Part shown: piece after piece, positions 1 through 62,023 of the stretch
How positions within the stretch are numbered: position 1 is the stretch's first letter
Layout of the letters: every line of letters starts with the position of its first letter
IMG/VR virus record: IMGVR_UViG_3300001687_001193
DNA length: 62,023 nucleotides
Reading direction: 5' to 3' (one strand)
Origin: a virus
Notes under the pieces: generated by a model
Database searches by the model: none
The model's input: the letters and a program-made list of their open reading frames with translations, nothing else
What the model was told of the DNA's origin: nothing
Made by a program: the position numbers and the translations under genes

Positions 1-8495: not shown

Positions 8496-8837
8496 ATGGA
8501 TACAGAAGAAAGAACACATAAGACGGAATTGAGAGAGCTGTTAGCCCAATTATTGACGCGTGTACATGTACATGGATCCCGTAGCAGCGAAGTCAGAGAG
8601 TTTGTTTCGCAGCATAAAGACGTACCAGAGTTTTCACAATTGGCAGCTACTTGTATCTTTATGGTCGAAGGCCATGAAACTACTAAGCGAAAATCTGCGA
8701 AAATGATCAGGTACGCGGTGAGATGTGGAATGGCAATGGTTTGCTCTATTGTTCTGGGGATCTTTGTACAGCCATATATCGGTTTGATATTCATGCTAGC
8801 ATGGGTCGCTGGATTCATTAGCGGTGTGCGGCAGTAG
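8496..8837 (+). CDS. hypothetical membrane protein
   Basis: GAGGTG RBS; C-terminal hydrophobic segments. Confidence 0.4.
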   Translation: MDTEERTHKTELRELLAQLLTRVHVHGSRSSEVREFVSQHKDVPEFSQLAATCIFMVEGHETTKRKSAKMIRYAVRCGMAMVCSIVLGIFVQPYIGLIFMLAWVAGFISGVRQ

Positions 8838-9111
8838 TATGTGCACGCCAGTATTTTACAGATATAAAAGTGCTCCGATAGTAAAGGGCATGATTACCAA
8901 GCATCTAGAGGGCAAGCTGTTTTGTCCCGCGAAAACTGTTTCTGAGCGCAAAGCGAATATGTTCGATATCTATACGTGCCTCCAAACCCTACAATGTCAG
9001 GGAATTATAGGTAACTGGACAGTTATTCCGAACGAATGCGGTAAAATAACTATTAGATTTCAAACGTCATTTGTGACGTGGGATGAGATGGTAGTTTACT
9101 GCGATGCTTAG
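8824..9111 (+). CDS. hypothetical protein
   Basis: 95-aa ORF. Confidence 0.3.
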   Translation: MCGSSMCTPVFYRYKSAPIVKGMITKHLEGKLFCPAKTVSERKANMFDIYTCLQTLQCQGIIGNWTVIPNECGKITIRFQTSFVTWDEMVVYCDA

Positions 9112-9235
9112 TCAATTATAATACTGGTCGCAGGTGTAACTCAACTGGTAGAATGCCAGAATTTTTAGAATTAGCAGCACATGCATTTTCGTTGTGGAAG
9201 ATAAAAAAGTGCTATAAAGTCAATGGGTTTGGTGA

Positions 9236-9973
9236 TTGGGTAAAATGGTTATAAATAAGAAATACCAGCTAGAAAAAGACATGTGTGATGAATTAACACG
9301 GCGAGCAAAAGAAGCTGGGTGGGTTGTGTATCCAGAACAAGGCGGTTGGGATCTATTGTTGGTTCGAAACCATGTTCAAGTCGGCGTTCAAGCAAAGCTG
9401 AGACCGACCATAAAGTTGTTTTCACAAGCTATTGTCTCTGAGGAATATGCCGGTCCACATTATAGAGCAATCGCCGTCGGAAACATGAGCTTTAAAGAAA
9501 GAGAAGACATAGCCAGGGTTGCTAAAAAGTGTAGGTTGATACTCATAGACATGGGTTATCATCCAGATTATTGGCTCAGTGCCGCCAGAATAGATTTCTA
9601 CCTCGGAAAAGTATCGTGGCGATATTATAGGCATTTTCCTAGTAAGTTGATATGGACGCCTCCTTTTGTCCCCAAATTGGCTGCCGGAGTGCCACACCCA
9701 AAGACTGTGAGTCCTTGGATGGTCGCTGCAGTAAAACTTGAGCTTTTCTATTTAAAGAAAGGATACATTACCATAGCAGATGCTAGAAGAGTCGTCAAGG
9801 AAGAGGTCCCAAATAATAAAAAGAGTTTTCCTGGGACATTGTTACAAACATATTTTAAATGTACTAGAGAAAAAGCCCCGGAGATAAAGAGGGGGAAGAA
9901 GTGGAAGTTGAAAAGCAGTCCCTCCAAAAAATATCCACATGTTCTTAAAGAACTGTTAATATGTAAAAAATAA
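9236..9973 (+). CDS. hypothetical protein (possible PD-(D/E)xK-like nuclease fold, weak)
   Basis: GGWDLLLV...VGVQAK resembles a D...(E/Q)xK nuclease core; Lys-rich C-terminus. Confidence 0.3.
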   Translation: MGKMVINKKYQLEKDMCDELTRRAKEAGWVVYPEQGGWDLLLVRNHVQVGVQAKLRPTIKLFSQAIVSEEYAGPHYRAIAVGNMSFKEREDIARVAKKCRLILIDMGYHPDYWLSAARIDFYLGKVSWRYYRHFPSKLIWTPPFVPKLAAGVPHPKTVSPWMVAAVKLELFYLKKGYITIADARRVVKEEVPNNKKSFPGTLLQTYFKCTREKAPEIKRGKKWKLKSSPSKKYPHVLKELLICKK

Positions 9974-9974
9974 T

Positions 9975-10048
9975 GCAGGAGTAGCCTAACGGTAAGGCAC
10001 CTGACTTCCACTCAGGTATTTTTGCGGGTTCAAATCCCGTCTCCTGCT
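9975..10048 (+). tRNA. tRNA-Gly(TCC)
   Basis: Acceptor GCAGGAG/CTCCTGC, D GCCT/AGGC, anticodon stem CCTGA/TCAGG, loop CTTCCAC, T-arm GCGGG-TTCAAAT-CCCGT. Confidence 0.65.
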
Positions 10049-10073
10049 CAATTCTATACAGGAACATTAAAAA

Positions 10074-10346
10074 ATGATACTCTATATAATCCAAGGATAT
10101 TCATACGAAGAGGTATACGTAGTGTGTGTGATGCATGACAAAGGCGCAGCGATTAATCTCGCTAAAAAACTGGTAAAGCGAGAGTGCGAAAAACATAAAG
10201 ACAACATAGCCTTAAGATCGTATTGGTTTAACGTTTTGGAGGTTGAAACGCAAACTATATATTTCCCGGGATCTGGAACGTTTGCATCTAATAGCGAAAC
10301 ACCATGTATTTGGGACGAACATGACGAATTGGAGGAGAGCCAATGA
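10074..10346 (+). CDS. hypothetical protein
   Basis: 90-aa ORF. Confidence 0.35.
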   Translation: MILYIIQGYSYEEVYVVCVMHDKGAAINLAKKLVKRECEKHKDNIALRSYWFNVLEVETQTIYFPGSGTFASNSETPCIWDEHDELEESQ

Positions 10347-10564
10347 ACAACATATTCTTCAAAATAGGTGACATCGTGATACATAACACTCCGTTTTCTA
10401 CAAAATATGATCCAGGAGATGGCGTAGAAGGGGTTGTTATAGCTATGGTGTGGGGTGACATGCCTAAAGTTCGATGGAGCGACGGGAATGTAGAAACGTA
10501 TTGCCAGAGTGATTTAGAACTTATAGAAAGAAAGAGAGGCGACAGTGGCGAGGAAGAAAAGTAA
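10343..10564 (+). CDS. hypothetical small protein (KIGDIV-type N-terminus)
   Basis: N-terminal KIGDIVIH resembles the N-termini of the paralog set at 20940, 30076, 52328 and 58465. Confidence 0.35.
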   Translation: MNNIFFKIGDIVIHNTPFSTKYDPGDGVEGVVIAMVWGDMPKVRWSDGNVETYCQSDLELIERKRGDSGEEEK

Positions 10565-11564
10565 AAAGCCCGATTATTATGGACTGTTAGAGGTCTCACC
10601 TAGAGCCAGTAAAGAGGTAATAAAAGCCGCTTTTAAGGCCCTGATGGGCAAGTACCATCCAGACCACCACAAGACCGATAGAGTTGCTAAATCATTAAAC
10701 GAAGCGTATAGAGTCCTAATGAACAGCAAATCCCGTGCCGAATATGATGAGGAACGCGAGAATATAGAAGGGAAAATAATAGGCGACTATAGAGTACTCG
10801 AACTGATTGCGGAAGGCGGCTTTGGGAAAACCTATATTGGCGAGCAAATGTTAGTAGGAGAAAAGGTGTGTATTAAACATGCCTTGAGTGTTTCACCTCA
10901 AGACGAGGAAATATTGCTAGAAGAAACAAAGGCGGTGTGGGATCTAAGACATTACGCCATCCCAGCTATGAGGAATATCATTAAACTAGACGACGGAAGC
11001 TTAGCATTAATAATGAGCTATATACCTGGCCCGACATTGGAGCAGATGATAGAGCGAAACAAGAAGATCGATCCAGAGACTGTCTGTTGGATAACACAGC
11101 GAGTACTTAACGTCTTGATGTATTTACATTACCACGGTGTCATTCATGGAGATGTGAAGCCACAAAATATTATCATACAGCCCGAGTCACATATGGTAGT
11201 TCTCGTCGACTATGGCTTGTCTCTAATTAGACCTAAAAAGGACTCAAGTAGCAAAGGGTATACCCCATTCTTTGCGCCTCCAGAGCAGATTAAAGGATTT
11301 ACGCTGTTGCCGGGCTCCGATCTGTATTCTTTAGGTATGACGATGATTTACGCCCTGGGCGGCGATATTCAGAAAAAAGAGGTTCCATCGACGGTGCCTG
11401 CCCCAGTCTGTTCCTTCATAAAGAAGTTAATAGCATATAACGTTTTGAATAGACCCGATTGGGAGAAAGAGAATCTACTGGAAACGATACAAGAAGTCAG
11501 AATAGAAGCATTTGGTAGGGATTGTTCTTTTGGAAAAGGCATCCCTGGATTCACGAAAAAGTAA
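10545..11564 (+). CDS. J-domain (DnaJ-like) fused to a Ser/Thr protein-kinase-like domain
   Basis: GTG start after AGAGAGG. N-terminal YYGLLEV...KYHPDHH carries the HPD J-domain motif. Kinase motifs follow: AEGGFGKTY (Gly loop), VCIKH (VAIK), HGDVKPQNI (catalytic loop, HGD in place of HRD) and DYG (DFG). Confidence 0.65.
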   Translation: MARKKSKKPDYYGLLEVSPRASKEVIKAAFKALMGKYHPDHHKTDRVAKSLNEAYRVLMNSKSRAEYDEERENIEGKIIGDYRVLELIAEGGFGKTYIGEQMLVGEKVCIKHALSVSPQDEEILLEETKAVWDLRHYAIPAMRNIIKLDDGSLALIMSYIPGPTLEQMIERNKKIDPETVCWITQRVLNVLMYLHYHGVIHGDVKPQNIIIQPESHMVVLVDYGLSLIRPKKDSSSKGYTPFFAPPEQIKGFTLLPGSDLYSLGMTMIYALGGDIQKKEVPSTVPAPVCSFIKKLIAYNVLNRPDWEKENLLETIQEVRIEAFGRDCSFGKGIPGFTKK

Positions 11565-11578
11565 GAAGGAGAAAGAAA

Positions 11579-12553
11579 ATGTCAGAAACTGCCGATTTCG
11601 ACCCTGGTCATTGGAGAGGACACGATTTCAAGTCTGCTCGCAGAGCATATGATGTTCACGTCGACCGTAGCTACGACGATGCCGTTAAAGCTGGCAAATC
11701 TGTTAAGGACATGGTGCCAGGCGTTATTAAGACTAACAGTCCGGCGCCGTTGGTTATTCTGTGTGATGTTACCGGATCTATGGGCGAATGGCCAGCTACT
11801 ATCTTTTCGAAGCTGCCATACCTGGAACTGGAAGCTCAAGAATACCTTGGCGACAAGATGGAAATTTGCTGGGGAGCAATTGGCGACTACACTTGCGACA
11901 AATATCCACTACAGATTAGAAAGTTTACGAAGGGCGTCAAACTAAAGGACGAGTTAAAAGAGTTGATCGTCGAAGGTGGTGGCGGCGGTGGTGCCAGGGA
12001 AAGCTATGAGATGGCCGGTCTCTATTGCGCTAGGAACATTGAGATGCCGAAGGCTCTAAAGCCGATACTCATCATTATAGGTGATGAAGGATTTTACGAG
12101 ACTATTAACAAGTCAGACGCTAAGAAATACGCGCTGGTAAGCCTGCAGTCTAGGGTAAGTGCCAAAGAGGTATTTGCGGAGCTGCAAACAAAATTTTCCG
12201 TATATGTCGTCAGAAAGCCTTATGGTTACTTTAGGGGCGACAAAACCAGCGATGCTGACAAGACGATTCATGCCCAATGGGCAGAAGTCGTAGGAGATGA
12301 TAGGATTGTTATGCTGCCAGATGCTGGAAGAGTGGTGGACGTCATCTTTGGGTTGCTGGCGAGAGAGACTGATAGAGTCGAGTATTTCGAAGATGAGCTA
12401 AAAGATAGGCAGAAACCGGGTCAAGTTAAGACAGTGATGAAGGCTCTTGAAACGATACACGGCCTTGCTTCTGATAGCAAAAAGCTCTTAAGATCTGGTG
12501 CGTCGAAGATGCACAAGAAAAGTGATGGCAAGAAAACCAAATCGCTCCTATAG
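11579..12553 (+). CDS. von Willebrand factor A (vWA) domain protein
   Basis: AAGGAG RBS; MIDAS-like LCDVTGSMG; poly-Gly run. Confidence 0.55.
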   Translation: MSETADFDPGHWRGHDFKSARRAYDVHVDRSYDDAVKAGKSVKDMVPGVIKTNSPAPLVILCDVTGSMGEWPATIFSKLPYLELEAQEYLGDKMEICWGAIGDYTCDKYPLQIRKFTKGVKLKDELKELIVEGGGGGGARESYEMAGLYCARNIEMPKALKPILIIIGDEGFYETINKSDAKKYALVSLQSRVSAKEVFAELQTKFSVYVVRKPYGYFRGDKTSDADKTIHAQWAEVVGDDRIVMLPDAGRVVDVIFGLLARETDRVEYFEDELKDRQKPGQVKTVMKALETIHGLASDSKKLLRSGASKMHKKSDGKKTKSLL

Positions 12554-12569
12554 AAAGGTAAGGGATACC

Positions 12570-13550
12570 ATGGCCGAAAAGGCAACGAGTGGACTTGAAT
12601 TGTCAGCAACTTTGCTACCGACGTTTCCACATTTTAACGCATTTGTGGACGATCCTAGACTTGGTTTTATTAGAATGAATAGTGCCCAACTAGAAGGCGA
12701 TGAGTTAAATCATGAACTAGCGGAAGCTCATAGATTTCAAGATGTTAAGCCCTTATATTTCGATATTAAGGGCAGACAACTTCGCGTTACCAAGTCTTAT
12801 CCTCTGCCGGATAGGTTGGAATTAGACTTGAATCACGACGTCTACGTAGAGACCCCAACCACGGTCCTTTTTAAAGGAGGTGCCGACGGCTGTATACTCG
12901 AAAAAGTAGAAGGGAATCATCTTGTTTTCCGTGGCGGCCCGGAGTGGATGGTAGTTGAAGGAGAGTCATTACACATTCGGCATCCTAGCCTAGAAGTTGG
13001 TGATCCAATTTTTACGGAAATAGAAGTAGATAAGGTAGAAAAAGCACGTAAAGCCGGATTTGATAAATTTTTCCTGTCTTATGTAGAAGAGCAGAGAGAC
13101 ATAAATCTCGTACGGGAACTCATCGGCGACTCGATGTTGATGCTTAAAATCGAGAATAAAAAAGGGCTAGCGTTCGTAGAGAATCATTTCAAGAAAGAAG
13201 ATAATTTATGTCTGGTCGCAGCAATGGGTGATCTATATGTAGAAGTTGAAAGACCGCATCATATTTTATCTGCTCTCAAGTTAATCATTGGAAAAGATTC
13301 AAGAGCCGTGGCAGGTTCGCGGATGTTGCTTTCTATATCTGAAGAGCCGGTTCCGTCGGCAGCAGATTTTATGCAGTTGGCGTGGCTGTATGAAATAGGA
13401 TATCGTAGGATGATGCTCTGCGATGAGATCTGTTTGAAAGAAGAATATTTCACTACGGCGGTTAATGTTTTCGACCATTTCAGAAGGTCATATATAAAAG
13501 TAGAGCCTCCTAAAAAGAAAGGGTGGCTTACTAGAATTTTAAACAGTTAG
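12570..13550 (+). CDS. pyruvate-kinase-like / PEP-utilising TIM-barrel protein (putative)
   Basis: LKIENKKGLAFVENHF...AAMGDLYVEVE...MLLSISEEPVPSAADFMQLAWLYEIGYRRMMLCDE parallels the KIEN...ARGDLGVE...MLESM..PTRAE..DVANA...MLSGE barrel pattern of pyruvate kinase. Confidence 0.4.
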   Translation: MAEKATSGLELSATLLPTFPHFNAFVDDPRLGFIRMNSAQLEGDELNHELAEAHRFQDVKPLYFDIKGRQLRVTKSYPLPDRLELDLNHDVYVETPTTVLFKGGADGCILEKVEGNHLVFRGGPEWMVVEGESLHIRHPSLEVGDPIFTEIEVDKVEKARKAGFDKFFLSYVEEQRDINLVRELIGDSMLMLKIENKKGLAFVENHFKKEDNLCLVAAMGDLYVEVERPHHILSALKLIIGKDSRAVAGSRMLLSISEEPVPSAADFMQLAWLYEIGYRRMMLCDEICLKEEYFTTAVNVFDHFRRSYIKVEPPKKKGWLTRILNS

Positions 13551-13681
13551 TAGATGTTGCACGGTCCAGTGAAGGGATACTTCTATCAAGGACGTTCGTG
13601 GGAATCGAGACCCACTTTAGCCGATAGGGGCGAACCACCAATAAAGCCTCTTTGCGTTCTTTCCTGCACTCCTCTTATCAC

Positions 13682-13713
13682 AATGCCATTGGAGTGTGCC
13701 CTCCAATGGCATT
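13682..13713 (+). other. perfect 13-bp inverted-repeat hairpin (AATGCCATTGGAG-TGTGCC-CTCCAATGGCATT) downstream of gene 12570-13550; possible terminator or operator
   Basis: Seen directly; followed by ttcatctc (weak T-run). Confidence 0.35.
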
Positions 13714-13732
13714 TTCATCTCGAGCAAACACT

Positions 13733-13936
13733 ATGGAAGACATTATAGAAATCACAGTACGCCAAGTTATGAATGGTAAAGAATACAAGCGCGTCTTAAA
13801 GGTAGAACCGTCTAGTTTTAATATACATATAACGAGAAATGTCTCGTACGAGTATAAGGACGAAATTTGGGGCAAGCCATCGAAGATTGTACCAGATCCA
13901 GACAGTTTCGTCCACATTACGGCAAGATTGAGGTAA
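13733..13936 (+). CDS. hypothetical protein
   Basis: Internal ATG of ORF 13652-13936, downstream of the hairpin. Confidence 0.3.
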   Translation: MEDIIEITVRQVMNGKEYKRVLKVEPSSFNIHITRNVSYEYKDEIWGKPSKIVPDPDSFVHITARLR

Positions 13937-14059
13937 AGAACGGGACGCTGCCAACAATTTCCATTTCAATCATGGACTCGGCAGAAGTAAACGTTTAGCC
14001 AAAGCTAGGGGTAGTGCCCTTAGGTGTATCTCGGAGCTGATAGAATATTTAGAGGAAGA

Positions 14060-14893
14060 ATGAAAGACTACGAAACAAAATTGAAAGAGAAACAAGATTA
14101 TGGGACAGGTGCTACCAGGGATGCTGCCAAAGGTAAAGGTCGTTTCGACCTTATCCCTGATCTTGCATTGGCGAGGCTGGCGGGAGTGTATGAAAGAGGG
14201 GCACTCAATCATGGCGCTAGAAATTGGGAGCAAGGCCTCCCCATTTCGAGGCTTATAGATAGTGCGACTAGACACCTAGTACAATACAAAATGAGTAAAT
14301 ATATGCCAGAATTGGACGATGAAGACCATTTGGCGCACTCTGCTTGGAATATACTTGCTATCATACATATGGAAGAAATGATAAAACGCGGTAGTCTACA
14401 AAAAGAGTTAGATGACTTGCCGCGTTATGAAAGGCTGCAACAAAAGAAAGAGTGTGTCGAACTAAACAGTCAAGATATAATTAAGATAGAAAACGAACTG
14501 GGTCCACTTAGCGTCGATATCCATACAGATCAAAGAACCGTAAAGATACATCATCCTGCATCCGGCCACAGCGTTACTAAGTTTCGAAGCCCCGATCAAA
14601 GACACAACTACTCTTGTGCTTTAAAAGAATTGAAAGACATCTTGGACCACACAGAAGAGACCCGGCGAGAGGAAAAGAAAAAAAAGATAGAGGAATACTT
14701 TGAAGAAAATGCGCCCGTGAAGCCGACTGACTTCGACTTTGGTTTTGGCGACGAAGAAGAGGAAAAATTTGTGCCACATGAAAAAGCAGCTAGATCTGTA
14801 TCGTTAGATCGCGTGGCCAAACGTGGAAGTAAACATGTATGTAAAGGCGGACGTGGGTGTGGTCGCCATGCAGAGAAATTAAGTAAAAAATAA
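14060..14893 (+). CDS. dATP/dGTP pyrophosphohydrolase-like N-terminal domain protein (putative) with Lys/Glu-rich C-terminus
   Basis: AGAGGAAG RBS; GRFDLIPDLALARLAGVYERGALNHGARNWEQG resembles the phage dATP/dGTP diphosphohydrolase N-domain signature (recalled from memory, not a searched match). Confidence 0.35.
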   Translation: MKDYETKLKEKQDYGTGATRDAAKGKGRFDLIPDLALARLAGVYERGALNHGARNWEQGLPISRLIDSATRHLVQYKMSKYMPELDDEDHLAHSAWNILAIIHMEEMIKRGSLQKELDDLPRYERLQQKKECVELNSQDIIKIENELGPLSVDIHTDQRTVKIHHPASGHSVTKFRSPDQRHNYSCALKELKDILDHTEETRREEKKKKIEEYFEENAPVKPTDFDFGFGDEEEEKFVPHEKAARSVSLDRVAKRGSKHVCKGGRGCGRHAEKLSKK

Positions 14894-14907
14894 ACAAGGG
14901 ATTTGAA

Positions 14908-15153
14908 GTGAACGCCAAAGTAAGATATGAAGTACAAGAACATCCCGTCACGGTGGAAGAATCGGAAGAATGGGGTATAATTAGAGGGCAGCCATCTGCA
15001 ACCTTTCTAGTACTGGTCGTAGTCTGCAGGGGGATGTTTTTACAACAGAAGAAAATAGCCGTATTTAAGAGCGGAGCCGACGCGCTGACATTTGAAAAAT
15101 GGATCAATGAGCAGAGAGACATAGAGAAGATTATTGAAGAAAATACTATATAA
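14908..15153 (+). CDS. hypothetical protein
   Basis: 81-aa ORF, GTG start. Confidence 0.3.
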   Translation: MNAKVRYEVQEHPVTVEESEEWGIIRGQPSATFLVLVVVCRGMFLQQKKIAVFKSGADALTFEKWINEQRDIEKIIEENTI

Positions 15154-15195
15154 TTCCTTGGATGTTAAATCCAAAGGTCATGAGAGAGGTGTAAT

Positions 15196-16926
15196 ATGTC
15201 TAAGTTAAATATGAATAAAACCAAAACAATAGACGAGTCCGTGAGGAGTCGTATAGATGCCACGATTAATAAAGCTGGCGGATTAGCGTTTGAATTCGAG
15301 GATCCAGCAGAGTACTTGTTGGCGACCGTAGGGTCTGCTATGTTCGTAGAGCCACGATATTATGCAGACGAAGTTGACCTTGAGTCACTAAAAAAGGGCG
15401 AGTTTAATCATAAGGACTTGGACGAACAAGCTATAAAAATCATAGACGCGTGTATTTTGGTGGCCGAAGGTGAAAACCCAAGGGATCTGTTGGCTTTGGC
15501 GCATTGGGCTCGTACAGAGTTGCATATGCGCACAACCCCGCAAATTATGTTGGCGGTGGCTGCCAAGCATGTGAATACCAAGCCTTTTGTGCGAAAATAC
15601 GTACCACTAATTGCCCAACGTGCGGACGAAGTAAAACAAATTGTCGGAGCATACGAACATTTGTTCGGATGGAAGAAATTCCCTGCTTCTCTGAAGAAAG
15701 GGATTGCTGATCGCATGTCTACGATGAGCGAATACGAGTTGCTGAAATACAACACTAAGGGACACCCTTCTTTCGCCGATATACTGCGGTTTTGTGATCG
15801 CAGGCACAACTACCCGCTTTCAAAGCCGCTCAGAGAATATATTCTGAGGGGAGAAGTTATAGATCCAGAAGCCACTCCAATAATTGCTGCACGAAAGAGA
15901 CTTACGTCTTTGAGCGAATGGAACGATGATGTCCCATTTCTAGCTAAACAAGCTGGGGCGACATGGGAAGTTTTGGTATCTCAGTTTGGTAGCAAACAAG
16001 AAGTATGGGAAGCAGTGATTCCTTTGATGGGGTATATGGCTTTGCTGAGAAATATCGCCAACTTTTTGGACGCCGATATTTCTATGGAGAAAGTGCGTTT
16101 TGTAGTCGATAGGATCTCGGATCCAGAAAACGTCGCGAAATCAAAGCAACTACCGTTCAGATTTATGTCTGCTTACCGTATGCTCCATCCAGACCCAATG
16201 ACTTTCTATAGAACGCGCGATAGAAGGAATGTGGCTCGAAACAGAGATGCATGGAATAGGGCGAAGCTTCAAGCTTTTACAGAGGGCATAGAAGCTGCTA
16301 TGGATGCATCTATAGTGAATGTCCCGGTTCTTCCAGGTGTAACTGTTGTGGCAGCGGATAATTCAGGTAGCATGCAGGCACCCATCTCTGAGAAATCTGT
16401 TATGACTGTACGTGATGCCGCTAACGCACTGTGTGCTATAGTACATAAGCGCTGCGAAGAATCCTATGTATGTTCATTCGGCGATAATGCAATCTGGCCG
16501 CCTTTGACTAAACGCAATTCTGTATTGACAAATATGGAGAAAATTGCCACTCATGAAGCCAGACTTCGCGGACATTCCACTAATGCGTGGAAGGTTATAG
16601 AATATATGATAGATCATAATATAATTGCTGATAGAGTGATTGTATTATCTGATATGCAATGTTATGATTCTACTGGTTGGCGAGGCGGCGGCAATAGTGC
16701 TGCTGCACTTTTGGTAAAATATCGTAGAAACATCAAGAATGATTGTTACGCACATTTTTTCGATCTCCAAGGCTACGGCACAGCTCAGTCTAAGACTGAA
16801 TATGACAATATAGTTGGTGGCTTTAGTGAGAAAATTCTCAGCCAAATTCTGGTATTCGAGAATGCTGAGTCATCGGCCGGCGACAAGCCGCTTCCAACTA
16901 TGGAATATATTAGGGAAAACTTCTAA
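15196..16926 (+). CDS. Ro60-like RNA-binding protein (TROVE domain + C-terminal vWA)
   Basis: GAGAGAGGTG RBS. MALLRNIANF parallels the Ro60 TALLRNLGKM segment, and QLPFRFMSAYRML parallels Ro60 RIHPFHILVALETY. C-terminal VVAADNSGSM matches the Ro60 vWA MIDAS; length 576 aa. Confidence 0.6.
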   Translation: MSKLNMNKTKTIDESVRSRIDATINKAGGLAFEFEDPAEYLLATVGSAMFVEPRYYADEVDLESLKKGEFNHKDLDEQAIKIIDACILVAEGENPRDLLALAHWARTELHMRTTPQIMLAVAAKHVNTKPFVRKYVPLIAQRADEVKQIVGAYEHLFGWKKFPASLKKGIADRMSTMSEYELLKYNTKGHPSFADILRFCDRRHNYPLSKPLREYILRGEVIDPEATPIIAARKRLTSLSEWNDDVPFLAKQAGATWEVLVSQFGSKQEVWEAVIPLMGYMALLRNIANFLDADISMEKVRFVVDRISDPENVAKSKQLPFRFMSAYRMLHPDPMTFYRTRDRRNVARNRDAWNRAKLQAFTEGIEAAMDASIVNVPVLPGVTVVAADNSGSMQAPISEKSVMTVRDAANALCAIVHKRCEESYVCSFGDNAIWPPLTKRNSVLTNMEKIATHEARLRGHSTNAWKVIEYMIDHNIIADRVIVLSDMQCYDSTGWRGGGNSAAALLVKYRRNIKNDCYAHFFDLQGYGTAQSKTEYDNIVGGFSEKILSQILVFENAESSAGDKPLPTMEYIRENF

Positions 16927-16929
16927 GAT

Positions 16930-17043
16930 ATGACACGGCTGGGGTTATAAAGATCAGAACTACTCCAGCATGGCAGCTTGAAGAATGATCTGGACGAGGC
17001 TTGGCATATAGCACTCACCTTATCCCAGCCGTGTCATTTTTTT
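16930..17043 (+). ncRNA. candidate structured ncRNA (Y-RNA-like) immediately 3' of the Ro60-like gene
   Basis: A 14-bp terminal stem, ATGACACGGCTGGG (16930-16943) paired with CCCAGCCGTGTCAT (17024-17037), encloses internal hairpins and is followed by T7. It starts 4 nt after the Ro60-like stop. Confidence 0.35.
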
Positions 17044-17115
17044 CTAGATAAATCTATCAATAAGATAACATATTATTTGAGTCGCCGTGACTCGTCGTAT
17101 TTAAGCGAGGTACAT

Positions 17116-17262
17116 ATGTCTTTTTACAAGTATCTGAGAAATTCGCAAAAACCGGCGCATGGACTATCAGCCCGTGGTTGGGGATTTGTGCGCGAAGCCT
17201 CCTTGAATACAATTCCAGCAGGCAGTGTCTGCGATAAGGAGGCGAGGCCACCAGGCGGCTAG
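17116..17262 (+). CDS. possible small basic protein (48 aa), low confidence
   Basis: GAGGT RBS 4 nt before ATG; lies between two terminator-like hairpins. Confidence 0.2.
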   Translation: MSFYKYLRNSQKPAHGLSARGWGFVREASLNTIPAGSVCDKEARPPGG

Positions 17263-17287
17263 GCAATTTACACAAATCACTATGCAT

Positions 17288-17320
17288 GCCGCCTTGGGGA
17301 ACCCCAACGGCGGCTTTTTT
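17288..17320 (+). terminator. rho-independent terminator
   Basis: GCCGCCTTGGGGAACCCCAACGGCGGC stem-loop followed by TTTTTT. Confidence 0.55.
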
Positions 17321-17344
17321 ATTGCTGTTAAGAAAGAAGAAACA

Positions 17345-17749
17345 ATGGCACAGCTTGAAAATCAGACTATAGCAAGGATGCCGGTTAGGGAAACTTCTCG
17401 TATAAGGTTGCTGCTTAACGGAAATTGGCATACAGAAATTGATAGGATGTGGGGCAGGAAGCGCGTGAAGCGACATATATTCCGTATAGAGAGTACTGAT
17501 GGCACGCATACGTGGTTCGAATGTAACGAACAGTTGGCCGCAAACATCTTGGCTAATATAGAGCTTTTTATAGTGAAAAACCGCGTAGATAGAAAGAAGC
17601 TTGAGAAACTGACCATGGTAATTAGCCGTTCCGATAACGGCGAAGGTATGGCGACCGTGTGCGAGGACAGTAATGACCGTGTCCCAAGGGTCGGTAAGTT
17701 GGCCAGATTTGTAGGATGGTTGAAAGGTCTCGCGAAGATAAGAGACTGA
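17345..17749 (+). CDS. hypothetical protein
   Basis: Internal ATG of ORF 17225, just downstream of the terminator. Confidence 0.4.
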   Translation: MAQLENQTIARMPVRETSRIRLLLNGNWHTEIDRMWGRKRVKRHIFRIESTDGTHTWFECNEQLAANILANIELFIVKNRVDRKKLEKLTMVISRSDNGEGMATVCEDSNDRVPRVGKLARFVGWLKGLAKIRD

Positions 17750-17813
17750 AGCTTTGATGGCGAAGCAGTGGGCTCTTACCCCACAGAATCCGGTTCGATT
17801 CCGGGCAGTCTCA
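17742..17813 (+). tRNA. tRNA-Lys(CTT)
   Basis: Acceptor GAGACTG/CAGTCTC, D GCTT/AAGC, anticodon stem GTGGG/CCCAC, loop CTCTTAC, T-arm TCCGG-TTCGATT-CCGGG. Confidence 0.65.
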
Positions 17814-17830
17814 CATATGGTGAGGTGCAA

Positions 17831-17990
17831 TATGAAAAGGTGGGAACGAATAACTGTTATAGCAAAAAGCAAGTCTGTCATGAAACGGGTCCAGACTCAG
17901 GCTACAGCGGAGGGGTGGGAGATTGATTCTGTCAAAATGCAAGACAATGACGTGATCATTGTCCTAAAAAAGGAGGCGAAGAATGCATAA
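17831..17990 (+). CDS. hypothetical small protein
   Basis: GGTGAGGTG RBS then ATG; the longer ORF-track start would overlap the tRNA. Confidence 0.35.
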
Positions 17991-18041
17991 GTCTAAACGA
18001 AAACAGGAAGACGAACCCGGCAAATACGATTGCCTCCTTCA

Positions 18042-18125
18042 TCTAATGGTATGATACCGGACTTTTAATCCGGCGTCCCGTAAGGGCATTGGGGGTTCGA
18101 TTCCCTCAGGGGGCACTGGGAGATT
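18042..18125 (+). tRNA. tRNA-Lys(TTT)-like with a 17-nt variable region and 3-bp D stem (class-II-like architecture)
   Basis: Acceptor GCCTCCT/AGGGGGC (1 GU), anticodon stem CCGGA/TCCGG, loop CTTTTAA, variable CGTCCCGTAAGGGCATT, T-arm GGGGG-TTCGATT-CCCTC, A73; hand-folded. Confidence 0.45.
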
Positions 18126-18127
18126 AT

Positions 18128-18481
18128 ATGAATATCTTAAAAAAGCTGTATAGTATGATACCGACACTGGAATTTATTATTGGTAGAAAATCGGACGGAT
18201 GTGGTCTACCAGCTGCTGGATGCCCATGTCCAACTTGTGTCATCGAAGGGTCACTTGGAGAACCAGAAAAAGGCGATATGGTAGCTTATACTCCTTTTAC
18301 AGATGACGATATACCAGTCAAGTTTGGGACTGTAGAAAACGTAGAAATGACAGAAGAACGAGTACTTGTGCCAAGATATATTGAGACTACAGTTTTTCGT
18401 GTAAAATGGGATGACGGTGACGTTACTATACACGAAAATTGGAATGATTTGACAGTTATCAAGAGGACAGGGGAAGAATAA
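18128..18481 (+). CDS. hypothetical protein with CPCPTC motif
   Basis: GGGAG RBS before ATG at 18128; avoids overlap with the upstream tRNA. Confidence 0.4.
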   Translation: MNILKKLYSMIPTLEFIIGRKSDGCGLPAAGCPCPTCVIEGSLGEPEKGDMVAYTPFTDDDIPVKFGTVENVEMTEERVLVPRYIETTVFRVKWDDGDVTIHENWNDLTVIKRTGEE

Positions 18482-18666
18482 TGCCGGAGATTTTCTTAGT
18501 AATCATGGTGCTTGGCATTTTAATTATAGGAATTGGCCTTCTTGGCGCACGTTTTGATGCTACAGAGTCTGCTGTATGGGTCTTTGGAAGTATAATGACG
18601 GGAGTTAGTTGTCTAGGTTACATTGGATATTATATTCAAAAATGGATAGCAGGTTTGCATGTCTGA
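18481..18666 (+). CDS. small membrane protein
   Basis: 61 aa with two hydrophobic segments; ATGA overlap with the upstream gene. Confidence 0.4.
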   Translation: MPEIFLVIMVLGILIIGIGLLGARFDATESAVWVFGSIMTGVSCLGYIGYYIQKWIAGLHV

Positions 18667-18961
18667 GAAAAAGAAGCTCATTAGACAAGAATTTAGAGAC
18701 ATGGTGTTCTCTAGAGACGATTTTAAATGCAGGATATGTAAAAAGGGCGGAGTCGACGTATTAGATGCGCATCATATTACTGGCAGGAATTTCTTCCCCA
18801 ACGGCGGATATGTAGCCGAAAACGGCATCACTCTTTGCCCAAACTGTCATTATAAAGCAGAATATGGTATATATGGTATTAATTTTCTTTACAAAACAAT
18901 AGAGTCTTCATTAAGTAAGGCTATAGAGGCCGATCTTAGAAATGAGGCTAAAAATGAATAA
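18659..18961 (+). CDS. HNH endonuclease
   Basis: CRIC...DAHHITGRN...NGITLCPNCH is a canonical HNH/His-Me zinc-finger nuclease. Confidence 0.7.
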   Translation: MSEKKKLIRQEFRDMVFSRDDFKCRICKKGGVDVLDAHHITGRNFFPNGGYVAENGITLCPNCHYKAEYGIYGINFLYKTIESSLSKAIEADLRNEAKNE

Positions 18962-19286
18962 GCTGGAATTTTATACCAAGTTAATTCAAGAAAACGGGCT
19001 GTCCAAGGAGATTTTAACAGAGTTGTTGTGCGACATTGGTAAAGCATACGCCGAACATCCTTGTAATTTAACCAGTGCAGACGACTCTGACGTTATGGTG
19101 GACTTTGAGGATGACAGTATGTCTATCGAACATGAGATCACTGTATATGGTCGTTGCGGAGAGTGGCATACCGAAAGAGCAACGATTTATGTATTCTGGG
19201 AGGAGCTTGTCGAGAATTTCCTGGATTGTTCTTCTAGAGAAGAAGAAGTTGAGCAGCAAATAAGGAAATTGCTGCGTTTGGCGTGA
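18942..19286 (+). CDS. hypothetical protein
   Basis: 114-aa ORF. Confidence 0.35.
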   Translation: MRLKMNKLEFYTKLIQENGLSKEILTELLCDIGKAYAEHPCNLTSADDSDVMVDFEDDSMSIEHEITVYGRCGEWHTERATIYVFWEELVENFLDCSSREEEVEQQIRKLLRLA

Positions 19287-19448
19287 ACATTTTGGTCAAA
19301 GGAATTGCGCCCAGCGAGGAAGTGAAGAAGGAAAGGTCGCAGTCTGAGTGGTTTACAACCGAGGATGAGGACAAATCTAAAAGAGTATTCGGAGGCCGGA
19401 ATTAAGCTAGCTCAGGGGATGGAAGCGGGAAATAAAATAGACACCTGA

Positions 19449-19519
19449 TCGGGCATAGCTCAATGGTAGAGTAGCAGGCTCTGACCCTGTTTATCTAGGT
19501 TCAAATCCTAGTGCCCGAG
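19449..19519 (+). tRNA. tRNA-Gln(CTG)
   Basis: Acceptor TCGGGCA/TGCCCGA, D GCTC/GAGT, anticodon stem GCAGG/CCTGT, loop CTCTGAC, T-arm CTAGG-TTCAAAT-CCTAG. Confidence 0.6.
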
Positions 19520-19626
19520 CGATTCATAATGGTTATTTATGGACCGGCATGTACCAAGGGATGGCGACCTGGTTTTGCAATCCGGGTGTGTCGAGAATTT
19601 TTAAGAAACAAGGAATCAGATAATTA

Positions 19627-20097
19627 ATGCAGTTCGACAACGAAACAGAGTTGATAATTTGGCTTGCAGGGCTGCTAGAGGGAGAAGGGACTTTTATCGC
19701 AGCAACAAGTAAATATACAGCATGTCTGTCATTGAATATGACCGACCACGATATCATTCATTATGTTGCACAATTATGGGACGTTTCCATCTCAAGGCCA
19801 AGAAAGCAAAAAAATCACCACAGGCAATCATACAGATGTATGATTAGGGGTGGTAGAGCAATCAGATGGATGAAGGCCATCAGGAAATATATGGGTGTCC
19901 GTAGAAAAAAGCAGATAGACCGCGCCATCGTGTCACACCGGCCTAAAGGACGAGATCAAAAAATTACGAGGGCACAAGCCGGTGAGATCCTTAGAAGGTA
20001 TATTAATGGAGAGACAGCAATTGAACTTGCAAAGGAATTCGGAATATCTAAATGGATGGTATATGCCATTAAGAAAGGACGCAGGACGACGGGGTGA
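19627..20097 (+). CDS. LAGLIDADG homing endonuclease (single-motif type) with C-terminal HTH
   Basis: IWLAGLLEGEGTF is a canonical LAGLIDADG motif; C-terminal ETAIELAKEFGISKWMV helix-turn-helix. Confidence 0.75.
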   Translation: MQFDNETELIIWLAGLLEGEGTFIAATSKYTACLSLNMTDHDIIHYVAQLWDVSISRPRKQKNHHRQSYRCMIRGGRAIRWMKAIRKYMGVRRKKQIDRAIVSHRPKGRDQKITRAQAGEILRRYINGETAIELAKEFGISKWMVYAIKKGRRTTG

Positions 20098-20159
20098 GTG
20101 CCGGGGCACAGCTGACTTTTGCACGGTCGGCCCGCCGAGTTCAACTCTCGGTCGCTCCA
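20091..20159 (+). other. tRNA-like 3' element (T-arm + acceptor) starting at the HEG stop codon
   Basis: T-arm CCGAG-TTCAACT-CTCGG; 3' acceptor TCGCTCC pairs with GGGGTGA (2 GU); no convincing D or anticodon arms. Confidence 0.3.
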
Positions 20160-20231
20160 CAGATGATGACTTAGACTTATTAAGCGGTGGCTTTCTGCAG
20201 GTTATAGAAGAAAAATTAGATTAGATAATAA

Positions 20232-20309
20232 GGGCCATTAGCTCAGCCTGGAAGTAGCGCTACGGTGACATCGTAGGTCTTGTCGCTGGTTCAAATCCAG
20301 CATGGCCCA
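20232..20309 (+). tRNA. tRNA-Val(GAC) (probable; 8-nt variable loop)
   Basis: Acceptor GGGCCAT/ATGGCCC, anticodon stem CTACG/CGTAG, loop GTGACAT, T-arm GCTGG-TTCAAAT-CCAGC. Confidence 0.5.
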
Positions 20310-20601
20310 CACGAGGTGGAAAATGACAGACAAAACCAGAAAAATAGTGGACATAGATGACCTTAAAAGGATGACTTACAAGAATTACGAACCGTTTTTC
20401 ATCGTCCTCCCAACTGAGAGGGTTATAGTTAGTTCAAAAGAAATCCGCTGGTCTGGAAGAAAATATTTCTACGTTACACACCTCGTAGACGGCTCTAAGG
20501 AAAAACTTACTATTGAAGAGCTGAAAGAATCATATATTGGTAAAGCTATAAAGGCTGGGTGTCTATATTGGGAAGACACAGATCCAAGTTGTTTTATATA
20601 A
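20302..20601 (+). CDS. hypothetical protein
   Basis: 99-aa ORF; GAGGTGG RBS. Confidence 0.4.
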   Translation: MAHTRWKMTDKTRKIVDIDDLKRMTYKNYEPFFIVLPTERVIVSSKEIRWSGRKYFYVTHLVDGSKEKLTIEELKESYIGKAIKAGCLYWEDTDPSCFI

Positions 20602-20849
20602 TAAAGATCTTTGAAAAAAGAATAGTTGGTTGTGAATAGAAATCTCTAGGAGGTTAGCTTAGAAGCAGCTATGTGGGGTTAAGCTAATTAGTGAAAACCC
20701 ACACGCGTTGTGGTTGACAACGTGCCTTTAAAGAGTAGGGTGAAGCTATACGTGATCCATGGTAAATGATTATAGCACATATGCAGAGTATATACCTGCG
20801 GCCGAGCGCATCGGTCCCCTTTTGGCGTAATAGCACACTAGAGATTTAT

Positions 20850-20920
20850 ACTCCGGTCGTCTAATGGTAGGACGCAACTCTGATAAGGTTGAGGAGGCAG
20901 TTCAATTCTGCCCCGGAGTA
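20850..20920 (+). tRNA. tRNA-Ile(GAT)
   Basis: Acceptor ACTCCGG/CCGGAGT, anticodon stem CAACT/GGTTG, loop CTGATAA, T-arm GGCAG-TTCAATT-CTGCC. Confidence 0.6.
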
Positions 20921-20939
20921 CTCTTTTAAGGAGGTAGAT

Positions 20940-21203
20940 ATGATTCCGAAAGAAGGAGACATAGTTCGTCTGAATAAAGAGTTTGTCGATATACTGGCCC
21001 GGAACAACGATGATAGTTGGATCACGAGTAGAGGTGTTGATTTATGTATTCGCGATGTTACATACGAACCTATACATTGTGTGTATAGGGTAACGTGGAA
21101 TATAATCGGTACCATTTCAGGTTATGGCTGTACGTGGCTCAAGCCCGATGGGTCTTTAAATACGGGAGTAATGCAAGATTCCATGGTGTGCCCATATTCG
21201 TAA
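20940..21203 (+). CDS. hypothetical protein (MIPKxGD paralog)
   Basis: AAGGAGG RBS; N-terminus MIPKEGDIVRLNKEFV is paralogous to ORF 30076. Confidence 0.45.
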   Translation: MIPKEGDIVRLNKEFVDILARNNDDSWITSRGVDLCIRDVTYEPIHCVYRVTWNIIGTISGYGCTWLKPDGSLNTGVMQDSMVCPYS

Positions 21204-21334
21204 AGGCAGACGGTAAAAAGGAATGTAGACCACACAGCACTCTGTGTGACTGTCAAAACCCTGAGATAATAGCCACAGGATTTGGTTCTCTCGCATTTAA
21301 TGTATGTCGCAAATGCAAAAAGGAAGTCGGCTAG
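21095..21334 (+). CDS. hypothetical Cys-rich protein (start uncertain; GTG at 21188 is an alternative)
   Basis: C-terminal CDC...CRKC cluster; overlaps the upstream gene in another frame. Confidence 0.25.
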   Translation: MEYNRYHFRLWLYVAQARWVFKYGSNARFHGVPIFVKADGKKECRPHSTLCDCQNPEIIATGFGSLAFNVCRKCKKEVG

Positions 21335-21337
21335 AAG

Positions 21338-21604
21338 TTGTATATAATGAGTAACGTTGAACTATATATAGAGAAAGAACTACTAAAATACGCGGGGAAA
21401 GATGTTATAGTGTATTACGAACGTGGCCTTTTAAAACTTACATGGGGATTCTATGTATGGAGCGGACACAGCCATACTCCAATCACACTCACAGAGCTGC
21501 GCGAGGACGGATTCGAGAAAGGAGACATTAAAGAACTTAGATCTGAAGCGGTTAAATTTACAGTAGTAGAAGTAACGTTGAATGAATTTGAAACAAAGGT
21601 ATAA
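21338..21604 (+). CDS. hypothetical protein
   Basis: 88-aa ORF. Confidence 0.35.
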   Translation: MYIMSNVELYIEKELLKYAGKDVIVYYERGLLKLTWGFYVWSGHSHTPITLTELREDGFEKGDIKELRSEAVKFTVVEVTLNEFETKV

Positions 21605-21617
21605 TCAAGGAGCCATA

Positions 21618-21962
21618 ATGAGCCAAGAACAACAATTATTGTATGACATGCATGCAGACCTAGCCAATACGGTATATGAATCAATCGACCAACGCAAAGA
21701 AGAAGGATTCTGGGAAGTTATTGAAGCCGCAATCATTAAAGCTCTGGGAGTTATGACCGGTCGCTATACTCTGGGCGAATACGGTTCGATGGACAAAGAA
21801 GATTTGGAGATATTGGATGAGATTAGATATGTGTCTAAGTATATGGGCAGGCGCTTGCAAGGCGTTGACGGCCTAGAAACTATGGACGAATTTGAAGCTA
21901 AAGTTGTAATTCTGACGAGCTATTTGGAGGGAAGGAGAGAGTTGGATGTGGGGAAAAACTAG
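21618..21962 (+). CDS. hypothetical protein
   Basis: AAGGAG RBS before ATG at 21618. Confidence 0.4.
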   Translation: MSQEQQLLYDMHADLANTVYESIDQRKEEGFWEVIEAAIIKALGVMTGRYTLGEYGSMDKEDLEILDEIRYVSKYMGRRLQGVDGLETMDEFEAKVVILTSYLEGRRELDVGKN

Positions 21963-22218
21963 GAAGATAACACGCGCCGATCGGCCATGCACTGAGTTCA
22001 CAATACGGGTTGTTATGGAGGATCATTGGATTCCCCACTTCCTGTCGATGCTTAAGTATATGGAACAACTAGGAAAATCTGGATGTTCTAGAAGGGTTTC
22101 CGTTTTTGCAGACGGAGATGGCGATTTTCACCCCACTTTTGAGTGGGATGATGTCTTGTCAGATGATGTTGCCCCGGCAACAGAACATGACGGCAATAGA
22201 CTATATGACGCTGGATAA
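21946..22218 (+). CDS. hypothetical protein
   Basis: 90-aa ORF. Confidence 0.3.
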   Translation: MWGKTRKITRADRPCTEFTIRVVMEDHWIPHFLSMLKYMEQLGKSGCSRRVSVFADGDGDFHPTFEWDDVLSDDVAPATEHDGNRLYDAG

Positions 22219-22229
22219 AGGAAATTGCG

Positions 22230-22427
22230 ATGAACATTAAAGCGACGGAAATTAGGAGCGGTGATACTATTATCAGGGATGATTTTACCGCATTAGTAAT
22301 CAATGTTAGGCGATTGGTGGTGTGCGGCGTGCCGCAAATCGTCCATATAATTTTGAGCAATCCGGACGGACATAATCCTGGCAGTCTGTTGCTCGACTCC
22401 GAGAGTATGGTAAAAATCAAGCACTAG
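22230..22427 (+). CDS. hypothetical protein
   Basis: 65-aa ORF. Confidence 0.3.
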   Translation: MNIKATEIRSGDTIIRDDFTALVINVRRLVVCGVPQIVHIILSNPDGHNPGSLLLDSESMVKIKH

Positions 22428-22436
22428 GGGGTAAAA

Positions 22437-22703
22437 ATGGAAGACGCGATACGTTCGGTGGCACTTGCTATTTGGGTACTAGTACTTATAGTATTTATGA
22501 GTACTTGTGCTACGTGTCATATAGAAGAACATATAAGCGACATAAAGAGTGAAATACGTAATATGGGTGCCGTAATAGAATTAGAGTTGAAGAACATAAG
22601 AGAAACTGGCTCTATCGACTACGATTCTATGCGCGGTGTAAAGAGAGACCTTAACCGCGTCGCAGATGAGCTTGGACGGATCAAATATGAGTACACCAAA
22701 TAA
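22437..22703 (+). CDS. hypothetical membrane-anchored protein
   Basis: N-terminal hydrophobic helix; GGGGG RBS. Confidence 0.35.
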   Translation: MEDAIRSVALAIWVLVLIVFMSTCATCHIEEHISDIKSEIRNMGAVIELELKNIRETGSIDYDSMRGVKRDLNRVADELGRIKYEYTK

Positions 22704-23538
22704 GCGGAGTAAATTCAGCATTTTACCAGAGCAATTCCCTCCAGAAATTGTCAGTTTTGTAAGGAAGCATTACTGGGAAGTCTTTGGCGATGGTGCAGCA
22801 CAAGTATATCTTGCCAGCTTGATAGATAATAAGTCGGCACTGTCGTTTGTGGCGAGAGATGGTTTTAGGATCTTGGGCGGCTATAGAATGTTGATGCGTG
22901 ATTACTCGGCTCAGATACTTGATTTCGCCGTTTTACCAGCCGCGCGCGGAAAAAGGTTGGGCAGGGAGCTTATAGAACACGCCAAGGAACGAGCTTCTTT
23001 ACACACTGCCAGGCCGCACTTGAAAATCGAACTTGAAAAGCCAACGATATTCTTGGACACTAGGATCTATCCTGAAGATAATGAGTTTGTCTCATTTATA
23101 CGTAAAATGGATTTTTTGTCTTGGGAACCATATATTCCGATGCTTGGCGAAGCAGAGTGGATAGCATATAACGAATATAAGAAAGCAGGCAAACAGCCGA
23201 AATCTTTCAGAAAAAGAATATGGCACGGTCCTATCCTGTCGCATGCTGTTGAAAGAGAGTTAGACGGACTAACAGAGAAACAGGCTAGAATAGTGCTGTC
23301 TGGACTCGACAAAAAGTTGGGTCATTTCGCTAAGTCTAATAAGCTGTCATACAAATACGAAATATGTCCCATCTGTAAAGACGTTGGCTCTACTATTGAT
23401 GATCCTAAGTGCGAAGAGTGTTATTTGAGATTAGGATGTAAGACGCCGTTTTTCCGTGGATTTAGGCATGACCCGCAAGTCGGCGCCATCTATTTCACCC
23501 AAATGAGGAGCTATCTGTGGAAAAAGCACAAGAGATAG
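22666..23538 (+). CDS. GNAT-family N-acetyltransferase domain protein with C-terminal Cys cluster
   Basis: ILDFAVLPAARGKRLGRELIEHA matches the GNAT motif A (Q/RxxGxG/A); C-terminal CPIC...CEEC. Confidence 0.5.
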   Translation: MSLDGSNMSTPNKRSKFSILPEQFPPEIVSFVRKHYWEVFGDGAAQVYLASLIDNKSALSFVARDGFRILGGYRMLMRDYSAQILDFAVLPAARGKRLGRELIEHAKERASLHTARPHLKIELEKPTIFLDTRIYPEDNEFVSFIRKMDFLSWEPYIPMLGEAEWIAYNEYKKAGKQPKSFRKRIWHGPILSHAVERELDGLTEKQARIVLSGLDKKLGHFAKSNKLSYKYEICPICKDVGSTIDDPKCEECYLRLGCKTPFFRGFRHDPQVGAIYFTQMRSYLWKKHKR

Positions 23539-23735
23539 AAAGCTATTATTACTTTGAAGATATTTATGGCTCTATGGTATCTGTCAAAGTGGAGACGCCT
23601 AGTGGACATATCCAACATGTAGAAAAATTGGAAGGAGTGGAATTAACGCCAGAGGCATGGATAGTGAGATTGAGGTACAAAGTTATTCATATACCGAAAG
23701 AATTGTTCTTCGTGATTAACATTCGTAGTAGATGA
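23517..23735 (+). CDS. hypothetical protein
   Basis: 72-aa ORF. Confidence 0.3.
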   Translation: MEKAQEIESYYYFEDIYGSMVSVKVETPSGHIQHVEKLEGVELTPEAWIVRLRYKVIHIPKELFFVINIRSR

Positions 23736-23745
23736 TGGAATAAAC

Positions 23746-24015
23746 ATGTCAACTATATATATTGTATTTGGCAAGACTGGCGAGTATAGTGATTATACAG
23801 AATGGCCGGTCAAAGCATTTAGATCGGAAGAACGTGCCATTGCATTTGTAGAAGAAGTCTCAACAGAATATAGGAAATTGCGCGACAAATATGGCACATA
23901 TATGTTTCACGAGATGATCGAAGCAGGTGACAAAAATCGTTTGGACCCACATATGGGATACGACCACGTGACTGGTACTGAATACGAGTACTTTCCCCTA
24001 GAACTAGAAGAATAA
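23746..24015 (+). CDS. hypothetical protein
   Basis: 89-aa ORF. Confidence 0.35.
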   Translation: MSTIYIVFGKTGEYSDYTEWPVKAFRSEERAIAFVEEVSTEYRKLRDKYGTYMFHEMIEAGDKNRLDPHMGYDHVTGTEYEYFPLELEE

Positions 24016-24611
24016 TGGAAGAAATATACACATATTGGATTGGACATCAAGATGACGAAGGACCATACTATGATTCCATCGATGAAGCCGAACGTGCGTT
24101 AAAAGAACGCCTCAAAAAGCTGGATTATTGCAGCGATGAGAAGTCATTCAGAGCGGGTCTCAACGACGATTGGGGTTTTAGGTCGTCTTTGTTATATGGG
24201 CGGTCACAAGTGAAGGAGACGAGTAGAATGGAAAAATGGGCGTTTACTTATAACTATTATAGCCACTTAGACAGATTTGTCGGCCCGTTTGATTCGTACG
24301 AGAAAATGCTGGAATTTATAATCAATATGACAGATGAAAATTGGGACGACGAGGTGACAAGCCATCACATTAAAGATTCCTTCTTGGATGGCGAGTTGTC
24401 TTCTCCAGATGATGTAAGAGACATTTTTAATATCCGATTTTTTCGGGTATCCGAAGAGCCCGTAGATGTCCACCACATTTATAACGGCTGGGACAAGAAA
24501 CTTGACGAAATAAGATCAGAATGGGAAATGATAGAAATAGAACAGCGCGAAGAGAAAGATAGGCAAGAATACGAGAGATTGAAGAGAAAGTATGGAGATA
24601 GTCCGGGGTAG
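24015..24611 (+). CDS. hypothetical acidic protein
   Basis: 198-aa ORF; ATGA-type coupling to the upstream gene. Confidence 0.4.
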   Translation: MEEIYTYWIGHQDDEGPYYDSIDEAERALKERLKKLDYCSDEKSFRAGLNDDWGFRSSLLYGRSQVKETSRMEKWAFTYNYYSHLDRFVGPFDSYEKMLEFIINMTDENWDDEVTSHHIKDSFLDGELSSPDDVRDIFNIRFFRVSEEPVDVHHIYNGWDKKLDEIRSEWEMIEIEQREEKDRQEYERLKRKYGDSPG

Positions 24612-24672
24612 CATAATGGTAATGCACACGACTGTTAATCGTGGGGATACAAGTTCGAATCTTGTCCCTGGA
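24602..24672 (+). tRNA. tRNA-Asn(GTT)
   Basis: Acceptor TCCGGGG/CCCTGGA (1 GU), D GCAT/ATGC, anticodon stem CACGA/TCGTG, loop CTGTTAA, T-arm ACAAG-TTCGAAT-CTTGT. Confidence 0.65.
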
Positions 24673-24725
24673 GCTTTAACCACATAAAAGTTATTAATTA
24701 CTATTTCGTAGAATGGAATAAGGCC

Positions 24726-25259
24726 ATGATAGATTGGATGTATATTAAAGAAGGCGAAAATCGAGTACGCATAGGTGGGCACCCAGAACAGAGACTAATA
24801 CACTGGATTACGGTCTCATCGCGTACGACATCCGTGATGTGTGAAGGTAGTTGTCAGTACTGTCAGAACGGAGACAAAGTCCAAGTACGATTTGATGTCC
24901 CTGTCATTGATAGGTTCGATAGTAAGTGCAAAATGCTGCGAATCGGGAAACAAGTATATCAAGGAATTAGGGATTTTGAGACGGACGTGGATTGGGGAGA
25001 TCCACGGGACTATGACATAATAATATACAGAGGCCCACGCAGGTCGCAGCCGTGGTATTATGTAGCTGCTATCCCACACAAACATCCTTTGACTGAAGAA
25101 GAAAAGGACGAGATAGATCGCTTGCTACGCGAGGCCAAAATGCCCAAATCGCACAAAGTTGCCTCGCACGACAAGTGCAATTCGTGTGGTGGGATTGGAG
25201 AAATGAGAGGGATGGCGTGCGTTTGCAAGCAATGTAACAATATAGTCTGGGGCTGTTGA
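24726..25259 (+). CDS. hypothetical protein with Cys clusters
   Basis: CEGSCQYCQ and a C-terminal CNSCGG...CVCKQC. Confidence 0.4.
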   Translation: MIDWMYIKEGENRVRIGGHPEQRLIHWITVSSRTTSVMCEGSCQYCQNGDKVQVRFDVPVIDRFDSKCKMLRIGKQVYQGIRDFETDVDWGDPRDYDIIIYRGPRRSQPWYYVAAIPHKHPLTEEEKDEIDRLLREAKMPKSHKVASHDKCNSCGGIGEMRGMACVCKQCNNIVWGC

Positions 25260-25265
25260 TTAAAT

Positions 25266-25336
25266 CCCCCGTCATCTAATGGCTAGGATCCTAGATTTTG
25301 AATCTAGTCATGTTGGTTCGAATCCAGCCGGGGGAT
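25266..25336 (+). tRNA. tRNA-Gln(TTG)
   Basis: Acceptor TCCCCCG/CGGGGGA, anticodon stem CTAGA/TCTAG, loop TTTTGAA, T-arm GTTGG-TTCGAAT-CCAGC. Confidence 0.6.
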
Positions 25337-25349
25337 CTGAGGAGGTACT

Positions 25350-25613
25350 ATGTGGGTGATAATTGGAGAAGAATGGCCTGACTATTACAGTTGTTATTGT
25401 ACTTGTACGTGTCATCCTGGTTGCGAGCCTAAGAGGGAATATGTTGCCTTATTCGATGAAAAGGAAGATGCCATGGAATATATAAAAAAATCTAGACTAA
25501 AGACTCCCCTGAGATATAGAGTTTTTAGAAAGAGGTCTTTACTTAGCTATTATAGACACGCATTTGTAGAGTTTTATGAACATGAAAATCTGCCAATTAA
25601 TCCAGAAATATAG
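25350..25613 (+). CDS. hypothetical protein
   Basis: GAGGAGG RBS; 87 aa. Confidence 0.4.
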   Translation: MWVIIGEEWPDYYSCYCTCTCHPGCEPKREYVALFDEKEDAMEYIKKSRLKTPLRYRVFRKRSLLSYYRHAFVEFYEHENLPINPEI

Positions 25614-25621
25614 GAGTAAAG

Positions 25622-26392
25622 ATGAGGGTATGGATTCTTGGAACTGGTGATGCCTTTTCCGAACAACGGTATAATGCGTCTTTTATAGTGCAAAGCAAAC
25701 ATGATAATCGTTTCCATGATCCTTCAGATGGATTTTTCAACTTGGCCGTAGAATGTCCACATCCCTACAGGAAAATACTTTTAGATTGCGAGATGAAAAG
25801 AGGCATTGCTAACGGCCCGAAACTAGAAGATATAGACCATTTCCTCATTAGTCATCTTCACGGAGATCATATGAATGGTCTAGAAGATGTGATTTTTTAT
25901 AAGCGGTTCGTGCAGGGTGTATATCCTCACGTTTACATGTCTCGTTGGGACTTGGATCAATTATGGAAGCATAGATTGAAATGTGCTATGGGCACCACTT
26001 ATGATGGCCAATGGCATCTCGATGTAGGGGAAGATTTTTTATATTATAAACATAGCTTGTCAGGTCCACAGTGCCATATAGGACCATTCGTTGTAGAAAC
26101 CAGAGTAACGCAGCATCATATCCCTGCAATTGCTATGTTGATTAAAGAAGGGGATAAATCTGTCGCTTTTTCATCTGATACTGTGTTCGACCCCTCTTTA
26201 ATTGATTGGATGAATCAAGCAGATCTTATTATACATGAAGCAACCGGTGGTCTTGGTCATACACGCTATGAAAGCTTAGTAACTTTATCGAAGAAAATTA
26301 AGGATAAGATGGTATTGATTCATTACCCTGACAGTTTTAATCGTGATACAGAGATCAGGAAGTTAAGAGAAGGCGAAGTACTTGAAGTATAA
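25622..26392 (+). CDS. metallo-beta-lactamase-fold hydrolase, RNase Z (tRNA 3'-processing) -like
   Basis: N-terminal ILGTGDAF, a LLDCE block, and ISHLHGDHMNGL (HxHxDH) match the short-form RNase Z / ElaC pattern. Confidence 0.5.
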   Translation: MRVWILGTGDAFSEQRYNASFIVQSKHDNRFHDPSDGFFNLAVECPHPYRKILLDCEMKRGIANGPKLEDIDHFLISHLHGDHMNGLEDVIFYKRFVQGVYPHVYMSRWDLDQLWKHRLKCAMGTTYDGQWHLDVGEDFLYYKHSLSGPQCHIGPFVVETRVTQHHIPAIAMLIKEGDKSVAFSSDTVFDPSLIDWMNQADLIIHEATGGLGHTRYESLVTLSKKIKDKMVLIHYPDSFNRDTEIRKLREGEVLEV

Positions 26393-26401
26393 GGAGAAGA
26401 T

Positions 26402-26926
26402 ATGAGAAATGTACCAGAATTACCAGAGCTTATGGGGGAAAAGAAAGCTGGAGCTATAGAGAAAGTCTTTGAAGCTATCCGCAAAGAGAGAGAATATCAG
26501 AACAGATTGTGGGGAGGAACTCAGGAGGAAGGTATTCATTCCGTTACAGAGTATCTTGTATTTATCCAAGATTATGTACAAGAAGCTTTACATATCTGTA
26601 GTAGAAAAGCGGCTCCATATTGTGATCAAGATGCTCTACATATTATGCGTAAGGTAGCGGCGATGGCCGTCGCGTGCATGGAGCAAAATGGCATAGAGCA
26701 GCGGGATATGGGAGACTTGGACAAATCATGTGAACTTCATAGCGTGAAATGCGAAGAAGTCGATGATAAGAGTATTGAAGAGCTAAAAGACGAGGAACAG
26801 GAAATTTGTGAAGCCCTTGCGCAACCAATCGAACAGGAAGTCAGAAAAACTTTGCTACAGGAATTAAAGGCAGTGCAGCAACAATTGCGAGACCTCCGTA
26901 ATAAGGGAGCGCGATATGGCTACTAA
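26402..26926 (+). CDS. hypothetical acidic helical protein
   Basis: 174-aa ORF; AGGAGAAG RBS. Confidence 0.4.
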   Translation: MRNVPELPELMGEKKAGAIEKVFEAIRKEREYQNRLWGGTQEEGIHSVTEYLVFIQDYVQEALHICSRKAAPYCDQDALHIMRKVAAMAVACMEQNGIEQRDMGDLDKSCELHSVKCEEVDDKSIEELKDEEQEICEALAQPIEQEVRKTLLQELKAVQQQLRDLRNKGARYGY

Positions 26927-27113
26927 TACAGAAAAGCAGGCCTGGATAAACTTAGAATCGCGGTCGGTTATGGGCACTCGCCGAGAATTTTGCGCGCGGG
27001 AAATACGGCGATGCAGATGACTTTGACGAAGCCATAGCAACCATTGATTTTGAGGATGCAATAGGTAATTATATGGCAGATCTTGCGCTTGATTCAGGTG
27101 ACGAAGAAAACTA

Positions 27114-27185
27114 GGCGAGTCCGCGTTTGGGCAAATTCACCTTTGTAGCGGGGGAGAATCGTGGGTTCAATTCCCATGCTCGCCG
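27114..27185 (+). other. tRNA-like element with canonical acceptor and T-arm but no foldable anticodon arm
   Basis: Acceptor GGCGAGT/GCTCGCC, T-arm GTGGG-TTCAATT-CCCAT, total 72 nt; an exhaustive hand search of the 40-nt core found no 5-bp stem with a 7-nt loop. Confidence 0.3.
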
Positions 27186-27190
27186 CTTAT

Positions 27191-27262
27191 GGTGGATATA
27201 GTGTAATGGTAGCATACCTCGCTGTGACCGAGTCGGAAAGGGTTCGAATCCCTTTATCCACC
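27191..27262 (+). tRNA. tRNA-His(GTG) with genome-encoded G-1 and C73
   Basis: G-1 then acceptor GTGGATA/TATCCAC, anticodon loop CTGTGAC, T-arm AAGGG-TTCGAAT-CCCTT, discriminator C. Confidence 0.6.
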
Positions 27263-27331
27263 CGAATCTATTAATAACTTTCTATTGAGATGTTTAGCTG
27301 TCGATTCGACATTCTCAATGCGGAGGTTAAT

Positions 27332-28012
27332 ATGAAATGGAATAAAGAAGAATTTATTTCTGCAGTGAAAGAGTCAACATCTGGTTTACAAGTAATTAAA
27401 AAATTGGGCCTAAAGTCTCATGGTGGAAACTATAGAACGATCTATAAGTATATAGAAGATTTTAACCTAGATACTACTCATTGGACAATATTTGGTCCAA
27501 ATGGTTTGCAAAAGAAAATACCCTTGAAAGATATTTTAGTGGAAAACAGTTCATACAGTAATCGTTCCGAACTCAAGAAGAGATTAATTAAAAAGGGCTT
27601 TTTAGATTATAAGTGTTATGAGTGCGGAATTATAAACTGGCGGGGTAGAAGATTATCTCTACACCTAGATCACATCAATGGGATGTGTAATGATAATAGA
27701 TTAGAAAATTTGCGGCTTCTCTGCCCCAATTGTCATTCGTTAACCGAAACTTACAGCAAGGGTAGTAAAGGTAGAAAAATCTACAACAAGGGTGTTCTTC
27801 AGAATCGTTGTCTCGATTGTAAAAAACAAATAAATAGACATGCGCGGCGTTGTAAAAAATGTGCTGGACATAATTGTGCCACTACTAAAATAGACTGGCC
27901 ACCTGTGGAACAACTGATTGAGATGGTTAAAAAATCTTCTTTCTCTGCTGTCGGACGAGAATTAGGTGTATCAGATAATGCCATAAGGAAAAGAATAAAG
28001 AATCATGGATAA
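27332..28012 (+). CDS. HNH homing endonuclease with C-terminal HTH
   Basis: GCGGAGG RBS; LHLDHINGMCNDNRLENLRLLCPNCH HNH motif; C-terminal GVSDNAIRKRIKNHG. Confidence 0.7.
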   Translation: MKWNKEEFISAVKESTSGLQVIKKLGLKSHGGNYRTIYKYIEDFNLDTTHWTIFGPNGLQKKIPLKDILVENSSYSNRSELKKRLIKKGFLDYKCYECGIINWRGRRLSLHLDHINGMCNDNRLENLRLLCPNCHSLTETYSKGSKGRKIYNKGVLQNRCLDCKKQINRHARRCKKCAGHNCATTKIDWPPVEQLIEMVKKSSFSAVGRELGVSDNAIRKRIKNHG

Positions 28013-28217
28013 ATATAATGTCTGGGAAAAGGCCGCAGATCTCTGGGAGAAAGAAGACCTCCCAGAGTTTGAAGTGAAAGGGTACTTGGACGGCAAAAAT
28101 AAGACTTGGACTGTACCAGAAGTCTTGAAACTGGCCGCACAGAGAATAAGAAAGATGAAGAAAGAGACCACTAAAGAACACTTAGAAAACTTAAGAGAGA
28201 AACAACTCAAGCACTAA
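28005..28217 (+). CDS. hypothetical protein
   Basis: 70-aa Lys/Glu-rich ORF. Confidence 0.3.
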   Translation: MDKYNVWEKAADLWEKEDLPEFEVKGYLDGKNKTWTVPEVLKLAAQRIRKMKKETTKEHLENLREKQLKH

Positions 28218-28356
28218 AAGAGTTGCGCGACGGAGATTTTGCCGATGATTGGAAAAATCCAGCAACTATAAAGAGAAGACTAAATAAAGAAATTAAAGAG
28301 TTGGAAAACTCTTGATATAGAGCTTGTTCAATTTTAAGAACAGGATGGAGGATACG

Positions 28357-29559
28357 ATGGCTGAGAAATTCGTAAGAGACAAGCCCCATGTCAATGTGGG
28401 GACGATTGGTCATATTGACCATGGAAAAACTACCCTGACAGCTGCCATCACGAAAGTTTTGGCACTGGAAGGTGGTGCCAAGTTTACATCGTTTGACGAG
28501 ATCGACAAGGCACCAGAAGAGAAAGAGCGTGGCATTACGATTGCTACGGCACATGTTGAGTATACGACAGAGAAAAGGCACTACGCACATGTTGACTGCC
28601 CAGGACACGCCGACTATATTAAGAATATGATTACAGGAGCGGCCCAGATGGACGGAGCAATTCTGGTTGTAAGTGCTCCAGATGGTCCAATGCCGCAGAC
28701 AAGAGAACACATCCTGTTGGCAAGACAGGTAGATGTACCAGCAATGGTAGTTTTCCTCAATAAAGTAGATATGGTAGACGAGGAAGACGTAGAGTTGATA
28801 GATTTGGTGGAATTAGAATTACAGGAGCTACTTACCAAGTATCAGTTTCCTGGGGAAGAAATTCCGATTATACGCGGATCTGCTTTACAGGCATTGGAAT
28901 CTAATAGCGACGACCTTGGTGCCCCTGAGTATCAGTGCATTAGGGAATTGGTGCGGGCGGTTGACGATTATATCCCAGAGCCAGAGCGAGATACAGACAA
29001 GGATTTTCTCCTTCCTGTCGAGAACGTATATACCATCGGTGGTAGAGGGACGGTCGTTACCGGAAAGGTAGAGCGTGGCAAGATCAAGGTGAACGATCCT
29101 GTAGAAATAGTGGGGATTAGAGAAACCAATCGCACTGTATGTACCGGTGTACAAATGTTCTATAAGGATATGGATGAAGGAATAGCGGGCGATAGTATCG
29201 GTGCTCTGCTGCGTGGAGTAAAAAGAGACGAGGTAGAGAGAGGAATGGTGTTGGCCGCTCCGGGCTCTATAACGCCTCATAGGAAATTTAAGGCAGAAGT
29301 TTACGTCTTGAGGAAAGAAGAAGGCGGGAGACACACTCCGTTCTTCAGCGGTTACAGGCCACAGTTCTATTGCAGGACCACTGATGTGATGGGTGAGATC
29401 AAACTCGACGAAGGCATCGAGATGGTAATGCCAGGCGACAATGTTAATGTCAACGTAGAACTGCACGTACCTATAGCCGCAGAAAAAGGATTGCATTTTG
29501 CGGTGAGAGAAGGAGGTAAAACCGTAGGTGCAGGAATGGTAACGGAGATTATCGAATGA
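28357..29559 (+). CDS. tuf: translation elongation factor Tu (EF-Tu) homolog
   Basis: GGAGGA RBS 4 nt before ATG at 28357. [32 protein letters not shown] is near-identical to bacterial EF-Tu, including the G1-G4 GTPase motifs (DCPGH, NKVD) and the C-terminal beta-barrel domains. Confidence 0.9.
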
Positions 29560-29640
29560 TAACAACAGGCAGGACTCTATGGGGAAGGTCAACGCGATGA
29601 ACATCGCGCATCTCCCATTTTCATAGCATTCTTGCCTTTT

Positions 29641-29725
29641 GGGCGATTAGCTCAGCTGGAAGAGCGCCAGTCTTACAAACTGGAGGCCGAATAGGTACAC
29701 GCAGGTTCAAATCCTGCATCGCCCA
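29641..29725 (+). tRNA. tRNA-Val(TAC)-like with a 17-nt variable-region insertion
   Basis: The body matches bacterial tRNA-Val(UAC): GGGCGATTAGCTCAGCTGGAAGAGCGCCAGTCTTACAAACTGG, then 17 nt AGGCCGAATAGGTACAC, then T-arm GCAGG-TTCAAAT-CCTGC and acceptor. Confidence 0.5.
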
Positions 29726-29890
29726 CAGACTCCCGGCCAGGAGTTTAGACGACTGCTAGGAATATTTATTACTAACTCTTACAATCTGGTAGATGCCCCT
29801 CCCAAGGGACAGGTGCGAACGGCAGAATTGATCACCTGCTTATGAGCACGAAGTCAGATCGGTTGTCGTTTTTATGGCTGGGCAGATTAT

Positions 29891-29963
29891 GGGGCTGTAG
29901 CTCAACTGGGAGAGCGCGGGCTTTGCAAGCCTGAGGTCGTCGGTTCGACTCCGACCAGCTCCA
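29891..29963 (+). tRNA. tRNA-Ala(TGC)
   Basis: Acceptor GGGGCTG/CAGCTCC with G3:U70, anticodon loop TTTGCAA, T-arm GTCGG-TTCGACT-CCGAC. Confidence 0.65.
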
Positions 29964-29966
29964 TAT

Positions 29967-30039
29967 GGGGTCATAGCTCAACTGGGAGAGCATTTGGCTG
30001 GCAGCCAAAAGGTTGGGGGTTCGAGCCCCCCTGACTCCA
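29967..30039 (+). tRNA. tRNA-Ala(GGC)
   Basis: Acceptor GGGGTCA/TGACTCC with G3:U70, anticodon stem TTTGG/CCAAA, loop CTGGCAG, T-arm GGGGG-TTCGAGC-CCCCC. Confidence 0.65.
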
Positions 30040-30075
30040 CTAAACGTCTAAGATCACTAGCGTAAGGAGGCCGAC

Positions 30076-30381
30076 ATGATTCCAAAGGTGGGAGACAGGG
30101 TGTATCTGAACAGCGAATTTGTCTCTGTATACTTAAAAACTCGCGGCGACTATTGGGTCAAGCCATTTATAGGTAAAGAGCTTGAAGTTGTACGCACTTC
30201 TTCTAACGTTGACATGCATGGACATAAGATAAACCCGATATTTGCACATCATTCTGTAAGATTTAAGATAGTTGGGACATCATTAAATGATCCTGTGACG
30301 CAATGCAATGTTGGCGTGGATTTGGGAGGCAGACAACACGGCATCTGCCATCCAGTTTTCGAAGTGATAAACTCAAATTAG
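30076..30381 (+). CDS. hypothetical protein (MIPKxGD paralog)
   Basis: AAGGAGG RBS; MIPKVGDRVYLNSEFV is paralogous to ORF 20940. Confidence 0.45.
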   Translation: MIPKVGDRVYLNSEFVSVYLKTRGDYWVKPFIGKELEVVRTSSNVDMHGHKINPIFAHHSVRFKIVGTSLNDPVTQCNVGVDLGGRQHGICHPVFEVINSN

Positions 30382-30489
30382 GATGTGTGGTATGCGAAAA
30401 ATTAGGAAAATTCTACTCTGCATATATGCAGTTGTACTGGCGTCAGCATCTATAAAGTATTAGCATTTCGTATTAAATAGGGGAATAAG

Positions 30490-30840
30490 ATGAAATTAAG
30501 ATCAGGATTCGTATCCAATAGCAGCACTTCTAGCTTCGTACTGGTTACTAGCGTCGAAAATCATGAGAGGATTTTACAGCAGTGTACAGAATACGAGAAA
30601 GATGTCATAAAAGCTATGACAATGACTAGGGAGCACAAGTTATTTGGCCGAGATATCGTATTTATGGAAGAATATAGCAGTAGTAGTTGGTGGACACTTG
30701 CCGAACTACCGTTCAATGAGAAATGGGAAGAGTTTGAAGACGAAAACCCACACGCTAGATCAGAGGCTTGGGACAAATACATAAGCCTAATAGGTGAGTC
30801 GCCAGATGAAGAAGTTTTTACCATAACTGTAGAAGGTTAA
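30490..30840 (+). CDS. small acidic protein with N-terminal GFVSNSSTSSF tag (SNSS-tag family member 2)
   Basis: Shared N-terminal motif; acidic C-terminus. Confidence 0.5.
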   Translation: MKLRSGFVSNSSTSSFVLVTSVENHERILQQCTEYEKDVIKAMTMTREHKLFGRDIVFMEEYSSSSWWTLAELPFNEKWEEFEDENPHARSEAWDKYISLIGESPDEEVFTITVEG

Positions 30841-31338
30841 ATGAAAGAACTTGACGTAGTATATGCAGAGCCCCGGAAGAGTCTTATATATGTCTCACCG
30901 GACACTCCCTCTGTTTTTCTTGCTGGTCCAACTCCTAGGAGTCCACATATCCCTTCATGGCGCCCGCTTGTCCTGCACCGTTTGTCGCAAATGGAGTTCG
31001 AGGGGTTAATATTTGTCCCAGAGACTCGCGAAGGCGGCGTACTTATGGAATACGAAGAACAGATCGAATGGGAAGAAACGTATTTAACGGATGCCAGTTG
31101 TATAATGTTTTGGATTCCTAGAGATTTAACACATTTGCCTGGGTTTACGACAAACATAGAGTTTGGTAGGTGGTATAACAGCAATAAAATTGTCGTAGGG
31201 TGGCTGCCTGGCAGCCCAAAGATGAGATATATAGAATATTATACAAGAAAGCTCAAGATACCTACGGCAGACACGCTTAATGAGACTGTAGAGCTAGCCG
31301 TAGAAATGGCTAATGAATACGTCAAAAGGGTAATCTAA
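30841..31338 (+). CDS. nucleoside 2-deoxyribosyltransferase-like protein (putative)
   Basis: VFLAGP...W...E pattern is reminiscent of the YFAGP/E core of deoxyribosyltransferase/Rcl-fold proteins; weak. Confidence 0.3.
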   Translation: MKELDVVYAEPRKSLIYVSPDTPSVFLAGPTPRSPHIPSWRPLVLHRLSQMEFEGLIFVPETREGGVLMEYEEQIEWEETYLTDASCIMFWIPRDLTHLPGFTTNIEFGRWYNSNKIVVGWLPGSPKMRYIEYYTRKLKIPTADTLNETVELAVEMANEYVKRVI

Positions 31339-31345
31339 GGAGTTA

Positions 31346-31573
31346 GTGATGACAGGTAAAAAGATGTTCGTAGACAATACGTGGACAGATGCGGCTCTTA
31401 CAATAGAGCGGGATGCTATATCCAAACTTAAGCCCATAATGGAGGTGTGGCTCGAATTAGGCTACGAACCACATGAAATTTCGCATATTTTTATGATTGC
31501 TGCGCAACAGGTTGAGCTTGAAGCTCGCATGAATTTGCGCATGAAGAAAAAAGAGGCTAATGATGCCCGATGA
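31346..31573 (+). CDS. hypothetical protein
   Basis: 75-aa ORF. Confidence 0.3.
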   Translation: MMTGKKMFVDNTWTDAALTIERDAISKLKPIMEVWLELGYEPHEISHIFMIAAQQVELEARMNLRMKKKEANDAR

Positions 31574-31865
31574 AAAACAGACATACGTCGGTGGATCTGG
31601 GAAAGTAAAAATTAAGAAATGGGAATTCATTGGCGTTTTGCCGCTTGGCATTACTTTGCTTCGCGGTTTGGTGTACGGGCACCCTAGATTTGAAGATGGA
31701 GAAGAAATCGTGACGTCTCCGATCGTTGAAATGGATTTGCTGTCACGTTCGGCGAAAACATACTCTGGTAGCCATTACCATTTGGAAGATCCTAATCCAG
31801 AATGGATTAAATGGTTAGAAGATAACAACCATACGGAATATTTAAATCAACTATTCCCCAACTAA
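31560..31865 (+). CDS. hypothetical protein
   Basis: 101-aa ORF. Confidence 0.3.
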   Translation: MMPDEKQTYVGGSGKVKIKKWEFIGVLPLGITLLRGLVYGHPRFEDGEEIVTSPIVEMDLLSRSAKTYSGSHYHLEDPNPEWIKWLEDNNHTEYLNQLFPN

Positions 31866-31878
31866 AGAGGGCAGAACC

Positions 31879-32673
31879 ATGTCTAAGGAAAAAACTGTCA
31901 GAGGAACATACGAATGGGCCTCATATAATGCAAATTGTGCTGTTGGATGTTCACATAACTGTGCCTACTGCTATGCTAGGACAAAAATCATACGCATGGG
32001 TAAAAGAACTCCAGATACGTGGAAAGACGAGTCATTAAATACCAAAGCGTTCACTAAAAAACTGGCTAAACGCAAGGGTACTACTATGTTTCCTACCCTG
32101 CACGATATTACGCCTTCCAATCTACACGGATGTGCTATATATTTAGAAAGATTGCTGTCGGCAGGGAATAAAGTATTAATAGTATCCAAGCCACACTACG
32201 AATGTATTGTGTTCTTATGCAACGCGTTTGAGATTTATAAAGAACAAATCTTATTTAGATTCACCATTGGCTCAGCAAACGATCATGTCCTGTGCCTTTG
32301 GGAGCCGGGCGCGCCAAGCTATTCGGAGAGAATTAATTCATTGGCGCACGCGTACAACTCTGGCTATCAAACCAGCGTTTCCTGCGAGCCGATGCTGGAC
32401 GACAACATACACAAAGTAATCGCGGATGCTGCGCCATTTGTATCGGATGCCATATGGCTGGGGAAGGCAAACAAGCTGATAGAAAGGCTGACGGTCAATG
32501 GGGCCTCCGATGACATCCTTAAGCATGCAATGAATCTTATACAAACTCAAAGTGACGATAAGATAAAGAAGTTGTATGAGAAATATAAAGGAAATAAGCA
32601 AATAAAGTGGAAGGAAAGCATTAAGGAGATAGTCGGGCTGGAAATCCCGACAAAGAAGGGATTGGACGTTTAA
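31879..32673 (+). CDS. phage Gp37/Gp68-family (DUF5131, radical-SAM-like) protein
   Basis: YEWASYNANCAVGCSHNCAYCYA parallels the family signature EW...WNP..GC...S.GC..CYA with a CxxxCxxC cluster. Confidence 0.45.
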   Translation: MSKEKTVRGTYEWASYNANCAVGCSHNCAYCYARTKIIRMGKRTPDTWKDESLNTKAFTKKLAKRKGTTMFPTLHDITPSNLHGCAIYLERLLSAGNKVLIVSKPHYECIVFLCNAFEIYKEQILFRFTIGSANDHVLCLWEPGAPSYSERINSLAHAYNSGYQTSVSCEPMLDDNIHKVIADAAPFVSDAIWLGKANKLIERLTVNGASDDILKHAMNLIQTQSDDKIKKLYEKYKGNKQIKWKESIKEIVGLEIPTKKGLDV

Positions 32674-32705
32674 TAAGGAGCCGAATTGAAGGAGAACAAA
32701 ACACC

Positions 32706-33023
32706 ATGAATGATTCTTACTGTCCGGATTGCGGCGGATATCTGTATTGGCACGCATCGGATTGTCCCAGCGCGGCCGATGTTCGGCATGTACTCGAGGG
32801 GATAATAAGGAAATATCGCGAGCGCGTTGCCGCCCTTGAAAAAGAAAACGAAGACCTTCGGAATTATCGCGATTGTTGTGACTGCGTTAATCATATTGAG
32901 CGTATTGCACGTCTTAAGATCCTTTTAACGGCAACAATTGGATATGTGGAACAATGCGGTGCGTTTGGCCTAGCAAATGAAATTCGCAATGTGTTTGCTG
33001 AGCTAACAGCATACGATTTATAA
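32706..33023 (+). CDS. hypothetical protein (CPDCGGYLYWH family, AT-normal copy)
   Basis: N-terminal MNDSYCPDCGGYLYWHASDCP is paralogous to ORF 40447. Confidence 0.45.
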   Translation: MNDSYCPDCGGYLYWHASDCPSAADVRHVLEGIIRKYRERVAALEKENEDLRNYRDCCDCVNHIERIARLKILLTATIGYVEQCGAFGLANEIRNVFAELTAYDL

Positions 33024-33040
33024 GCACTAGCGCAGTCGAA

Positions 33041-33247
33041 GTGGGGTTAAGATATATGACAGAACATAAAAAACCGCCGGTGTTGTATGTCAATATGCCG
33101 GATGAAATAAGAAGACGAGTTTATAATCATGAAGTATTATTGTCTTTTGGACGCGATGACGACGCCGTGATGTTTATATATTGGTGGAATCAGCGCGGCA
33201 AGAGGCTTTTCGATGAGTGGCGCGAATGCAATTTCGAAGAATTTTAA
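33041..33247 (+). CDS. hypothetical protein
   Basis: 68-aa ORF. Confidence 0.3.
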   Translation: MGLRYMTEHKKPPVLYVNMPDEIRRRVYNHEVLLSFGRDDDAVMFIYWWNQRGKRLFDEWRECNFEEF

Positions 33248-33259
33248 TATCAGAGTAGA

Positions 33260-33343
33260 AGGAGAGTACTGCTGAATGGTCGGCAACACGGCCCGAACCC
33301 GTGGGCGGTCTTCATGGCTGGGCGTTCGATTCGTCTACTCTCC
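33260..33343 (+). tRNA. tRNA-Ser(CGA)
   Basis: Class II fold: acceptor GGAGAGT/ACTCTCC, 3-bp D stem, anticodon stem CACGG/CCGTG, loop CCCGAAC, 16-nt variable arm, T-arm GGGCG-TTCGATT-CGTCT, G73. Confidence 0.55.
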
Positions 33344-33347
33344 GCTA

Positions 33348-33432
33348 TGGTAGGGCAAGCCGATGGGCGACGGCAGCTGGTTTGAACCCAGTCGAGCGTA
33401 ACTGCCTTGGGGGTTCGATTCCCTCCCCTACC
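33348..33432 (+). tRNA. tRNA-Ser(TGA)
   Basis: Class II fold: acceptor GGTAGGG/CCCTACC, anticodon stem GCTGG/CCAGT, loop TTTGAAC, 16-nt variable arm, T-arm GGGGG-TTCGATT-CCCTC, G73. Confidence 0.55.
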
Positions 33433-33493
33433 GCGAAGGGAGGGATCCCTTATATTTCGATTACTCTAACTGTCAGCAACAAGGAGGATAACT

Positions 33494-33682
33494 ATGGCTC
33501 AGATCACTTTTGCATACGAACCTATGGCTCAGATTGATTTTACGTGGGGTCTTAAAGAAAAATTAGACCGGGACCAAAGCATTATGAGAGATATTGGTGA
33601 AAATTACGTCGATTACGTAGACAGAGATACTGGTGAAATTATTGTTCGAGTGCCCAGATCGTCGTGGGAAAGGATAAAATAA
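33494..33682 (+). CDS. hypothetical protein
   Basis: AAGGAGGA RBS. Confidence 0.4.
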   Translation: MAQITFAYEPMAQIDFTWGLKEKLDRDQSIMRDIGENYVDYVDRDTGEIIVRVPRSSWERIK

Positions 33683-33683
33683 G

Positions 33684-34031
33684 ATGTGTTACGATGACTT
33701 AGGAAATATAGCAAGTGAATTGGATAATCTTAAATACACAGTAGAAGATTTAGAAACGGCGGTATACAACATACAGGAATTAGTAGGCGACGCATGCTGG
33801 TTTTTTCTGGTGGGCATAAAAGGTACTAGGAGGCACCACATAGCGATATTTGACGATGCTTTTAAACTTAGAGAATTTTTGTTTAGTTGTCAGCTTGCAA
33901 AACAGCCTAACTTGCACACCATAGCATACAAAAAGAAATCTCCAGTATACGGATTCGACAAATTGATAGTCGAACGCAGCTATGCGCCGCCCGACATTCC
34001 TTATAACCCAACTATTGAGGATTTTAGATGA
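33684..34031 (+). CDS. hypothetical protein
   Basis: 115-aa ORF; its 3' end lies in the 158-bp repeat. Confidence 0.4.
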   Translation: MCYDDLGNIASELDNLKYTVEDLETAVYNIQELVGDACWFFLVGIKGTRRHHIAIFDDAFKLREFLFSCQLAKQPNLHTIAYKKKSPVYGFDKLIVERSYAPPDIPYNPTIEDFR

Positions 34032-34040
34032 ATTTTAAAA
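33883..34040 (+). repeat. 158-bp direct repeat, copy 1 (about 96 percent identical to 34981-35138)
   Basis: Aligned by eye; about 6 mismatches. Confidence 0.7.
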
Positions 34041-34354
34041 CACATAACGACAAGGCAATTAACGCTGTTGGGACTAGTTATCAAGGTCGCGTTATAATAA
34101 ACTATTTCGCGCTTAAGAGGTTATTCGGCAAGCCACACGACGGTGATCAGTATAAAGCGGACGCGGAATGGGAGATAGAGTTTGAAGACGGCGTTGTAGC
34201 TACTATATATAATTATAAAAATGGTATTAGCTATTTAGGTAGAACGCACGGCATCCCAAAATCGAGGATTGTTGAATGGCACGTTGGAGGCCATACCAGG
34301 GAAGCATTTGAGAGGGTGAACGCGATAATTGCAGCGAACATGGGTGGGCTATAA
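34028..34354 (+). CDS. hypothetical protein
   Basis: 108-aa ORF. Confidence 0.4.
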   Translation: MNFKTHNDKAINAVGTSYQGRVIINYFALKRLFGKPHDGDQYKADAEWEIEFEDGVVATIYNYKNGISYLGRTHGIPKSRIVEWHVGGHTREAFERVNAIIAANMGGL

Positions 34355-34536
34355 TGAGCGCGATAATCTGGCTGATCGTGGCTGTAATAATAGCAACAAG
34401 ATTATTTATTTGGCCGCGCGTCAAATATATTAGTGGACCAAGCAATACTGTGCTCAAAACGCGCGGTAACAGGATAGTTAAAGTAATTCCATATCGAGAA
34501 GCAATAATAAAAAAGAAACACATAGGGTGGTTTTAA
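34354..34536 (+). CDS. small single-pass membrane protein
   Basis: N-terminal TM helix, then basic residues. Confidence 0.4.
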   Translation: MSAIIWLIVAVIIATRLFIWPRVKYISGPSNTVLKTRGNRIVKVIPYREAIIKKKHIGWF

Positions 34537-34549
34537 CCGGGAAAATAAA

Positions 34550-34897
34550 ATGAAAAAAATGGCCTTTATAGTAAGCCTCATTATATCTATAATAGTAGGC
34601 ACAATTATAGGACTGTCATTTGCAATAGATATAAGTTTTTCGGGCACATTCGAAACCGGCGCGATCTTCATGCTTTCTAGTGCAATTGTCGGATTCACAA
34701 CGTTCTCTATAATAAATGCCATAATGATCGTAGTGGCGGGAATCTATAGATATTTCACTATCGGTGAGTTTGATCACGACTATGTAGTATATGAAGAATT
34801 TGGTAAGGGTATGTCGTTAGCCTTTGGCACATTATGTCTGCTCATTATCGTTTGCTACACGATTGGACGTTTGATATCTACATTAACGGGAGGGTAA
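34550..34897 (+). CDS. membrane protein (3 predicted TM helices; holin-like size)
   Basis: Three hydrophobic stretches in 115 aa. Confidence 0.4.
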   Translation: MKKMAFIVSLIISIIVGTIIGLSFAIDISFSGTFETGAIFMLSSAIVGFTTFSIINAIMIVVAGIYRYFTIGEFDHDYVVYEEFGKGMSLAFGTLCLLIIVCYTIGRLISTLTGG

Positions 34898-34973
34898 ATA
34901 GGGACGGGTTTCCTAGCTGGCCTGCTAAGCCATGCGCGTCGAGAGGCGTCTAGTTCAAATCTAGTGCCCTCCG
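34889..34973 (+). tRNA. tRNA-Ser(GCT) (probable)
   Basis: Acceptor GGAGGGT/GCCCTCC, anticodon stem (C)TGGC/GCCA(T), loop CTGCTAA, 15-nt variable arm, T-arm TCTAG-TTCAAAT-CTAGT, G73; the D arm is irregular. Confidence 0.4.
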
Positions 34974-34980
34974 CTTTGTG

Positions 34981-35138
34981 TTAGTTGTCAACTTGCAAGA
35001 CAGCCTAACTTGCACACCATAGCATACAAAAAGAAGTCTCCAGTATATGGATTCGACAAATTGATAGTCGAACGCAGCTATGTGCCGCCCGACATTCCTT
35101 ATAACCCAACTATTGAGGATTTTAGATGAATTTTAAAA
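34981..35138 (+). repeat. 158-bp direct repeat, copy 2 (degenerate pseudo-copy of the 3' end of gene 33684-34031 plus the start of 34028)
   Basis: An in-frame stop appears in copy 2. Confidence 0.7.
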
Positions 35139-35219
35139 TCCGTGCCGGCTATGATTCCTGATAGACGGAAAATCTTCGATTCTAGAAGAGCCCCTAACCT
35201 TCATTGGAAAATTAAAATC

Positions 35220-35723
35220 ATGTACATCTACACAGACAAAACAACAGTATACAAGTCAGATATTGTGTCTTTTGTTGAATCTTTCTCTGAGACAGCAAAT
35301 GAAAAAATTATAAAAGAATGTATTAGAACACTAATGCGATGGTATGATTCGTTAGAAGCATCTATGGCCAGTTATCTTGTGGCAAGAGGTGTTAAGATAG
35401 TCTACATGTTAGGATCTTGTTTTGTTAGCATAAAGAGCGAACAAGAGCGAGAACTTGTAGAAAAAATCATGGTAGGCGGTGTGGAAATGATGCTAGGGCC
35501 TAAGAGTACCGAGATCACCTCATGTGAGCCTATAGTATTTTCTACGTCTGGATGTGGTCTCATGATCGGTATAGCTGCGCAACCATGGGTGGTTGAAACA
35601 TATCAATGGTTGATGGATAATAAAAGTAATTTACCCGAACGCGTATTTGAATCCCTAGAAGGACAGTTATTGGGATACGACTCTATTTCTATACAGAAGT
35701 TTGTTGACACTAGATGTGTCTAA
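35220..35723 (+). CDS. hypothetical protein (start uncertain)
   Basis: Internal ATG of ORF 35142, downstream of the repeat copy. Confidence 0.35.
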   Translation: MYIYTDKTTVYKSDIVSFVESFSETANEKIIKECIRTLMRWYDSLEASMASYLVARGVKIVYMLGSCFVSIKSEQERELVEKIMVGGVEMMLGPKSTEITSCEPIVFSTSGCGLMIGIAAQPWVVETYQWLMDNKSNLPERVFESLEGQLLGYDSISIQKFVDTRCV

Positions 35724-35750
35724 GAAAGCAGATATCGATACAATATATAA

Positions 35751-36230
35751 ATGTCAAACAGAACAACAACTTTTACGGACTATTGGACGGAAGACCTTAC
35801 CTACACGTACACCGGTACCACCGCAAATAATACCACTCCATCGCCAAGGTACTACCTTTATACAACCTGGTCTGATTCGCAGTCCGTTGGCAGAAATGCA
35901 GGACGCAGCACTGATCCGTTTGTCGTGGAGCCTAACCCATTTACTACAGAAGTTGACGAAGAACCCAGCGTAGAAGAGCGTCTTATAGAGTTTTATCAGT
36001 GGTTGAAAGAGGATGCTAGGGAAATTGAACTGGAAGACCCAGATGCTGCTAGATGCGTGGAGTCGGTTATTCGCGATATGAAGCGGGTTTTCTTAGAGTT
36101 GCTTGATGCCGAGGTGTTTTGGGAATCATATGAAAAAACTCGGCTCCCATGTGCTACACATGTAACAGATTACCAAAATCTCGTGACGTTCGGCGGTTCT
36201 GATGTTGAGCGTTTCAGAGAACATGGGTAA
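35751..36230 (+). CDS. hypothetical protein
   Basis: 159-aa ORF. Confidence 0.35.
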   Translation: MSNRTTTFTDYWTEDLTYTYTGTTANNTTPSPRYYLYTTWSDSQSVGRNAGRSTDPFVVEPNPFTTEVDEEPSVEERLIEFYQWLKEDAREIELEDPDAARCVESVIRDMKRVFLELLDAEVFWESYEKTRLPCATHVTDYQNLVTFGGSDVERFREHG

Positions 36231-36250
36231 CATTATATAGGTAATAAAAA

Positions 36251-36595
36251 ATGACAGTATACCAGCAACCTGGAATATATATAAATAATATATCTTATTC
36301 GTGGTGTCCTAAGGATACATACAAAGAGAATCCGCTTGAGGTAAAGCTTAAAAAATTTTACCAATCATTAATACAGAGAGCAGAAAAAATCAGAAAGAAA
36401 GACCCGAAGGCGATGGGCTCTATAGAGGCCATTATAGATAAGATTGAGGAAATGTTTCCAGAATTATCTCCGGAAGTAACAGAATGCGATGGTTCGTCTA
36501 GGAACTTGCCTCCGAGCCGCGTGGGCATCAGAGAGGATATAAATGAAAACGATAATTGCGATCGGCTTATTGACTTTGGTAACCTGTCTTACTAG
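36251..36595 (+). CDS. hypothetical protein
   Basis: 114-aa ORF. Confidence 0.35.
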   Translation: MTVYQQPGIYINNISYSWCPKDTYKENPLEVKLKKFYQSLIQRAEKIRKKDPKAMGSIEAIIDKIEEMFPELSPEVTECDGSSRNLPPSRVGIREDINENDNCDRLIDFGNLSY

Positions 36596-36926
36596 TAATG
36601 AAACGTTGGCTAGAGGGTGCAAAAATTCAAGCGAAGGATTTTATGCGTCGCAAATTGTTAGTAAGTTAGAAACTATACCCGTGTTGAAGTGGGAAATTGA
36701 CAATTTGACTGACGCTATTTTGCTACGTCGGCGCGGCGTGCTTATAGAAATTAGAAAGGATGGCAGCTTGTTATCAAGTTATCAGCCCATTACACTGCCT
36801 GCTATCACTGTGAAAAAAGCCAAGGAATTGTACCAAAGAGTTATATGTTCTAAACAGTCAAGAAATATGCAAATAATTATCAAGACCCTTAAGGTACTTG
36901 GTATTGATTGGAGGCGATGGCCCTAG
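36543..36926 (+). CDS. secreted protein (signal peptide)
   Basis: N-terminal MKTIIAIGLLTLVTCLTSNE hydrophobic signal. Confidence 0.4.
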   Translation: MKTIIAIGLLTLVTCLTSNETLARGCKNSSEGFYASQIVSKLETIPVLKWEIDNLTDAILLRRRGVLIEIRKDGSLLSSYQPITLPAITVKKAKELYQRVICSKQSRNMQIIIKTLKVLGIDWRRWP

Positions 36927-36995
36927 TTGGTCGGGGCAACCGGCTGGAACCCGGTGGGTTGAGAGGCTCCTAGAGTTCAATTCTCTACGCCTCCG
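36910..36995 (+). tRNA. tRNA-Ser(GGA)
   Basis: Class II fold: acceptor GGAGGCG/CGCCTCC, anticodon stem ACCGG/CCGGT, loop CTGGAAC, 15-nt variable arm, T-arm TAGAG-TTCAATT-CTCTA, G73. Confidence 0.55.
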
Positions 36996-37103
36996 CATGG
37001 AGAAGATTGATATATGACCGAGGCGAACAATGATGAAATTACTGAAGATAGTCAATAAGTTTCGTTGTTTTCTCAACAAGTTGGAACAGATAGGCAGGAA
37101 AAA

Positions 37104-37211
37104 ATGGGAAAATCTGATTCGGGACTAGACATTGGAGTCTTGCTATTTTGGGCTATTGTAGCTGGGATAATAATATTAGTATCTGGGCTAACCATATATG
37201 CGTACTGGTAA
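37104..37211 (+). CDS. small hydrophobic peptide (35 aa; not in the ORF track)
   Basis: AGGCAGGAAAAA then ATG; single TM helix. Confidence 0.35.
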   Translation: MGKSDSGLDIGVLLFWAIVAGIIILVSGLTIYAYW

Positions 37212-37226
37212 GGAGCCGGAACATAA

Positions 37227-37322
37227 ATGCCAATAGAATTTCCAAATGAAGCTATTATTCTGGGTGCTCTTGCCCTACTAATCATAATAGTTATGCTATC
37301 TGTGTCTGGTAAAAATAAATGA
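37227..37322 (+). CDS. small hydrophobic peptide (31 aa; not in the ORF track)
   Basis: AAGGAGCC RBS; single TM helix; ATGA overlap with the next gene. Confidence 0.35.
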   Translation: MPIEFPNEAIILGALALLIIIVMLSVSGKNK

Positions 37323-37726
37323 GAAAGAAATACAGAGAAGATTGCAGAAAAAGGCTAATCATTCCCGAGATATACCCGCTAACCGAAATAGTTTCTAGAG
37401 GCAATATATACTTCTATACTAAATCCGGGACGCCGATAGCAAAAAATTATGTAAGAGTGGTAATAGGTGATCGTGGGCCGTACATTGAATTTACTGAGAA
37501 GAATATGAATCATGATGCATTGCGCATACCTGATTCTCAAATGTGGCGCGTATCACATGGAGGCTGCTATTACATAGAGTTAAGGTCGACAGACGAGGCA
37601 TATGTTAAAGTGTACTTACAAAAACGGGCAGTAAAGTACGCTGATTATGTAGTAGGGTTTTACTATATTTCCCCATTTGAACTAAAATCGGATAAATATC
37701 CTATTTTAATAACGAAGGAGTCGTGA
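37319..37726 (+). CDS. hypothetical protein
   Basis: 135-aa ORF. Confidence 0.4.
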   Translation: MRKKYREDCRKRLIIPEIYPLTEIVSRGNIYFYTKSGTPIAKNYVRVVIGDRGPYIEFTEKNMNHDALRIPDSQMWRVSHGGCYYIELRSTDEAYVKVYLQKRAVKYADYVVGFYYISPFELKSDKYPILITKES

Positions 37727-38001
37727 TGCGACGTTTACTATTAGTGGCCATCAGTTTTGCATTTATTACTGGTTGTAGTGGGGCCAAACAAATGTATCTG
37801 GGTACTGCTATGCAAGTTTGTGGAGAGCATTGTACCGCTTTACACCCAGATACTACTATAATTGGAATCGCTGTTAATGTCACACCGGGCGGGATGGAAA
37901 ATGGCATTATAGACCAGTGTATCTGTACACTTAGTAATGGTGAAACTTCCACCATAGATAGAGTCAAGAGCGATAAACAACTTGTCGTAGAAGTTGAATG
38001 A
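37723..38001 (+). CDS. lipoprotein
   Basis: Signal peptide with lipobox FITGC. Confidence 0.5.
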   Translation: MMRRLLLVAISFAFITGCSGAKQMYLGTAMQVCGEHCTALHPDTTIIGIAVNVTPGGMENGIIDQCICTLSNGETSTIDRVKSDKQLVVEVE

Positions 38002-38005
38002 AATA

Positions 38006-38078
38006 GCGGGCGTAGTATAACGGTTTAGTACGTTACATTGCCGGTGTAGAGGTGGGAGTTCAATTCTCCCCGCCCGCA
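38006..38078 (+). tRNA. tRNA-Gly(GCC)
   Basis: Acceptor GCGGGCG/CGCCCGC, anticodon stem TTACA/TGTAG, loop TTGCCGG, T-arm GGGAG-TTCAATT-CTCCC. Confidence 0.65.
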
Positions 38079-38089
38079 CGGAGGAAACA

Positions 38090-38755
38090 ATGAGAATAGT
38101 TGCAGTTTCTGATACGCATGCAGATCATAGGGACATTCCTTACATTCCAGACGGAGATGTGTTTATACACGCTGGCGATTTCTTGAATTTTGGCTACGAA
38201 ACAGATTATCTCGGCGGCGATATACTTGGCGATTTTTATAAGTGGATAGAACATTTACCACACAAGTATAAGATTTTGATCGCTGGTAATCACGATTACT
38301 TTCTAGATAAAGAACCAAAAAGAATACAAGAACTTCCATGTACGTATTTACAGGATGCCTCTATCGAAATAGAAGGTCTAAAGATATATGGAAGCCCATG
38401 GGTCCCACACGTTATAGGTATTGGTTCTTTTAGTGTTATCGAAGGTAGCGATATGATTGAAAAATGGTCACTGATGCCCAATGACGTGGACATATTAGTC
38501 ACCCATGCCGCTCCATTTGGCTATGGGGACACGCCGTATAGAAAAGGAGGCGTCGTGAAAAGGTCTGGTAGTGAAAAAATACAGCATGTGGGCTGCGTTG
38601 ACTTAATGAATAAAGTGAAAGAAGTAAAGCCGAGAATACATATCTTCGGTCACATACACGCCAGTAGTGGTTTCGACGAAGAAACTGACGGCACACGATT
38701 CATCAACGTCTCTTATGACAAACATAGAAAAGAAATTGTCGTTATAGATATATAA
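38090..38755 (+). CDS. calcineurin-like metallophosphoesterase
   Basis: VSDTHADH ... HAGDF ... AGNHD ... GHIH are the ordered MPP motifs. Confidence 0.65.
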   Translation: MRIVAVSDTHADHRDIPYIPDGDVFIHAGDFLNFGYETDYLGGDILGDFYKWIEHLPHKYKILIAGNHDYFLDKEPKRIQELPCTYLQDASIEIEGLKIYGSPWVPHVIGIGSFSVIEGSDMIEKWSLMPNDVDILVTHAAPFGYGDTPYRKGGVVKRSGSEKIQHVGCVDLMNKVKEVKPRIHIFGHIHASSGFDEETDGTRFINVSYDKHRKEIVVIDI

Positions 38756-38766
38756 GGAGTTTTAGA

Positions 38767-39222
38767 ATGTCTTATGCATGGAAAAACGAGCCACATATGC
38801 CAAGTTATCTACATAGTTTAGAGGCGCATAGACTTTCTTATTTAAAAGCAATTGTAGAAAACCATAGCCGACCTTTTAATCTCAGCCCTGGAACAACGCT
38901 GGAAAACTTAATAGAATTAGACCTATGGCCGTGTACCAGGTGTATGTCGGATGGCAAGATATTCGACCCAGCAGACTATGATATAATCGAAGGGAACAAA
39001 TTAGCCAGGCATATAGCGTGTCCCCTATGCGGTGGTCGCGGTCATATAAGCAAGGAATTGTTCCAAAAAATACATGACAAGGCAATCAGGCCGTATCGAC
39101 GGACGATCAAGAAACACATTGAAATAGCCCTAGAAGTCGAAAAGATATTAGAAAAGTTGACAGAAGAAGAGATAAAGATACTAGAGAAGTGGTATGGTTA
39201 TGTAGAGCCATCTCGTCGTTGA
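38767..39222 (+). CDS. hypothetical protein with CPLCGGRGH motif
   Basis: AAGGAG RBS. Confidence 0.4.
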   Translation: MSYAWKNEPHMPSYLHSLEAHRLSYLKAIVENHSRPFNLSPGTTLENLIELDLWPCTRCMSDGKIFDPADYDIIEGNKLARHIACPLCGGRGHISKELFQKIHDKAIRPYRRTIKKHIEIALEVEKILEKLTEEEIKILEKWYGYVEPSRR

Positions 39223-39224
39223 AG

Positions 39225-39308
39225 GCCCCTGTGTCGTAATTGGTAGGCGAGCCGGTCTCAAAAATCGGTGCTCATAGGAGCGTGCTGGTTCGAATCCAGC
39301 CAGGGGCA
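39225..39308 (+). tRNA. tRNA-Leu(CAA)
   Basis: Class II fold: acceptor GCCCCTG/CAGGGGC, 3-bp D stem, anticodon stem CCGGT/ATCGG, loop CTCAAAA, 15-nt variable arm, T-arm GCTGG-TTCGAAT-CCAGC, A73. Confidence 0.6.
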
Positions 39309-39322
39309 CATGGAGGAAGAAC

Positions 39323-39604
39323 ATGAAATGTGATAGGTGCGGATGTCAGTTCAGTATATGTGATAAGTGCGGCATGTCTGTATTGCTCGGCTCGTCAAGT
39401 GCTGAGCATTATATGAAGTGTGCTTGGGGAAATCCGGTATTTGCGTGTAAGGATGGCGGCTATCTGCCGTGGGAAGCACCAGGCGGAGAATGCCCACAGT
39501 GTTGGAACAAAGAAAATGGCCGTGGCAAGCCGGTTCTTGCAGATTCGCCATTAGGCCGCAGAATAAAAGAGGTTACGTGCCGTGAAAAAGGAGAGATAAA
39601 ATGA
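39323..39604 (+). CDS. hypothetical Cys-rich protein
   Basis: Multiple CxxC motifs; GGAGGAAG RBS. Confidence 0.4.
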   Translation: MKCDRCGCQFSICDKCGMSVLLGSSSAEHYMKCAWGNPVFACKDGGYLPWEAPGGECPQCWNKENGRGKPVLADSPLGRRIKEVTCREKGEIK

Positions 39605-39795
39605 TAGCGCTCAGTTTAACCGCTCTTTGCCTTGGACTTGTGTTTATAATTGGCGGCACAATAATATCTAGAGTTGTCGATGACGAACTGGGACTTGGGA
39701 TGACTACAGTTGGTACAATTATGTCTATTTTTTCAGTGGTATTTGTGATAGGAACACTTTTATACAGATTCTTTACAAGTTTGGGTGTAAGTTAA
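39601..39795 (+). CDS. small membrane protein
   Basis: Two TM helices. Confidence 0.4.
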   Translation: MIALSLTALCLGLVFIIGGTIISRVVDDELGLGMTTVGTIMSIFSVVFVIGTLLYRFFTSLGVS

Positions 39796-40104
39796 ATGAG
39801 TCAAATCGTTAAATATTACGACAAATGTATTAGAAGATATAAGATAGCGCTATGGATAAGCGTAGTAAGCATAATAGTGCTAATTGGGTTGTCTATATTC
39901 AGCGGAGCCACGGGCCATAATGCGGCATTAATATCGTGCATCATATTATGCATATTCCCATTTTTCCAGATTATATCGAATCAGAAAAATATTGATCATT
40001 TCGAGAGAATGAAAATGCATACACTATCTATTAAAAGTTCTATGGAGGACTTAGCTGATCGTGTAGTTGAAAATTCTTTAGAAAAGGAGTTAGGCGAGGA
40101 GTAG
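39796..40104 (+). CDS. membrane protein
   Basis: Two TM helices, then a soluble tail. Confidence 0.4.
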   Translation: MSQIVKYYDKCIRRYKIALWISVVSIIVLIGLSIFSGATGHNAALISCIILCIFPFFQIISNQKNIDHFERMKMHTLSIKSSMEDLADRVVENSLEKELGEE

Positions 40105-40311
40105 ATGTTTGGAGAAATTTTTAAAAGAATATTCTTAGAGTGTTGGTGCAGACATGAGTGGGTAGACATCGGAAACGGCGAACTTACATATGACGAAAAA
40201 GTTTTGGCACAATGTGCCGTATGCTTTAAAACCAAGAGCTTCCAGCCGCACATGGCTAGGGACTTCATAACTTACGACGAGTGGATAGAAAAAAGAAATG
40301 CAGAAATGTGA
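40105..40311 (+). CDS. hypothetical protein
   Basis: 68 aa with Cys pairs. Confidence 0.35.
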   Translation: MFGEIFKRIFLECWCRHEWVDIGNGELTYDEKVLAQCAVCFKTKSFQPHMARDFITYDEWIEKRNAEM

Positions 40312-40446
40312 TTGGTGTCATAGATTGACAAGATGCGAGGACTTAGTTGAATGGCCCCCTACAGGCGGTGAATTCATGATTATCTGTATGAGGTGTTGTC
40401 AAAGATTGAAAATAAGGCCCAATAAGGCATTAGGAGGCAATGAACG

Positions 40447-40770
40447 ATGAGCGACAGCAACTGTCCGGATTGTGGCGGGTATCTGTACTGGCACAAAACG
40501 GACTGCCCGAGAACAACAGAGAAACTTCGCGCCCGCATCGCCGACCTAGAGGCCGAGGTGGAGCGGCTGCGAAGCTACATCAGGGGCGTACAAGAGGCGC
40601 AGGCAGTGTCTGAATCGCTGGCCAGTGAGCGCAGCATCGAGGTGGAGCGGCTGCGGGGGTTGCTGCGGAAGGCGTTGAAGGCGTTTGAGGGGTGTATCTG
40701 CGGTGACGAAACGCGAAAGTGCGCAGACATTGAGCGCCGCATCGAAGCCGCGCTGAAGGAGGGGCAGTGA
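40447..40770 (+). CDS. hypothetical protein (CPDCGGYLYWH family, GC-rich copy)
   Basis: N-terminus paralogous to ORF 32706; about 60 percent GC versus about 42 percent background; internal 17-bp direct repeat GAGGTGGAGCGGCTGCG. Confidence 0.45.
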   Translation: MSDSNCPDCGGYLYWHKTDCPRTTEKLRARIADLEAEVERLRSYIRGVQEAQAVSESLASERSIEVERLRGLLRKALKAFEGCICGDETRKCADIERRIEAALKEGQ

Positions 40771-40817
40771 ACCACATCACCCAGCTCACTTTCCTTGCTG
40801 GGTTTACGCGTCTCTAG

Positions 40818-40892
40818 GCCCCAAAAGTGTTAATGGTTGCACGCTAGTTTCGTAATCTAGAAGACTTCGCGGTTCGATTCCGAGTTGGGGCT
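40818..40892 (+). other. tRNA-like element with apparent 9-nt anticodon loop
   Basis: Perfect acceptor GCCCCAA/TTGGGGC, T-arm CGCGG-TTCGATT-CCGAG, anticodon-region stem CTAG/CTAG with loop TTTCGTAAT. Confidence 0.3.
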
Positions 40893-41140
40893 CGCTTCCT
40901 TGCCCGCTGAGGGTTGAAGAGGTAGGGGACCAGAAGGTCTATACTAGTTATGACTGGAAGTCAGTTGCGTTAGCCGGTACCCCCGCAGAGGCGGGGCGGA
41001 AACGGGGCAAGCCGGCCCGATGGCTGGTGGGCATTTCGGTGTACAACGGATGCTCGGCCTAGGCGAGAGGTAGTTGCCACAACGGGAGACAGGGTTCGGC
41101 ACACTCCCACACCGCATGGTGCCGTCATACGCCCCTGAAG
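40893..41140. ncRNA. GC-rich structured noncoding region (candidate ncRNA) between two tRNA-like elements
   Basis: No + ORF; local GC about 60 percent; hairpins CCCCGC-AGAG-GCGGGG, TGACT-GGA-AGTCA, GGGAG...CTCCC. Confidence 0.25.
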
Positions 41141-41213
41141 CATTTATTGGATGATGCCTGGTCTTGTAAACCAGAGAATTCGGATCGTTACCGAGCTGGG
41201 GCTCGACTGTAAA
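41141..41213 (+). tRNA. tRNA-Thr(TGT)-like with atypical T-loop (ATCGTTA)
   Basis: Acceptor GCCCCTG/CTGGGGC (1 mismatch), D GCAT/ATGC, anticodon stem CTGGT/ACCAG, loop CTTGTAA, T-arm TTCGG-ATCGTTA-CCGAG. Confidence 0.4.
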
Positions 41214-41224
41214 ATGGAGAGATA

Positions 41225-41662
41225 ATGAAGAGAAAATCAAGCATGCAACGCTATGCGGAAAGATATCCTGGGTGCAGATTCGTGGGGTTTTGGCGGAAAT
41301 ATAAATATGAAGAGGACTATTTTTCTTCCTCTGTAATTCTACGGGCAAGAGAATTAGAAGATATTGAGGACGATTTTAACGTAGATTGCTTGCCATGGCC
41401 AGCAGATCTAGTAGATGAGGCACAGAGCCCAGTTATCTTAGAAAAGCTCGCGGAATATCTAGATAAATGCCCCAACAAAGAAAAATATTGCGGCTATTCC
41501 AGATGTCGGATATGTAAAGAACATGTTGGATCTAAGGACAAAGGAGACGGAACTTGGGTGTGGCCTGAGGGTTTGTCGCATTACGTACGAGAACACAAAG
41601 TGAAGCTACCTGATGATTTTATTAGGTGGGTTATTTATGGTGTACAGGAGCAAGAATCATGA
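41225..41662 (+). CDS. hypothetical protein
   Basis: GGAGAGATA then ATG; CxxC pairs. Confidence 0.4.
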   Translation: MKRKSSMQRYAERYPGCRFVGFWRKYKYEEDYFSSSVILRARELEDIEDDFNVDCLPWPADLVDEAQSPVILEKLAEYLDKCPNKEKYCGYSRCRICKEHVGSKDKGDGTWVWPEGLSHYVREHKVKLPDDFIRWVIYGVQEQES

Positions 41663-42057
41663 ACGCGGCCGATTATTATCTATTTGGCGGAGCAGCAACA
41701 ATTGGATATGTATTTTTAGTAATGTTAGTGCATAGCATAGCAATTAGAATACACGATTTCGAGGATGAATTTAACGCGTGGTTGTTCTGTAGTTTCTGGC
41801 CAATCATGGGCGTCGGCGCTGTACTTTGGCTTGCAACGCATCGTTGGCCATCTGTCATAGCCGCTAAGATTTCAGTATGGCGCACAAGCAGGATAAACAA
41901 AGCTGAAGAGCTGTATGACACTGTCCGCATACCAAAAGAAAATATTAGCGACTTAAACGAATATAGGCGCTTAGGAGAGGCAGTGATGCTAATCCAGTAT
42001 AAACTGACGTCGTATGAAACCGCAAACAAGGTTCCAATTGAAGAGAGAATGATGTAA
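41626..42057 (+). CDS. membrane protein
   Basis: Three hydrophobic helices. Confidence 0.4.
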   Translation: MGYLWCTGARIMNAADYYLFGGAATIGYVFLVMLVHSIAIRIHDFEDEFNAWLFCSFWPIMGVGAVLWLATHRWPSVIAAKISVWRTSRINKAEELYDTVRIPKENISDLNEYRRLGEAVMLIQYKLTSYETANKVPIEERMM

Positions 42058-42428
42058 TGAAGCTGCTTAAAGATTATTTTAGACTTAAAAAAGAAATTCA
42101 TGACTATTTCGGGTACCGCGAAGATTGGGTAGACATTCCGCTATCAGACGAGACAGATTGTTACTGGTTCGTTACAGGGGAAGGCCATGGCGGTGTCTGT
42201 GTGTGGGGAGATGAGCCCCTAACTGAAGAATTTGTGAGAGATGGGGGAATATATAGCGGTCCCATATATACACAAAGGTTTTTACCAAAGTGGGTTTACA
42301 GGAAAGATGACTATACCATGGTTTGCGTCGATACCCAAACCGACGGGAACAAATTTCTAATGATATTCGATAACTCCAAGGAATGTAAAGATCAGAAAGT
42401 AGTAGAAGCATATAAAGAAGCGTGGTGA
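42057..42428 (+). CDS. hypothetical protein
   Basis: ATGA overlap with the upstream gene. Confidence 0.4.
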   Translation: MKLLKDYFRLKKEIHDYFGYREDWVDIPLSDETDCYWFVTGEGHGGVCVWGDEPLTEEFVRDGGIYSGPIYTQRFLPKWVYRKDDYTMVCVDTQTDGNKFLMIFDNSKECKDQKVVEAYKEAW

Positions 42429-42429
42429 A

Positions 42430-45201
42430 ATGTTGGACAAGATACGCAAAGCCATAGAAAATAGGCTCAATAAGAAATATATCTCCAACCCAACATCTGA
42501 AGAAAACCTTTGGTCTTACATTGAAAAGACAGAGCGCGAGCTAGAAATCGCCGAAGGCGAACTTAGGGCTCTTAGAGAAAAAATAAAAGCGTTAGCCGAT
42601 CGAACTGGATTCCGTGGCATATTTCTAGAGTTTGTGGGGCCTCGCAGAGCGTTGGTGGCAATAGGTCCGCTTAAGGAAGAAGTGCTTATCACCCCGAATG
42701 TAGAAGAATCGCGGCTAAAAAAGGGCTGCGAAGTCTTAATTACCCTCGACGATAATGGTAAAATGTTGTCTGAGGATCGTGGACGCAGCGCATATGGCGG
42801 CAGAGTAGGCAAAATACATATGGTGTTAGACTCGGAACGAGTATTGATCGAGGAAGCTGGTCATATCGCTATGTTTATTCTAGCCGAAGGAGTGGAATGT
42901 CAAACTGGCGACGAGGTACGATACGATCCAATTTCTCAAGTAGTATTCGAAGTGATTGGAGAAAAGAGAGAATCGGCCTTCGCTTTGGCGGAACAACCTA
43001 AAACTACTTTCGACGATGTAAAAGGCTTGTGCGAAGAAAAAGAGTTTCTCAAAGAAAAGATAATATATCCTATAATTTACAGCGATAAGTTTGAAAAATA
43101 TGGGATTAAGCCCGCGAGAGGGATCTTGTTTCATGGTCCTCCTGGTTGTGGTAAAGCCCAACCCCTAGATAGTTTGGTGTTGACTCCCAACGGTTATGTA
43201 AAAATGGGAGACATTTTGCCTGGAAGTTTTGTCTCTACTCCAGACGGCAATAGTGCCAAAGTTCTGGAAACGTTTCCTCAAGGTGAAATAGAAATTTATA
43301 AAGTAAATTTTAGCGATGGAACATCAGCGGAGTGTTGTGAAAATCATTTATGGAAAATACGAAATAAATATGACATCGCAATGAAGCGACACGGCAGAGT
43401 AGTAAAACTTAAAGATATTATGTATAAGGTAAAACTTCCTTCAGGACGCAGGAAATATTCCATTCCGATGACAAAGCCGGTTAAATTTGTTAGACACAGC
43501 GTTCCACTTGATCCATATTTACTCGGGTGTTTACTTGGTGACGGTTCTTTTAGTAGCAAAAAGGTGGGTTTTACTACAATGGATCGTGAGATTATTGACA
43601 CTCTAACTCCGATTATACGTCGCCTGGGTTGTAAATTTACGAGACATGATAGATATAATTACGATATCGTAGAAATATTAAAACAGAGCGGCCCTGTTGG
43701 CCGCGCAGTAGAATCTATCACTGATAGCGGTGAAGTTATTACTTACGATTGTATCTCGTCTGCGGTGGCAGCTGGGTTTAGTAAACACGGAATATATAAA
43801 ACTTGTTCTGGGCGACAGCACACGCATGGGGGCAGAAGGTGGAGATTTTTACAGAAATTGGCTGCAGCACACCACCCAATAAAAAATGCGTTGCACCAAC
43901 TTTGCCTGTTTGGGACAAGATCTTCCGAGAAATTTGTGCCTCACGTCTATAAGATTAACTCTAGACAAATTAGACTTTCTCTATTAAGAGGATTAATGGA
44001 TACGGATGGGTGTGTCGACAAAAAGGGCATGACTGTATTTTTCTCCAGTACATCATATCAGTTAATAATGGATGTTAAATTTCTCGTGGAATCACTTGGT
44101 GGGAAAGCTAAAGTGGGTCGCCCACGCAAATCTAAGTATCGAAAGAACACTGGCGAAGTCGTAGAAACCGGCAATGTATCCCATAATCTTTTCATTTCCA
44201 TGCCACCCGACATAAACCCATTTCTGGTATCCCGAAAAAGGCTGCGCGTATGCCCCAAAACCAAGTATCCACCGACGAGATATATAGAAGAAATATGTTA
44301 TGTGGGCAAAAAGAAAGCGCAGTGCATATTAATAGACCATCCAGATCATTTATATATAACAAATGATTTCATTGTTACACATAACACATATCTAGGAGAA
44401 GCGGTATTCAACGAGTCCATGAAAATCAGGGGTGGAAAAACTGCCGGCAAGGGTTTTTTCCTGGTGAATGGACCAGAAATATTATCAAAATGGGCCGGCA
44501 ACACTGAACTAGCCATAAGAGAGGTGTTCGAGGCGGCACGACGAGAAGCTAATACCTCCGGATTTCCATCGGTTATATTCTGGGACGAAGTAGACAGCGT
44601 GGCTGGGAGGAGAAAAGATGTTGATACATTTACTCCAGAAAAGACTGTTGTTCCCACATTGTTGTCCGAAATACACGGAATTAACAACACGAACAATGTT
44701 ATTTTTATCGGAGCGACCAATATGCCTAATTTAATTGACCCAGCCTTAATGCGCCCTGGGAGACTTGGAGACGCGATTATAGAAATCCCGAGGCCCGAAA
44801 GTAATGCCGCAATGGACATTTTAGATAAGGAGTTCAACCGTGAGAGTCTCCCAGCAGCCCTTACAGCTCTTTTAAAAGAAGGCCTGACTCAACGGATAGT
44901 TGACCATTGTTATGCGAACACCAAACCTCTTGCATATGCGAGCAGGAAAAGTGGTGCTAAGCAACCACTAATGAGACAGGAATTGGTGAGCGGTGCACTA
45001 TTCGCCCAGATTGGGGAGGATTTGGTGCGTAGAGCCTGCATGGCAGAGATAGATGAATCTAGGCCACCCACAATTGAAGATGCTATAGACATGGTAGATA
45101 ACATATTATTGACACAGATTGGAGTGTTGGATGCTGGCGTGAAAAGTGGTTTTACTATCGATACTTCTGACTACGTTGTCGATGTATCATTAGATGGGTA
45201 A
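42430..45201 (+). CDS. AAA+ ATPase of the proteasome-activating (PAN/ARC/Rpt/Cdc48-like) type, interrupted by an intein in the Walker A motif
   Basis: N-terminal coiled coil. Walker A GPPGCGK|...|T is split by the insert, then Walker B VIFWDEVD and the SRH ATNMPNLIDPALMRPGRLGDAIIEIPRP follow. The extein is about 513 aa. Confidence 0.75.
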   Translation: MLDKIRKAIENRLNKKYISNPTSEENLWSYIEKTERELEIAEGELRALREKIKALADRTGFRGIFLEFVGPRRALVAIGPLKEEVLITPNVEESRLKKGCEVLITLDDNGKMLSEDRGRSAYGGRVGKIHMVLDSERVLIEEAGHIAMFILAEGVECQTGDEVRYDPISQVVFEVIGEKRESAFALAEQPKTTFDDVKGLCEEKEFLKEKIIYPIIYSDKFEKYGIKPARGILFHGPPGCGKAQPLDSLVLTPNGYVKMGDILPGSFVSTPDGNSAKVLETFPQGEIEIYKVNFSDGTSAECCENHLWKIRNKYDIAMKRHGRVVKLKDIMYKVKLPSGRRKYSIPMTKPVKFVRHSVPLDPYLLGCLLGDGSFSSKKVGFTTMDREIIDTLTPIIRRLGCKFTRHDRYNYDIVEILKQSGPVGRAVESITDSGEVITYDCISSAVAAGFSKHGIYKTCSGRQHTHGGRRWRFLQKLAAAHHPIKNALHQLCLFGTRSSEKFVPHVYKINSRQIRLSLLRGLMDTDGCVDKKGMTVFFSSTSYQLIMDVKFLVESLGGKAKVGRPRKSKYRKNTGEVVETGNVSHNLFISMPPDINPFLVSRKRLRVCPKTKYPPTRYIEEICYVGKKKAQCILIDHPDHLYITNDFIVTHNTYLGEAVFNESMKIRGGKTAGKGFFLVNGPEILSKWAGNTELAIREVFEAARREANTSGFPSVIFWDEVDSVAGRRKDVDTFTPEKTVVPTLLSEIHGINNTNNVIFIGATNMPNLIDPALMRPGRLGDAIIEIPRPESNAAMDILDKEFNRESLPAALTALLKEGLTQRIVDHCYANTKPLAYASRKSGAKQPLMRQELVSGALFAQIGEDLVRRACMAEIDESRPPTIEDAIDMVDNILLTQIGVLDAGVKSGFTIDTSDYVVDVSLDG
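43156..44385 (+). other. intein (410 aa) with LAGLIDADG homing-endonuclease domain, inserted between K242 and T653 of the P-loop
   Basis: Begins AQPLDSLVLTPNGYVKMGDI (block-A-like), contains LLGCLLGDGSF and LLRGLMDTDGCV (two LAGLIDADG motifs), ends IVTHN followed by Thr +1. Joining the exteins restores GPPGCGKT. Confidence 0.7.
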
Positions 45202-45204
45202 TAG

Positions 45205-45405
45205 ATGGAAGAAAAGGCAGAGTATAGACTATTTATTAAGGTTCCTGAAGAAGAGCCAAAGCATATAAAGAGGGTAGATTGGGCGTGTGTCATGTGTGGA
45301 ACTCAATATTATATATATCTCGTTACTGATGGAGATATATGTCTTACTTGCCCCAATTGCGGCCTTTATCAAGAAATTACGGGGCCTTGGGTCATTTGGA
45401 ATTAG
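45205..45405 (+). CDS. small zinc-ribbon protein
   Basis: CVMCG...CPNCG. Confidence 0.4.
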   Translation: MEEKAEYRLFIKVPEEEPKHIKRVDWACVMCGTQYYIYLVTDGDICLTCPNCGLYQEITGPWVIWN

Positions 45406-45416
45406 GAGAGAAACGG

Positions 45417-45773
45417 ATGTCGGATGACTATTATGAATCAATAGAGATTGTGTATCCGAAGAAGGGAAAGCATGAGAAGAAATCACAGCGCGGAAAGAAA
45501 GTGAAGCCTGTGAGAAAGGTATACCACGTAGTATGTAGTAAGCTTAAAGTCAAAAAGGATGGAATGGCTACACACAAAAACGTGTGGAAGGTCAAACTCG
45601 CAGGAAAATCTACCGTGGCAAACGGTGTATTTTCCAAAAAAAGCGATGCTATAGCCCGTGCCAAGGAATTAGGAAAGAAGGCGAAGCTCGGACAAGTCGT
45701 GGTTCATGGCGTAGATGGCAAAATACAGACAGAATATACGTATGGTAACGATCCTAGAGATATAAAGGGTTAG
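45417..45773 (+). CDS. Lys-rich basic protein (possible nucleic-acid binding)
   Basis: GGAGAGAAACGG then ATG; more than 25 percent Lys/Arg. Confidence 0.4.
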   Translation: MSDDYYESIEIVYPKKGKHEKKSQRGKKVKPVRKVYHVVCSKLKVKKDGMATHKNVWKVKLAGKSTVANGVFSKKSDAIARAKELGKKAKLGQVVVHGVDGKIQTEYTYGNDPRDIKG

Positions 45774-46241
45774 ATGAACATATTTGTATTGGATACTGAT
45801 CAAGAGAAGGCGGCGCATTATCACGTAGATAAACACGTTGTGAAGATGCCACTCGAAACGGCACAGCTTTTATGCACTGTACATCACCTATCCGGTACCA
45901 AATCGGACATGATACCATACCGTGCGACTCATAAAAACCACCCAAGCACCAAATGGGCGGCTGAATCTCTATCTAATTATAAATGGTTGGTAGAACTAGG
46001 TATTCGAATATGTGAAGAATACACGTATAGATATGAGAAAGTTCATAAATGTGAAGAGGTTGTACGCTGGTGCGAAAAAAATATTCCAGACATACCTGAC
46101 AGCGGGCTAACATCATTTGCACAAGCGATGCCAGATGAGTGCAAAAGAGCAGACGCAGTCGAAGCATACAGGGAATACTATAAGAAATCTAAAAGCCATC
46201 TGTTTAGTTGGAGAAAGCGAGGAAAACCATCATGGCTTTAA
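45774..46241 (+). CDS. hypothetical protein
   Basis: 155-aa ORF; ATGA overlap. Confidence 0.4.
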   Translation: MNIFVLDTDQEKAAHYHVDKHVVKMPLETAQLLCTVHHLSGTKSDMIPYRATHKNHPSTKWAAESLSNYKWLVELGIRICEEYTYRYEKVHKCEEVVRWCEKNIPDIPDSGLTSFAQAMPDECKRADAVEAYREYYKKSKSHLFSWRKRGKPSWL

Positions 46242-46333
46242 TCGACAAAGGAAAGATTATTCGTTGTTTAAGAAATCTTAGAAAATCGTTTTGGCTAAAG
46301 CATAACACGTAGGTTTTCCCAGAGTTCGAGTTT

Positions 46334-46885
46334 GTGCGCGACGACAGGGGTGCTCCCGAACATGCGCTTAAAAACGGGAAAAAATGGCCAGAGTCGCAGT
46401 ACACAAAGGCATTTCAATTCGGAAGTGGCATATTTTGGCCATCCAGATTCGATATGGTGTCGAATCATAAAACTTTACTACACGAGGAGAAACAGATGCA
46501 AATTCTTAATTCTGGTACCAAGCCATTACTAGTTATCCATGCCGACATCAATATGACCTGCATTTTATATAATACCGATGGTAGTTGCGAACCAATGCCA
46601 TTGTTCCATAAAAGATTGTGGAATCATCTTCCAGCAAGTCTAGTTGGAGAATACTATCATTGGCGCAAAGAAGGGGTTGACGCCGGGATGGCCAATATGG
46701 ATGGGAATACTAGCGCCCAGTATAGCGATACCAAGGATTGGGTGGAATACTATACTAGAGGTGGACTATTATCTTTGCGCGTAGAAGAAGAATTTAAGAA
46801 AACTCATTTAAATTGGGACGTAGAATACCGTTTCGATGACTCATTTTATTGGAACAAAAAACATAGAAAGGTGTATACTAAATGA
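46334..46885 (+). CDS. hypothetical protein (start uncertain)
   Basis: 183-aa ORF. Confidence 0.3.
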   Translation: MRDDRGAPEHALKNGKKWPESQYTKAFQFGSGIFWPSRFDMVSNHKTLLHEEKQMQILNSGTKPLLVIHADINMTCILYNTDGSCEPMPLFHKRLWNHLPASLVGEYYHWRKEGVDAGMANMDGNTSAQYSDTKDWVEYYTRGGLLSLRVEEEFKKTHLNWDVEYRFDDSFYWNKKHRKVYTK

Positions 46886-47169
46886 AAAAATCTAGAAAAA
46901 CGCTTTACGAAGCTAGGCACTACGCTATTGATTGTGAAAAAAATGATCCTGTAGATATTCGATGTGGCGGGCCTTTGATGCTCGGGTTTGACTTTTATAT
47001 AGATGCTAGTTTGCCTGAAAAAGAGGTGATAGGTTGGCTACGGAAAGCTCTCATAGAAGCGGGACACAATTGTTCGAGAATTGGGGCATTGGGTCTAAGG
47101 TATATACCGAAGAAAGATCTATGGACGCAGAAGAAAATATGGGCATGTATGCTTGGGACTGATTTCTAA
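46882..47169 (+). CDS. hypothetical protein
   Basis: 95-aa ORF; ATGA overlap. Confidence 0.35.
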   Translation: MKKSRKTLYEARHYAIDCEKNDPVDIRCGGPLMLGFDFYIDASLPEKEVIGWLRKALIEAGHNCSRIGALGLRYIPKKDLWTQKKIWACMLGTDF

Positions 47170-47185
47170 TGAAAGGGGAAATCAA

Positions 47186-47785
47186 ATGTACCGCACTCGC
47201 GTTGTTGACCCGTTAATCAGGAGTCAAATGGCTAATGCTTGCGATATACTTCACGATTGGAAGAAATTCAAACCAATAATTGCTGGTGGCAGTCTGTGGT
47301 CTTGGGCAGCTGGCAAGCCGGCAAGAGATATAGACATATTTATCAAAAGTACGTGGAGGGCTCGTAGAAAAGCAAGATCGCTCGTTACTGATAAATCAGA
47401 TGCTGGCCTAAAAGTGCAAATAATTAAGAATGGCTATTTTGGTGAAATCGAAGTAATACGTAAGCTAAAAAACACAGTCTATACGGCAGTAATGCCAGAT
47501 GGTACTCCGGTAGACATTATTCTCTCCTCAGTTGGTGGGACAAAAGTATTACAATATTTTGACTATAGACATTGTGCAGTTGCTTTTTGCCCGCCATGTA
47601 CAACTGATTTAACTGGCGCTAGAAGTTATACGGCGGGAGAGTTAGAAATGCTACATAAAAAGGCTCGCAGCAAAGAAATGATAATTTCTAAAATACAAAG
47701 AGGCTTGTGGGGTAGTGTAGACGCGAAGGAAGAATTAGTTAGAGTTATTCACGAACTAAAGGATATTTATCTTAACAAGGAGTAG
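47186..47785 (+). CDS. Pol-beta-superfamily minimal nucleotidyltransferase (paralog A)
   Basis: AAGGGG RBS; IIAGGSLWSWAAGKPARDIDIFI fits the GS x9-13 DxD motif; YFDYRHC is shared with paralog B. Confidence 0.45.
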   Translation: MYRTRVVDPLIRSQMANACDILHDWKKFKPIIAGGSLWSWAAGKPARDIDIFIKSTWRARRKARSLVTDKSDAGLKVQIIKNGYFGEIEVIRKLKNTVYTAVMPDGTPVDIILSSVGGTKVLQYFDYRHCAVAFCPPCTTDLTGARSYTAGELEMLHKKARSKEMIISKIQRGLWGSVDAKEELVRVIHELKDIYLNKE

Positions 47786-47786
47786 T

Positions 47787-48221
47787 ATGAAGATTGGGAC
47801 GAAGGCAAGGCCGGCGATTAGCAGGTTTTGCCTGGAAGTTGGTTGGCCGTATCCAAAAATTATCGCGACCGGTGACAACCTTCGCGTGTATACTTGGCCT
47901 GACGAGCCATTTTTCTTAGAAATTGGGTGCAATGGGGCTCGGAAATTATATGCTCTAATTGTTGAAAATTTCGACGACCTTGACGACAATATACTCCCAG
48001 ACTGTTTCACTGACTGCGACAATCAATGGGGATTTACTCACATTTTGTTTAGTTCCTTAATGCGTTGGGAGAGTGCAATAAGAAGCTGGGATCGAGATGG
48101 GAGATTGATGGGCGAAGAGTTTAGTTCCTTAATGCGTTGGGAGAGTCCGCCCGAAACTGTAGAATTGCTTCCAAAGACCGTTAGGCAGACAGAGACCCCA
48201 GTGACTAGTCAAACTGGGTAA
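47787..48221 (+). CDS. hypothetical protein containing an in-frame 28-bp tandem-spaced duplication
   Basis: FSSLMRWES is encoded twice, 72 nt apart. Confidence 0.4.
   Translation: MKIGTKARPAISRFCLEVGWPYPKIIATGDNLRVYTWPDEPFFLEIGCNGARKLYALIVENFDDLDDNILPDCFTDCDNQWGFTHILFSSLMRWESAIRSWDRDGRLMGEEFSSLMRWESPPETVELLPKTVRQTETPVTSQTG
48047..48146 (+). repeat. two perfect 28-bp direct repeats (48047-48074 and 48119-48146) inside gene 47787-48221
   Basis: GTTTAGTTCCTTAATGCGTTGGGAGAGT appears twice. Confidence 0.7.
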
Positions 48222-48375
48222 ATACGGAGATAAGATGACTCGCGACCAGAATATTCTGAGAGTCGCAAAAACAAGGATCTTCCGACAGAGGAGAGCTGGT
48301 AACTAAACCCTCCGCAGTGCGACTGCGAATAAAGGCCACAGACTGGCCCACTGTGTACACATCATTGTAATTTTA

Positions 48376-48448
48376 CGGGCCTTCTGCTCCCATCGTCTAA
48401 AGGCCTAGGATCTCTGATTCTCGATCAGAGGATGCCGGTTCAAGTCCG
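48376..48448 (+). tRNA. tRNA-Glu(CTC)
   Basis: Acceptor GCTCCCA/TGGGAGT (1 GU), anticodon stem TCTGA/TCAGA, loop TTCTCGA, T-arm GCCGG-TTCAAGT-CCGGC. Confidence 0.6.
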
Positions 48449-48465
48449 GCTGGGAGTACTTTAAT

Positions 48466-48699
48466 ATGCATGAACTATATAAGGGAATGTACGTCACTCT
48501 TACCGAAGTGACGTCTAGGGGAAAAGAAAGGATAGCCAAATACGGCACAGAGTGGGTTATCACGTGCTTCGTTACGGGTGGAATGATGTGCCGCCCTATT
48601 CGTGGACTATTCGATTGTTTTTTTCGGTACGAGCAAAATAAAGATGTAGAAATTAATGAGCTACGCCAAGCAGATGTACTCGGGAAGGTGAAAACTTGA
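48466..48699 (+). CDS. hypothetical protein
   Basis: 77-aa ORF. Confidence 0.35.
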   Translation: MHELYKGMYVTLTEVTSRGKERIAKYGTEWVITCFVTGGMMCRPIRGLFDCFFRYEQNKDVEINELRQADVLGKVKT

Positions 48700-49634
48700 A
48701 AGCTAGAACAATTAAAGTAATACTCAGGGATAAAGTCGATAGTTGGTTGAAATCAATAAATGACGAAAAGTTAAGAGAAGACATCCGTAACAATTGCATT
48801 GTGACCGGTGGGGCTATAGCCTCCATGTTGTTAGGCGAGGATGTAAATGACTATGATATTTATTTCACTAATAAAGAGGTCACTAAACGTGTCGCCGAAC
48901 ACTACGTAAAGGAGTTTCTAAAGAATCCGCCTTCTAAATTCAAGGATGATGGTAAAGTCGTGCCGATATCAGTGGTCGAAGACGGCGACAGGGTTAAGAT
49001 TCTGGTGAAATCACAGGGGGTTGCGTCGGACACAGGTACAGATGAATACCAATACTTCGAAACCACTGATATGAATGATCCGTCGTCAGATACGTTCATT
49101 TCGCACGTTACCACTGTGTTAAGGGCCAATGACCGGCAAACATCTAAGGAAGACAGTAAGTATATCCCAGTTTTTATATCCAGCAATGCCATAACACTGT
49201 CTGGGGCAATACAACTGGTGATTAGGTTTTATGGCTCTCCAGATAAAATTCACGAGAATTACGATTTCGTGCATTGTACAAATTATTGGGTAAGTAGAAC
49301 GAATGAACTGGTGCTTAGACCAAAAGCACTTGAGGCGTTACTCACAAAGGAGTTAGTCTATATTGGTTCCAAGTACCCGCTCGCAAGTATTATTAGGACG
49401 CGCAAATTTATAGAGCGTGGATTTACCTGTAATGCGGGACAGTACTTGAAAATGTGTTGGCAAGTCTCGGAACTCGATCTCAGCGATATTAACGTACTGG
49501 AAGACCAGCTAATAGGCGTTGACACCGCATATTTCATGGTCTTAGTTGACGCTCTAAAGGCTTATCAGAATAAGAACTTCCACACAGACTATAATTATTC
49601 ATATGTTGTAGAACTCATAGACAAGATATTTTGA
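48696..49634 (+). CDS. Pol-beta-superfamily nucleotidyltransferase (paralog B, 312 aa)
   Basis: IVTGGAIASMLLGEDVNDYDIYF fits the GS x9-13 DxD motif; NYDFVHC is shared with paralog A. Confidence 0.45.
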   Translation: MKARTIKVILRDKVDSWLKSINDEKLREDIRNNCIVTGGAIASMLLGEDVNDYDIYFTNKEVTKRVAEHYVKEFLKNPPSKFKDDGKVVPISVVEDGDRVKILVKSQGVASDTGTDEYQYFETTDMNDPSSDTFISHVTTVLRANDRQTSKEDSKYIPVFISSNAITLSGAIQLVIRFYGSPDKIHENYDFVHCTNYWVSRTNELVLRPKALEALLTKELVYIGSKYPLASIIRTRKFIERGFTCNAGQYLKMCWQVSELDLSDINVLEDQLIGVDTAYFMVLVDALKAYQNKNFHTDYNYSYVVELIDKIF

Positions 49635-49861
49635 AACATCGGGGAAAACGAATGAAAGTTCTTAATGCAACTAAAAAATCAGATATCGTGGCTGGGGCTC
49701 TCTTCGATTTCTGCGGCCGGCTCTCGACAATGGCTCGTACCTTGAAAGTTGGCTCTTCCGAAGACCCGTCAGAATTGCTTGCGATCTTAAGGAAATGGGC
49801 CGAGCAACGCGGTTTAGACATTAACCACGCCGACGTCCAAGATTGGGAAAAGAAAATATGA
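49631..49861 (+). CDS. hypothetical protein
   Basis: 76-aa ORF. Confidence 0.3.
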   Translation: MKHRGKRMKVLNATKKSDIVAGALFDFCGRLSTMARTLKVGSSEDPSELLAILRKWAEQRGLDINHADVQDWEKKI

Positions 49862-50190
49862 AACAGAGACTTGGATTTATTAGCAACAGTAGCTCCAGTA
49901 GCTTTGTAGTTGGGCCATCTGATCTCGAACATTTAGCACTTTATAGCATTAAGTGCTACAATGTCAAAGATATAATCGACTCTATAGCTTATGTGAAAAA
50001 TGCTATAAAAGAGATGGAAGAAGACATGCCGGTCTTTATATGGCAGGAATTCAGTTGGCTTGGCAGACACTATGATGATCTCATCTGCCTAGAAGAAAGA
50101 AGGCCTGGATGCTATATAACAGAAGAATTCGATAGAGACGAAGCCTACAGTGAAGGATTCACATACGAAATTTTCGAGACGGATCTATGA
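49858..50190 (+). CDS. small acidic protein with N-terminal GFISNSSSSSF tag (SNSS-tag family member 3)
   Basis: ATG at 49858 gives MKQRLGFISNSSSSSFV. Confidence 0.5.
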   Translation: MKQRLGFISNSSSSSFVVGPSDLEHLALYSIKCYNVKDIIDSIAYVKNAIKEMEEDMPVFIWQEFSWLGRHYDDLICLEERRPGCYITEEFDRDEAYSEGFTYEIFETDL

Positions 50191-50978
50191 GTAACAAGTC
50201 AATCAGGGCACAAGTGGAAAAAGAGTTCGCTGACCGAAAACACAGAAAAGGGCAAGACGAAGTGGAAGTATCGCCCTCTGGCCGACACACATTGTTAATT
50301 AGGCGTTATGAAACCAAGAAGGGGTGCTGGGACTATTCCCGTGGCACAGTGTATAAAACTTCCAGTGGAGCAGAAGTCTGCGACATTAAAAGAAATTATC
50401 TCACTTTTCACCATTCATTTGTCCAGAGGGAAGGCGAAGAGTGGCTGATAACTGGACGATCTTACATGAGCCAGACCATGGTGAACTTGGATACGGGGGA
50501 GGAGTTTGAACCGTCGGATGACCACTATTACGGGGCCGCTTTTTGTTGGGCAGACTGTGTACTCAGCATGGATGAAAAGACTTTGGTAGTAGATGGTTGT
50601 CACTGGGCTGCTCCATATGAATATAGATTTTTCGATTTCACTGATCCGTCTGAGGGATGGCCCGAGCTTGATATAGAGCCAGCACAAAGAATTGAATCGA
50701 CCGGCGAATGCGGCCCTGAATGGATGGAAGACGGTACGGTGGTATGTTATAAGTCAGATGAGTATTATCTTCCACTAGGCAAATTTGACGCTGACATTTC
50801 ATGGGAAGAAGCAGAAGAAATAGGTGATCCGTACGACGACCCAGACAATTGGGTTTATGTTCCACAAATAAAAGTTACGTTGCGCAGGCAATTCAACAAA
50901 ATGATTGTCGTCAGCACATGGTTATCTGATAGGATGACCAAAAGATTGGAAGATGCACGTGCATGGAAAGGAAAATAG
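50187..50978 (+). CDS. hypothetical protein
   Basis: 263-aa ORF; ATGA overlap. Confidence 0.4.
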   Translation: MSNKSIRAQVEKEFADRKHRKGQDEVEVSPSGRHTLLIRRYETKKGCWDYSRGTVYKTSSGAEVCDIKRNYLTFHHSFVQREGEEWLITGRSYMSQTMVNLDTGEEFEPSDDHYYGAAFCWADCVLSMDEKTLVVDGCHWAAPYEYRFFDFTDPSEGWPELDIEPAQRIESTGECGPEWMEDGTVVCYKSDEYYLPLGKFDADISWEEAEEIGDPYDDPDNWVYVPQIKVTLRRQFNKMIVVSTWLSDRMTKRLEDARAWKGK

Positions 50979-50979
50979 T

Positions 50980-51243
50980 ATGTTGCCAAGAGAAATTCAT
51001 AAACAGAGGATGAATCAGCTACGTGAGAAGTCAGGCAAAGTCATTTCAAAGGATCCGCTGGTCAGTTTTCTATACGAATTGATGCGAGACCATTTGCCAG
51101 CTGGTACCGTAGAAACGCTAATAAACGGGACTCTTTGGCCGGGAAGTGAAGAAGTATTATTTACGAACGGATTTTTGGCTCGCTACGCCGAGAATCTAGC
51201 GGAAATATTGAGGTCTAAAGACCACATGTTAAGAAAGGGTTAG
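50980..51243 (+). CDS. hypothetical protein
   Basis: Internal ATG after the upstream stop. Confidence 0.35.
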   Translation: MLPREIHKQRMNQLREKSGKVISKDPLVSFLYELMRDHLPAGTVETLINGTLWPGSEEVLFTNGFLARYAENLAEILRSKDHMLRKG

Positions 51244-51247
51244 TGAG

Positions 51248-51766
51248 ATGGCCACAGAAATAGAACGTAGATTTTTGGTAAACTCGGATGATTGGAAAAA
51301 AGAAGTCAAATACGTGTCTCCTGAAGAATGCACGCCGTTCACGGAATGGGACGGGTCTGACGTTATACAAGCATATTTCCGCACCGAGAACGAGGCAATT
51401 AGAATACGTATTGTGTATGGAAGTTCCGCTCACTTATGTATTAAAATACCTGTAGGTCCGGCGGAGCGAGATGAGTTCGAGTATCTTATCCCACTAGAAG
51501 ATGCTCAAGATATGATTGGCTGTGGGAAAGTAGATATAATAGTTAAGAGGAGATTCCGTATAATCCATCATGGTTTGGAGTGGATCGTTGACGAATTTTT
51601 AGGCAGAAATAATGGACTTGTAATAGCCGAGGTAGAGCTTTCGCGTGTCGACCAAAAAATTGATATGCCTGGTTGGTTGGGTCGGGAGATTACTCATAAT
51701 AGAAGATACTCGAACATGAGCTTAGCCAGGTTCCCTATTAATGGCTGGGATGATTTATACGATTGA
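51248..51766 (+). CDS. CYTH-domain triphosphate tunnel metalloenzyme (CyaB / inorganic triphosphatase-like)
   Basis: N-terminal EIERRFLV is the CYTH EXEXK signature start; size and Glu/Arg pattern fit. Confidence 0.55.
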   Translation: MATEIERRFLVNSDDWKKEVKYVSPEECTPFTEWDGSDVIQAYFRTENEAIRIRIVYGSSAHLCIKIPVGPAERDEFEYLIPLEDAQDMIGCGKVDIIVKRRFRIIHHGLEWIVDEFLGRNNGLVIAEVELSRVDQKIDMPGWLGREITHNRRYSNMSLARFPINGWDDLYD

Positions 51767-51773
51767 GAACACT

Positions 51774-51848
51774 AGAGAGCGTATCGGATAACTGTCGTCG
51801 GGATGGATCCAACTCGTGCGACACCAGGTTCGAGTCCTGGGCTCTTTG
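51774..51848 (+). other. tRNA-like element with canonical acceptor and T-arm but no foldable anticodon arm
   Basis: Acceptor AGAGAGC/GCTCTTT, T-arm CCAGG-TTCGAGT-CCTGG; an exhaustive hand search of the 43-nt core found no 5-bp stem with a 7-nt loop. Confidence 0.3.
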
Positions 51849-51877
51849 CCGCGTAAAGCGAGAAAGGAAGAAAAACA

Positions 51878-52198
51878 ATGTATTGGTCTAGTAGTGGATG
51901 GCTTGCCCCATATGATGGGGAAGTAGAAACGATAAGATTGCGAGTACACCCGTTAAAGGCCGAAAGGGGTCCGTTTGGCTATACTAAGTGTGCAGATGGA
52001 AAGGACTGGGACTTCAATGGGTATATAGATGGATGCGTACTAGCGCGCAGAATTGTATTGGGGTATGATCCATGGTATTCGAACGTCACAAATACTGTGC
52101 CATGCGGAACTAGAGAATGGCGTCCGTATAAAGTAGAAATCGTAGGAGATGAAGATGTGCAATCATACGTGGATAGCGGTGCAGAGGTGGACGACTAG
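51878..52198 (+). CDS. hypothetical protein
   Basis: 106-aa ORF. Confidence 0.35.
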   Translation: MYWSSSGWLAPYDGEVETIRLRVHPLKAERGPFGYTKCADGKDWDFNGYIDGCVLARRIVLGYDPWYSNVTNTVPCGTREWRPYKVEIVGDEDVQSYVDSGAEVDD

Positions 52199-52331
52199 AC
52201 GTGACTGCAATATAAAGGAATCAGAACTTGAGTCGTACATGGTAACTTGGCAGTGCACAAAATGTAGTGCATTGGCGCATATAGAGATGTACCACAAAAT
52301 TGTCCCAATTGACAAGGAGCACAAGGAATGA
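52149..52331 (+). CDS. hypothetical small Cys protein
   Basis: 60 aa; CNH...CTKC. Confidence 0.3.
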   Translation: MKMCNHTWIAVQRWTTRRDCNIKESELESYMVTWQCTKCSALAHIEMYHKIVPIDKEHKE

Positions 52332-52720
52332 AGAAGGTGCCTGAGATAGGAGATCTGATAAAGGTCAATCCAGAGTTCAAAAAAGAGTGGTGGAGGAAGA
52401 TATCTAAGACTGCTGCATTCCCCGATAATGGGAAAACTTTAGAAGTCAAGACAGTAGAAATTAGCGGAGACGACATATATGTATCGTGGGATGATGAGCA
52501 CGGACTGGTTGTAGATAAAAATTGTCGCTGCGTTCAGCCTCCTTTACATTATAGTGACAATGAAGTATTTATAATTGTTGAGGACCGCGCAGAAAAACGT
52601 AACGATAACAATGCAATACAGGAAGGAACTTATTGTTCTTGCGGTGGCACAGGAAAAGAGAACTGGGCGCGTGGCGCACGTTTTATGGTATGCACTATCT
52701 GCAAGAAAGAGCAAGTGTAG
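52328..52720 (+). CDS. hypothetical protein (IGDLIKVNPEF N-terminus; C-terminal Cys cluster)
   Basis: ATGA overlap; CSCGG...CTIC. Confidence 0.4.
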   Translation: MKKVPEIGDLIKVNPEFKKEWWRKISKTAAFPDNGKTLEVKTVEISGDDIYVSWDDEHGLVVDKNCRCVQPPLHYSDNEVFIIVEDRAEKRNDNNAIQEGTYCSCGGTGKENWARGARFMVCTICKKEQV

Positions 52721-52797
52721 AGAACGGCGTGGTTTGCGGTCGTCACAGATTGTGACTCTGTGTGCAAAGGGTCTTTCACCGTCTTTTTGGAGGAAGA

Positions 52798-53406
52798 ATG
52801 GAAGTTTCACTGACTGAATTTATAAAGAAAATGGATATATGTAGCGACGGCCATATATTCACCATTGTTTCGTCGTGTTGTCTTAATAGAGATAAAAAAA
52901 GGAAAGTGGTCTCCCCTGACGCAATACTCGTAGATACCTGTTGTCTTTCTGGTTATTATACATTACTTTTCGGAAACGTAGACAAACATACCCCACTATG
53001 GAGTTTTGTTGACCTGGAAGAAGCATTAGCTGCTGGAGATTGTATAGACATTTCAGGGGGTATTATAGATGCTTTGGTTGACGCTGAGCCGCCACTGATG
53101 CTAGATATAAACCCAGATTCTATAAGAAAATACGCGAGGATGGAAAAATTAACAAAAGCACAGCTGGTATGGAAAGTCTTGGAACTCATCGATATCGCGG
53201 AATTAGTAGAATATCTGGGATTGGATGTTGAGATGGAAGATTATGTTGATGGCTGCAGTTTTGTAGAAAGTCTTGGAAAAAAGACCTATGACGAAATATG
53301 TGAAACATTAATGTCGGCTTTTGAAATGATGCTAACGAGACAAGGCAAAGAAAAAGGTCGCAAAGCAGTGCGTGCTCGCCGCTGCTCTTACTTTGCTTTT
53401 TTCTAA
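52798..53406 (+). CDS. hypothetical protein
   Basis: GGAGGAAGA then ATG at 52798. Confidence 0.4.
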   Translation: MEVSLTEFIKKMDICSDGHIFTIVSSCCLNRDKKRKVVSPDAILVDTCCLSGYYTLLFGNVDKHTPLWSFVDLEEALAAGDCIDISGGIIDALVDAEPPLMLDINPDSIRKYARMEKLTKAQLVWKVLELIDIAELVEYLGLDVEMEDYVDGCSFVESLGKKTYDEICETLMSAFEMMLTRQGKEKGRKAVRARRCSYFAFF

Positions 53407-53418
53407 TATTGGTGAATT

Positions 53419-53652
53419 ATGGTCATAAAGATCAAAAATACTAGTATATACAAGGCCTTGGAACAAAAGATCGGCTCTATTGCCACTTTTGTGGCTCTAT
53501 TAATATTTTGGATTATTGACGTTACCGAACGTAAATGGCACGTAGCCAGGATGATGTGGGATGCTATCAGAGACATATTCATGCATTTTGAGTTGACGTT
53601 GATGTGGATAATTGTAATTGGGTTTTTACTTTTTTGTGCTTATTTAGCTTAA
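53419..53652 (+). CDS. small membrane protein
   Basis: Two TM helices. Confidence 0.4.
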   Translation: MVIKIKNTSIYKALEQKIGSIATFVALLIFWIIDVTERKWHVARMMWDAIRDIFMHFELTLMWIIVIGFLLFCAYLA

Positions 53653-53656
53653 ACAA

Positions 53657-53739
53657 GCCACCTGTTCCCTACCATCGGCTTCTAACCGATTGCCTTAATA
53701 GTGGGGTGGAGGCGAGGGGTTCGATTCCTCCAGGTGGTT
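53657..53739 (+). tRNA. atypical tRNA-Arg(TCT)-like gene (8-nt D region, 24-nt variable region)
   Basis: Acceptor GCCACCT/AGGTGGT (1 GU), perfect anticodon stem ATCGG/CCGAT with loop CTTCTAA, T-arm AGGGG-TTCGATT-CCTCC; paralogous in architecture to 55870-55953. Confidence 0.35.
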
Positions 53740-53755
53740 CAATATAGGGGAAATT

Positions 53756-54847
53756 ATGGAGATTGGGCTATCTTTTGATGATGTGTTGTTGAAGCCGCGT
53801 AGGCTCACCTTTTTGAGTAGGTTTAATGGAGAAATCGATTTATCTGTTCAATTATTACCGAATGTTAGACTGAAATATCCCCTTGTATCTGCCAATATGG
53901 ACACAGTTACCGAATACAAATTAGCCAATAAAATCAATGAGTTGGGTGGGCTGGGCATAATCCATAGATTTATGGACATAGAACGACATAAAGAGGAGTT
54001 ATTCTCTATTAAAGACACTAGGATTCTTTGTATAGGTGTTGGGGATCACAGCAGGGAGAGGCTCGTTCGTATAAATGACAGACACGATCGGGACAATGCA
54101 TATATACAAGGAATCTTAGTTGACGTGGCACATGGCCATTCTAATGCTGTTCTTGAGCAGATCAAGGAGGTTAAAGAGAAATTTCCAAGCAAGCCTATAA
54201 TAGCCGGAAATGTCGCTACGTATGAGGGTGCCATGGATTTACTTTCCGCTGGAGCAGACTGCATCAAGGCGGGAGTAGGACCTGGCAGCCTTTGTACGAC
54301 AAGAATTAAAACTGGTTGTGGCATCCCACAGCTAACGGCTATAGTGGAAGTAAGGAAGGCTGTCGAAGATTATGTGGCACGCTGCCTACTGCCTCGCGGT
54401 CATCGGGATGGACCACGGGAGCGTCCGTGGAAACCTACTATCATATCCGACGGCGGGATCAAGAACAGTGGCGATGGTATTAAAGCAATTGCCGCTGGTG
54501 CTGACGCAGTTATGGTCGGAAATTTATTCGCTGGCACAGATGAAAGCCCTGGCAGAGTCGTTAGTTTCCCAGGGCACGGAAAAATGAAGGAATATAGAGG
54601 TATGGCTAGTCTTGAGGCGCAAGAAAGTTGGAAAGGCAGAGCCACGTCTATCGAAGGAGAAATGACATATGTACCGTATAAAGGCTCTCTGGAAAGCGTA
54701 TTCGACGACTTTGTTTCCGGTATGTTGTCAGGAATGAGTTATCAAGATGCAAAGAATCTTTCGCAACTAAGAGAGAATGCAGAATTCATACGCATAACTC
54801 CCTCTAGTCTACAGGAAAGTTTACCGCATGGGGTGGTGCTAAAATGA
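53756..54847 (+). CDS. IMP dehydrogenase / GMP reductase family protein (GMP-reductase-like, no CBS domains)
   Basis: FDDVLLKP start, [18 protein letters not shown], catalytic loop [11 protein letters not shown]; carries a GC-rich insertion of about 20 aa ([20 protein letters not shown]) before the IISDGG strand. Confidence 0.7.
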
Positions 54848-55092
54848 ACCTAAAAGAATTGAAATATGTAATAGATTCTGCGCTAGACAAATGTCCAGGA
54901 GCAGCACAATGGGATATTATTGTATCACGAGATGGAACTATGAGGGAAGAACTCTTTGAGGTAGATGGAGTAGAAAGCTGTGTATATGAACCAGATCCTA
55001 CTTTAATAGGCAATTATTTTAGGGTAAGAATTGCAGAAAGCGAAGAAAAAGAAAACGCGCTGTGTTTTTATGTTTTGCCAAGCTCCCGCTAG
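54844..55092 (+). CDS. hypothetical protein
   Basis: 82-aa ORF; ATGA overlap. Confidence 0.35.
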   Translation: MNLKELKYVIDSALDKCPGAAQWDIIVSRDGTMREELFEVDGVESCVYEPDPTLIGNYFRVRIAESEEKENALCFYVLPSSR

Positions 55093-55153
55093 TGGATTTC
55101 TAGACTCGGGACTCCTAATCCTGATGTTCCCGGTTCGATTCCGGGCGGGAGTT
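55082..55153 (+). tRNA. tRNA-Arg(CCT) (probable)
   Basis: Acceptor GCTCCCG/CGGGAGT (1 GU), anticodon stem CGGGA/TCCTG (1 GU), loop CTCCTAA, T-arm CCCGG-TTCGATT-CCGGG. Confidence 0.45.
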
Positions 55154-55165
55154 CGACGGTGACTT

Positions 55166-55441
55166 ATGAAAGTTATTAATGCCAATGATATTACCATATC
55201 ATGTGTGTGCAAATCAATCAAGATAAGATTTAATGATATATTAGTCGACGCTGAAAAGTACGGATGGTCGAGAGCCGAGATAACCAGCGAAGCATCGTGT
55301 ATGCTGTTCAATTATGCAGCTGCACACGATGTGATCAAACGCTCTGCGATTATTGATGTATACGAAGATAATATTCTAGCGAAGATTTACTTTACTGGAA
55401 CAATGAGATTAGTAGGTTGTACCCGCTTACGAAGTAAATAG
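55166..55441 (+). CDS. hypothetical protein
   Basis: 91-aa ORF. Confidence 0.35.
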   Translation: MKVINANDITISCVCKSIKIRFNDILVDAEKYGWSRAEITSEASCMLFNYAAAHDVIKRSAIIDVYEDNILAKIYFTGTMRLVGCTRLRSK

Positions 55442-55447
55442 GAAAGG

Positions 55448-55864
55448 ATGATGAAGATCAGAACATATTTTATCAGTAATAGTAGCAGCAGCAGTTTTGT
55501 TGCAGTGGTAGATCCGGATGCATACAATGACTTGAAGGAAGAACTTAATCGAGTAGAATTAGAACTTCTCGAAGATATGGAAAAGCGCGAAAAGCGAAAA
55601 CTCAACGACAACTATTACGTATTGTTGGCTGACTATATGTATACGGAAGAACCAGAACAGGCAGAATTGCTCGAAGAAATATTCGAAGAAGAAGGTATAG
55701 AAGCACTAAGAGAGGCTCTAGACATGGAAGATGACGGCGAAATAGACCTCTCTTCGGAATATATAAGGGCAGAGATAGCTGTAGATATAGTAGGAGAGTT
55801 ACGAGATAAAATAAACCGCTTGGCAGCAAGTGGAAAAGCAATTACATACTATCAAAATTTATAA
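55448..55864 (+). CDS. small highly acidic protein with N-terminal YFISNSSSSSF tag (SNSS-tag family member 4)
   Basis: Shared N-terminal motif; about 35 percent Asp/Glu. Confidence 0.5.
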   Translation: MMKIRTYFISNSSSSSFVAVVDPDAYNDLKEELNRVELELLEDMEKREKRKLNDNYYVLLADYMYTEEPEQAELLEEIFEEEGIEALREALDMEDDGEIDLSSEYIRAEIAVDIVGELRDKINRLAASGKAITYYQNL

Positions 55865-55869
55865 AACGC

Positions 55870-55953
55870 GCCCCCCGCTCCCGACGCCGCGCTACGGACG
55901 CGGTCCCTAAGTGTTGGGCGGATGGGCATGGGGTTCGATTCCTCCGGGGGGTT
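55870..55953 (+). tRNA. atypical tRNA-Arg(ACG)-like gene (8-nt D region, 25-nt variable region)
   Basis: Acceptor GCCCCCC/GGGGGGT (1 GU), perfect anticodon stem CCGCG/CGCGG with loop CTACGGA, T-arm TGGGG-TTCGATT-CCTCC; same odd architecture as 53657-53739. Confidence 0.35.
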
Positions 55954-55968
55954 CTTTAAGGAGAAAAG

Positions 55969-56199
55969 ATGTATATGAAGTTTACTTGTAGTTGCGGTGG
56001 GCCGGGAATTGTTATGATGATGACATCAGAACAACATATCGGGGTATTGGCTAGAATGATGTTTCCAAGATGTCCAATGTGTAATAATATAATGAAAGAA
56101 TCGCGATCTTATCGTTATCATCCTTTAGGTTCAGCGTTAGTTGATCCTCAGGATCTTTCTTGGGTTTCATATGCATTGGACTTTGAGTTTGAGGAGTAA
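55969..56199 (+). CDS. hypothetical Cys-rich protein
   Basis: CSCGG...CPMC. Confidence 0.35.
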   Translation: MYMKFTCSCGGPGIVMMMTSEQHIGVLARMMFPRCPMCNNIMKESRSYRYHPLGSALVDPQDLSWVSYALDFEFEE

Positions 56200-56201
56200 A
56201 T

Positions 56202-56438
56202 ATGAAAGTCGAGATAAAAGAAAAAATTAAAAGAGAGGTGAGCAGACAGATTAAGAAATGCTGCTTGGAAAATGGAATATTTAGAGGACATAAGAAAACT
56301 ATTATTAGAACCAACGGGGAAAGGTACCCGTGGGTGATAATGCACCAATGTGATTTATTTGGTAAAAGCTCGGAATTCTATGAGAATTTAGATGACGCTG
56401 TATATGACTTCGTTGAGCTGTGGGCAGTTTATGGATAA
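56202..56438 (+). CDS. hypothetical protein
   Basis: 78-aa ORF. Confidence 0.35.
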   Translation: MKVEIKEKIKREVSRQIKKCCLENGIFRGHKKTIIRTNGERYPWVIMHQCDLFGKSSEFYENLDDAVYDFVELWAVYG

Positions 56439-56628
56439 AGCAATGCAAGCAACTTTGAAAAGAATCGAGACAGGACATTTTACGACAATTGATGAAAAAA
56501 TTTATAGACTTTATGTCGTACGTGTTACTTGGGAAGATGGACGAACAAGAATATTTCCCAGCGAAGAACATGCAAAGGCACATTTAGAAGGCCGGGAGCC
56601 AGAATTTGTGCCGTTTAAGACTCCATAA
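56431..56628 (+). CDS. hypothetical protein
   Basis: Internal ATG overlapping the upstream stop. Confidence 0.3.
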   Translation: MDKAMQATLKRIETGHFTTIDEKIYRLYVVRVTWEDGRTRIFPSEEHAKAHLEGREPEFVPFKTP

Positions 56629-56633
56629 AGAAG

Positions 56634-57698
56634 GTGTACATGCGTGAAGAATCCATTAAGTTTTTGAAAAATTTGATCGAGGCTCCAAGCCCATCTGGCT
56701 TTGAGAGCCCTGCTTCTAAGATTTGGAGGGAATATTTAAAACCACACGTCAGTGAAGTGCGCGGAGACGTATATGGCAATTCTATAGCCGTTGTAAACCC
56801 GGAAGGATCTCCAAAAATTATGCTCTGCGGCCACATTGATGAAGTAGGATTCATGGTTAACTATATCAACGACGAAGGTTTTTTGTATATGTCAGCCATA
56901 GGTGGCGTCGATCCTCTTATAGCTCTGGGAAGAGATGTAATTATCCATAACAAAAATGGCCCGGTGCGCGGAGTAACGGGCAGGATCCCCACGCATTTGC
57001 AAAATGACGAAGAAGAAGAAGAGATAAAGTTACATAAAATATACGTGGATATCGGGGCGCTAGATAGAGAAAATGCGTTTGAAATGGTATCCGTCGGAGA
57101 TCCTGTAACCTTCGACGTCGGGTTTCGTGAGCTGTCTAACGGTAGGATTGTGGCTAGGGGCCTTGATGATCGGATGGGCGCGTGGTGTGTTGCCGAAGCG
57201 TTAATGGAGCTGGTCAGATCCGATAAGCTATCCGCCGCCGTTTACGGCGTAGCTACTGTGCAGGAGGAGATTGGGACTAGTGGAGCCATCATCTCCTCTT
57301 TTGCGCTAGGTCCAAAGGCTGCCGTTGCCATAGATGCGACGCACGCCACGGATATTCCTGACGTTACTAAGGAAAAGACCGGAGACGTACAGCTAGGTGG
57401 GGGTCCAACTATCTCTGTCGGGTCTTTAATGCATAGAAAAGTTAGGGAGATGTTAAAGGAAGCGGCAGAGAACAACAGGATTCCCAACCAAATCGTGACA
57501 GCTCCGTGTTGGTCTGGGACAGACGCTGATGTAATATCGGTAAGTCGTAGCGGCATCCCATCAGGACTAGTATCGGTGCCAAATAGATATATGCATACGC
57601 CAGTAGAAATGATTCAACTGGACGATTTAGAAAATACTGTCAAACTGTTGGTCGCTTGGTGTGAGGCCATGGACGACGATATAGATTTCAATATTTGA
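56634..57698 (+). CDS. M42-family metallo-aminopeptidase (FrvX/CelM-like)
   Basis: LCGHIDEVGFMV (the HxDExGF metal-binding motif), GRIPTH and distal D/E ligands fit peptidase family M42. Confidence 0.65.
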   Translation: MYMREESIKFLKNLIEAPSPSGFESPASKIWREYLKPHVSEVRGDVYGNSIAVVNPEGSPKIMLCGHIDEVGFMVNYINDEGFLYMSAIGGVDPLIALGRDVIIHNKNGPVRGVTGRIPTHLQNDEEEEEIKLHKIYVDIGALDRENAFEMVSVGDPVTFDVGFRELSNGRIVARGLDDRMGAWCVAEALMELVRSDKLSAAVYGVATVQEEIGTSGAIISSFALGPKAAVAIDATHATDIPDVTKEKTGDVQLGGGPTISVGSLMHRKVREMLKEAAENNRIPNQIVTAPCWSGTDADVISVSRSGIPSGLVSVPNRYMHTPVEMIQLDDLENTVKLLVAWCEAMDDDIDFNI

Positions 57699-57904
57699 GG
57701 TGCAGAATGCCTGTTATTACATTGGATTTAGATATGGCCGATTTCGTATCGGAACTGGTCGCCAAGACTCCTAGGGACGAATTGTTAGACCTAATCAAAC
57801 AAATTGACAGAGAAGTATCTGAGTATGAGTTTACAGAAGAATTGAGAGACTATTTTGTTAAAGAGATGGATGTAGAAGAAGAGTACGAGTACGAAGATGA
57901 ATGA
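57695..57904 (+). CDS. hypothetical acidic protein
   Basis: 69-aa ORF. Confidence 0.35.
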   Translation: MRCRMPVITLDLDMADFVSELVAKTPRDELLDLIKQIDREVSEYEFTEELRDYFVKEMDVEEEYEYEDE

Positions 57905-57911
57905 GTGGATT

Positions 57912-57995
57912 GTCACCGTGGCGGAATTGGCAGACGCCCTGGACTTAGAATCCAGTGTCCGCAAGGACGTGGGAGTTCGACTCTCCCCGGTGACA
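57912..57995 (+). tRNA. tRNA-Leu(TAG)
   Basis: Class II fold: acceptor GTCACCG/CGGTGAC, D GCG/CGC, anticodon stem CTGGA/TCCAG, loop CTTAGAA, 15-nt variable arm, T-arm GGGAG-TTCGACT-CTCCC, A73. Confidence 0.6.
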
Positions 57996-58011
57996 CGTAA
58001 CGAGGCAAGGT

Positions 58012-58452
58012 ATGAAAACAATAAAGACTGTTACACAGGAAAGAAACCATCAGGTCCGTAGTAAATACGAAGAGAAATATAATTGCACGATAAGGGACGC
58101 GGAGTGGCTCCAGACCAACTATCCAGATCTATACAACTGGGCCAATTATATAGGAAAATGGGCTTATATTTCGCGCGTGGGGATCATATGCGAATTCAAA
58201 GGAAGCGTCGTGATTAAGGTGGCCACAGAGAAACATATATATCATATAAATGCTGTAAAGCCGAATGGTAATGGAAATAGTGGCAATACAGACAAGGGAT
58301 ATTTAGGTTGTACAATGTCTAATAGAGCACCTGAATTTGGCGAGTATTGGACCAGGGGAAGTGATTTAATGGATGGGCCGTATGATAAAGAAACGTGGTA
58401 TAAGATCATGTCAGATATTGTGGCATGTGAGTTGATAAAACCAGTTATATGA
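58012..58452 (+). CDS. hypothetical protein
   Basis: 146-aa ORF. Confidence 0.4.
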   Translation: MKTIKTVTQERNHQVRSKYEEKYNCTIRDAEWLQTNYPDLYNWANYIGKWAYISRVGIICEFKGSVVIKVATEKHIYHINAVKPNGNGNSGNTDKGYLGCTMSNRAPEFGEYWTRGSDLMDGPYDKETWYKIMSDIVACELIKPVI

Positions 58453-58464
58453 CTTGGAGATAGC

Positions 58465-58806
58465 ATGACATCATCTTTTAAATACAATATTAAAGTCGGA
58501 GATATTATCGTCGCTCATCGCAAAGGTATTCATGTCGTAGTTGAAGTGGAGCGACGCTTTGTTGACGAATATCTTGCTGGATGTTCGGCATGCGGCAATC
58601 TTGGAGACGAGTATAATAGTCTTATTCACTACCGCCAGATAGCCAAAGTTAGCGGAGTAAAAGTAAATGGCAAAAAAATATATATGTGCGATGAGTCATA
58701 CTGTGCTATAGTTGGCGATGATTGGTTTCAAAACAGGATCACCGAATTGGATGATACGAGAAGGGCAATAGAGAGACTCCGCAGGAAGCTTGTAGAAGAT
58801 GAATAA
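58465..58806 (+). CDS. hypothetical protein (KVGDIIV N-terminus)
   Basis: 113-aa ORF. Confidence 0.35.
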   Translation: MTSSFKYNIKVGDIIVAHRKGIHVVVEVERRFVDEYLAGCSACGNLGDEYNSLIHYRQIAKVSGVKVNGKKIYMCDESYCAIVGDDWFQNRITELDDTRRAIERLRRKLVEDE

Positions 58807-59428
58807 ATACCCGAGAAGCGTTCCCATATGTCCGACATGTAACATCCAAAGTGGCTTGGAACAATGCGTTCTGTGTGGGCGCGACTACAAGTTAAAGGCT
58901 AAGCGAGACGCTGCGCGAGCAGCAAAGGCAGAAGCGGAAAGAATTGCTTCTCTAATACCTTTAAGAGTAAGTTGCCCAGAAGACGGAGTCGTCCGTATAT
59001 ATTTCAGGAATCCAAATGGTGCTCCCGTTACAATAATGTGGATTAATCTCGAAATGAAAGGCAGAAAAAAATGGAAAAATACTTTCCACATGGTAGAGGC
59101 TCTAAGAGAAGAAGGTTATACAAATATTAAGGAAGCTATAAAATCAATAAAGACACGTAGATATCAGTATCGCAACAGGTCTAAAAGCTGTCGCGATTTC
59201 GCGAAGAACAGAAATATTGAGATATGGGCTCACGCTGTAGTTGGGATAGAGTCGCAGGGATTAACTTGTGTAGATAACGTTAGATATGCCAGGATGTCTG
59301 ATAGAGGAGCGATGCGAAGATATTATAAACAGAAGAGAGATGGGTGTTGCGGTTCAATGGATTTCGTTAAAAGATGCCCGTTTGACTGGCTTAGAAAATA
59401 CATGATAGGATTCAATTATGGCCATTAA
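58799..59428 (+). CDS. hypothetical protein
   Basis: 209-aa ORF; N-terminal Cys pairs. Confidence 0.4.
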   Translation: MNKYPRSVPICPTCNIQSGLEQCVLCGRDYKLKAKRDAARAAKAEAERIASLIPLRVSCPEDGVVRIYFRNPNGAPVTIMWINLEMKGRKKWKNTFHMVEALREEGYTNIKEAIKSIKTRRYQYRNRSKSCRDFAKNRNIEIWAHAVVGIESQGLTCVDNVRYARMSDRGAMRRYYKQKRDGCCGSMDFVKRCPFDWLRKYMIGFNYGH

Positions 59429-59798
59429 ATTTTCAGTACTCGCGGTCGCTTCAATGTTGTTAATAGTTGGATGTTCCGGTAACAATCAAACTTGTGTACA
59501 TCCTACGGCACGTGCAGTCGAGATTGAAGATATAGACAAAATAGACAGATTATTAAATAGATTAGAGCGCGTTTCTATCAAACATTGGTGGTACGATGAG
59601 TGGACTACTCCAATTATAAAGACGTATCAACTCAATGGAGTTAGAGTAGTGGTTACTCCACATGGAGACATAAAAGTAGACGACTGGCGGATTAACACAC
59701 AACGCGACCAAACGGTACGTGCTATAGAATTATTCGACTGTGTTACCACCAAGATGGGGGTAAGTATGGATATAGCAATTGACGAGGCACTTAAATAG
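59418..59798 (+). CDS. lipoprotein
   Basis: Signal peptide with lipobox LIVGC. Confidence 0.5.
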   Translation: MAIKFSVLAVASMLLIVGCSGNNQTCVHPTARAVEIEDIDKIDRLLNRLERVSIKHWWYDEWTTPIIKTYQLNGVRVVVTPHGDIKVDDWRINTQRDQTVRAIELFDCVTTKMGVSMDIAIDEALK

Positions 59799-59806
59799 GT
59801 AAAGAC

Positions 59807-60136
59807 ATGAAAAGTTGGGCAGACGGTGCGATTAAGGATCTCGCAAGAAACGGGACAGCGAAAATACGACCGAAAGGTCATTCTATGAAGGGAAAAGTAG
59901 AAAGCGGCGACGAGGTGGAGCTGTCTGTTTGTAAGCCCGAGGAATTGTCTGTTGGAAACGTAGTGTTGGTAAAGGTTAAGGGAAGAATATATTTACATTT
60001 AATAAAAGCCATTAAAAACATGAAAGGCAGATTAAAATTCCAGATAGGTAACAATTATGGCGGGATCAATGGTTGGGTTGGACCGAATGCCGTATATGGA
60101 GTAATGAAAGAAGGAACCAAGAATGGAAATAAATAA
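59807..60136 (+). CDS. S24 (LexA/UmuD-like) peptidase-domain protein (putative)
   Basis: GHSMKGKVESGDEV parallels the GDSMxP...GD catalytic Ser region; a Lys lies further downstream. Confidence 0.4.
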   Translation: MKSWADGAIKDLARNGTAKIRPKGHSMKGKVESGDEVELSVCKPEELSVGNVVLVKVKGRIYLHLIKAIKNMKGRLKFQIGNNYGGINGWVGPNAVYGVMKEGTKNGNK

Positions 60137-60425
60137 TATGGCACGAGCCATGATAGAAGCAAAGGTAGATTATGACAAGTATGGCAAAATTACAGAAGTA
60201 ATAGTTCTACCGATGGAGTGGCTTGATACTTTTTTACAAGCGGCAGAGAAAGGCGCAGTAGACAGTGTGAATAAATATGGAAACATATTTAAAACGCCAT
60301 CAGGCATATATTCGGTATGGGGGGCCGACGTTTTATTTGCCCACGGGATCGATAAGCCGATTGCTGCCGGATACAGTTATCTATACCCTGATTCTACAAA
60401 ACAAAGTGACGGAGATGAGGCATAA
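60123..60425 (+). CDS. hypothetical protein
   Basis: 100-aa ORF. Confidence 0.35.
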   Translation: MEINNMARAMIEAKVDYDKYGKITEVIVLPMEWLDTFLQAAEKGAVDSVNKYGNIFKTPSGIYSVWGADVLFAHGIDKPIAAGYSYLYPDSTKQSDGDEA

Positions 60426-60736
60426 TGTCTACAGCTATTAAATATGGAATTGTAGTAGTAATGACAGAAGAAAAGCTCAGCACCGTCTTTTCTGCGGACT
60501 TGTTATCAGAGCCGAGCGACGGATTAAAACAGGCGATCAAAGGATTGGCGCTAGCAAACTTAAAAATACCTGTCGAAAAATGGCATAATGTTGAATGTGA
60601 AATGTCGAAAAACTGTCTTAATGACACATATATGTTTAGACTACGTTCCTTCGAGAAAATAGATGGACTTTATGAAATCCGTGCCGAAGGAATAGAATAT
60701 CCAAAAAGATTCTTCAAATGGAACGAGAAAGAATAA
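60425..60736 (+). CDS. hypothetical protein
   Basis: ATGA overlap. Confidence 0.35.
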   Translation: MSTAIKYGIVVVMTEEKLSTVFSADLLSEPSDGLKQAIKGLALANLKIPVEKWHNVECEMSKNCLNDTYMFRLRSFEKIDGLYEIRAEGIEYPKRFFKWNEKE

Positions 60737-61149
60737 TGGAAGATTCTAAGTGTCCCAAGTGCTGGGCCCCTATACATCCTGGTCATTATGAAACCCATGT
60801 TGCAAAATGTCATGATTGGTTAGAGTATGGAGTGACAATATTATTAACCTCTGATTTGGCAAGACGTCTTACAAAAAGCAACTCAGTCGAGAACTGGAAT
60901 AGTACGTATGGTAAAATTGTTCTGGAGTTTGCGCTAAATTTTTGTGATATACCTGTTTCTGACCGCCACAAAGTATTGTCTGAGATTGACCGAAGCGTAA
61001 TTAGAGACCAGTACATCGTGAGGCTTAGGTCAAGACACTCTCTGCCGGGGTTACATAAAATGGAAGAAGGAGCACCCTACTACGAGATATATCTAGACCG
61101 CAAAGTACTTGAAGGATGGCTGTTTAGAATAGAGAATCCGGGGAGATAA
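60718..61149 (+). CDS. hypothetical protein
   Basis: 143-aa ORF. Confidence 0.35.
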   Translation: MERERIMEDSKCPKCWAPIHPGHYETHVAKCHDWLEYGVTILLTSDLARRLTKSNSVENWNSTYGKIVLEFALNFCDIPVSDRHKVLSEIDRSVIRDQYIVRLRSRHSLPGLHKMEEGAPYYEIYLDRKVLEGWLFRIENPGR

Positions 61150-61209
61150 GGGAATGGGCGACCCCGCAACAGAAATAAAGGTGGCTGCTATTGCAGTCAT
61201 ACTTATCAT

Positions 61210-61731
61210 TTGGGTAATAACCGGGATTATTGGCTACAAAGCTTGGAGAGAACCGTGATAACTGAAGTCGTCCCTAAAAGACTATGGGCATGTGCTCACA
61301 AAGATATACACGAGCCACATGCTATGGAAAAACTTATAGATCAAGGCCTAGAGTGCGTTGTTTCCATTTTACCAGCTGGTATTTATAATATATGTGATAT
61401 TGATCCAAAGCCGCAAGTGCACAAAGTGCTTGTGTGCCTAGACAACAGCCAAGTCTCGCCAGAACGCATAGAGGGAGTGGTTAGCCTAATGGCACCTACG
61501 TTGATTCACTGCAATGCGGGGAAAAATCGTTCCACTGCCATTGCAGCTTGTTGGCTAATAAAACAGTGTAGTTTTATTTATGATCGAGGCGGCAATACCG
61601 CTACAATAGTCAACAGAGCTATCGACTACGTCATAGAAAAACGGGCAGCGACGTTTGGATACTTACCACAAGTAACGGAAACTATGCGACACAATGTATA
61701 TAAGTATTTTAAATGGTTGAGATTATTATAA
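61210..61731 (+). CDS. Cys-based dual-specificity phosphatase (start uncertain; GTG at 61256 is an alternative)
   Basis: HCNAGKNRSTA is a canonical HCx5R(S/T) P-loop. Confidence 0.55.
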   Translation: MGNNRDYWLQSLERTVITEVVPKRLWACAHKDIHEPHAMEKLIDQGLECVVSILPAGIYNICDIDPKPQVHKVLVCLDNSQVSPERIEGVVSLMAPTLIHCNAGKNRSTAIAACWLIKQCSFIYDRGGNTATIVNRAIDYVIEKRAATFGYLPQVTETMRHNVYKYFKWLRLL

Positions 61732-61733
61732 AA

Positions 61734-61803
61734 CGGCAACGATAGGTGGTCCTTGGCCTGGGCTCATATCCTGGTGCTTTCGAGTTCGATTCTCGGCGTT
61801 GCC
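61734..61803 (+). tRNA. tRNA-Met(CAT) (initiator, elongator or Ile-lysidine type not resolved)
   Basis: Acceptor GGCAACG/CGTTGCC, anticodon stem CTGGG/CCTGG (2 GU), loop CTCATAT, T-arm TCGAG-TTCGATT-CTCGG. Confidence 0.45.
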
Positions 61804-61816
61804 ACAAGGAGGATAA

Positions 61817-62023
61817 ATGCCAAAAGTAAAAACTACTCCGATCTATAGCCATGACTATTTGGGTGGCTGGGAATTTGAAGATATACAAGAGGGACACACT
61901 ATTGTGGAATTAGATAAAGGTCTGATAGATGAATATAATAAAGCGATGGATAAGTATCTGGCGGTGTGTCAAAAGATTAAAGACAAACTCCATGAGCTTG
62001 GCGTACTACATGAAGCCTCATAG
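61817..62023 (+). CDS. hypothetical protein (window-end ORF, possibly short)
   Basis: AAGGAGGA RBS; ends at a TAG at the window edge. Confidence 0.35.
   Translation: MPKVKTTPIYSHDYLGGWEFEDIQEGHTIVELDKGLIDEYNKAMDKYLAVCQKIKDKLHELGVLHEAS

Follow-up and report, generated by a model that had tools for sequence, protein, structure and literature searches.

To our knowledge, YrlA RNAs are thought to accompany nearly all bacterial and phage Ro60 proteins. Among phages, the Ro60 of Thermus phage phiLo has two Y RNA-like partners, Yrl1 and Yrl2 (PMC12135203), and Ro60 together with YrlA was reported in mycobacteriophages of cluster C, in CcrColossus and in Bacillus phage G (PMC4201824). In bacteria, a comparable system is the Rsr/YrlA/RtcBA RNA-repair operon of Salmonella (PMC4201824, PMC7790460). 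The locus studied here lies in a window of 62,023 nucleotides, which is the whole stretch of viral DNA that was analysed and belongs to a genome of roughly 460 kb. The first-pass annotation had read in it a phage module made of Ro60 and of a 114-nt Y-RNA-like RNA located directly after the gene. The identity of Ro60, the reality of the RNA structure and the conservation of its position all stood, and the claim of a Y-RNA ligand failed the tests run. The association of phage Ro60s with Y RNAs was already described, and the RNA half of the original claim is probably wrong. We favor, with reasonable though limited confidence, the existence of two separate units, a Ro60 gene with its own terminator and an attenuator module built on a small ORF (sORF), and not a Y RNA (Table 1).

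Table 1. Features of the Ro60 locus and of the region downstream, in window coordinates.
Feature	Coordinates	Strand	Basis or remark
Bulged hairpin in the Ro60 5' UTR	15156..15177	+	Conserved and covarying in the close clade
Ro60 ortholog (576 aa), TROVE HEAT-repeat ring and C-terminal vWA domain with MIDAS site	15196..16926	+	Profile, PDB and fold matches
Long-stem hairpin and T7, probable intrinsic terminator of the Ro60 gene	16930..17043	+	Folding, covarying closing helix
Box ATCTATCAATA (17052-17062) and, 8 nt later, -10-like hexamer TATTAT (17071-17076)	17052..17076	+	Conservation
Small 5'-leader hairpin TGAGTCGCCGTGACTCG	17078..17094	+	Common only to the two closest relatives
sORF of 48 codons, MSFYKYLRNSQKPAHGLSARGWGFVREASLNTIPAGSVCDKEARPPGG*	17116..17262	+	SD GAGG 17107-17110; Lys AAG 17236-17238
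Predicted anti-terminator strand CCAGGCGGC, last three sense codons of the sORF (P-G-G)	17251..17259	+	Complementary to the terminator 5' arm
Intrinsic terminator GCCGCCTTGGGG-AA-CCCCAACGGCGGC and T6	17288..17320	+	Second state of the proposed switch; covariation
134-aa protein p134 (MAQLENQ...), conserved, clade-restricted, OB-fold-like model	17345..17749	+	
tRNA-Lys(CUU), first tRNA after the switch	17742..17814	+	
tRNA-Lys(UUU)	18032-18116		Follows tRNA-Lys(CUU)

The 576-aa protein is a true Ro60, combining a TROVE domain with a vWA domain and its MIDAS site, according to Pfam, PDB and fold matches. In the Pfam profile search proposed by the first-pass annotation, TROVE (PF05731) was matched with an E-value of 2.2e-35 and 123 bits for a cut-off of 23, and vWA_Ro60 (PF25045) reached 27.5 bits, 0.2 below its cut-off of 27.7. 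The protein also matched PHROG 850 'RNA-binding protein' (1e-37), and its top sequence match in the PDB was the Ro60 of Thermus phage phiLo (9KOP/9L5Y, 4e-17), followed by human RO60. When the AF2 model (pLDDT 81.6) was searched with Foldseek, the top 13 matches were all Ro60 proteins (including 9KOP at 1e-18, 9NEP, 2I91, 1YVP and 2NVO), with 500-600 columns aligned, and vWA folds ranked after them. The C-terminal MIDAS site predicted at first reading (DxSxS...T...D) was confirmed by its residues D388, S390, S392, T462 and D486, which are invariant in 33 homologs.

Ro60 homologs were present in 261 phage records, and each deposited phage Ro60 was less than 30% identical to the 576-aa protein. 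By DNA similarity, the region 15196-17400 matched none of 50,697 phage records. The identical Ro60 protein also occurs on a 460-kb contig, and its clade was found in very large, tRNA-rich phages. The locus shares with the described phage Ro60s a phage-encoded TROVE ring and vWA/MIDAS domain, often among tRNA genes, and it shares with the Rsr/YrlA/RtcBA operon a Ro60 ortholog set in a tRNA and translation neighborhood, here with at least 24 tRNAs, tRNA-Lys genes among them, and an EF-Tu homolog. Unlike in that operon, no YrlA was found, and the adjacent genes scanned gave matches to dGTP_diPhyd_N and PK domains, not to RtcB or RtcA. By analogy with other Ro60s, the protein most likely acts as a ring that binds non-coding RNA, misfolded or damaged, at its ends and helices. 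Judging solely from family membership, its targets here are probably tRNA or rRNA of the phage or of the host, and the phage Ro60 perhaps recruits host exonucleases.

The Infernal scan suggested in the first-pass annotation, run on 16850-17420, found neither Y_RNA nor YrlA of Rfam at E<=10, while the YrlA positive controls (Mycobacterium phage Cali, CcrColossus, Streptomyces phage BRock and two IMG/VR contigs) scored 30-46 bits. There was no match at E<=2 in the whole window, which covers 62 kb of the roughly 460-kb genome, and none at E<=1 in the 1.5-3 kb flanks of Ro60 in 11 close relatives, save one YrlA artefact. The latter, at 6099-6167 of locus L002, was rejected as it bridges two adjacent tRNA-Lys genes, and tRNA-bridging YrlA artefacts have been warned of before (PMC4201824). 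An E-value threshold was used for the YrlA scans in place of the gathering threshold: the cut-off of YrlA (RF02553) is 69 bits and genuine phage YrlAs score below it, so that scans of about 40 Ro60 loci at the gathering threshold were uninformative and the scans were repeated. In the five phage loci where YrlA was detected, it always lay upstream of Ro60 (5/5), and CcrColossus combines such upstream YrlA matches with an annotated terminator directly 3' of the TROVE gene.

YrlA RNAs are marked by a GNCGAAN0-1G motif near their 5' end (PMC4201824). On direct reading, GNCGAA(N)G was absent from 16927-17045, where the string closest to it, GGACGAGG, is kept in neither L049 nor L050. Two similar strings located elsewhere were rejected: CGCGAAG, a near-match to GNCGAAG at 17188-17194 in the sORF, is not retained by L049, and GGCGAAG in the loop of the 5' hairpin of L051 is absent from the other loci. 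The long hairpin has no tRNA-like domain with T and D arms. It has no match to the metazoan Y_RNA model (RF00019) and no GGUCCGA, as already remarked in the first-pass annotation for this Ro-binding helix, and its closing helix, 16 bp long, is perfectly paired and has no bulge. These comparisons do not support the 114-nt structure as a Y-RNA homolog. The Ro60 clade of the 576-aa protein seems to have no recognizable YrlA near Ro60, since none of the 11 members has a CGAA-motif or tRNA-like YrlA/Yrl within 1.5-3 kb. Conserved hairpins at the 5' and 3' ends of the Ro60 mRNA are found instead, in which this clade differs from the phage Ro60s known with Y RNAs. Such a well-populated clade seemingly devoid of YrlA leads one to ask by what, or whether at all, its Ro60 is gated or tethered. 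The Ro60 message carries conserved, covarying hairpins at both ends.

The 3' hairpin begins 3 nt past the Ro60 stop codon. A 14-bp terminal helix had been proposed at first reading; the helix is real and unusually stable, and RNAfold extends it to 16 bp (16930-16945 with 17022-17037). The two internal hairpins enclosed by the helix and the T7 run (17037-17043) were found as described. The hairpin 16930-17037 has an MFE of -45 kcal/mol (z = -5.7), and 0/200 shuffles fold as well in RNAfold. It is among the strongest short-range inverted repeats of the 62-kb window. A repeated element family was rejected: the window contains this stem sequence only once, and near-matches are no more frequent than expected by chance.

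Of the whole hairpin, the 12 related loci compared keep only the 14-bp closing helix, and it is the pairing of this helix that is conserved while its sequence drifts. In the corresponding alignment (A6), 97% of the cells are paired, a proportion inflated by registering the stems by hand to predicted helices, and 14/14 pairs show two-sided changes (46 cells; matched by 0/500 shuffles). Registration by hand was necessary because MAFFT misaligned these variable-length hairpins. The apical region is the least conserved segment of the locus: against a relative of 86% identity, only 40% of it can be aligned, its identity to L049 is 40% vs. 85-95% for the arms, and the apical sequences of the window, L049 and L050 are mutually unalignable. 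At the same spot, 8/14 relatives have a plain hairpin with a 5-9-nt loop, and the element is absent in L016 and L055. The homologous element in most relatives is a plain hairpin of 35-45 nt, and the size of the apical part varies between a 6-7-nt loop, which replaces it in more distant relatives, and 76 nt. The compact, short-loop form of a terminator is seen in these eight relatives and not in the window, where the 76 nt between the arms explain that a simple terminator scanner did not call the hairpin.

A GC-rich stem leading to a U-run downstream of the stop codon is present in the window (stem, then T7) and in most relatives. In L084, a 272-aa gene is inserted between the long hairpin and the downstream box/sORF module; the hairpin stays with Ro60, and the module is intact 900 nt away. 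The long hairpin is most likely the intrinsic terminator of the Ro60 gene itself, at which the polymerase would stop, at 17043. As in intrinsic terminators, a GC-rich helix kept by compensatory changes and a U-run come directly after the stop codon; unlike in them, the window hairpin encloses 76 nt and two internal hairpins instead of the usual 3-8-nt loop. The 114-nt structure would have arisen in this lineage by expansion of the terminator loop through a fast-evolving insertion. Three observations sit less well with termination. A branched hairpin of 108 nt is atypical for an intrinsic terminator. Two loci, L053 and L060, have no clear U-run, so that the helix could be a 3' stabilizer, a processing site or a protein-binding site. 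Also, the expanded loops of six loci share a CCCRCC/CCACC motif on their 3' side.

The same structure may be read as a divergent Y-RNA-like ligand, either co-transcribed with the Ro60 mRNA or set free from its 3' end, the helix and U-tail of which Ro60 would bind. In misfolded RNAs, Ro60 rings bind ends of this sort, where a helix adjoins a single-stranded 3' U-tail. The hairpin and Ro60 are neighbors on one strand, an arrangement also seen in bacterial rsr-yrl operons (PMC4201824). The hairpin falls within 80-130 nt and shows the terminal 5'/3' stem and internal loops of a generic Y RNA, a description that the mostly plain hairpins of the relatives do not share. Moreover, its fold is significant, its closing helix is selected for pairing, the clade offers no other candidate near Ro60, and PDB 2I91 and 9NEP are among the fold matches of the Ro60 model. 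However, true phage YrlAs score with the covariance models and this RNA does not, and it has neither GNCGAA nor GGUCCGA, neither closing-helix bulge nor tRNA-like arms. What is conserved in the helix is the pairing and not the sequence, whereas Ro60 reads specific bases; the phage Y RNAs that were detected precede Ro60 and do not follow it; the element is reduced to a plain hairpin in 8/14 relatives and missing in L016 and L055; and the apical domain, the place where Y RNAs carry conserved modules, is the fastest-evolving piece of the locus. In vertebrate Y RNAs, too, a conserved stem goes with loops that vary, and loop variability alone thus does not exclude binding by Ro60. All in all, we consider a Y-RNA-like ligand quite unlikely.

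At the other end of the message, the 5' UTR hairpin (CC-TTGGAT-GTTAA-ATCCAA-A-GG) starts 3 nt past the stop codon upstream, and 18 nt lie between its end and the Ro60 ATG. One copy is found at the same position in 15/15 close-clade loci, with 97.8% of its cells paired vs. 20-61% in slid controls, and 4/6 pairs changed on both sides (15 cells), which 0/500 shuffles match. In every locus, the 3' side contains the bulged nucleotide, after which come GGTCA and the SD. No G-U intermediates were seen in the alignment of this hairpin, and selection at the RNA level is for this reason not proven.

Both structured mRNA ends might be cis elements for autoregulation or stability, with Ro60 or a nuclease binding 15156-15177 and/or the 3' stem and with termination as a secondary matter. 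Such binding would fit a 5' hairpin that covaries in 15/15 loci, keeps an invariant one-nucleotide bulge and adjoins the SD, as Ro60 proteins recognize bulged helices (PMC12135203), and the 3' helix is far longer than termination needs. Against it, the 5' element spans only about 22 nt, shows no G-U intermediates and could also be a DNA palindrome, a processing site or an element of translational coupling. We judge this possibility unlikely, and retain for the 3' hairpin its reading as the terminator of Ro60.

Downstream of this terminator, the region 17046-17320 forms a conserved module separate from the Ro60 unit. The ATCTATCAATA box is conserved in 13/15 distinct loci and, in L084, goes with the sORF and not with Ro60. 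Together with TATTAT, it is a probable promoter or operator of the next transcription unit, the start of which would lie near 17080. A general phage promoter was rejected, the box being unique in the 62-kb window.

The first-pass annotation saw no ORF directly after the Ro60 stop. This is true up to position 17115; beyond it, between the two hairpins, an SD-preceded sORF of 48 codons makes the second half of the interval protein-coding, along with a proposed regulatory switch. The open frame and its SD are found in 14 divergent loci, with lengths of 34-53 aa and frame-preserving indels, and the differences by codon position (85/64/103) fit a coding pattern. Eleven copies have been called as proteins in public assemblies, all in this clade, and homolog searches with the sORF and p134 returned clade members only. 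The peptide has a conserved Trp and a Pro-rich C-terminal end next to the stop, with PPGG conserved at the amino-acid level. The conserved SD, frame and codon pattern suggest that the sORF is translated. A 94-aa TTG ORF (16978-17262) was rejected as a spurious upstream extension of the sORF, and likewise a 174-aa GTG ORF (17225-17749) as one of p134.

The second strong intrinsic terminator announced at first reading proved to be correct, with a hairpin at 17288-17314 followed by T6 at 17315-17320 (-20.8 kcal/mol). Its helix is 91.3% paired across loci, with 4 pairs changed on both sides and a covariation of 0.306 vs. 0.168 in shuffles (0/500). The 5' arm is also complementary to the end of the sORF. 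The helix between the ORF end and this arm is 88.9% paired in 14 loci vs. 21-51% in slid controls, with 3 pairs changed on both sides (0/500 shuffles), and it is the MFE structure of the nascent RNA in 15/15 loci. Since its motif hardly varies, the covariation of this anti-terminator comes from few events. The two exclusive helices have nearly equal energies across loci, from -14 to -24 kcal/mol for the terminator and from -13 to -22 kcal/mol for the anti-terminator. A generic three-part scanner called a switch at this site only. The exact pattern gave 21 matches in IMG/VR, of which 19 were chance occurrences inside GC-rich coding sequence and the remaining ones were the two contigs carrying this Ro60 clade.

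The expanded apical part of the Ro60 hairpin may conceivably be neutral junk or an insertion remnant, and the complementarity of sORF and terminator a by-product of selection on the PPGG peptide. The mutually unalignable apical sequences and the C-terminus conserved as amino acids would be expected in that case. Several changes speak against the by-product. In L062, a CCA to TCA change at the ORF end, which introduces Ser, is matched by G to A in the 5' arm and C to T in the 3' arm. L049 has a synonymous CCA to CCG change, which is compensated by T to C in the 5' arm only. Two other loci, L019 and L061, keep a 5'-arm CCTGG that is unpaired in the terminator and pairs with the ORF end. Also, the terminator stem is conserved among loci with unalignable spacers, which the peptide does not explain. 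To this combined interpretation we give the least credit among those considered.

Taken as a switch, the region 17046-17320 suggests attenuation in the style of a leader peptide, upstream of the OB-fold-like gene and of two tRNA-Lys genes. The direction of control and the signal sensed are, we infer, the following. The terminator 5' arm (GCCGCCTKG) would pair either with the 3' arm, leading to termination, or with CCAGGCGGC, preventing it. A ribosome on the final sORF codons or on the stop codon would hide the anti-terminator strand and favor termination. With the ribosome absent, or stalled about 5 or more codons upstream, the strand would be free and transcription would read through into the OB-fold-like and tRNA-Lys genes. 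Lys codons occur as AAG at -5 and/or AAA at -8/-9 in 13/14 sORFs, with 1-3 codons in each, the loci being all related; these conserved codons are candidate stall sites.

In leader-peptide attenuators such as those of the trp, his, pyrBI and tna operons, the position of the ribosome selects between exclusive helices. The present module resembles them in its short ORF with an SD, presumably translated, and in its exclusive anti-terminator and terminator helices of similar energy, and the conserved Trp and Pro-rich C-terminus next to the stop recall TnaC-type peptides. It differs in being phage-borne, in having three segments instead of four, with the anti-terminator strand at the very end of the ORF, and in showing only one to three Lys codons in place of a run of regulatory codons. 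The genes regulated would be those of an OB-fold-like protein and tRNA-Lys. If true, a phage would here use leader-peptide attenuation, of which there are few examples, and, the tRNA-Lys genes following directly, a link between translation stress and phage tRNA supply would become testable. We can further hypothesize a self-contained response of giant phages to tRNA damage, in which Ro60 uses the ends of its own message (5' hairpin, 3' stem and U-tail) instead of a Y RNA, next to a sORF attenuator sensing Lys-tRNA. Ribosomes stalling at Lys codons, for example after attack of host tRNA-Lys by an anticodon nuclease, would open the OB-fold and tRNA-Lys(CUU/UUU) genes. At present, we regard this wider scheme as distinctly improbable.

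Going downstream, the first tRNA met in the window and in 7 related loci is tRNA-Lys(CUU); in the window, L049, L050 and L002, it is followed by tRNA-Lys(UUU). This synteny is not independent evidence because the loci all come from one phage clade. In the window, the 3' end of the 134-aa gene overlaps the start of the first tRNA-Lys.

The product of the Ro60 ORF matched Pfam TROVE in a profile search (E 2.2e-35), and its Ro60-type vWA domain scored 27.5 bits, missing the family cut-off by 0.2 bits. It also matched PHROG 850 'RNA-binding protein'. Among solved structures, its sequence came closest to Thermus phage phiLo Ro60 (9KOP/9L5Y, E 4e-17), with human RO60 second. For an AlphaFold model built with 33 homologs as input (pLDDT 81.6), the best 13 Foldseek matches were all Ro60 (phage, human, Xenopus, Deinococcus), with lone vWA domains next, and the MIDAS residues D388, S390, S392, T462 and D486 were unchanged in 33 of 33 homologs. 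The protein is thus a Ro60, as the first-pass annotation had proposed from its TROVE and vWA segments, and a new, divergent member of the family.

An identical Ro60 is encoded on a 460-kb metagenomic contig, and no DNA similarity to the locus was found among deposited phages. At E 1e-5, 1670 homologs were retrieved; 261 deposited phage genomes carry one, each less than 30% identical to that of the window. Ro60 genes partnered with Y RNAs have been known in phages since 2014 (PMC4201824), TROVE proteins have been noted in jumbo phages (PMC7824862), and a solved structure is available for a phage Ro60-Yrl complex (PMC12135203). We compared 15 distinct close loci (L-numbers below denote metagenomic or phage Ro60 loci), with Ro60 58-86% identical to the window's. 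Their common gene order is dGTP_diPhyd_N-domain gene, Ro60, small ORF (sORF), 125-140-aa gene and tRNA-Lys; the dATP/dGTP diphosphohydrolase N-domain gene is directly 5' of Ro60 throughout the clade. The EF-Tu homolog of the neighbourhood is full-length, and the metallo-beta-lactamase-fold protein has a sub-threshold match to Anti-Pycsar Apyc1.

Features of the Ro60 locus and its surroundings in the window
Feature	Position	Remarks
tRNA	5295-5431	Rfam 54.5 bits; missed by ARAGORN
Five neighbourhood genes	28324-29556; 10545-11561; 25622-26389; 12498-13550; 14024-14893	Listed products: EF-Tu homolog, DnaJ-domain/protein-kinase fusion, metallo-beta-lactamase-fold protein, pyruvate-kinase-barrel-like protein, dATP/dGTP diphosphohydrolase N-domain protein
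Bulged hairpin CC-TTGGAT-GTTAA-ATCCAA-A-GG	15156-15177	Between upstream stop codon and Ro60 Shine-Dalgarno sequence
Ro60 ORF	15196-16926	576 aa
Closing helix of 3' hairpin	16930-16945 with 17022-17037	16 bp; two hairpins inside, then T7
ATCTATCAATA box and -10-like hexamer	17052-17076	
sORF	17116-17262	48 codons, ends PPGG*
Anti-terminator strand CCAGGCGGC	17251-17259	Last sense codons of sORF
Second terminator	17288-17320	
OB-fold-like gene	17345-17749	134 aa
tRNA-Lys(CUU)	17742-17814	
tRNA-Lys(UUU)	18032-18116	85 nt, unusually long

The T-run-ended hairpin described after Ro60 was borne out: the fold of 16927-17045 reached -45 kcal/mol (z = -5.7), with 0 of 200 shuffles as stable. Its reading as a Y-RNA-like ligand was not. 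Rfam covariance scans for YrlA (RF02553) and Y_RNA, the Infernal check named in that annotation, gave no match in 16850-17420 at E<=10, in the whole 62-kb window at E<=2 or, by E-value threshold, in 11 close-clade loci, bar one artefact spanning two neighbouring tRNA-Lys genes. Chen et al. (PMC4201824) had warned of YrlA-model artefacts on adjacent tRNA genes. Yet the YrlA model recovered its positive controls: Mycobacterium phage Cali, CcrColossus, Streptomyces phage BRock and two IMG/VR contigs each gave a hit, scoring 30-46 bits and lying a few hundred nt upstream of Ro60. Because these genuine phage scores fall below the RF02553 gathering score of 69, gathering-threshold Rfam scans are uninformative on YrlA. 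The hairpin also lacks the bacterial Ro-binding motif GNCGAAN0-1G and the CGAA-bearing bulge that identifies phiLo Yrl1/2, and its closing helix is without bulge. In these scans the whole clade appears to be without YrlA. In the two IMG/VR contigs, distant ones that served as extra positive controls, the YrlA matches are full-length but sub-threshold and lie 300-500 nt upstream of Ro60 (L004 2582-2684, 46 bits; L007 2460-2599, 39.5 bits); they are unannotated phage Y RNAs.

The hairpin lies directly 3' of the Ro60 stop codon in every close relative bar L016/L055, and its closing helices are homologous between loci (GTGCGGCTGTGG, GCGTGGCCACAG, CACGGCTGGGG). An alignment of the closing helix from 12 loci, registered by hand, had 97% of its cells paired and 14 of 14 pairs changed on both sides (46 cells; equalled by 0 of 500 shuffles); slid controls gave 27-42%. 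Selection has therefore acted on pairing, not on sequence. The loop measures 6-9 nt in L019, L061, L053, L060 and L062, and 20-27 nt in L013, L014/L084 and L020; in L049, L050 and the window it reaches 55-76 nt and contains internal hairpins that are unrelated. Between the window and L049 (Ro60 86% identical), the hairpin arms are 85-95% identical and the apical part 40%, with 35 gap columns; the downstream non-coding stretch from box to sORF start is 86% identical, the sORF 88% and the last 300 nt of Ro60 77%. Also, in L084 a 272-aa gene has inserted behind the hairpin, ahead of the conserved element that follows, and the hairpin has stayed with Ro60; in CcrColossus a terminator is annotated directly after the TROVE gene. 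The variable loop, the conservation of pairing only, L084 and CcrColossus fit an intrinsic terminator, and they are not what would be expected of an RNA that has kept a functional domain. The hairpin is most likely the Ro60 terminator rather than a Y-RNA-like RNA; it would be an intrinsic terminator (16930-17043) whose loop expanded in one lineage. No clear U-run follows the helix in L053 and L060. It is conceivable that Ro60 binds the helix with the U-tail of this hairpin.

The expanded loops (16947-17019 in the window) carry CCCRCC/CCACC on their 3' side, also in L049, L050, L013, L014 and L020, and are unrelated among the six loci outside this motif. The 272-aa gene, of no known family (L084 3340-4158, also L014 downstream of 4840), has its insertion point in L084 precisely between Ro60 hairpin and ATCTATCAATA box, as if a mobile gene had settled behind a terminator and ahead of the promoter that follows.

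The bulged hairpin just upstream of the Ro60 Shine-Dalgarno sequence was found in 15 of 15 loci (97.8% paired; 4 of 6 pairs changed on both sides). With its TTCC/GGTCA flanks it occurs once per locus; the bare structural pattern, without flanks, occurs at chance rate. Candidate roles are those of a translational operator or a processing site, and possibly of a Ro60-binding site.

The ATCTATCAATA box, with the -10-like hexamer 6-12 nt after it, is kept in 13 loci, even where the surrounding intergenic sequence of the relatives cannot be aligned. It occurs once in the 62-kb window and is therefore locus-specific, which rules it out as a general phage promoter. All 14 loci carry an sORF of 34-53 codons with a Shine-Dalgarno sequence upstream (peptide consensus MSxxRxTxQ...GWGFVR..SL...PAGK.DNKET.PPGG). 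Its frame survives indels among loci, differences at codon positions 1/2/3 amount to 85/64/103 in related pairs, and the 11 copies in public gene calls are all on clade contigs. The earlier statement that no ORF follows the Ro60 stop codon therefore does not hold for 17116-17262.

The second strong terminator is present as first described. Its 5' arm (GCCGCCTGG) is complementary both to its 3' arm (AACGGCGGC in the window) and to the sORF end, where CCAGGCGGC repeats the consensus 3'-arm sequence. On the 14-locus alignment, the terminator helix was 91.3% paired with four pairs doubly changed, and the alternative helix, formed by ORF end and 5' arm, 88.9% with three (slid, 21-51%). In L062 TCA stands in place of the Pro codon, and both terminator arms carry the matching change; in L049 a synonymous CCA->CCG has its counterpart in the 5' arm alone, as T->C; and in L019 and L061 the 5'-arm CCTGG is idle in the terminator, yet kept and paired with the ORF end. 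When the RNA was folded up to, but not including, the 3' arm, all 15 loci had the alternative helix as their energy minimum (-13 to -22 kcal/mol); terminator energies range from -14 to -24 kcal/mol, and the full-length fold still contains the alternative helix in five loci. The exact pattern was found in only two IMG/VR contigs, those with this Ro60 clade, and a generic three-part scanner detected such an arrangement at this site only. We propose that the sORF end and the terminator form a bistable, leader-peptide-style attenuator particular to this Ro60 clade. A ribosome sitting at the very end of the sORF, on its last codons or its stop codon, would mask the anti-terminator strand and allow the terminator to form; with the ribosome absent or delayed at least 5 codons upstream, the strand would be free and the polymerase would read through. 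PPG is an EF-P-dependent stall motif, and the PPG ending of the sORF may also lengthen ribosome occupancy.

Counted from the Pro codon opening this strand, Lys AAG at -5 and/or AAA at -8/-9 is present in 13 of 14 sORFs. In the window and seven related loci, tRNA-Lys(CUU) is the first tRNA downstream; in the window and three of the seven, tRNA-Lys(UUU) comes second. These codons and tRNA genes therefore make a Lys-tRNA-sensing attenuator an attractive guess; drawn from few codons, in related genomes only, it is one that we hold to be rather unlikely. Some interest of the locus lies in the apparent clade-wide absence of YrlA, in the hairpins conserved at the 5' and 3' ends of the Ro60 message, and in the putative sORF attenuator adjoining it, upstream of the tRNA-Lys genes. 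The last 8 nt of the OB-fold-like gene are shared with the beginning of tRNA-Lys(CUU).

Far upstream, the tRNA at 5295-5431 is normal in acceptor stem, D arm and T arm, and its anticodon loop carries an insertion of ~63 nt with its own D-arm-like and T-arm-like hairpins (TTAGGTTCGAGCCCTAA). The fold energy is -56 kcal/mol (z -4.3), and the insertion is possibly an intron, or else a tRNA-like element nested in the tRNA.

Follow-up and report, generated by a model that had tools for sequence, protein, structure and literature searches.

Class-I tRNA genes with a miniature variable arm in a large phage: probable cognate identity and a possible role in evading host defenses

Three tRNA genes with 17-nt variable regions

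The stretch of DNA analyzed here (the window) covers 62,023 nt of a phage genome of ~460 kb (source contig ~461 kb). It harbors three tRNA genes, called by ARAGORN as tRNA-Trp(cca), tRNA-Lys(ttt) and tRNA-Val(tac), each with a variable (V) region of exactly 17 nt in the parsed ARAGORN structures (Table 1); every remaining class-I tRNA of the window has a V region of 8 nt or less. Class I tRNAs carry a short V loop and class II tRNAs, in bacteria those for Ser, Leu and Tyr, a long V arm that serves as an identity element, a split that is treated as near-invariant in cells. Both ARAGORN and Infernal return the 17-nt V region in all three genes. Using RF00005, Infernal mapped an insertion of 13-14 nt exactly onto the V region of the Lys and Val genes, and RNAfold predicted a cloverleaf with an additional mini-hairpin in all three. 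The tRNA genes and their V-region insertions are real. An initial annotation of the window had proposed the long V regions, naming ordinary V loops of 4-5 nt as the software result that would speak against them; the proposal stands, since ARAGORN, Infernal and RNAfold all keep the V insertion or hairpin. It had misplaced the Lys gene by 10 nt, at 18042-18125 instead of 18032-18116.

Table 1. Positions of the tRNA genes and V regions in the window, and long-V class-I tRNAs of cultured phages
Feature	Position	Strand	Description and basis
tRNA-Lys(UUU)	18032..18116	+	85 nt as called; ARAGORN, RF00005 56.4 bits
V region of tRNA-Lys(UUU), CGUCCCGUAAGGGCAUU	18074..18090	+	mini-hairpin; ARAGORN, Infernal, RNAfold
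tRNA-Val(UAC)	29641..29726	+	86 nt as called; ARAGORN, RF00005 68.0 bits
V region of tRNA-Val(UAC), AGGCCGAAUAGGUACAC	29684..29700	+	weak hairpin; ARAGORN, Infernal, RNAfold
tRNA-Trp(CCA)-like gene, atypical	2084..2167	+	ARAGORN; best Rfam match tRNA-Sec, 34.2 bits
V region of Trp-like gene, GUGCUGCAAAGCGUCGA	2125..2141	+	4-bp stem; ARAGORN
phiKZ tRNA-Asn	AF399011, 269557-269645		long-V class-I
Other cultured carriers			CcrColossus and CcrPW tRNA-Asn; RcXuper tRNA-Lys(UUU); Xanthomonas XacN1 and X1 tRNA-Lys

The Lys and Val genes both score above the RF00005 gathering score of 29 bits, match model positions 1-71 and retain the core nucleotides U8, A14, G18G19, U33, U54-U55-C56 and A58, together with a Levitt pair (A15-U48 in Lys, G15-C48 in Val, as read from the sequence). 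All three genes fold with a 7/5 acceptor/T-stem geometry in ARAGORN. The Lys gene, the only one in the window with a UUU anticodon, has A73 at 18115, no encoded CCA and a D arm of class-I type with a 7-nt D loop and a U13-U22 mismatch. Its V region can form CCC-GUAA-GGG with a GNRA loop or, alternatively, a 4-bp GUCC/GGGC stem. The Val gene has A73 at 29725 and a canonical Val-type D arm whose nearest neighbor is a class-I Val; its V hairpin is weak (G-U, C-G and C-G around GAAUA). The initial description of this gene as bacterial almost nucleotide-for-nucleotide was overstated: identity with E. coli tRNA-Val is 79.6% over the first 49 nt, and the alignment ends at the V insertion. By the usual yardstick for a class-II V region (more than 10 nt, with a stem-loop between positions 44/45 and 48), all three genes qualify, with 3-5 pairs including G-U, and the 17-nt length is close to the 14-17 nt of the arms on the Ser and Leu tRNAs that the phage itself encodes. 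In contrast to class II tRNAs, the anticodons are UUU, UAC and CCA, none of them for Ser, Leu or Tyr, the discriminators are cognate, the Lys and Val D arms are of class-I type and the stems are 3-4 bp, as opposed to up to 8 bp.

The Trp-like gene is less regular. It carries anticodon CCA, U33, G73 at 2166 and a normal T loop (UUCAAUU), along with a G1-U72 pair, a 6-bp anticodon stem and an acceptor-D linker reduced to a single nucleotide, A8 in place of U8. ARAGORN folds its V region into a UGCU/AGCG stem closed by a GCAA (GNRA) loop. The gene does not reach the RF00005 gathering score, and its best Rfam clan match, tRNA-Sec (RF01852), falls under that family's gathering score of 47; this score, the CCA anticodon and the 7/5 fold rule out a tRNA-Sec. 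It is improbable that at least one of the three genes, above all this one, is a decaying pseudogene or a non-decoding tRNA-like RNA. The missing U8, the one-nucleotide linker, the scores below the Rfam gathering thresholds and a predicted ORF (2017-2436) overlapping the gene would fit such a reading. However, it is the sole Trp tRNA of the window, keeps CCA, U33, G73 and a canonical T loop, and lies in a clean intergenic gap of ~100 nt ahead of a gene with a GGAGA ribosome binding site and an ATG at 2182. Long-V Trp tRNAs of other phages share G73, and several share the 6-bp anticodon stem. Pseudogenes, which the initial annotation had considered, are unlikely for Lys and Val given their high covariance-model scores (56 and 68 bits) and intact core nucleotides, and possible for the Trp-like gene.

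A widespread, mostly virus-borne class of arm-bearing tRNAs

Arm-bearing class-I tRNAs form a discrete, widespread and mostly virus-borne class. The distribution of V lengths has two modes, the second at 12-18 nt, separated by a trough at 10-11 nt. Three or more Watson-Crick pairs are found in 92% of long-V Lys and 75% of other long-V class-I tRNAs, compared with ~38-40% in shuffles. The arms are 3-4-bp stems, often capped by GNRA loops (46% of long-V Lys), and compensatory stem changes occur inside backbone families, for example GGAA/UUCC, GGGA/UCCC and GGAC/GUCC. Taken singly, the three V regions of the window do not beat shuffles in a hairpin test (P = 0.49, 0.56 and 0.09), so hairpin potential is significant at the population level only. 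Accordingly, the capacity for a short stem suggested by the initial annotation is borne out by RNAfold in all three genes, but no single hairpin is better than chance. The shared length of 17 nt had suggested a genome-level ruler of arm length; a permutation test over the 71 loci with at least two distinct long-V class-I tRNAs gave P = 0.56, and the idea was dropped. A single origin from a tRNA-Tyr or tRNA-Ser scaffold was likewise rejected, as nearest neighbors by D arm belong to several types (Ser 44, Tyr 15 and short-V Lys 15, of 168). The reverse change is also frequent: among the phages studied, 80 of 347 tRNAs with Leu, Tyr or Ser anticodons sit on short-V scaffolds, which means that general structural laxity fits as well as selection. 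Phages break the class-I/class-II split routinely and in both directions, apparently without a change of amino-acid identity.

We found one long-V Lys(UUU) pattern matched at no fewer than 120 IMG/VR loci. The same pattern yielded 118 matches in cellular genomes (596 Gb; 185,579 species), of which 45 were real, most of them in dense, phage-like tRNA arrays. Two Nitrosopolaris matches are probably archaeal intron-containing genes. The V arm is thus nearly absent from cellular tRNA-Lys(UUU) genes, yet it is not a strictly viral device, because an apparently chromosomal family of long-V Lys(UUU) exists in Actinomycetota. It comprises 7 single- or two-tRNA loci, and its chromosomal-type neighbors (PPK2 and a molybdopterin oxidoreductase) come from L175, the sole Actinomycetota locus checked. 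A pattern scan of IMG/VR for other long-V Val(UAC) returned 4 matches, all with a normal V region and matched via the acceptor end. The Val gene of the window may therefore be a one-off accident, as no second long-V Val(UAC) with a canonical Val D arm was found in IMG/VR.

Several cultured jumbo phages carry long-V class-I tRNAs that were annotated without comment (Table 1). They resemble the genes of the window in their 14-17-nt V regions, 3-5-bp stems and GAAA, GCAA or GGAA loops, and CcrColossus tRNA-Asn shares 84.6% identity with the Lys gene across positions 25-76, arm included. The discriminator is G73 in phiKZ and CcrColossus tRNA-Asn and U73, the minority Lys state of the class, in RcXuper tRNA-Lys. 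Unlike the genes of the window, they are mostly Asn and Lys, and in most of them the D arm resembles that of Tyr or Ser tRNAs and the CCA is encoded; the long-V Val(UAC) and Trp have no counterpart among them. Our literature search, which covered subscription journals thinly, found no paper on V-arm-bearing class-I tRNAs in phages.

Relatives of the phage were sought in IMG/VR, JGI metagenomes and a set of 5.8 billion proteins by way of two neighboring genes, an Ro60 orthologue 1.1 kb upstream of the Lys gene and a phage EF-Tu gene 82 nt upstream of tRNA-Val(UAC). The closest reach 86-87% protein identity. In none of the relatives found does Lys(UUU) bear the arm, nor does a Val(UAC) follow EF-Tu in any of them. 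At the corresponding position, relatives whose Ro60 is 86, 78, 67 and 58% identical encode a Lys(UUU) with a normal V region, and the V loops of syntenic Lys(UUU) orthologues in L279, L280, L281 and L122 are 5-6 nt. The Lys V region of the window is ~12 nt longer than these, and relative to the class-I consensus the genes carry a V-region insertion of ~12 nt, in keeping with the initial suggestion that the genes are carriers of small inserts. Long V regions in relatives sit on other isotypes, namely His (L282), Ile-UAU (L280) and Asn (L122), so gain, loss or exchange of the arm is rapid among close relatives. A link to the neighboring HNH and LAGLIDADG homing-endonuclease genes was considered and discarded, since normal-V relatives have the same HNH gene. 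An Rfam search near the Ro60 gene gave no match to Y-RNA or any other family. Separately, when relatives of an element at 5295-5431 were sought with the intron mode of ARAGORN, it mostly fused adjacent tRNAs.

Amino-acid identity

The anticodons and discriminators of the three genes agree. By textbook identity rules, tRNA-Lys and tRNA-Val ordinarily have A73, and G73 is the TrpRS determinant; position 73 is A in the Lys and Val genes and G in the Trp-like gene, each normal for the cognate isotype. The initial annotation had assigned A73 to all three, which holds for Lys and Val but not for the Trp-like gene. Among 2,140 unique tRNAs surveyed at related loci, those of class I with a long V region had a discriminator that tracked the anticodon isotype: Asn G (16/16), Cys U (8/8), Gly U (7/7), His C (7/7) and Trp G (11/12), with A in 124 and U in 39 long-V Lys tRNAs. 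Codon usage points the same way. In the phage EF-Tu, 8 of 12 AAA sites faced K in the alignment and 15 of 20 GUA sites faced V, with no L, S or Y opposite either codon; in the phage Ro60, UGG aligned to W at 15 of 17 sites. Compared with the residues of relatives across both proteins, these three codons never met Ser or Tyr, and met Leu in 5 of 68 Ro60 cells and in none of EF-Tu. We consider it likely that the Lys, Val and Trp-like tRNAs are charged by LysRS, ValRS and TrpRS and used by EF-Tu and the ribosome, both of which already handle Ser, Leu and Tyr tRNAs with their long arms.

The initial annotation had instead proposed that the long arm and A73 recruit SerRS, LeuRS or TyrRS, leading to partial mistranslation of AAA, GUA and UGG, or leave the tRNAs as uncharged decoys. 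We judge this very improbable. A V region as long as the arms of the phage's Ser and Leu tRNAs and a discriminator common to Leu and Tyr tRNAs are compatible with it, as is the occurrence of Ser- or Tyr-like D arms in roughly one third of the long-V Lys tRNAs found elsewhere. The class-wide agreement of discriminator and isotype argues against it, particularly as U73 (Cys, Gly) and C73 (His) fit none of Ser, Leu and Tyr and the Trp-like gene has G73. The D arms of Lys and Val are of class-I type and the V stems lie at the short end of the range for class II tRNAs from the same loci (up to 8 bp, with ~30% at 5 bp or more). Neither of these two genes has the combination of a G1-G2 start and G73 common to all three of the phage's Ser tRNAs; a tRNA-Ser identity was also rejected for Lys and Val on account of A73, acceptor stems (GCCUCCU and GGGCGAU) and D arms unlike those three. 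Moreover, the conserved proteins of the phage require Lys, Val and Trp at AAA, GUA and UGG, and mistranslation would hurt it most at its commonest Lys and Val codons (AAA makes up 59% of Lys codons). Discriminators, D arms and codon-to-residue alignments all favor cognate identity over mischarging. Decoy or processed-variant tRNAs, as also suggested, are possible but have no positive support, and the initial interpretation as a whole is partly supported.

Irregular tRNAs described elsewhere offer partial parallels. Hamashima et al. reportedly described non-canonical V-arm-containing tRNAs of eukaryotes in 2016. The nematode nev-tRNAs are described as tRNA-Leu-type, class-II scaffolds with foreign anticodons that are charged with Leu and provide an alternative code for leucine (PMC3333845). 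They share with the genes of the window a long V arm on an anticodon other than Ser, Leu or Tyr, and this precedent would favor mischarging; yet they are eukaryotic and Leu-type, whereas the tRNAs studied here are phage-borne, with discriminators and scaffolds that suggest cognate charging. Isotype-tracking discriminators and the standard fit of codon to residue count indirectly against similar charging by scaffold. Allo-tRNAs and (8/4) tRNA-Ser/His are irregular tRNAs of metagenomes and phage tRNA clusters with 8/4 or 9/3 geometry and Ser-type identity (G73 or U73) (PMC5389517). The genes of the window do not belong among them, as ARAGORN folds 3 of 3 as 7/5, with cognate discriminators.

Possible roles of the arm

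The best reading overall, which we hold tentatively and with slightly less than even confidence, is that these are cognate phage elongator tRNAs with a mini V arm that is kept because of host nucleases or other host enzymes. Anticodon and discriminator would preserve identity, and the tRNAs would read AAA and GUA, the top Lys and Val codons of the phage, and UGG, the only Trp codon. A hairpin of ~12 nt would turn the V region into a miniature class-II-like arm on a class-I tRNA and alter the face formed by the anticodon stem, D stem and V region. Host tRNA-directed defense nucleases, or other enzymes, might then handle the phage copy unlike the host copy, and phage translation could continue while host Lys, Val or Trp tRNAs are cut. 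That the arm is retained for this very reason is, in our view, somewhat doubtful.

Three published systems offer a precedent for the counter-defense step. Retron-Eco7 PtuAB cuts host tRNA-Tyr in the V loop, and phage SP15 needs the longer V loop of its own tRNA-Tyr to neutralize it (PMC12673091). A bacterial Schlafen nuclease cleaves tRNA-Lys(UUU) in its anticodon arm, and tRNA-Val(UAC) as well (PMC13056530), and phage tRNAs escape anticodon nucleases by sequence changes, including anticodon-loop variants (PMC10264068). As in T5 and SP15, whose tRNA-Tyr counters Retron-Eco7 PtuAB with a phage isoacceptor structurally unlike the host tRNA (PMC12673091, PMC11555353), the genes of the window lie in a phage tRNA island and bear an arm that is rare on cellular Lys(UUU). 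Unlike them, SP15 tRNA-Tyr lengthens a pre-existing class-II arm and is experimentally proven; here the arm is new, on a class-I tRNA, and known from sequence. The Lys anticodon loop, CUUUUAA, is canonical. PrrC-like nucleases read the anticodon stem-loop only, and such readers need not be affected by the arm.

For the benefit of the arm, we infer evasion of tRNA nucleases as the leading idea and neutral tolerance as its main rival. Neutral or near-neutral insertions, arising under relaxed constraint and frequent recombination, would leave working tRNAs with a useless arm, the V region being the one place that tolerates extra nucleotides if they fold as a compact hairpin. We regard this as unlikely though serious. 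It sits well with the rapid turnover described above, with the syntenic Lys(UUU) of all close relatives lacking the arm and the arm-bearing isotype differing from one relative to the next, with a Val case unique in IMG/VR for its D-arm type, and with frequent short-V Leu, Tyr and Ser tRNAs, unconstrained arm lengths within a genome and weak individual hairpins. Less easily accommodated are the bimodal V lengths, which show no decaying tail, the compensatory stem changes and enrichment of stable GNRA caps, the persistence of arms across large families, with cultured jumbo phages and a bacterial clade among their members, and the strong enrichment of arms in viral over cellular sequence. Survival of hairpins only could, however, account for the bimodality and the stem and cap evidence without any benefit from the arm. 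Highly improbable, by comparison, is a handle by which a phage-encoded partner tags phage tRNAs as self, be it a modification enzyme, a processing nuclease, the phage EF-Tu or Ro60 complex, or a phage-encoded nuclease that degrades the tRNAs of the host but leaves marked ones intact. The proximity of EF-Tu to Val and of Ro60 to Lys would suit a handle, as would a metallo-beta-lactamase-fold protein also encoded in the window, the standing of GNRA tetraloops as classic docking modules for proteins and RNA, and the 71 loci with multiple arms. But arm sequences and lengths vary, among the three genes and class-wide; in relatives that share the EF-Tu and Ro60 genes, Lys(UUU) has a normal V region and Val(UAC) is absent; EF-Tu touches a tRNA at its acceptor and T arms, away from the V region; and no co-occurring protein family was identified.

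If evasion of tRNA nucleases is the right idea for the window, it may extend further. Small, often GNRA-capped arms on class-I tRNAs, above all Lys(UUU) and Asn, could be a general, recurrent phage counter-defense, a broader claim that we consider rather unlikely. The arm would make the tRNA a poor substrate for PrrC, PARIS, Schlafen or PtuAB-type nucleases while synthetases, EF-Tu and the ribosome still accept it, and isotype switching among relatives would record an arms race.

Either outcome would be informative. If neutral, the arm gauges the tolerance of LysRS, ValRS, TrpRS and AsnRS for added structure, and carries a warning for annotation, as "class II-looking" genes of 85-90 nt can be Lys, Asn, Trp and others. 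If it protects against tRNA-targeting immunity, it would be a simple, portable resistance module, of use in engineering nuclease-resistant or orthogonal tRNAs, and would partly answer why large phages carry tRNAs.

Three extended tRNA genes in a phage tRNA island

The window is a tRNA island from a very large phage: ARAGORN called 24 tRNA genes, Rfam gave three further tRNA matches, accessory genes are interspersed among the tRNAs, and all coding in the 62 kb lies on the plus strand. A 460,921-bp contig carries its Ro60 and EF-Tu proteins at 100% identity, and no close relative was found among 50,697 deposited phage genomes. The best structural matches of the EF-Tu are solved bacterial EF-Tu (E = 4e-192); it is ~80% identical to its nearest cellular homologues (MAGs named as Deltaproteobacteria, Bipolaricaulota and other Proteobacteria), and related phage contigs keep it at 83–87% identity. 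The DnaJ-kinase, MazZ-like and metallo-beta-lactamase-fold genes are all conserved in relatives L280 and L281 or L282 (L-numbers denote loci compared with the window), and one homologue of the MazZ-like protein (P0015) is fused to Ro60. The 923-aa AAA ATPase probably contains an intein.

Coordinates of features in the window and in compared loci
Feature	Position	Strand	Remarks
tRNA-Trp(CCA)	2084-2167	+	ARAGORN
tRNA, insertion in anticodon loop	5295-5431	+	RF00005 54.5 bits; A73; Rfam match 5295-5430
tRNA, loop CUGUCAC (Asp GUC)	8108-8182	+	Rfam 51.9 bits; missed by ARAGORN
DnaJ-domain/Ser-Thr protein kinase fusion	10545-11564	+
MazZ-like dATP/dGTP diphosphohydrolase N-terminal domain protein	14024-14893	+
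Ro60/TROVE protein	stop at 16926	+
RNA candidate, ~108 nt	16930-17037	+	immediately after the Ro60 stop
Second structured stretch	terminator near 17288-17322		ends in intrinsic terminator
tRNA-Lys(UUU)	18032-18116	+	ARAGORN
tRNA-Val(GAC)	20232-20310	+	79 nt
Metallo-beta-lactamase-fold protein	25622-26392	+	resembles anti-Pycsar Apyc1 or RNase Z; 39 bits, cut-off of 50 not reached
EF-Tu	28345-29559	+	full length, all three Pfam domains
tRNA-Val(UAC)	29641-29726	+	ARAGORN
AAA ATPase, 923 aa	42430-45201	+	split by LAGLIDADG homing-endonuclease domain
tRNA-like element, loop CUCCUAA	55083-55152	+	marginal, 30.0 bits; missed by ARAGORN; poor D arm; would be Arg CCU
GMP reductase/IMPDH		+	in window
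HNH and LAGLIDADG endonucleases		+	in window
phiKZ tRNA-Asn (L286)	AF399011 269557-269645		87 nt; V = UGGCGAAAGCCCACC; G73
Long-V tRNA-Ile(UAU), L280	14293-14386
Short-V Leu/Tyr/Ser anticodons, L127	703-934, 7311-7384
Short-V Leu/Tyr/Ser anticodons, L142	5696-5770
Short-V Leu/Tyr/Ser anticodons, L146	2089-2163

The initial annotation had described long variable (V) regions in the Lys, Val and Trp-like genes, and this was borne out: ARAGORN assigned 17 nt to each, Infernal aligned the extra 13–14 nt of Val and Lys as an insertion within the V region (RF00005 scores of 68.0 and 56.4 bits, respectively), and RNAfold gave a cloverleaf plus an extra mini-hairpin for all three. No other class-I anticodon tRNA in the window has a V region above 8 nt. 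Taken singly, each 17-nt V region paired no better than shuffles (P = 0.49, 0.56, 0.09). Several details required correction. The Lys gene had been placed 10 nt off; A73, attributed to all three genes, holds for Lys and Val but not for the Trp-like gene (G73); and the near-identity of Val to bacterial tRNA-Val comes down to ~80% with E. coli tRNA-Val over the first 49 nt. The Val scaffold is class-I Val plus the insertion, and the Lys D arm is class-I. The Trp-like gene is unusual (A8, single linker nucleotide, 6-bp anticodon stem) and stays below the Rfam gathering score, its best match being tRNA-Sec with 34.2 bits against that family's 47. It lies ahead of an RBS and an ATG at 2182, in a clean gap between genes, and an overlapping 139-aa ORF call is therefore probably over-extended. 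Separately, tRNA-Val(GAC) has an 8-nt V loop, an intermediate size that is rare in the V-length distribution, with a 10-nt D loop and a mismatched D stem.

Among related phages, those with Ro60 proteins 86, 78, 67 and 58% identical share the order Ro60 - tRNA-Lys(CUU) - tRNA-Lys(UUU) and the Lys(UUU) acceptor stem (GCCUCC.../...GGGGGC), but not the long V region, their V loops being 5–6 nt in all four. The body of the window gene (positions 8–45 plus the T loop) has its near-identical match in L212, where an unrelated phage-like array of 13 tRNAs includes a long-V Lys(UUU), so that the window gene looks like an allele replacement or chimera rather than an old lineage trait. The Val(UAC) gene after EF-Tu is absent in the closest relatives (87, 84 and 83% identity), where only tRNA-Ala(GGC) is present. 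Relatives carry arms on other isotypes, namely His(GUG) in L282 (88 nt), Ile(UAU) in L280 (94 nt) and Asn(GUU) in L122 (89 nt, adjoining a normal Asn copy), and the arm-bearing tRNA therefore switches quickly.

Distribution and anatomy of long-V class-I tRNAs

We scanned for a Lys(UUU) anticodon arm followed 19–27 nt later by a T arm, a pattern that a normal tRNA cannot match. It occurred at at least 120 IMG/VR loci and, among the matches listed, nearly all are true long-V tRNA-Lys(UUU) genes. The same scan of 596 Gb, one genome for each of 185,579 species of bacteria and archaea, returned 118 matches, only 45 of them real, and most of these lie on metagenome-assembled contigs, within dense tRNA arrays that are phage-like. 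In the sequence flanking the viral matches, long V regions were also present on other class-I isotypes; the lone Val among them is the window's own gene. Loci with homologues of the window's EF-Tu or Ro60, picked without regard to V length, contained 7 long-V class-I genes (Asn, Lys, Gly, Ile) among 309 tRNAs. Cultured phages also carry such genes, which their annotations list as ordinary tRNAs: a tRNA-Asn in phiKZ, another of 89 nt in Caulobacter phages CcrColossus and CcrPW, and a tRNA-Lys(UUU) of 88 nt in Rhodobacter phage RcXuper, besides genes in Xanthomonas phages XacN1 and X1 and in Ruegeria phages. The window's genes are new members of a large class, borne mostly by phages, of class-I tRNAs that have a mini V arm; Val and Trp are rare forms of it. 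Its members can be seen in public annotations, that of phiKZ among them, yet as far as we found the class is neither described nor explained; the literature searched, an incomplete collection, held no account of it.

Unique class-I tRNAs in the flanks of viral matches, and discriminators of long-V genes
Isotype	Long V	Short V	Discriminator
Asn	16	62	G73 16/16
Trp	12	50	G73 11/12
Cys	8	45	U73 8/8
Thr	13	105
Ile	11	94
His	7	62	C73 7/7
Gly	7	108	U73 7/7
Val	1	86
Asp	0	76
Ile, Met, Pro			A73 in all but one of 21
Lys			A73 124, U73 39

Seven Actinomycetota loci, from Frankiales, Mycobacteriales, Actinomycetales and Nanopelagicales MAGs (L175, L178, L179, L187, L189, L216, L219), each hold one long-V tRNA-Lys(UUU), with V regions such as CGCGGAAACGCCAUC, compensatory stem changes and at most one other tRNA within the 4–8 kb examined. 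This family is apparently chromosomal; the neighbours, taken from L175 alone, are chromosomal genes (PPK2, molybdopterin oxidoreductase).

Class-I V length in the compared loci is bimodal, with a main mode at 3–5 nt, a trough at 10–11 and a second mode at 12–18. Three or more Watson-Crick pairs form in 92% of long V regions of Lys and 75% of those of other class-I tRNAs (shuffles, ~40%), and four or more in 44% and 34% (shuffles, 8–9%). Stems are mostly 3–4 bp, those of Ser, Leu and Tyr tRNAs of these phages being longer, and most loops are tetraloops, strongly biased towards GNRA (46% of long-V Lys; GAAA alone, 52/167). Stems show compensatory substitutions within backbone families (GGAA/UUCC, GGGA/UCCC, GGAC/GUCC; also GGCA/UGCC, GGC/GCC, GAGAA/UUCUC). 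The class is structured and virus-enriched. A tRNA-Ile(UAU) family with 21–25-nt V regions (L021, L035, L066, L079, L096), also present in L280, a close relative of the window phage, has a covarying stem and a conserved 7-nt loop, CAGAUUA (CAGAUAA in L280), which suggests a specific recognition element.

Origins are mixed, with D arms nearest those of Ser or Tyr tRNAs in about one third of long-V Lys genes and class-I D arms in others. Bacterial tRNA-Tyr has the D arm CCCGAGCGGCCAAAGGG and the anticodon loop CUGUAAA; those of phiKZ tRNA-Asn, CCCGAGUGGCAGCAGGG and CUGUUAA, are similar. Such likeness suggests that tRNA-Tyr gave rise to some of the long-V Asn and Lys genes via anticodon and discriminator switching, for which the D-arm nearest-neighbour test gave mixed support only.

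Other unusual tRNA elements

The reverse anomaly was also observed. Many tRNAs of huge phages combine a Leu anticodon, or in a few cases Tyr GUA or Ser GCU/UGA, with a V loop of just 4–6 nt in a 74–77-nt gene, often adjoining normal long-arm copies; they are found in many of L001-L120 and make up 80 of the 347 unique Ser-, Leu- and Tyr-anticodon tRNAs.

Within the window, the tRNA at 5295-5431 bears a 61–64-nt insertion, in which a stem (CUCGGGAU/AUCUCGGG) encloses a D-arm-like hairpin (GGUCU-AAUUGGAAA-GAC) and a T-arm-like hairpin (GAUUUAGG-UUCGAGC-CCUAAUC). The insertion, too short for a group I intron, is predicted to be a tRNA-elbow-like module inside a tRNA and, with the Ro60 gene nearby, is reminiscent of the tRNA-like domain in bacterial YrlA Y RNAs. 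Its removal could leave a UUGAAGA loop (Phe GAA), which would make this the window's sole Phe tRNA. The 5' and 3' ends of the RNA candidate after Ro60 pair over 16 bp, with a U run behind the stem; the MFE is -45 kcal/mol (z = -5.6 relative to shuffles). A Y RNA would be expected to have this architecture and this position, but the candidate has no Rfam match.

Amino-acid identity and a possible role of the arm

While the initial annotation described these genes largely correctly, its suggestion that they could be mischarged by Ser, Leu or Tyr synthetases found no support. Leu and Tyr identity goes with A73 and the usual Ser discriminator is G73, and U73 and C73 are incompatible with these. 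Across the long-V class the discriminator tracks the anticodon isotype, U73 and C73 included, and A73 in the window's Lys and Val and G73 in its Trp conform. When the window's EF-Tu was aligned with solved bacterial EF-Tu, AAA fell on Lys at 8/12 sites and GUA on Val at 15/20, and at no site did either fall on Leu, Ser or Tyr; UGG fell on Trp at 15 of 17 sites in Ro60 compared with two phage orthologues. By these alignments, the phage's genes use the standard code for AAA, GUA and UGG. Moreover, AAA accounts for 59% of Lys codons in 34 long ORFs and GUA is the commonest Val codon, so that the long-V tRNAs serve the most demanded codons and mischarging would mainly harm the phage itself. We therefore regard mischarging as highly improbable, though low-level dual charging may be compatible with the discriminator and codon data. 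The genes and their insertions are real, with cognate discriminators and standard codon use kept, and the three probably function as elongator tRNAs, each aminoacylated by its cognate synthetase; tRNAs with long arms are already handled by EF-Tu and the ribosome.

The arm itself might be kept as an escape from, or discrimination by, tRNA-directed enzymes, a counter-defence role that we advance tentatively as the leading idea. Antiviral tRNases classically attack tRNA-Lys(UUU). One bacterial Schlafen nuclease cleaves its anticodon arm (nt 30/31) and also hits tRNA-Val(UAC) (PMC13056530), and Retron-Eco7 PtuAB cleaves host tRNA-Tyr within the V loop, a system that phage SP15 tRNA-Tyr can neutralise only with its longer V loop (PMC12673091). 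Such enzymes could plausibly be obstructed by a hairpin that emerges next to the upper end of the anticodon stem. Against this role, however, the window's Lys anticodon loop is canonical, its Val and Lys arms are weak, and the apparently chromosomal Actinomycetota family exists. The short-V Leu, Tyr and Ser tRNAs argue against it too: being common, they fit plain structural laxity, under which the arm would be neutral, an account nearly as likely as counter-defence. Overall, the long-V class is widespread, departs from a textbook rule and offers a tie to tRNA-targeting immunity that can be tested directly.

Follow-up and report, generated by a model that had tools for sequence, protein, structure and literature searches.

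An intact compact-D-arm tRNA-Ala gene overlaps the stop codon of a putative free-standing LAGLIDADG homing endonuclease gene in a viral tRNA array

Our analysis of a 62,023-nucleotide (nt) stretch of viral DNA (IMG/VR record IMGVR_UViG_3300001687_001193, here referred to as the window) revealed a free-standing gene for a predicted homing endonuclease that overlaps an intact, noncanonical tRNA gene, an arrangement that very probably constitutes a conserved cassette in a huge-phage tRNA array. The endonuclease gene (positions 19627 to 20097, plus strand) encodes a 156-amino-acid (aa) protein that carries IWLAGLLEGEGTF, and its TGA stop codon at 20095 to 20097 lies inside the 5′ acceptor strand of a complete 70-nt tRNA-Ala(UGC) gene (20091 to 20160, plus strand). 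The sequence places the overlap at 7 nt (20091 to 20097, plus strand), tRNA positions 1 to 7 also serving the endonuclease gene as the final base of a Thr codon followed by a Gly codon and the stop codon. The initial annotation of this locus had already described a free-standing LAGLIDADG homing endonuclease gene lodged between tRNA genes, on which motif, fold, and profile matches agree, and had noticed that GGGGTGA, containing the stop codon, pairs with TCGCTCC after a perfect T arm, as both sequence and folding confirm. It had, however, taken the tRNA-like element for a 3′ fragment only, whereas the element is a complete cloverleaf according to ARAGORN and minimum-free-energy folding, and 15 further copies of it show compensatory changes. 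Both the compact tRNA-Ala family and the conserved stop-codon overlap appear to be undescribed so far; a literature search returned no earlier short-D-arm phage tRNA-Ala and no stop-codon/tRNA overlap, which is not proof of novelty.

The region from 20091 to 20160 was identified by ARAGORN as tRNA-Ala(tgc), and its minimum-free-energy fold is a cloverleaf. The acceptor stem (20091 to 20097, GGGGTGA, with 20152 to 20158, TCGCTCC) leads directly, with no 8/9 linker, into a mini D hairpin (20098 to 20109, GTGC-CGGG-GCAC) of 4 bp and a CGGG loop. A 2-nt linker (20110 to 20111), the anticodon arm (20112 to 20130, with the UGC anticodon at 20120 to 20122), a 4-nt variable region (20131 to 20134), a perfect T arm (20135 to 20151, CCGAG-TTCAACT-CTCGG), and a discriminator A (20159) follow, all on the plus strand, and CCA is not encoded. 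Because the mini D hairpin and the anticodon arm lie between the two acceptor strands, the 70-nt cloverleaf is contiguous. The canonical 7-bp acceptor stem, 5-bp T stem with a 7-nt TψC loop, 7-nt anticodon loop, U33, and purine 37 are all present, U33 and A37 flanking UGC in the anticodon loop; the canonical 8/9 linker and the 7- to 11-nt D loop are absent, the D stem being 4 bp and the loop 4 nt long. The tRNA also keeps the G3:U70 wobble pair and A73, which are established determinants for alanyl-tRNA synthetase (AlaRS). Our own covariance model gave this tRNA a score of 93.9 bits. The Rfam tRNA model (RF00005) returned nothing at this site in a search of 19350 to 20400, even at an E value of ≤10, and rejected all seven compact copies scanned, the six in other loci falling below the 29-bit gathering threshold. 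Collectively, these data revealed that the element is an intact tRNA-Ala of a compact-D-arm class and not a 3′ fragment.

Support for this assignment came from the other members of the family. Our first searches of IMG/VR, using protein patterns and three sequence patterns, were empty, and a pattern based on the architecture then yielded eight true members. An alignment of 16 copies from 15 loci, spanning GC contents of 27 to 70%, showed 96.9% of cells paired, compared with just 37 to 49% in a control in which the 3′ partners were shifted by 1 to 3 columns. Double changes were seen in 16 of the 22 base pairs, and compensatory changes hit all four helices, including all four pairs of the D stem. 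The CGGG D loop is invariant, the T loop reads TTCRACT, and every copy (16/16) carries both G3:U70 and A73; Y32, U33, UGC, and A37 of the anticodon loop are conserved in the UGC copies, and one copy has a CGC anticodon in an unchanged architecture. The outermost extra pair of the anticodon stem, C22-G40, is likewise invariant, and the adjacent pair, 23-39, is standard in only 9 of 16 copies. Each copy also follows the habit of its own genome with respect to CCA, which is encoded by 0 of 24 tRNAs in the window, 30 of 30 in L009, and 6 of 6 in L010. Two further candidates were discarded: L020, the single genome_contigs match, falls by chance within an MFS transporter gene and contains no tRNA, and the copy in L007 seems to lack a D arm only because its contig begins inside the tRNA. 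The compact tRNA-Ala showed no DNA similarity to GenBank phages.

Ten of the compact UGC copies (L009, L010, and L030 to L037) have no adjacent endonuclease gene. They belong to viral or metagenomic arrays of 2 to 35 tRNAs, in which spacers measure 1 to 7 nt, and stand 3 to 7 nt from the neighbouring tRNAs; insertion of the endonuclease gene therefore neither created nor broke the tRNA. This result bears on the original proposal that invasion by the endonuclease gene broke up a tRNA gene, or that the endonuclease gene sits in a tRNA intron, with just the 3′ part of the tRNA left downstream. The stop codon does fall in the acceptor strand, a tRNA-like relic lies near the 3′ end of the homologue in Astraea, L027 2955 to 3002, a T-arm-like hairpin occupies a similar place in Sollertia, and the window itself contains a tRNA with an anticodon-loop insert at 5295 to 5430, all of which would suit such a history. 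At our locus, however, the cloverleaf is contiguous and complete, its 5′ acceptor strand adjoins the rest of the tRNA, and the same compact D arm occurs in the ten unlinked copies. A search against Rfam of 19350 to 20400, a segment that spans the open reading frame (ORF), gave no group I or group II intron match, and thus no P3-P7 catalytic core, at an E value of ≤10, and ARAGORN in intron mode, allowing introns of up to 3 kb at lowered thresholds, found no split tRNA. Nor was a missing 5′ exon or any conserved candidate for one found upstream, where the spacer lacks significant structure and is unconserved between loci. On this comparative evidence, the covariation and the existence of unlinked copies already refute disruption or an intron at this locus, and we regard the probability of either as negligible. 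Two other interpretations of the 3′ element were also rejected. As a terminator, the T-arm hairpin has no T tract, the scan gave no terminator on the plus strand, and the helix covaries within the cloverleaf; an attP-like 3′ tRNA end left behind by an integrating element does not agree with the completeness of the tRNA, and we saw no integrase.

The cassette is flanked by ordinary tRNA genes. The upstream neighbour, a canonical tRNA-Gln(CUG) (19449 to 19520, plus strand; ARAGORN, and 67.9 bits with the Rfam tRNA model), ends 106 nt before the endonuclease gene. The spacer between them (19521 to 19626, plus strand) showed no significant structure (fold z = −0.27), no conservation with L001, L008, or L006, and no consensus promoter or terminator in a plus-strand scan; an AAGGA sequence stands about 12 nt before the ATG. 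A hairpin with a TTTTGCA loop at about 19568 to 19595 was considered as a 5′ half or a duplicated anticodon arm, but given the same z score and its lack of conservation, its resemblance to an anticodon arm is probably due to chance. Downstream, a second spacer (20161 to 20231, plus strand) precedes tRNA-Val(GAC) (20232 to 20310, plus strand; ARAGORN and Rfam). The tRNA-Gln and tRNA-Val genes are orthologous to L025 4684 to 4758 and 5923 to 5995, respectively; homology with L025 stops at the 3′ end of tRNA-Gln and picks up again roughly 25 nt before tRNA-Val, and the corresponding slot of L025/L026 holds four unrelated ORFs, no endonuclease gene, and no compact tRNA. Only tRNA-Gln matched GenBank phages in a DNA similarity search. 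The initial annotation had named relatives with no tRNA at this position as evidence against its reading. The outcome of this comparison was mixed. The closest syntenic relative does lack the tRNA, but it lacks the endonuclease gene as well, and the other endonuclease-bearing relatives checked carry the tRNA too; the gene for P0002 is not fused to the compact tRNA.

Judging from its motif, modelled fold, homologues, and pattern of selection, the ORF product belongs to the single-motif, I-CreI-like LAGLIDADG homing endonucleases; it is encoded by a free-standing gene and ends in a helix-turn-helix (HTH), and its homing activity is suggested by family membership and by presence/absence polymorphism. 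A single LAGLIDADG core (aa 1 to 105) contains the motif WLAGLLEGEG with the putative catalytic residue E20, and a three-helix HTH (aa 115 to 149) forms the C terminus. Among 28 homologues, L13 to E20 of the motif, including the acidic E20, is invariant. The AlphaFold model (pLDDT of 91) contains the α-β-β-α-β-β-α core, and its top PDB matches in Foldseek were I-CreI, I-CvuI, and I-MsoI with a probability of 1.0 and a TM score of only ~0.5, the latter owing to the extra HTH. A profile of the homologues matched I-HjeMI and I-AniI chains (E value of about 5 × 10−6). The Pfam LAGLIDADG_3 match reached 18.8 bits, below the gathering score of 22.5, and the C-terminal matches to HTH_28 and HTH_7 were both subthreshold. 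Close homologues are under purifying selection, with a dN/dS of 0.04 to 0.10 that refers only to the L008/L011/L012 group, as dS has reached saturation in comparisons among the three lineages. The enzyme can do without the overlap, as shown by the closest homologue, P0002, whose gene is not joined to the tRNA; more distant homologues sit among ordinary protein genes. Some LAGLIDADG proteins are RNA maturases, and the product might instead act on RNA as a maturase-like or tRNA-binding protein that aids folding or processing of the compact tRNA. Its tight linkage to one unusual tRNA points in that direction, as do the fold and profile matches, which include the bI3 maturase and I-AniI, but the catalytic acidic residue is retained, the ten unlinked UGC copies do without the protein, and homologues adjoin unrelated tRNAs or none, making such a role highly improbable.

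The register of the overlap is conserved. The tRNA starts 7 nt before the end of the ORF in the window and in L001 to L005, L008, L011, and L012, and the stop codon occupies tRNA positions 5 to 7 in three diverged lineages (55 to 64% aa identity). This placement was found in all five endonuclease-linked copies, representing the three lineages, compared with one of the ten unlinked UGC copies (Fisher calculation by lineage, 3/3 versus 1/10; p of about 0.014), and the linked copies accommodate the stop codon with compensating changes in the 3′ strand. Furthermore, the neighbours on both sides of the cassette differ between lineages, and the GC content of the endonuclease ORF follows that of each host genome. 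The adjacency and overlap could nevertheless be functionless, the result of a chance insertion into a very short spacer, with an enzyme that may be immobile, decaying, or domesticated; such an overlap would persist only because deletions damage the ORF or the tRNA. Array spacers of just 1 to 7 nt make a neutral by-product of insertion into 3 to 6 nt conceivable, the unlinked copy of L037 already carries GGGGTGA with no endonuclease gene, and P0002 works without an overlap. Moreover, the frame of the Astraea homologue runs through the entire upstream tRNA-His gene, so overlaps seem to arise readily. The strong purifying selection and the invariant E20, the enrichment of the stop codon at positions 5 to 7 together with its compensating changes, and the occurrence of the cassette at different array positions but not in the syntenic relative all argue against this explanation, which we consider rather unlikely.

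As for the tRNA itself, its sequence suggests that it is charged by AlaRS through G3:U70 and A73 and decodes GCN codons, which we consider likely. [quoted passage not shown] A canonical tRNA-Ala(UGC) is already present in the window at 29890 to 29964, which makes the compact copy redundant in this genome and perhaps nonfunctional; within the stretches fetched for L001, L008, L009, L012, and L036, ARAGORN found no second tRNA-Ala(UGC). The 70-nt element might instead be a nondecoding, tRNA-like 3′ element of the endonuclease mRNA that serves as a processing, stability, or 3′-end signal, as known from mascRNA for MALAT1 and the tRNA-like structures of plant viruses. Besides the redundancy in the window, its fixed position at the ORF end in three lineages, the rejection of the compact copies by the Rfam model, and the Astraea relic, which has no anticodon arm and also overlaps a stop codon, would fit such a role. 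It is difficult to reconcile, however, with ten UGC copies placed 3 to 7 nt from other tRNAs and adjoining no endonuclease gene, with the conserved anticodon loop, G3:U70, and A73, with the existence of a CGC isoacceptor, and with the encoding of CCA just where the other tRNAs of a genome encode it. We therefore hold a nondecoding role to be improbable and favor a decoding tRNA.

These observations suggest how the cassette may have arisen and spread. The endonuclease gene probably inserted into the spacer of a few nucleotides just 5′ of the compact tRNA-Ala, its ORF adopting the stop codon at tRNA positions 5 to 7 so that its last 7 nt became the 5′ acceptor strand. By analogy with SegB, which acts at the TψC motif, the enzyme probably cuts arrays that have no endonuclease gene, at or beside tRNA genes, and double-strand-break repair would then copy the gene together with the overlapping tRNA, both of which would therefore be inherited as one unit. 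RNase P cleavage at the 5′ end of a tRNA or tRNA-like structure sets the 3′ end of the upstream RNA. If the endonuclease and the tRNA shared a transcript, processing by RNase P at G1 of the tRNA (20091) would remove the last codons and the stop codon of the ORF; tRNA maturation and translation of the full-length endonuclease would thus be mutually exclusive for each RNA molecule, which would keep endonuclease expression low. This coupling through one transcript and RNase P is hypothetical, and we put it forward only tentatively. The same reserve applies to the broadest form of the proposal, in which the compact tRNA-Ala (UGC and CGC) would be a decoding class new to bacterial-type translation, common across viral tRNA arrays yet overlooked by covariance-model annotation, and interlocked in one clade with an endonuclease with which it homes jointly, its maturation by RNase P removing the endonuclease stop codon so that enzyme output varies inversely with tRNA output.

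The locus illustrates an annotation trap, in that an element resembling a fragment beside a mobile gene is a complete, conserved tRNA of odd shape. Since tRNA finding with Infernal and Rfam misses the compact tRNA, phage tRNA repertoires may be systematically undercounted. The family provides natural tRNAs with a reduced D arm, presumably compatible with the AlaRS, EF-Tu, and ribosomes of bacteria, and it bears on tRNA engineering and on the idea that phage tRNAs escape host defences that target tRNAs. The overlap of stop codon and acceptor stem offers a testable model for linking, and perhaps regulating, a homing endonuclease gene through its cargo tRNA, and the cassette would extend the SegB paradigm to the LAGLIDADG enzymes of huge phages and actinophages.

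Among characterized nucleases, I-CreI, I-CvuI, and I-MsoI are the best structural matches and share with the predicted endonuclease one LAGLIDADG motif per chain, which implies a homodimer and a pseudo-palindromic target. They are, however, only 9 to 15% identical to it in sequence and lack the C-terminal HTH, and their genes lie within group I introns in rRNA genes. Closer in organization are the Bixzunavirus gp158-type, Sollertia gp128, and Mx1 proteins, which are 31 to 42% identical to the endonuclease and carry the same motif and C-terminal HTH. Homologues start 0 to 54 nt after a tRNA or transfer-messenger RNA (tmRNA) gene in Bixzunavirus, Streptomyces phage Sollertia, Myxococcus phage Mx1, and actinobacterial-type chromosomes, and those of the large phages lie inside tRNA arrays directly after such a gene. 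Cultured Bixzunavirus, Streptomyces, and Myxococcus phages thus already show these homologues in their arrays, so that the general arrangement is not new; in GenBank, such genes carry the label LAGLIDADG endonuclease, and several are entered as hypothetical protein or HNH endonuclease. Unlike in the window, the stop codon in the Bixzunavirus, Sollertia, and Mx1 copies is not overlapped by a functional-looking tRNA. In Astraea, the overlapping element is the tRNA-like relic, and a canonical tRNA-Ala(UGC) lies 187 nt downstream of the homologue. HNH endonuclease genes have also been found adjoining tRNA arrays (PMC8421152 and PMC6582537). The closest parallel in behaviour is SegB of phage T4, a GIY-YIG homing endonuclease whose free-standing gene lies in the T4 tRNA cluster and which recognizes the tRNA TψC motif and carries neighbouring tRNA genes along (PMC2330249). 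Both SegB and the present endonuclease are encoded by free-standing genes among phage tRNAs, and both are polymorphic in presence between related phages. They differ in nuclease fold, LAGLIDADG with an HTH here and GIY-YIG in SegB, and the cleavage data come from SegB alone; the fold makes the present enzyme an analogue of SegB and not a SegB-type member. To our knowledge, no SegB ORF has been reported to end inside a tRNA gene.

The architecture of the compact tRNA-Ala has its nearest counterparts in the tRNA-Pyl of M. alvus and mammalian mitochondrial tRNA-Ser(UCN), whose compact core combines 0 to 1 nt between the acceptor and D stems, a 4- to 5-nt D loop, an anticodon stem lengthened by an extra pair to 6 bp, and a short variable loop (PMC7609411). 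The compact tRNA-Ala shares the first two of these features, whereas the sixth pair of its anticodon stem is standard in only 9 of 16 copies and its variable region measures 4 nt and theirs 3 nt. A D loop with GG and a T loop with TψC are further traits in common with the mitochondrial tRNA-Ser(UCN). Unlike them, it has alanine identity, the sense anticodons UGC or CGC, and a 2-nt linker after the D stem, and it is encoded in the tRNA arrays of bacterial viruses. The proposed processing step, finally, resembles tRNA punctuation in animal mitochondria and the MALAT1-mascRNA system, in which RNase P also acts at the 5′ end of the tRNA or tRNA-like element; in the cassette described here, however, the predicted cut would remove a stop codon rather than create one.

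All tRNA genes in the window, at least 24 in number, lie on the + strand. One of them, tRNA-Gln(CUG) (19449-19520, +), ends 106 nt before an open reading frame (ORF; 19627-20097, +) that encodes a 156-aa protein containing IWLAGLLEGEGTF and whose TGA stop (20095-20097, +) falls within GGGGTGA (20091-20097). This heptamer pairs with TCGCTCC (20152-20158), which is immediately preceded by a perfect T arm. The initial annotation had described the ORF, its stop-codon helix, and the T arm correctly and had taken the structure for a tRNA 3′ fragment, overlooking a D hairpin, GTGC-CGGG-GCAC (20098-20109), and a complete anticodon arm (20112-20130; loop with U33, anticodon UGC, and A37) between the two acceptor strands. 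The element is a whole tRNA, called by ARAGORN as tRNA-Ala(tgc) (20091-20160, +; 70 nt, anticodon at position 30), and the called cloverleaf is also the minimum-free-energy fold of this segment. On its D-arm side, the 8/9 linker is absent and a 4-bp D stem with a 4-nt D loop is followed by a 2-nt linker; the anticodon stem is lengthened by an invariant C-G pair, and the variable region comprises 4 nt. A 1-kb search with the Rfam tRNA model, relaxed to E≤10, gave no match to this compact tRNA. ARAGORN and the Rfam model disagree in both directions within the window, where tRNA genes at 8108-8182 and 55083-55152 were found by the model (51.9 and 30 bits) and missed by ARAGORN.

Pfam searches with the 156-aa protein gave sub-threshold matches to LAGLIDADG_3 and HTH, and PHROGs yielded clear matches to families. 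Motif residues L13-E20 are unchanged across 28 homologues, and an AlphaFold model (pLDDT 91) combines a LAGLIDADG core (aa 1-105) with a three-helix bundle (aa 115-149). The top PDB matches of the model, I-CreI, I-CvuI, and I-MsoI, are homodimeric single-motif enzymes, the homologue profile matches I-HjeMI and I-AniI (E ~5 × 10−6), and dN/dS among three close homologues is 0.04-0.10. The invariant motif and the predicted I-CreI-type fold uphold the earlier assignment, and the product is a free-standing LAGLIDADG-HTH endonuclease that is under selection and probably active. Since an identical protein is also encoded on a 460,921-bp contig, the source looks like a huge phage.

Homologues with 55-64% identity to the window protein, P0003 (loci L001-L005), P0004 (L008), P0005 (L011), and P0006 (L012), are each encoded by a gene followed by a 70-nt compact tRNA that starts exactly 7 nt before the ORF end. 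A sequence-pattern search revealed two more copies in the GC-rich metagenomic tRNA arrays L009, 3 nt 3′ of tRNA-Ala(GGC), and L010, neither with a homologous ORF upstream. An architecture-only pattern (GGG-N8-CGGG-...-YTNGCA-...-TTCRAYT) run on IMG/VR returned eight loci of 27% to 70% GC, all of them true members by our own covariance model (60-93 bits) and seven lying within arrays of 10-35 tRNAs; tblastn for the endonuclease matched none of the eight. Covariation was computed on an alignment of 16 compact tRNA sequences, in which 96.9% of cells were paired, compared with 37-49% when the 3′ partners were shifted by 1-3 columns. Both sides changed in 16 of 22 pairs, all four D-stem pairs covaried, each being 100% paired, and the CGGG D loop, G3:U70, A73, and the T loop TTCRACT were conserved across the 16 copies. 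A tRNA-Ala(CGC) isoacceptor (L008 2397-2466, L012 1-49) with a compact D arm, CCAU-CGGG-AUGG, and G3:U70, on which ARAGORN made no call, lies shortly 5′ of canonical tRNA-Ala(GGC); in the L008 copy, all D-stem pairs are replaced. None of the six compact copies in the other scanned loci reached the Rfam tRNA gathering score. CCA encoding of the compact tRNA matches that of the other tRNAs in its genome (L009, 30/30; L010, 6/6; window, 0/24). The unlinked copies, the covariation, and the CCA pattern together argue that the compact tRNA is neither a fragment nor a decaying pseudogene nor an insertion product: it is a real, complete tRNA-Ala, independent of the endonuclease gene.

The previously suggested disrupted tRNA or tRNA intron is therefore rejected, as the tRNA is whole and also occurs without an endonuclease gene; around the ORF, Rfam intron families, group I included, gave no match, and ARAGORN in intron mode found no split tRNA. 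Elsewhere in the window, a tRNA at 5295-5430 (+; Rfam, 54.5 bits over 136 nt), detected by ARAGORN in intron mode only, has its anticodon loop interrupted by an insert of ~59-61 nt (about 5333-5391). On its own, this insert folds into an acceptor-like stem with D-like and T-like hairpins and no anticodon arm, a tRNA-like "intron," which raises the question of excision and rejoining by RNase P/Z and a phage RtcB or RNA ligase. RtcB and RNA ligase are encoded beside tRNAs in locus L006, where duplicate tRNA-Asn(GTT) genes (2061-2135, 2832-2906) flank the RNA ligase gene and duplicate tRNA-Ser(TGA) genes (3484-3569, 5027-5112) flank a 415-aa ORF, an arrangement that suggests insertions into tRNA arrays with tRNA duplication.

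Viral arrays contain further tRNAs with mini D arms, in which a 4-bp stem with a 3-5-nt loop comes 0-1 nt behind the acceptor stem: tRNA-Trp(CCA), tRNA-Met/Ile(CAU), and tRNA-Val(UAC) (L009 6048-6115 and 7182-7245; L030 1973-2040 and 4103-4171; L032 4349-4418 and 4732-4799; L034 2690-2759; L036 13225-13293; L037 3371-3439; L027 468-538; window 2084-2167). The tRNA-Trp annotated in Mycobacterium phage Astraea is one of them. The architecture thus belongs to these arrays and is not unique to the locus.

The linked arrangement occurs in three lineages (the window; L001; L008/L011/L012) that differ in flanking genes on both sides, and the GC content of the endonuclease ORF tracks that of each genome. 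Between lineages, synonymous sites are saturated, yet the tRNA is 80-90% identical. In L025/L026, a syntenic relative sharing about 70-75% nucleotide identity with the window, the slot between orthologous tRNA-Gln(CUG) and tRNA-Val(GAC) holds four unrelated small ORFs; the endonuclease gene and the compact tRNA are both absent. An odd tRNA-like gene at L025 4203-4275 (Rfam, 36 bits, partial model match) has a 5′ half that matches the canonical tRNA-Ala(UGC) of the window (29889-29915) with 96% identity over 27 nt, and a different anticodon arm. The compact tRNA lies immediately 3′ of tRNA-Ala(GGC) in L009 and L036, whereas in L008 and L012 a divergent small ORF and the endonuclease gene come between the two and set them 0.9-1.1 kb apart, so that L009 and L036 look like the empty site. 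A neighbor-joining tree placed P0002, the unfused homologue from L006, within the fused clade; in L006, its gene lies 18 nt downstream of a canonical-type tRNA-Ala(UGC) and 6 nt upstream of tRNA-Ser. The ancestor of the clade thus probably already had the fusion, with a single later loss, a tentative reading because the tree carries no support values. Anatomy, conservation, and presence/absence polymorphism of the cassette are direct observations.

All five linked copies have a stop codon (TGA or TAG) at tRNA positions 5-7, with compensating 3′-strand changes; by our own count, one of ten unlinked UGC copies, that of L037, also has one, and this copy shows that GGGGTGA could pre-exist in a compact tRNA. 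The overlap may plausibly be the mere outcome of insertion into a tiny spacer. More speculatively, RNase P cleavage at G20091 would remove the stop codon of the ORF, making tRNA maturation and endonuclease translation mutually exclusive on one transcript. The endonuclease itself probably cuts arrays lacking its gene, at or beside tRNA genes, and the ensuing repair would copy both the ORF and the tRNA interlocked with it. AlaRS would charge the compact tRNA via G3:U70/A73, and GCN codons would be decoded, which is plausible given that the bacterial translation machinery tolerates even D-armless tRNA (PMC11551756).

With tblastn, the endonuclease matched 138 GenBank phage records; the compact tRNA-Ala was not found as DNA in GenBank phages. 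In Bixzunavirus, e.g., Astraea (L027, NC_021349.1), the homologue lies within a tRNA array, its motif starting 2 nt after tRNA-His and a canonical tRNA-Ala(UGC) following 187 nt downstream. The Astraea frame is open from 2390 across the whole tRNA-His gene (2418-2491); because the annotated start, 2537, lies past the LAGLIDADG motif, the deposited protein is devoid of the catalytic motif. An acceptor/T-arm-like relic at 2955-3002 (GTGACCG...GGGTTCGAGTCCC...CGGTCACCCA), whose fold is not strongly supported, overlaps the stop codon of this homologue. In Streptomyces phage Sollertia (L028), the homologue follows tRNA-Asp at a distance of 54 nt, just downstream of a small ORF between two tRNA-Asp(GTC) copies; ~80 nt past its stop, a region (about 1950-2060) without a tRNA call contains a T-arm-like hairpin (CACGG-TTCGAAT-CCGTG) whose long-range pairing reaches back to the ORF end. 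In the 1082-1965 region of Myxococcus phage Mx1 (L029, OR576727.2), the homologue, annotated as "HNH endonuclease," lies 45 nt after a tmRNA gene, part of which is overlaid by a CDS annotated as "Hef-like endonuclease." Actinobacterial-type chromosomal contigs carry a homologue ~30 nt after tRNA-Gln(UUG), and more distant homologues are flanked by ordinary phage protein genes. HNH-type endonuclease ORFs also lie in or beside the tRNA arrays of the window and its related loci (window 18659-18961, +; L008 1636-2172; L009 8587-9498; L010 36-830, −), immediately after the compact tRNA-Ala in L009 and L010.

The presence of endonuclease genes in tRNA arrays is well established, and the general arrangement is already known: T4 SegB recognizes the T-psi-C motif and takes tRNA genes along (PMC2330249), and genes of the HNH type are found with tRNA arrays (PMC8421152, PMC6582537). 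Within the searchable literature, no description turned up of either the conserved stop-codon overlap or the compact tRNA-Ala family. Similar compact cores have been described for M. alvus tRNA-Pyl and mt-tRNA-Ser(UCN) (PMC7609411), from which the compact tRNA-Ala differs by its alanine identity.

Follow-up and report, generated by a model that had tools for sequence, protein, structure and literature searches.

In the genome of a very large phage of ~461 kb (source contig of 460,921 bp), two nearly identical stretches of DNA flank a few small genes and a tRNA gene, which raises the question of whether the genes in between were inserted as a unit or whether one of the two stretches was copied from the other. 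The locus belongs to a segment of 62,023 nt, hereafter the window, which holds 24 tRNAs called by ARAGORN, together with EF-Tu, Ro60, and an intein-bearing AAA ATPase. The answer that we favour, with a probability of roughly 0.7, is that the downstream stretch (copy 2) represents the relic of an illegitimate, microhomology-associated partial duplication from the junction of two genes, A and B, within a hyperplastic tRNA array. The features of the locus are collected in Table 1.

Table 1. Features of the repeat locus, with positions in the window.
Feature	Position	Strand	Description
u62	33494..33682	+	Small ORFan; conserved left neighbour of the variable segment
Gene A	33684..34031	+	115 aa; parent of both repeat copies; missing at the locus in L086
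Repeat copy 1 (original)	33883..34040	+	3'-terminal 49 codons of A with its stop, then 13 nt from the start of B
Gene B	34028..34354	+	108 aa; soluble by hydropathy; missing at the locus in L086
Gene C	34354..34536	+	60 aa; one N-terminal TM segment (hydropathy); ancestral here
Gene D	34550..34897	+	115 aa; 3–4 TM segments (hydropathy); ancestral here
tRNA-Ser(GCU)	34889..34973	+	Class II, D arm atypical; ancestral here, anchoring the locus
Repeat copy 2 (secondary)	34981..35138	+	5'-truncated relic of A and 13 nt of B
B relic start in copy 2	35126..35161	+	SD GAGGA and ATG; 11-codon ORF (MNFKIRAGYDS, then stop)
81-nt stretch	35139..35219	+	Separates copy 2 from the conserved core of E
Gene E	35220..35723	+	167 aa from ATG 35220; conserved right neighbour

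The repeat pair and its parent genes

Both copies measure 158 nt and are identical at 153 positions (97%), with a spacing of 1098 in the repeat search, and their alignment (MAFFT and a script) contains five mismatches and no indel. All of these mismatches are transitions (33893 G/A, 33901 A/G, 33938 A/G, 33950 C/T, and 33985 C/T), and the longest identical run extends for 55 nt. In self-blastn, the match widens to 33878–34040 against 34975–35138, with one 1-nt gap and E = 4e-72, and no other repeat in the window exceeds 35 nt, this one occurring in just two copies. Both this E value and the solitary character of the repeat exclude a chance similarity. The direct repeats of about 96 percent identity announced in a preliminary description are thus confirmed, the similarity being neither shorter nor lower than claimed.

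An assembly artefact can also be dismissed, since both copies and their junctions are present in four independent metagenome contigs, each of them 100% identical to the window. Copy 1 and both of its flanks are spanned by L001 (ENA, equivalent to 33520–34129), and copy 2 and both of its flanks by L005 (JGI, equivalent to 34121–38779). The remaining two are the Logan unitigs L089 (29906–33931) and L002 (34011–35029), which end exactly 30 nt past the second copy-specific SNP, as occurs in a k=31 graph where paths merge.

As described earlier, copy 1 consists of the functional 3' end of A and the beginning of B. Copy 2 preserves all 49 codons and the TGA stop in frame, and differs from A by three synonymous changes and two replacements (K->R and A->V). 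It holds neither the first 66 codons of A nor a start codon; the upstream frame is closed by a TAG at 34962, within the tRNA, and the sole start-like codon of the frame is a TTG at 35010, without SD. The former view of copy 2 as a frameshifted or stopped pseudo-copy is therefore half right: the copy is probably dead, lacking its start and 66 codons, but its frame is intact and free of internal stops. A promoter and terminator scan of the repeat gives no plus-strand match, with counts at shuffle level, and RNA folding of the repeat against shuffles detects no excess structure (z-scores of -0.9 and -1.5). Judging by its truncation, its missing start, and the lack of any regulatory signal in its sequence, we read copy 2 as a non-functional gene fragment, and the ORF-like stretch 35010–35129 should not be called a gene. 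The three synonymous and two conservative changes would also fit divergence under selection in two live genes, although for five sites the estimated p is ~0.1, which is not significant.

A word-indexed search recovers homologs of gene A in two clusters only, and a search of 1.84 billion proteins yields 12 cluster representatives. The AF2 model of A (pLDDT 79) matches no PDB or BFVD structure at E <= 0.001, and no Pfam or PHROG hit is obtained for genes A–E (E <= 0.1 for A–D). Among the INPHARED phages, no relative is detected by megablast of 32500–37000 or by tblastn of gene A, and scans of IMG/VR with A, with E, and with the A-family alignment are equally negative. Gene B has seven IMG/VR homologs with 46–51% identity, none of which adjoins A or tRNAs.

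The locus in related phages

The closest relative found, L086, whose radical-SAM protein is 81% identical, is collinear gene by gene with positions 29191–39654 of the window. Its gene order is u62, C, D, tRNA-Ser(GCU), and E, without A, B, or copy 2. The u62 homolog (4023–4208, 64% aa by tblastx) is directly followed on its 3' side by a full-length homolog of C (4201–4386). Next come a homolog of D, recognized by its position and a weak sequence similarity (4401–4757, 30% aa by tblastx, with the motif RYF.(I/V)GEFD in common), and a homolog of E (4850–5362, 47% aa), whose ATG follows the conserved tRNA trailer GCTT at a distance of 2 nt. Two outgroups, L087 and L088, hold a tRNA-Ser, the tRNA-Ser(GCU), and then an F-like gene, without u62 or any of the genes A–E. 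Because L086 lacks A, B, and copy 2 but has C, D, and the tRNA in syntenic positions, the latter three are ancestral and older than both copies, an order of events that rests on this one close relative and the two distant outgroups. On the sequences compared, what is new in the lineage of the window is A plus B (33684–34354) and the fragment behind the tRNA. A metagenome scan with the radical-SAM protein returns 80 loci, all <= 56% identical and none carrying A–E, and exact-protein look-ups with u62, A, B, C, and E find only window-identical contigs, with no deletion product, pre-insertion state, or circle junction among them.

The insertion of A and B falls precisely on a gene boundary and preserves the start/stop overlaps. 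Their homologs in relatives are located at two other places of the genome. That of A (P0002, 52% identical) is found in L003, at the equivalent of window position ~6730, among three extra small genes, and that of B (65% identical) in L086 at 1053–1418, between the equivalents of window positions 30369 and 30556, where the window holds just a 23-codon ORF. In a comparison of L086 and the IMG/VR homologs, the adjacency of A and B is encountered in this lineage only. The homology of B with the L086 protein runs unbroken past the repeat border at copy 1 only, which identifies copy 1 and B as original and copy 2 as secondary.

The tRNA that anchors the locus was predicted in the preliminary description as a tRNA-Ser(GCT), and this assignment stands, albeit for a non-canonical molecule. 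It overlaps the final 9 nt of D, is missed by default ARAGORN and by Rfam RF00005 (E <= 1), and is called by ARAGORN only at relaxed (-ps80) or mitochondrial (-mt) settings. Its minimum-energy fold is, nevertheless, a class-II cloverleaf with a 7-nt anticodon loop CUGCUAA (U33) and a long variable arm, and compensatory changes in 11 of its 26 pairs across four sequences support this fold. The gene is conserved in L086 and L087, and its ortholog in L088 is called by ARAGORN as a canonical tRNA-Ser(gct). For annotation, this represents a real tRNA overlooked by standard tools, with which the window holds four serine isoacceptors (CGA, UGA, GGA, and GCU).

These comparisons bear directly on the earlier proposal that the repeats delimit a membrane-protein cassette, made up of B, C, D, and the tRNA and inserted by recombination, in which they would be a duplicated target or recombination scars. 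Direct repeats bracketing ~940 bp of small-protein genes and a tRNA have the aspect expected from such an event, but the proposal is extremely improbable, given that C, D, and the tRNA occupy their places in L086 in the absence of either copy and of A, that the tRNA is kept at the same position in L087 and L088, and that no break interrupts the N-terminus of B at the right border of copy 1. There is, moreover, no integrase, transposase, or homing endonuclease domain, there are no terminal inverted repeats, and the repeats contain no tRNA sequence.

The description of the genes in between as three small membrane proteins applies to the hydrophobic C and D, whose predicted TM helices are supported by hydropathy, but not to B, where the maximum 19-residue Kyte–Doolittle score is 0.64, and no TM segment is apparent. 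Their proposed role as a holin, spanin, or superinfection-exclusion module finds no backing either, as B is soluble by its hydropathy, none of them matches a Pfam or PHROG family, and no lysis enzyme is present among the Pfam-matched genes on the contigs covering ~29–39 kb.

Possible origins of copy 2

Besides the end of A, copy 2 includes the opening 13 bases of B, with ATGAATTTTAAAA as the start of that gene, so that its source was the A–B junction. Like a partial duplication, it is nearly identical to its parent, truncated with loss of the start, and absent from the orthologous site in L086. In the scenario that we propose, tRNA genes act as conserved anchors, between which small ORFans would be gained, lost, and moved. 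Two unrelated accessory genes, A and B, would have come to lie between u62 and C, and later a piece of 158–164 nt from their junction would have been copied into the short spacer that separates tRNA-Ser(GCU) from E, ~1.1 kb further downstream, where it would since have gained the five transitions. As the likeliest mechanism, we infer illegitimate copying in one event, during which the template was switched twice, or a patch repair of a tRNA-adjacent break with the same outcome.

The junctions of copy 2 are compatible with this mechanism to different degrees. Copy 2 starts 8 nt past the 3' end of the tRNA, or 2 nt if the gapped extension to 34975 is counted. On this left side, the tRNA trailer GCTT is followed at the junction by TGTGTTAG, to be compared with TTTTTGT-TTAG in the context of copy 1, which provides a microhomology of 2–5 nt (TT/TTTGT). 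At the right junction, a microhomology (AA/AAAA) can only be inferred from the sequence: relatives read GCTTAA after the tRNA, and the repeat ends in TTTTAAAA. The right flank of copy 2 reads TCCGTGCC. A patch completed in one step with the TT and AAAA microhomologies would fit an ancestral spacer between tRNA-Ser(GCU) and E that read GCTTAAAATCCGTGCC.

The 81 nt on the 3' side of copy 2 are not predicted by a pure two-switch model, unless they represent an N-terminal extension of E itself. They have no match (blastn-short and tblastx) in the window or in any retrieved locus, including B and the longer C-terminus of its L086 homolog, and pairwise alignment places them ambiguously on L086. The ORF of E is open from a GTG at 35142, and an ATG at 35151 is a further candidate start, whereas the 167-aa JGI gene call for E (P0003) begins at 35220, the same position as the conserved core. 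The start of E is uncertain for annotation, with 35142, 35151, and 35220 as candidates.

Tandem duplications are frequent in phage genomes, and copy 2 might also derive from a head-to-tail duplication of the 1,098-bp unit 33883–34980 (3' end of A, B, C, D, and tRNA), followed by an illegitimate deletion that took out the second B from its nt 14 onwards, together with the second C, D, and tRNA, and spared just the 158-nt stub. On its left side, copy 2 borders directly on the tRNA trailer, at the precise point predicted for a tandem junction, and the deletion junction could have formed at the same AAAA stretch. This origin is nonetheless unlikely, as it requires two events, with the right end of the deletion coinciding within a few bases with that of the duplicated unit, and nothing is left of another B, C, D, or tRNA, the 81 nt matching nothing in the window.

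The orphan 81-nt segment directly 3' of copy 2 can be explained differently if it is another remnant of a full A–B module, coming from the own genome or from a co-infecting relative, that was inserted between tRNA-Ser(GCU) and E and later cut by two deletions. Such a second insertion would be in line with the demonstrable mobility of A and B among loci in related phages, and the intact frame with its synonymous and conservative changes would reflect divergence at a time when both copies were coding. We consider this history quite improbable, since it demands at least three events and the adjacency of A and B is itself confined to this lineage, while the 81 nt resemble neither B, nor the longer C-terminus of its L086 homolog, nor anything else.

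For the partial duplication that we favour, one consequence is that recombination between copies 1 and 2 would delete 1,098 bp comprising B, C, D, and tRNA-Ser(GCU), or excise them as a circle, and a deletion would leave an intact hybrid gene A beside E. The earlier suggestion that the repeats could mediate deletion or duplication is plausible insofar as direct repeats with 97% identity constitute a suitable substrate, but no variant appears among the contigs retrieved.

A functional role would be conceivable if copy 2 lent the RBS and ATG of B to E, or if the repeat pair served to release a 1.1-kb circle for gene transfer, in the manner of the PeSL mini-circles of T4-type phages; both ideas seem very unlikely. 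The GAGGA-N6-ATG arrangement is kept in copy 2, and the relic ORF of B overlaps the candidate start of E at 35151. Recombination between nearby repeats gives rise to encapsidated mini-circles in phi1 and RB49 (PMC2839356). However, both the conserved core of E and its JGI call place the start downstream, E of L086, which starts right at the 3' end of the tRNA, needs no such leader, the retrieved contigs include neither a variant nor a circle junction, and the repeat is a coding fragment rather than a promoter–terminator motif.

Known systems and the evolution of tRNA arrays

Several known kinds of element were considered and rejected for this repeat pair. A transposon or IS would not account for repeats of 158 nt that hold no inverted repeats at their borders, with no transposase domain in A–E, and a homing-endonuclease cassette has no counterpart, as A, B, C, and D lack any match in Pfam or PHROG at E <= 0.1. 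Islands of the att type carry an integrase and have direct repeats copied from a tRNA 3' end. The locus resembles them in that the second repeat copy starts just past a tRNA 3' end, but differs in that the repeat begins beyond the tRNA trailer and carries no tRNA sequence, the other copy lies within gene A, and no integrase domain is encoded nearby.

According to the model attributed to Hendrix and Hatfull, mosaic phage genomes reportedly contain gene remnants left by illegitimate recombination at gene boundaries. The insertion at a gene boundary, the truncated piece at another junction, and the microhomology of 2–5 nt observed here are all reminiscent of that model. Unlike those remnants, which come from a foreign gene, the fragment described here is intragenomic and 97% identical to a live gene located 1.1 kb away.

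Hyperplastic regions of T4-type phages are characterized by PeSL cassettes and by modular shuffling of small ORFans (Arbiol et al. 2010, PMC2839356; Comeau et al. 2014, PMC4122927). The similarities concern the variable presence and position of small genes between close relatives with collinear flanking core genes, and the possibility, in principle, that nearby direct repeats loop out the DNA between them. PeSL repeats are short regulatory motifs, composed of a sigma-70-like early promoter and a terminator stem-loop and occurring many times per genome, in contrast to the single 158-nt coding fragment found here. A PeSL cassette is accordingly rejected, with no promoter or terminator match above the shuffle level and only two copies in 62 kb.

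The tRNA arrays and gene content of huge phages have been described (Al-Shayeb et al. 2020, PMC7162821), and the phage studied here agrees with that description in its genome of more than 200 kb, its many tRNAs, and its translation-related genes such as EF-Tu. That work covers gene content, and the turnover of ORFans between tRNA anchors would be a local detail of such genomes.

The repeat is probably a recent scar of illegitimate recombination, a phenomenon with a long record in phage genomes, and by itself it matters little. What the comparison offers is a clean and dated case of the way in which a tRNA array may evolve in huge phages: the tRNA genes and some enzymes remain in place, and the ORFans A and B are found at three different slots among two related phages. 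The scar would also mark a 1.1-kb segment, tRNA included, as predisposed to deletion. Should the regular release of a circle prove true, improbable as it appears, this 1.1-kb molecule with tRNA-Ser(GCU) and three small genes would be a vehicle moving accessory genes between huge phages.

The repeat pair and its surroundings

A repeat search of the window recovers a direct repeat of 158 nt, the halves of which (copy 1 and copy 2) share 97% identity at a spacing of 1,098 nt, within a run of small genes all located on the + strand in the order u62, A, B, C, D, a tRNA-like gene, and E. Their alignment holds 5 mismatches and 0 indels; all five mismatches are transitions (33893, 33901, 33938, 33950, and 33985), and the longest identical stretch is 55 nt. 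Self-blastn of the whole window, the check proposed in the preliminary description, lengthens the match by 5 bases leftward with one 1-nt gap (33878-34040 against 34975-35138, E = 4e-72), and detects no further repeat of more than 35 nt in the 62 kb. Both the coordinates and the similarity first reported are therefore upheld, and chance is excluded as the origin of the match.

Features of the repeat locus and selected genes elsewhere in the window
Feature	Coordinates	Strand	Remark
u62	33494-33682	+	
A	33684-34031	+	115 aa
Copy 1	33883-34040		
B	34028-34354	+	108 aa
C	34354-34536	+	60 aa
D	34550-34897	+	115 aa
tRNA-like gene	34889-34973	+	accepted as tRNA-Ser(GCU); overlaps last 9 nt of D
Copy 2	34981-35138		after the tRNA
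Orphan 81 nt	35139-35219		between copy 2 and conserved start of E
E	open from 35142	+	conserved core from ATG 35220
DnaJ-domain protein kinase	10545-11564		
Ro60/TROVE protein	15196-16926		
EF-Tu	28324-29559		
AAA-family ATPase	42430-45201		923 aa; LAGLIDADG homing-endonuclease domain at residues ~504-573
IMPDH/GMP-reductase-type enzyme	53756-54847		

Copy 1 comprises the final 49 codons of A with its TGA stop, followed by the 13 nt that open B (ATGAATTTTAAAA), the stop of A overlapping the start of B; translation confirms its earlier assignment to the 3' end of A plus the MNFK start of the next gene. Copy 2, previously considered frameshifted or stopped, is instead truncated: these 49 codons of A remain in frame and differ by three synonymous and two conservative changes (K->R and A->V). 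Its frame is closed upstream by a TAG lying within the tRNA, and the sole start codon is a TTG lacking a Shine-Dalgarno sequence. The 81 nt that follow match nothing in the window or the retrieved loci, and may represent an N-terminal extension of E.

Contigs from other assemblies were retrieved through exact protein sequence, yielding four short ones, each 100% identical to the window, and an assembly artefact is consequently rejected as the source of the repeat. L001 (ENA ERZ27275805; window 33520-34129) spans copy 1 with unique sequence on either side, and L005 (JGI 3300001855; window 34121-38779) spans copy 2 and both flanks. Two Logan unitigs from SRR6207736, L089 (29906-33931) and L002 (34011-35029), each end exactly 30 nt past the second copy-specific SNP, as a k=31 graph stops where two distinct paths merge. 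No variant structures of the locus occur among the contigs retrieved by this look-up.

The tRNA and the proteins of the segment

The tRNA-Ser(GCT) noticed earlier is reported neither by ARAGORN at default settings nor by Rfam. Relaxed ARAGORN settings yield a tRNA-like gene of 86 nt (34889-34974), which mitochondrial mode labels Ser(gct). At minimum energy the sequence folds into a class-II cloverleaf (anticodon loop CUGCUAA) that has a long variable arm and an atypical D arm. Orthologous sequences occupy the same position in three related contigs, and default ARAGORN recognises the most distant of them (L088) as tRNA-Ser(gct); across the alignment of four sequences, pairing is retained after two-sided changes in 11 of the 26 pairs. 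Fold, orthologs, and compensatory changes bear out the assignment, and the gene is accepted as a real but non-canonical tRNA-Ser(GCU), the fourth serine isoacceptor of the window beside CGA, UGA, and GGA.

None of the proteins A to E matches Pfam or PHROG. Three small membrane proteins had been proposed between the repeats; hydropathy predicts one transmembrane segment for C and three to four for D, and B has no such segment. Nothing was found in support of holin, spanin, or superinfection-exclusion functions. The family of A is very small (12 cluster representatives among 1.84 billion proteins, with members of ~100-120 aa), and in its AF2 model a beta-hairpin comes after an N-terminal helix and leads into another helix and a short strand; no fold matches to this model were found.

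Relatives and the origin of copy 2

The closest relative found, the 10.5-kb Logan contig L086, is collinear with window 29191-39654; its radical-SAM protein is 81% identical to the one encoded immediately upstream of the locus (31879-32673). Between its radical-SAM and Metallophos genes, L086 carries tRNA-Ser(tga), homologs of u62, C, and D, tRNA-Ser(GCU), and a homolog of E; the stop of the u62 homolog and the ATG of the C homolog overlap, the ATG of E lies two bases past the conserved tRNA trailer GCTT, and A, B, and copy 2 are all absent from this locus. The more distant contigs L087 and L088, with radical-SAM identities of 68% and 66%, show the order tRNA-Ser, 110-150 nt, tRNA-Ser(GCU), and a gene resembling F, which lies past E in the window, and carry none of u62 and A to E. 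These gene orders indicate that the tRNAs are old anchors and that C and D predate the divergence of the window from L086, and that A, B, and copy 2 are the novelties specific to this lineage. Accordingly, the segment between the repeats (34041-34980) is not a cassette inserted by recombination: the observation of the repeat was correct, and that interpretation of it was wrong.

A homolog of B (65% aa identity, 121 aa) lies on L086 at 1053-1418, 3 kb upstream of the locus, in an intergenic slot equivalent to window 30370-30490, which holds just a 23-codon hydrophobic ORF; this is direct evidence of an accessory position open to replacement. A homolog of A (52% aa) is found on L003, another contig of the same sample, collinear with window 373-7353. 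It is the 105-aa member of a trio of additional small genes (70, 89, and 105 aa; L003 6955-7750) that sit exactly between two conserved genes abutting at window 6730/6731. The family of B is wider and made up of phage proteins; it includes homologs at seven IMG/VR loci (46-51% identity) and weak matches in Flavobacterium phages. These homologs adjoin A or tRNAs in no case.

The similarity between B and its L086 homolog crosses the repeat border at copy 1 only (MNFK/THNDK against MQFY THNDK), and since copy 2 also holds the start of B, copy 2 is derived from an A-B junction. At its left junction, the conserved trailer GCTT is followed by TGTGTTAG, which has 2-5 nt in common with the copy-1 context TTTTTGT-TTAG; at the right one, the repeat terminates in TTTTAAAA and relatives carry GCTTAA after the tRNA, making an AA or AAAA overlap possible. 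Copy 2 is best read as a dead partial duplicate of the A-B junction in a fast-changing tRNA array (probability about 0.7). Within this reading, the favoured mechanism is one illegitimate copying event involving two template switches, which would have placed the A-B junction piece beside the tRNA, or alternatively patch repair of a break next to the tRNA. Overall it falls somewhat short of even odds, and becomes rather probable once the partial duplicate is granted. Both ends of the insertion lie in one short spacer, as expected of a two-switch or patch event that returns to its starting position; tandem duplication of the 1,098-bp unit, the spacing of the copies, with later deletion is deemed unlikely, and a second full A-B insertion, since eroded, quite improbable.

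No sign of copy 2 activity was found: promoter-like and terminator-like matches occur at shuffle level, with none on the + strand of the repeat, which folds no better than shuffled sequence. Copy 2 retains the GAGGA-N6-ATG of B, opening an 11-codon ORF that ends at 35161, across a candidate start of E. Translational coupling of this relic start to E is conceivable, if unsupported, and co-option of copy 2 as a functional element is very improbable. The consequence that can be predicted is passive: were the copies to undergo homologous recombination, B, C, D, and tRNA-Ser(GCU) would be lost or released in circular form, leaving a hybrid yet intact A beside E; neither product was seen.

The phage, its tRNA array, and known systems

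The window (GC 42%, uniform skew) belongs to a huge phage like those reported in PMC7162821, with no close relatives found in INPHARED or IMG/VR; the exact sequence of gene A is present on a contig of 460,921 bp. EF-Tu, the Ro60/TROVE protein, the DnaJ-domain kinase, and the IMPDH/GMP-reductase-type enzyme are content typical of such phages, and the LAGLIDADG insert of the AAA ATPase suggests an intein. ARAGORN detects 24 tRNAs, 25 with the missed tRNA-Ser(GCU).

Small paralogs at 32706-33023 and 40447-40770 (DNA match of 35 nt at 91%) share a zinc-ribbon-like motif at the N-terminus (CPDCGGYLYWH) with a coiled coil after it, and form another small-gene family scattered across the array. Within 35142-36595, a (F/T)YQ(W/S)L motif is common to E, F (35751-36230), and the further gene G (36251-36595), which, with the F-like genes after tRNA-Ser(GCU) in L087 (11582-12079) and L088 (3400-3939), may constitute a paralog family that has expanded locally. 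Upstream of tRNA-Glu, a stretch of 28 nt recurs perfectly in direct orientation (48047-48074 and 48119-48146; TTTAGTTCCTTAATGCGTTGGGAGAGT...), the two occurrences being 72 nt apart. L087 carries two tRNA-His(gtg) (2690-2777 and 6002-6073), ~3.2 kb apart with a 729-aa gene between them, which may be a further case of a tRNA anchor affected by duplication or insertion.

An att-type island, a transposon, and a homing cassette were each rejected, as the repeat has the defining features of none of them. The repeats that recombine in T4-type phages consist of promoter-terminator motifs (PeSLs) able to form mini-circles, as outlined in PMC2839356 and PMC4122927; unlike these, the 158-nt repeat does not qualify as a PeSL. 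The locus follows the pattern of the hyperplastic regions of large phages, where small ORFans are shuffled between conserved anchors, and illegitimate or short-homology recombination leaves occasional gene fragments. Copy 2 is a scar of this already known kind, of which it represents a new instance.
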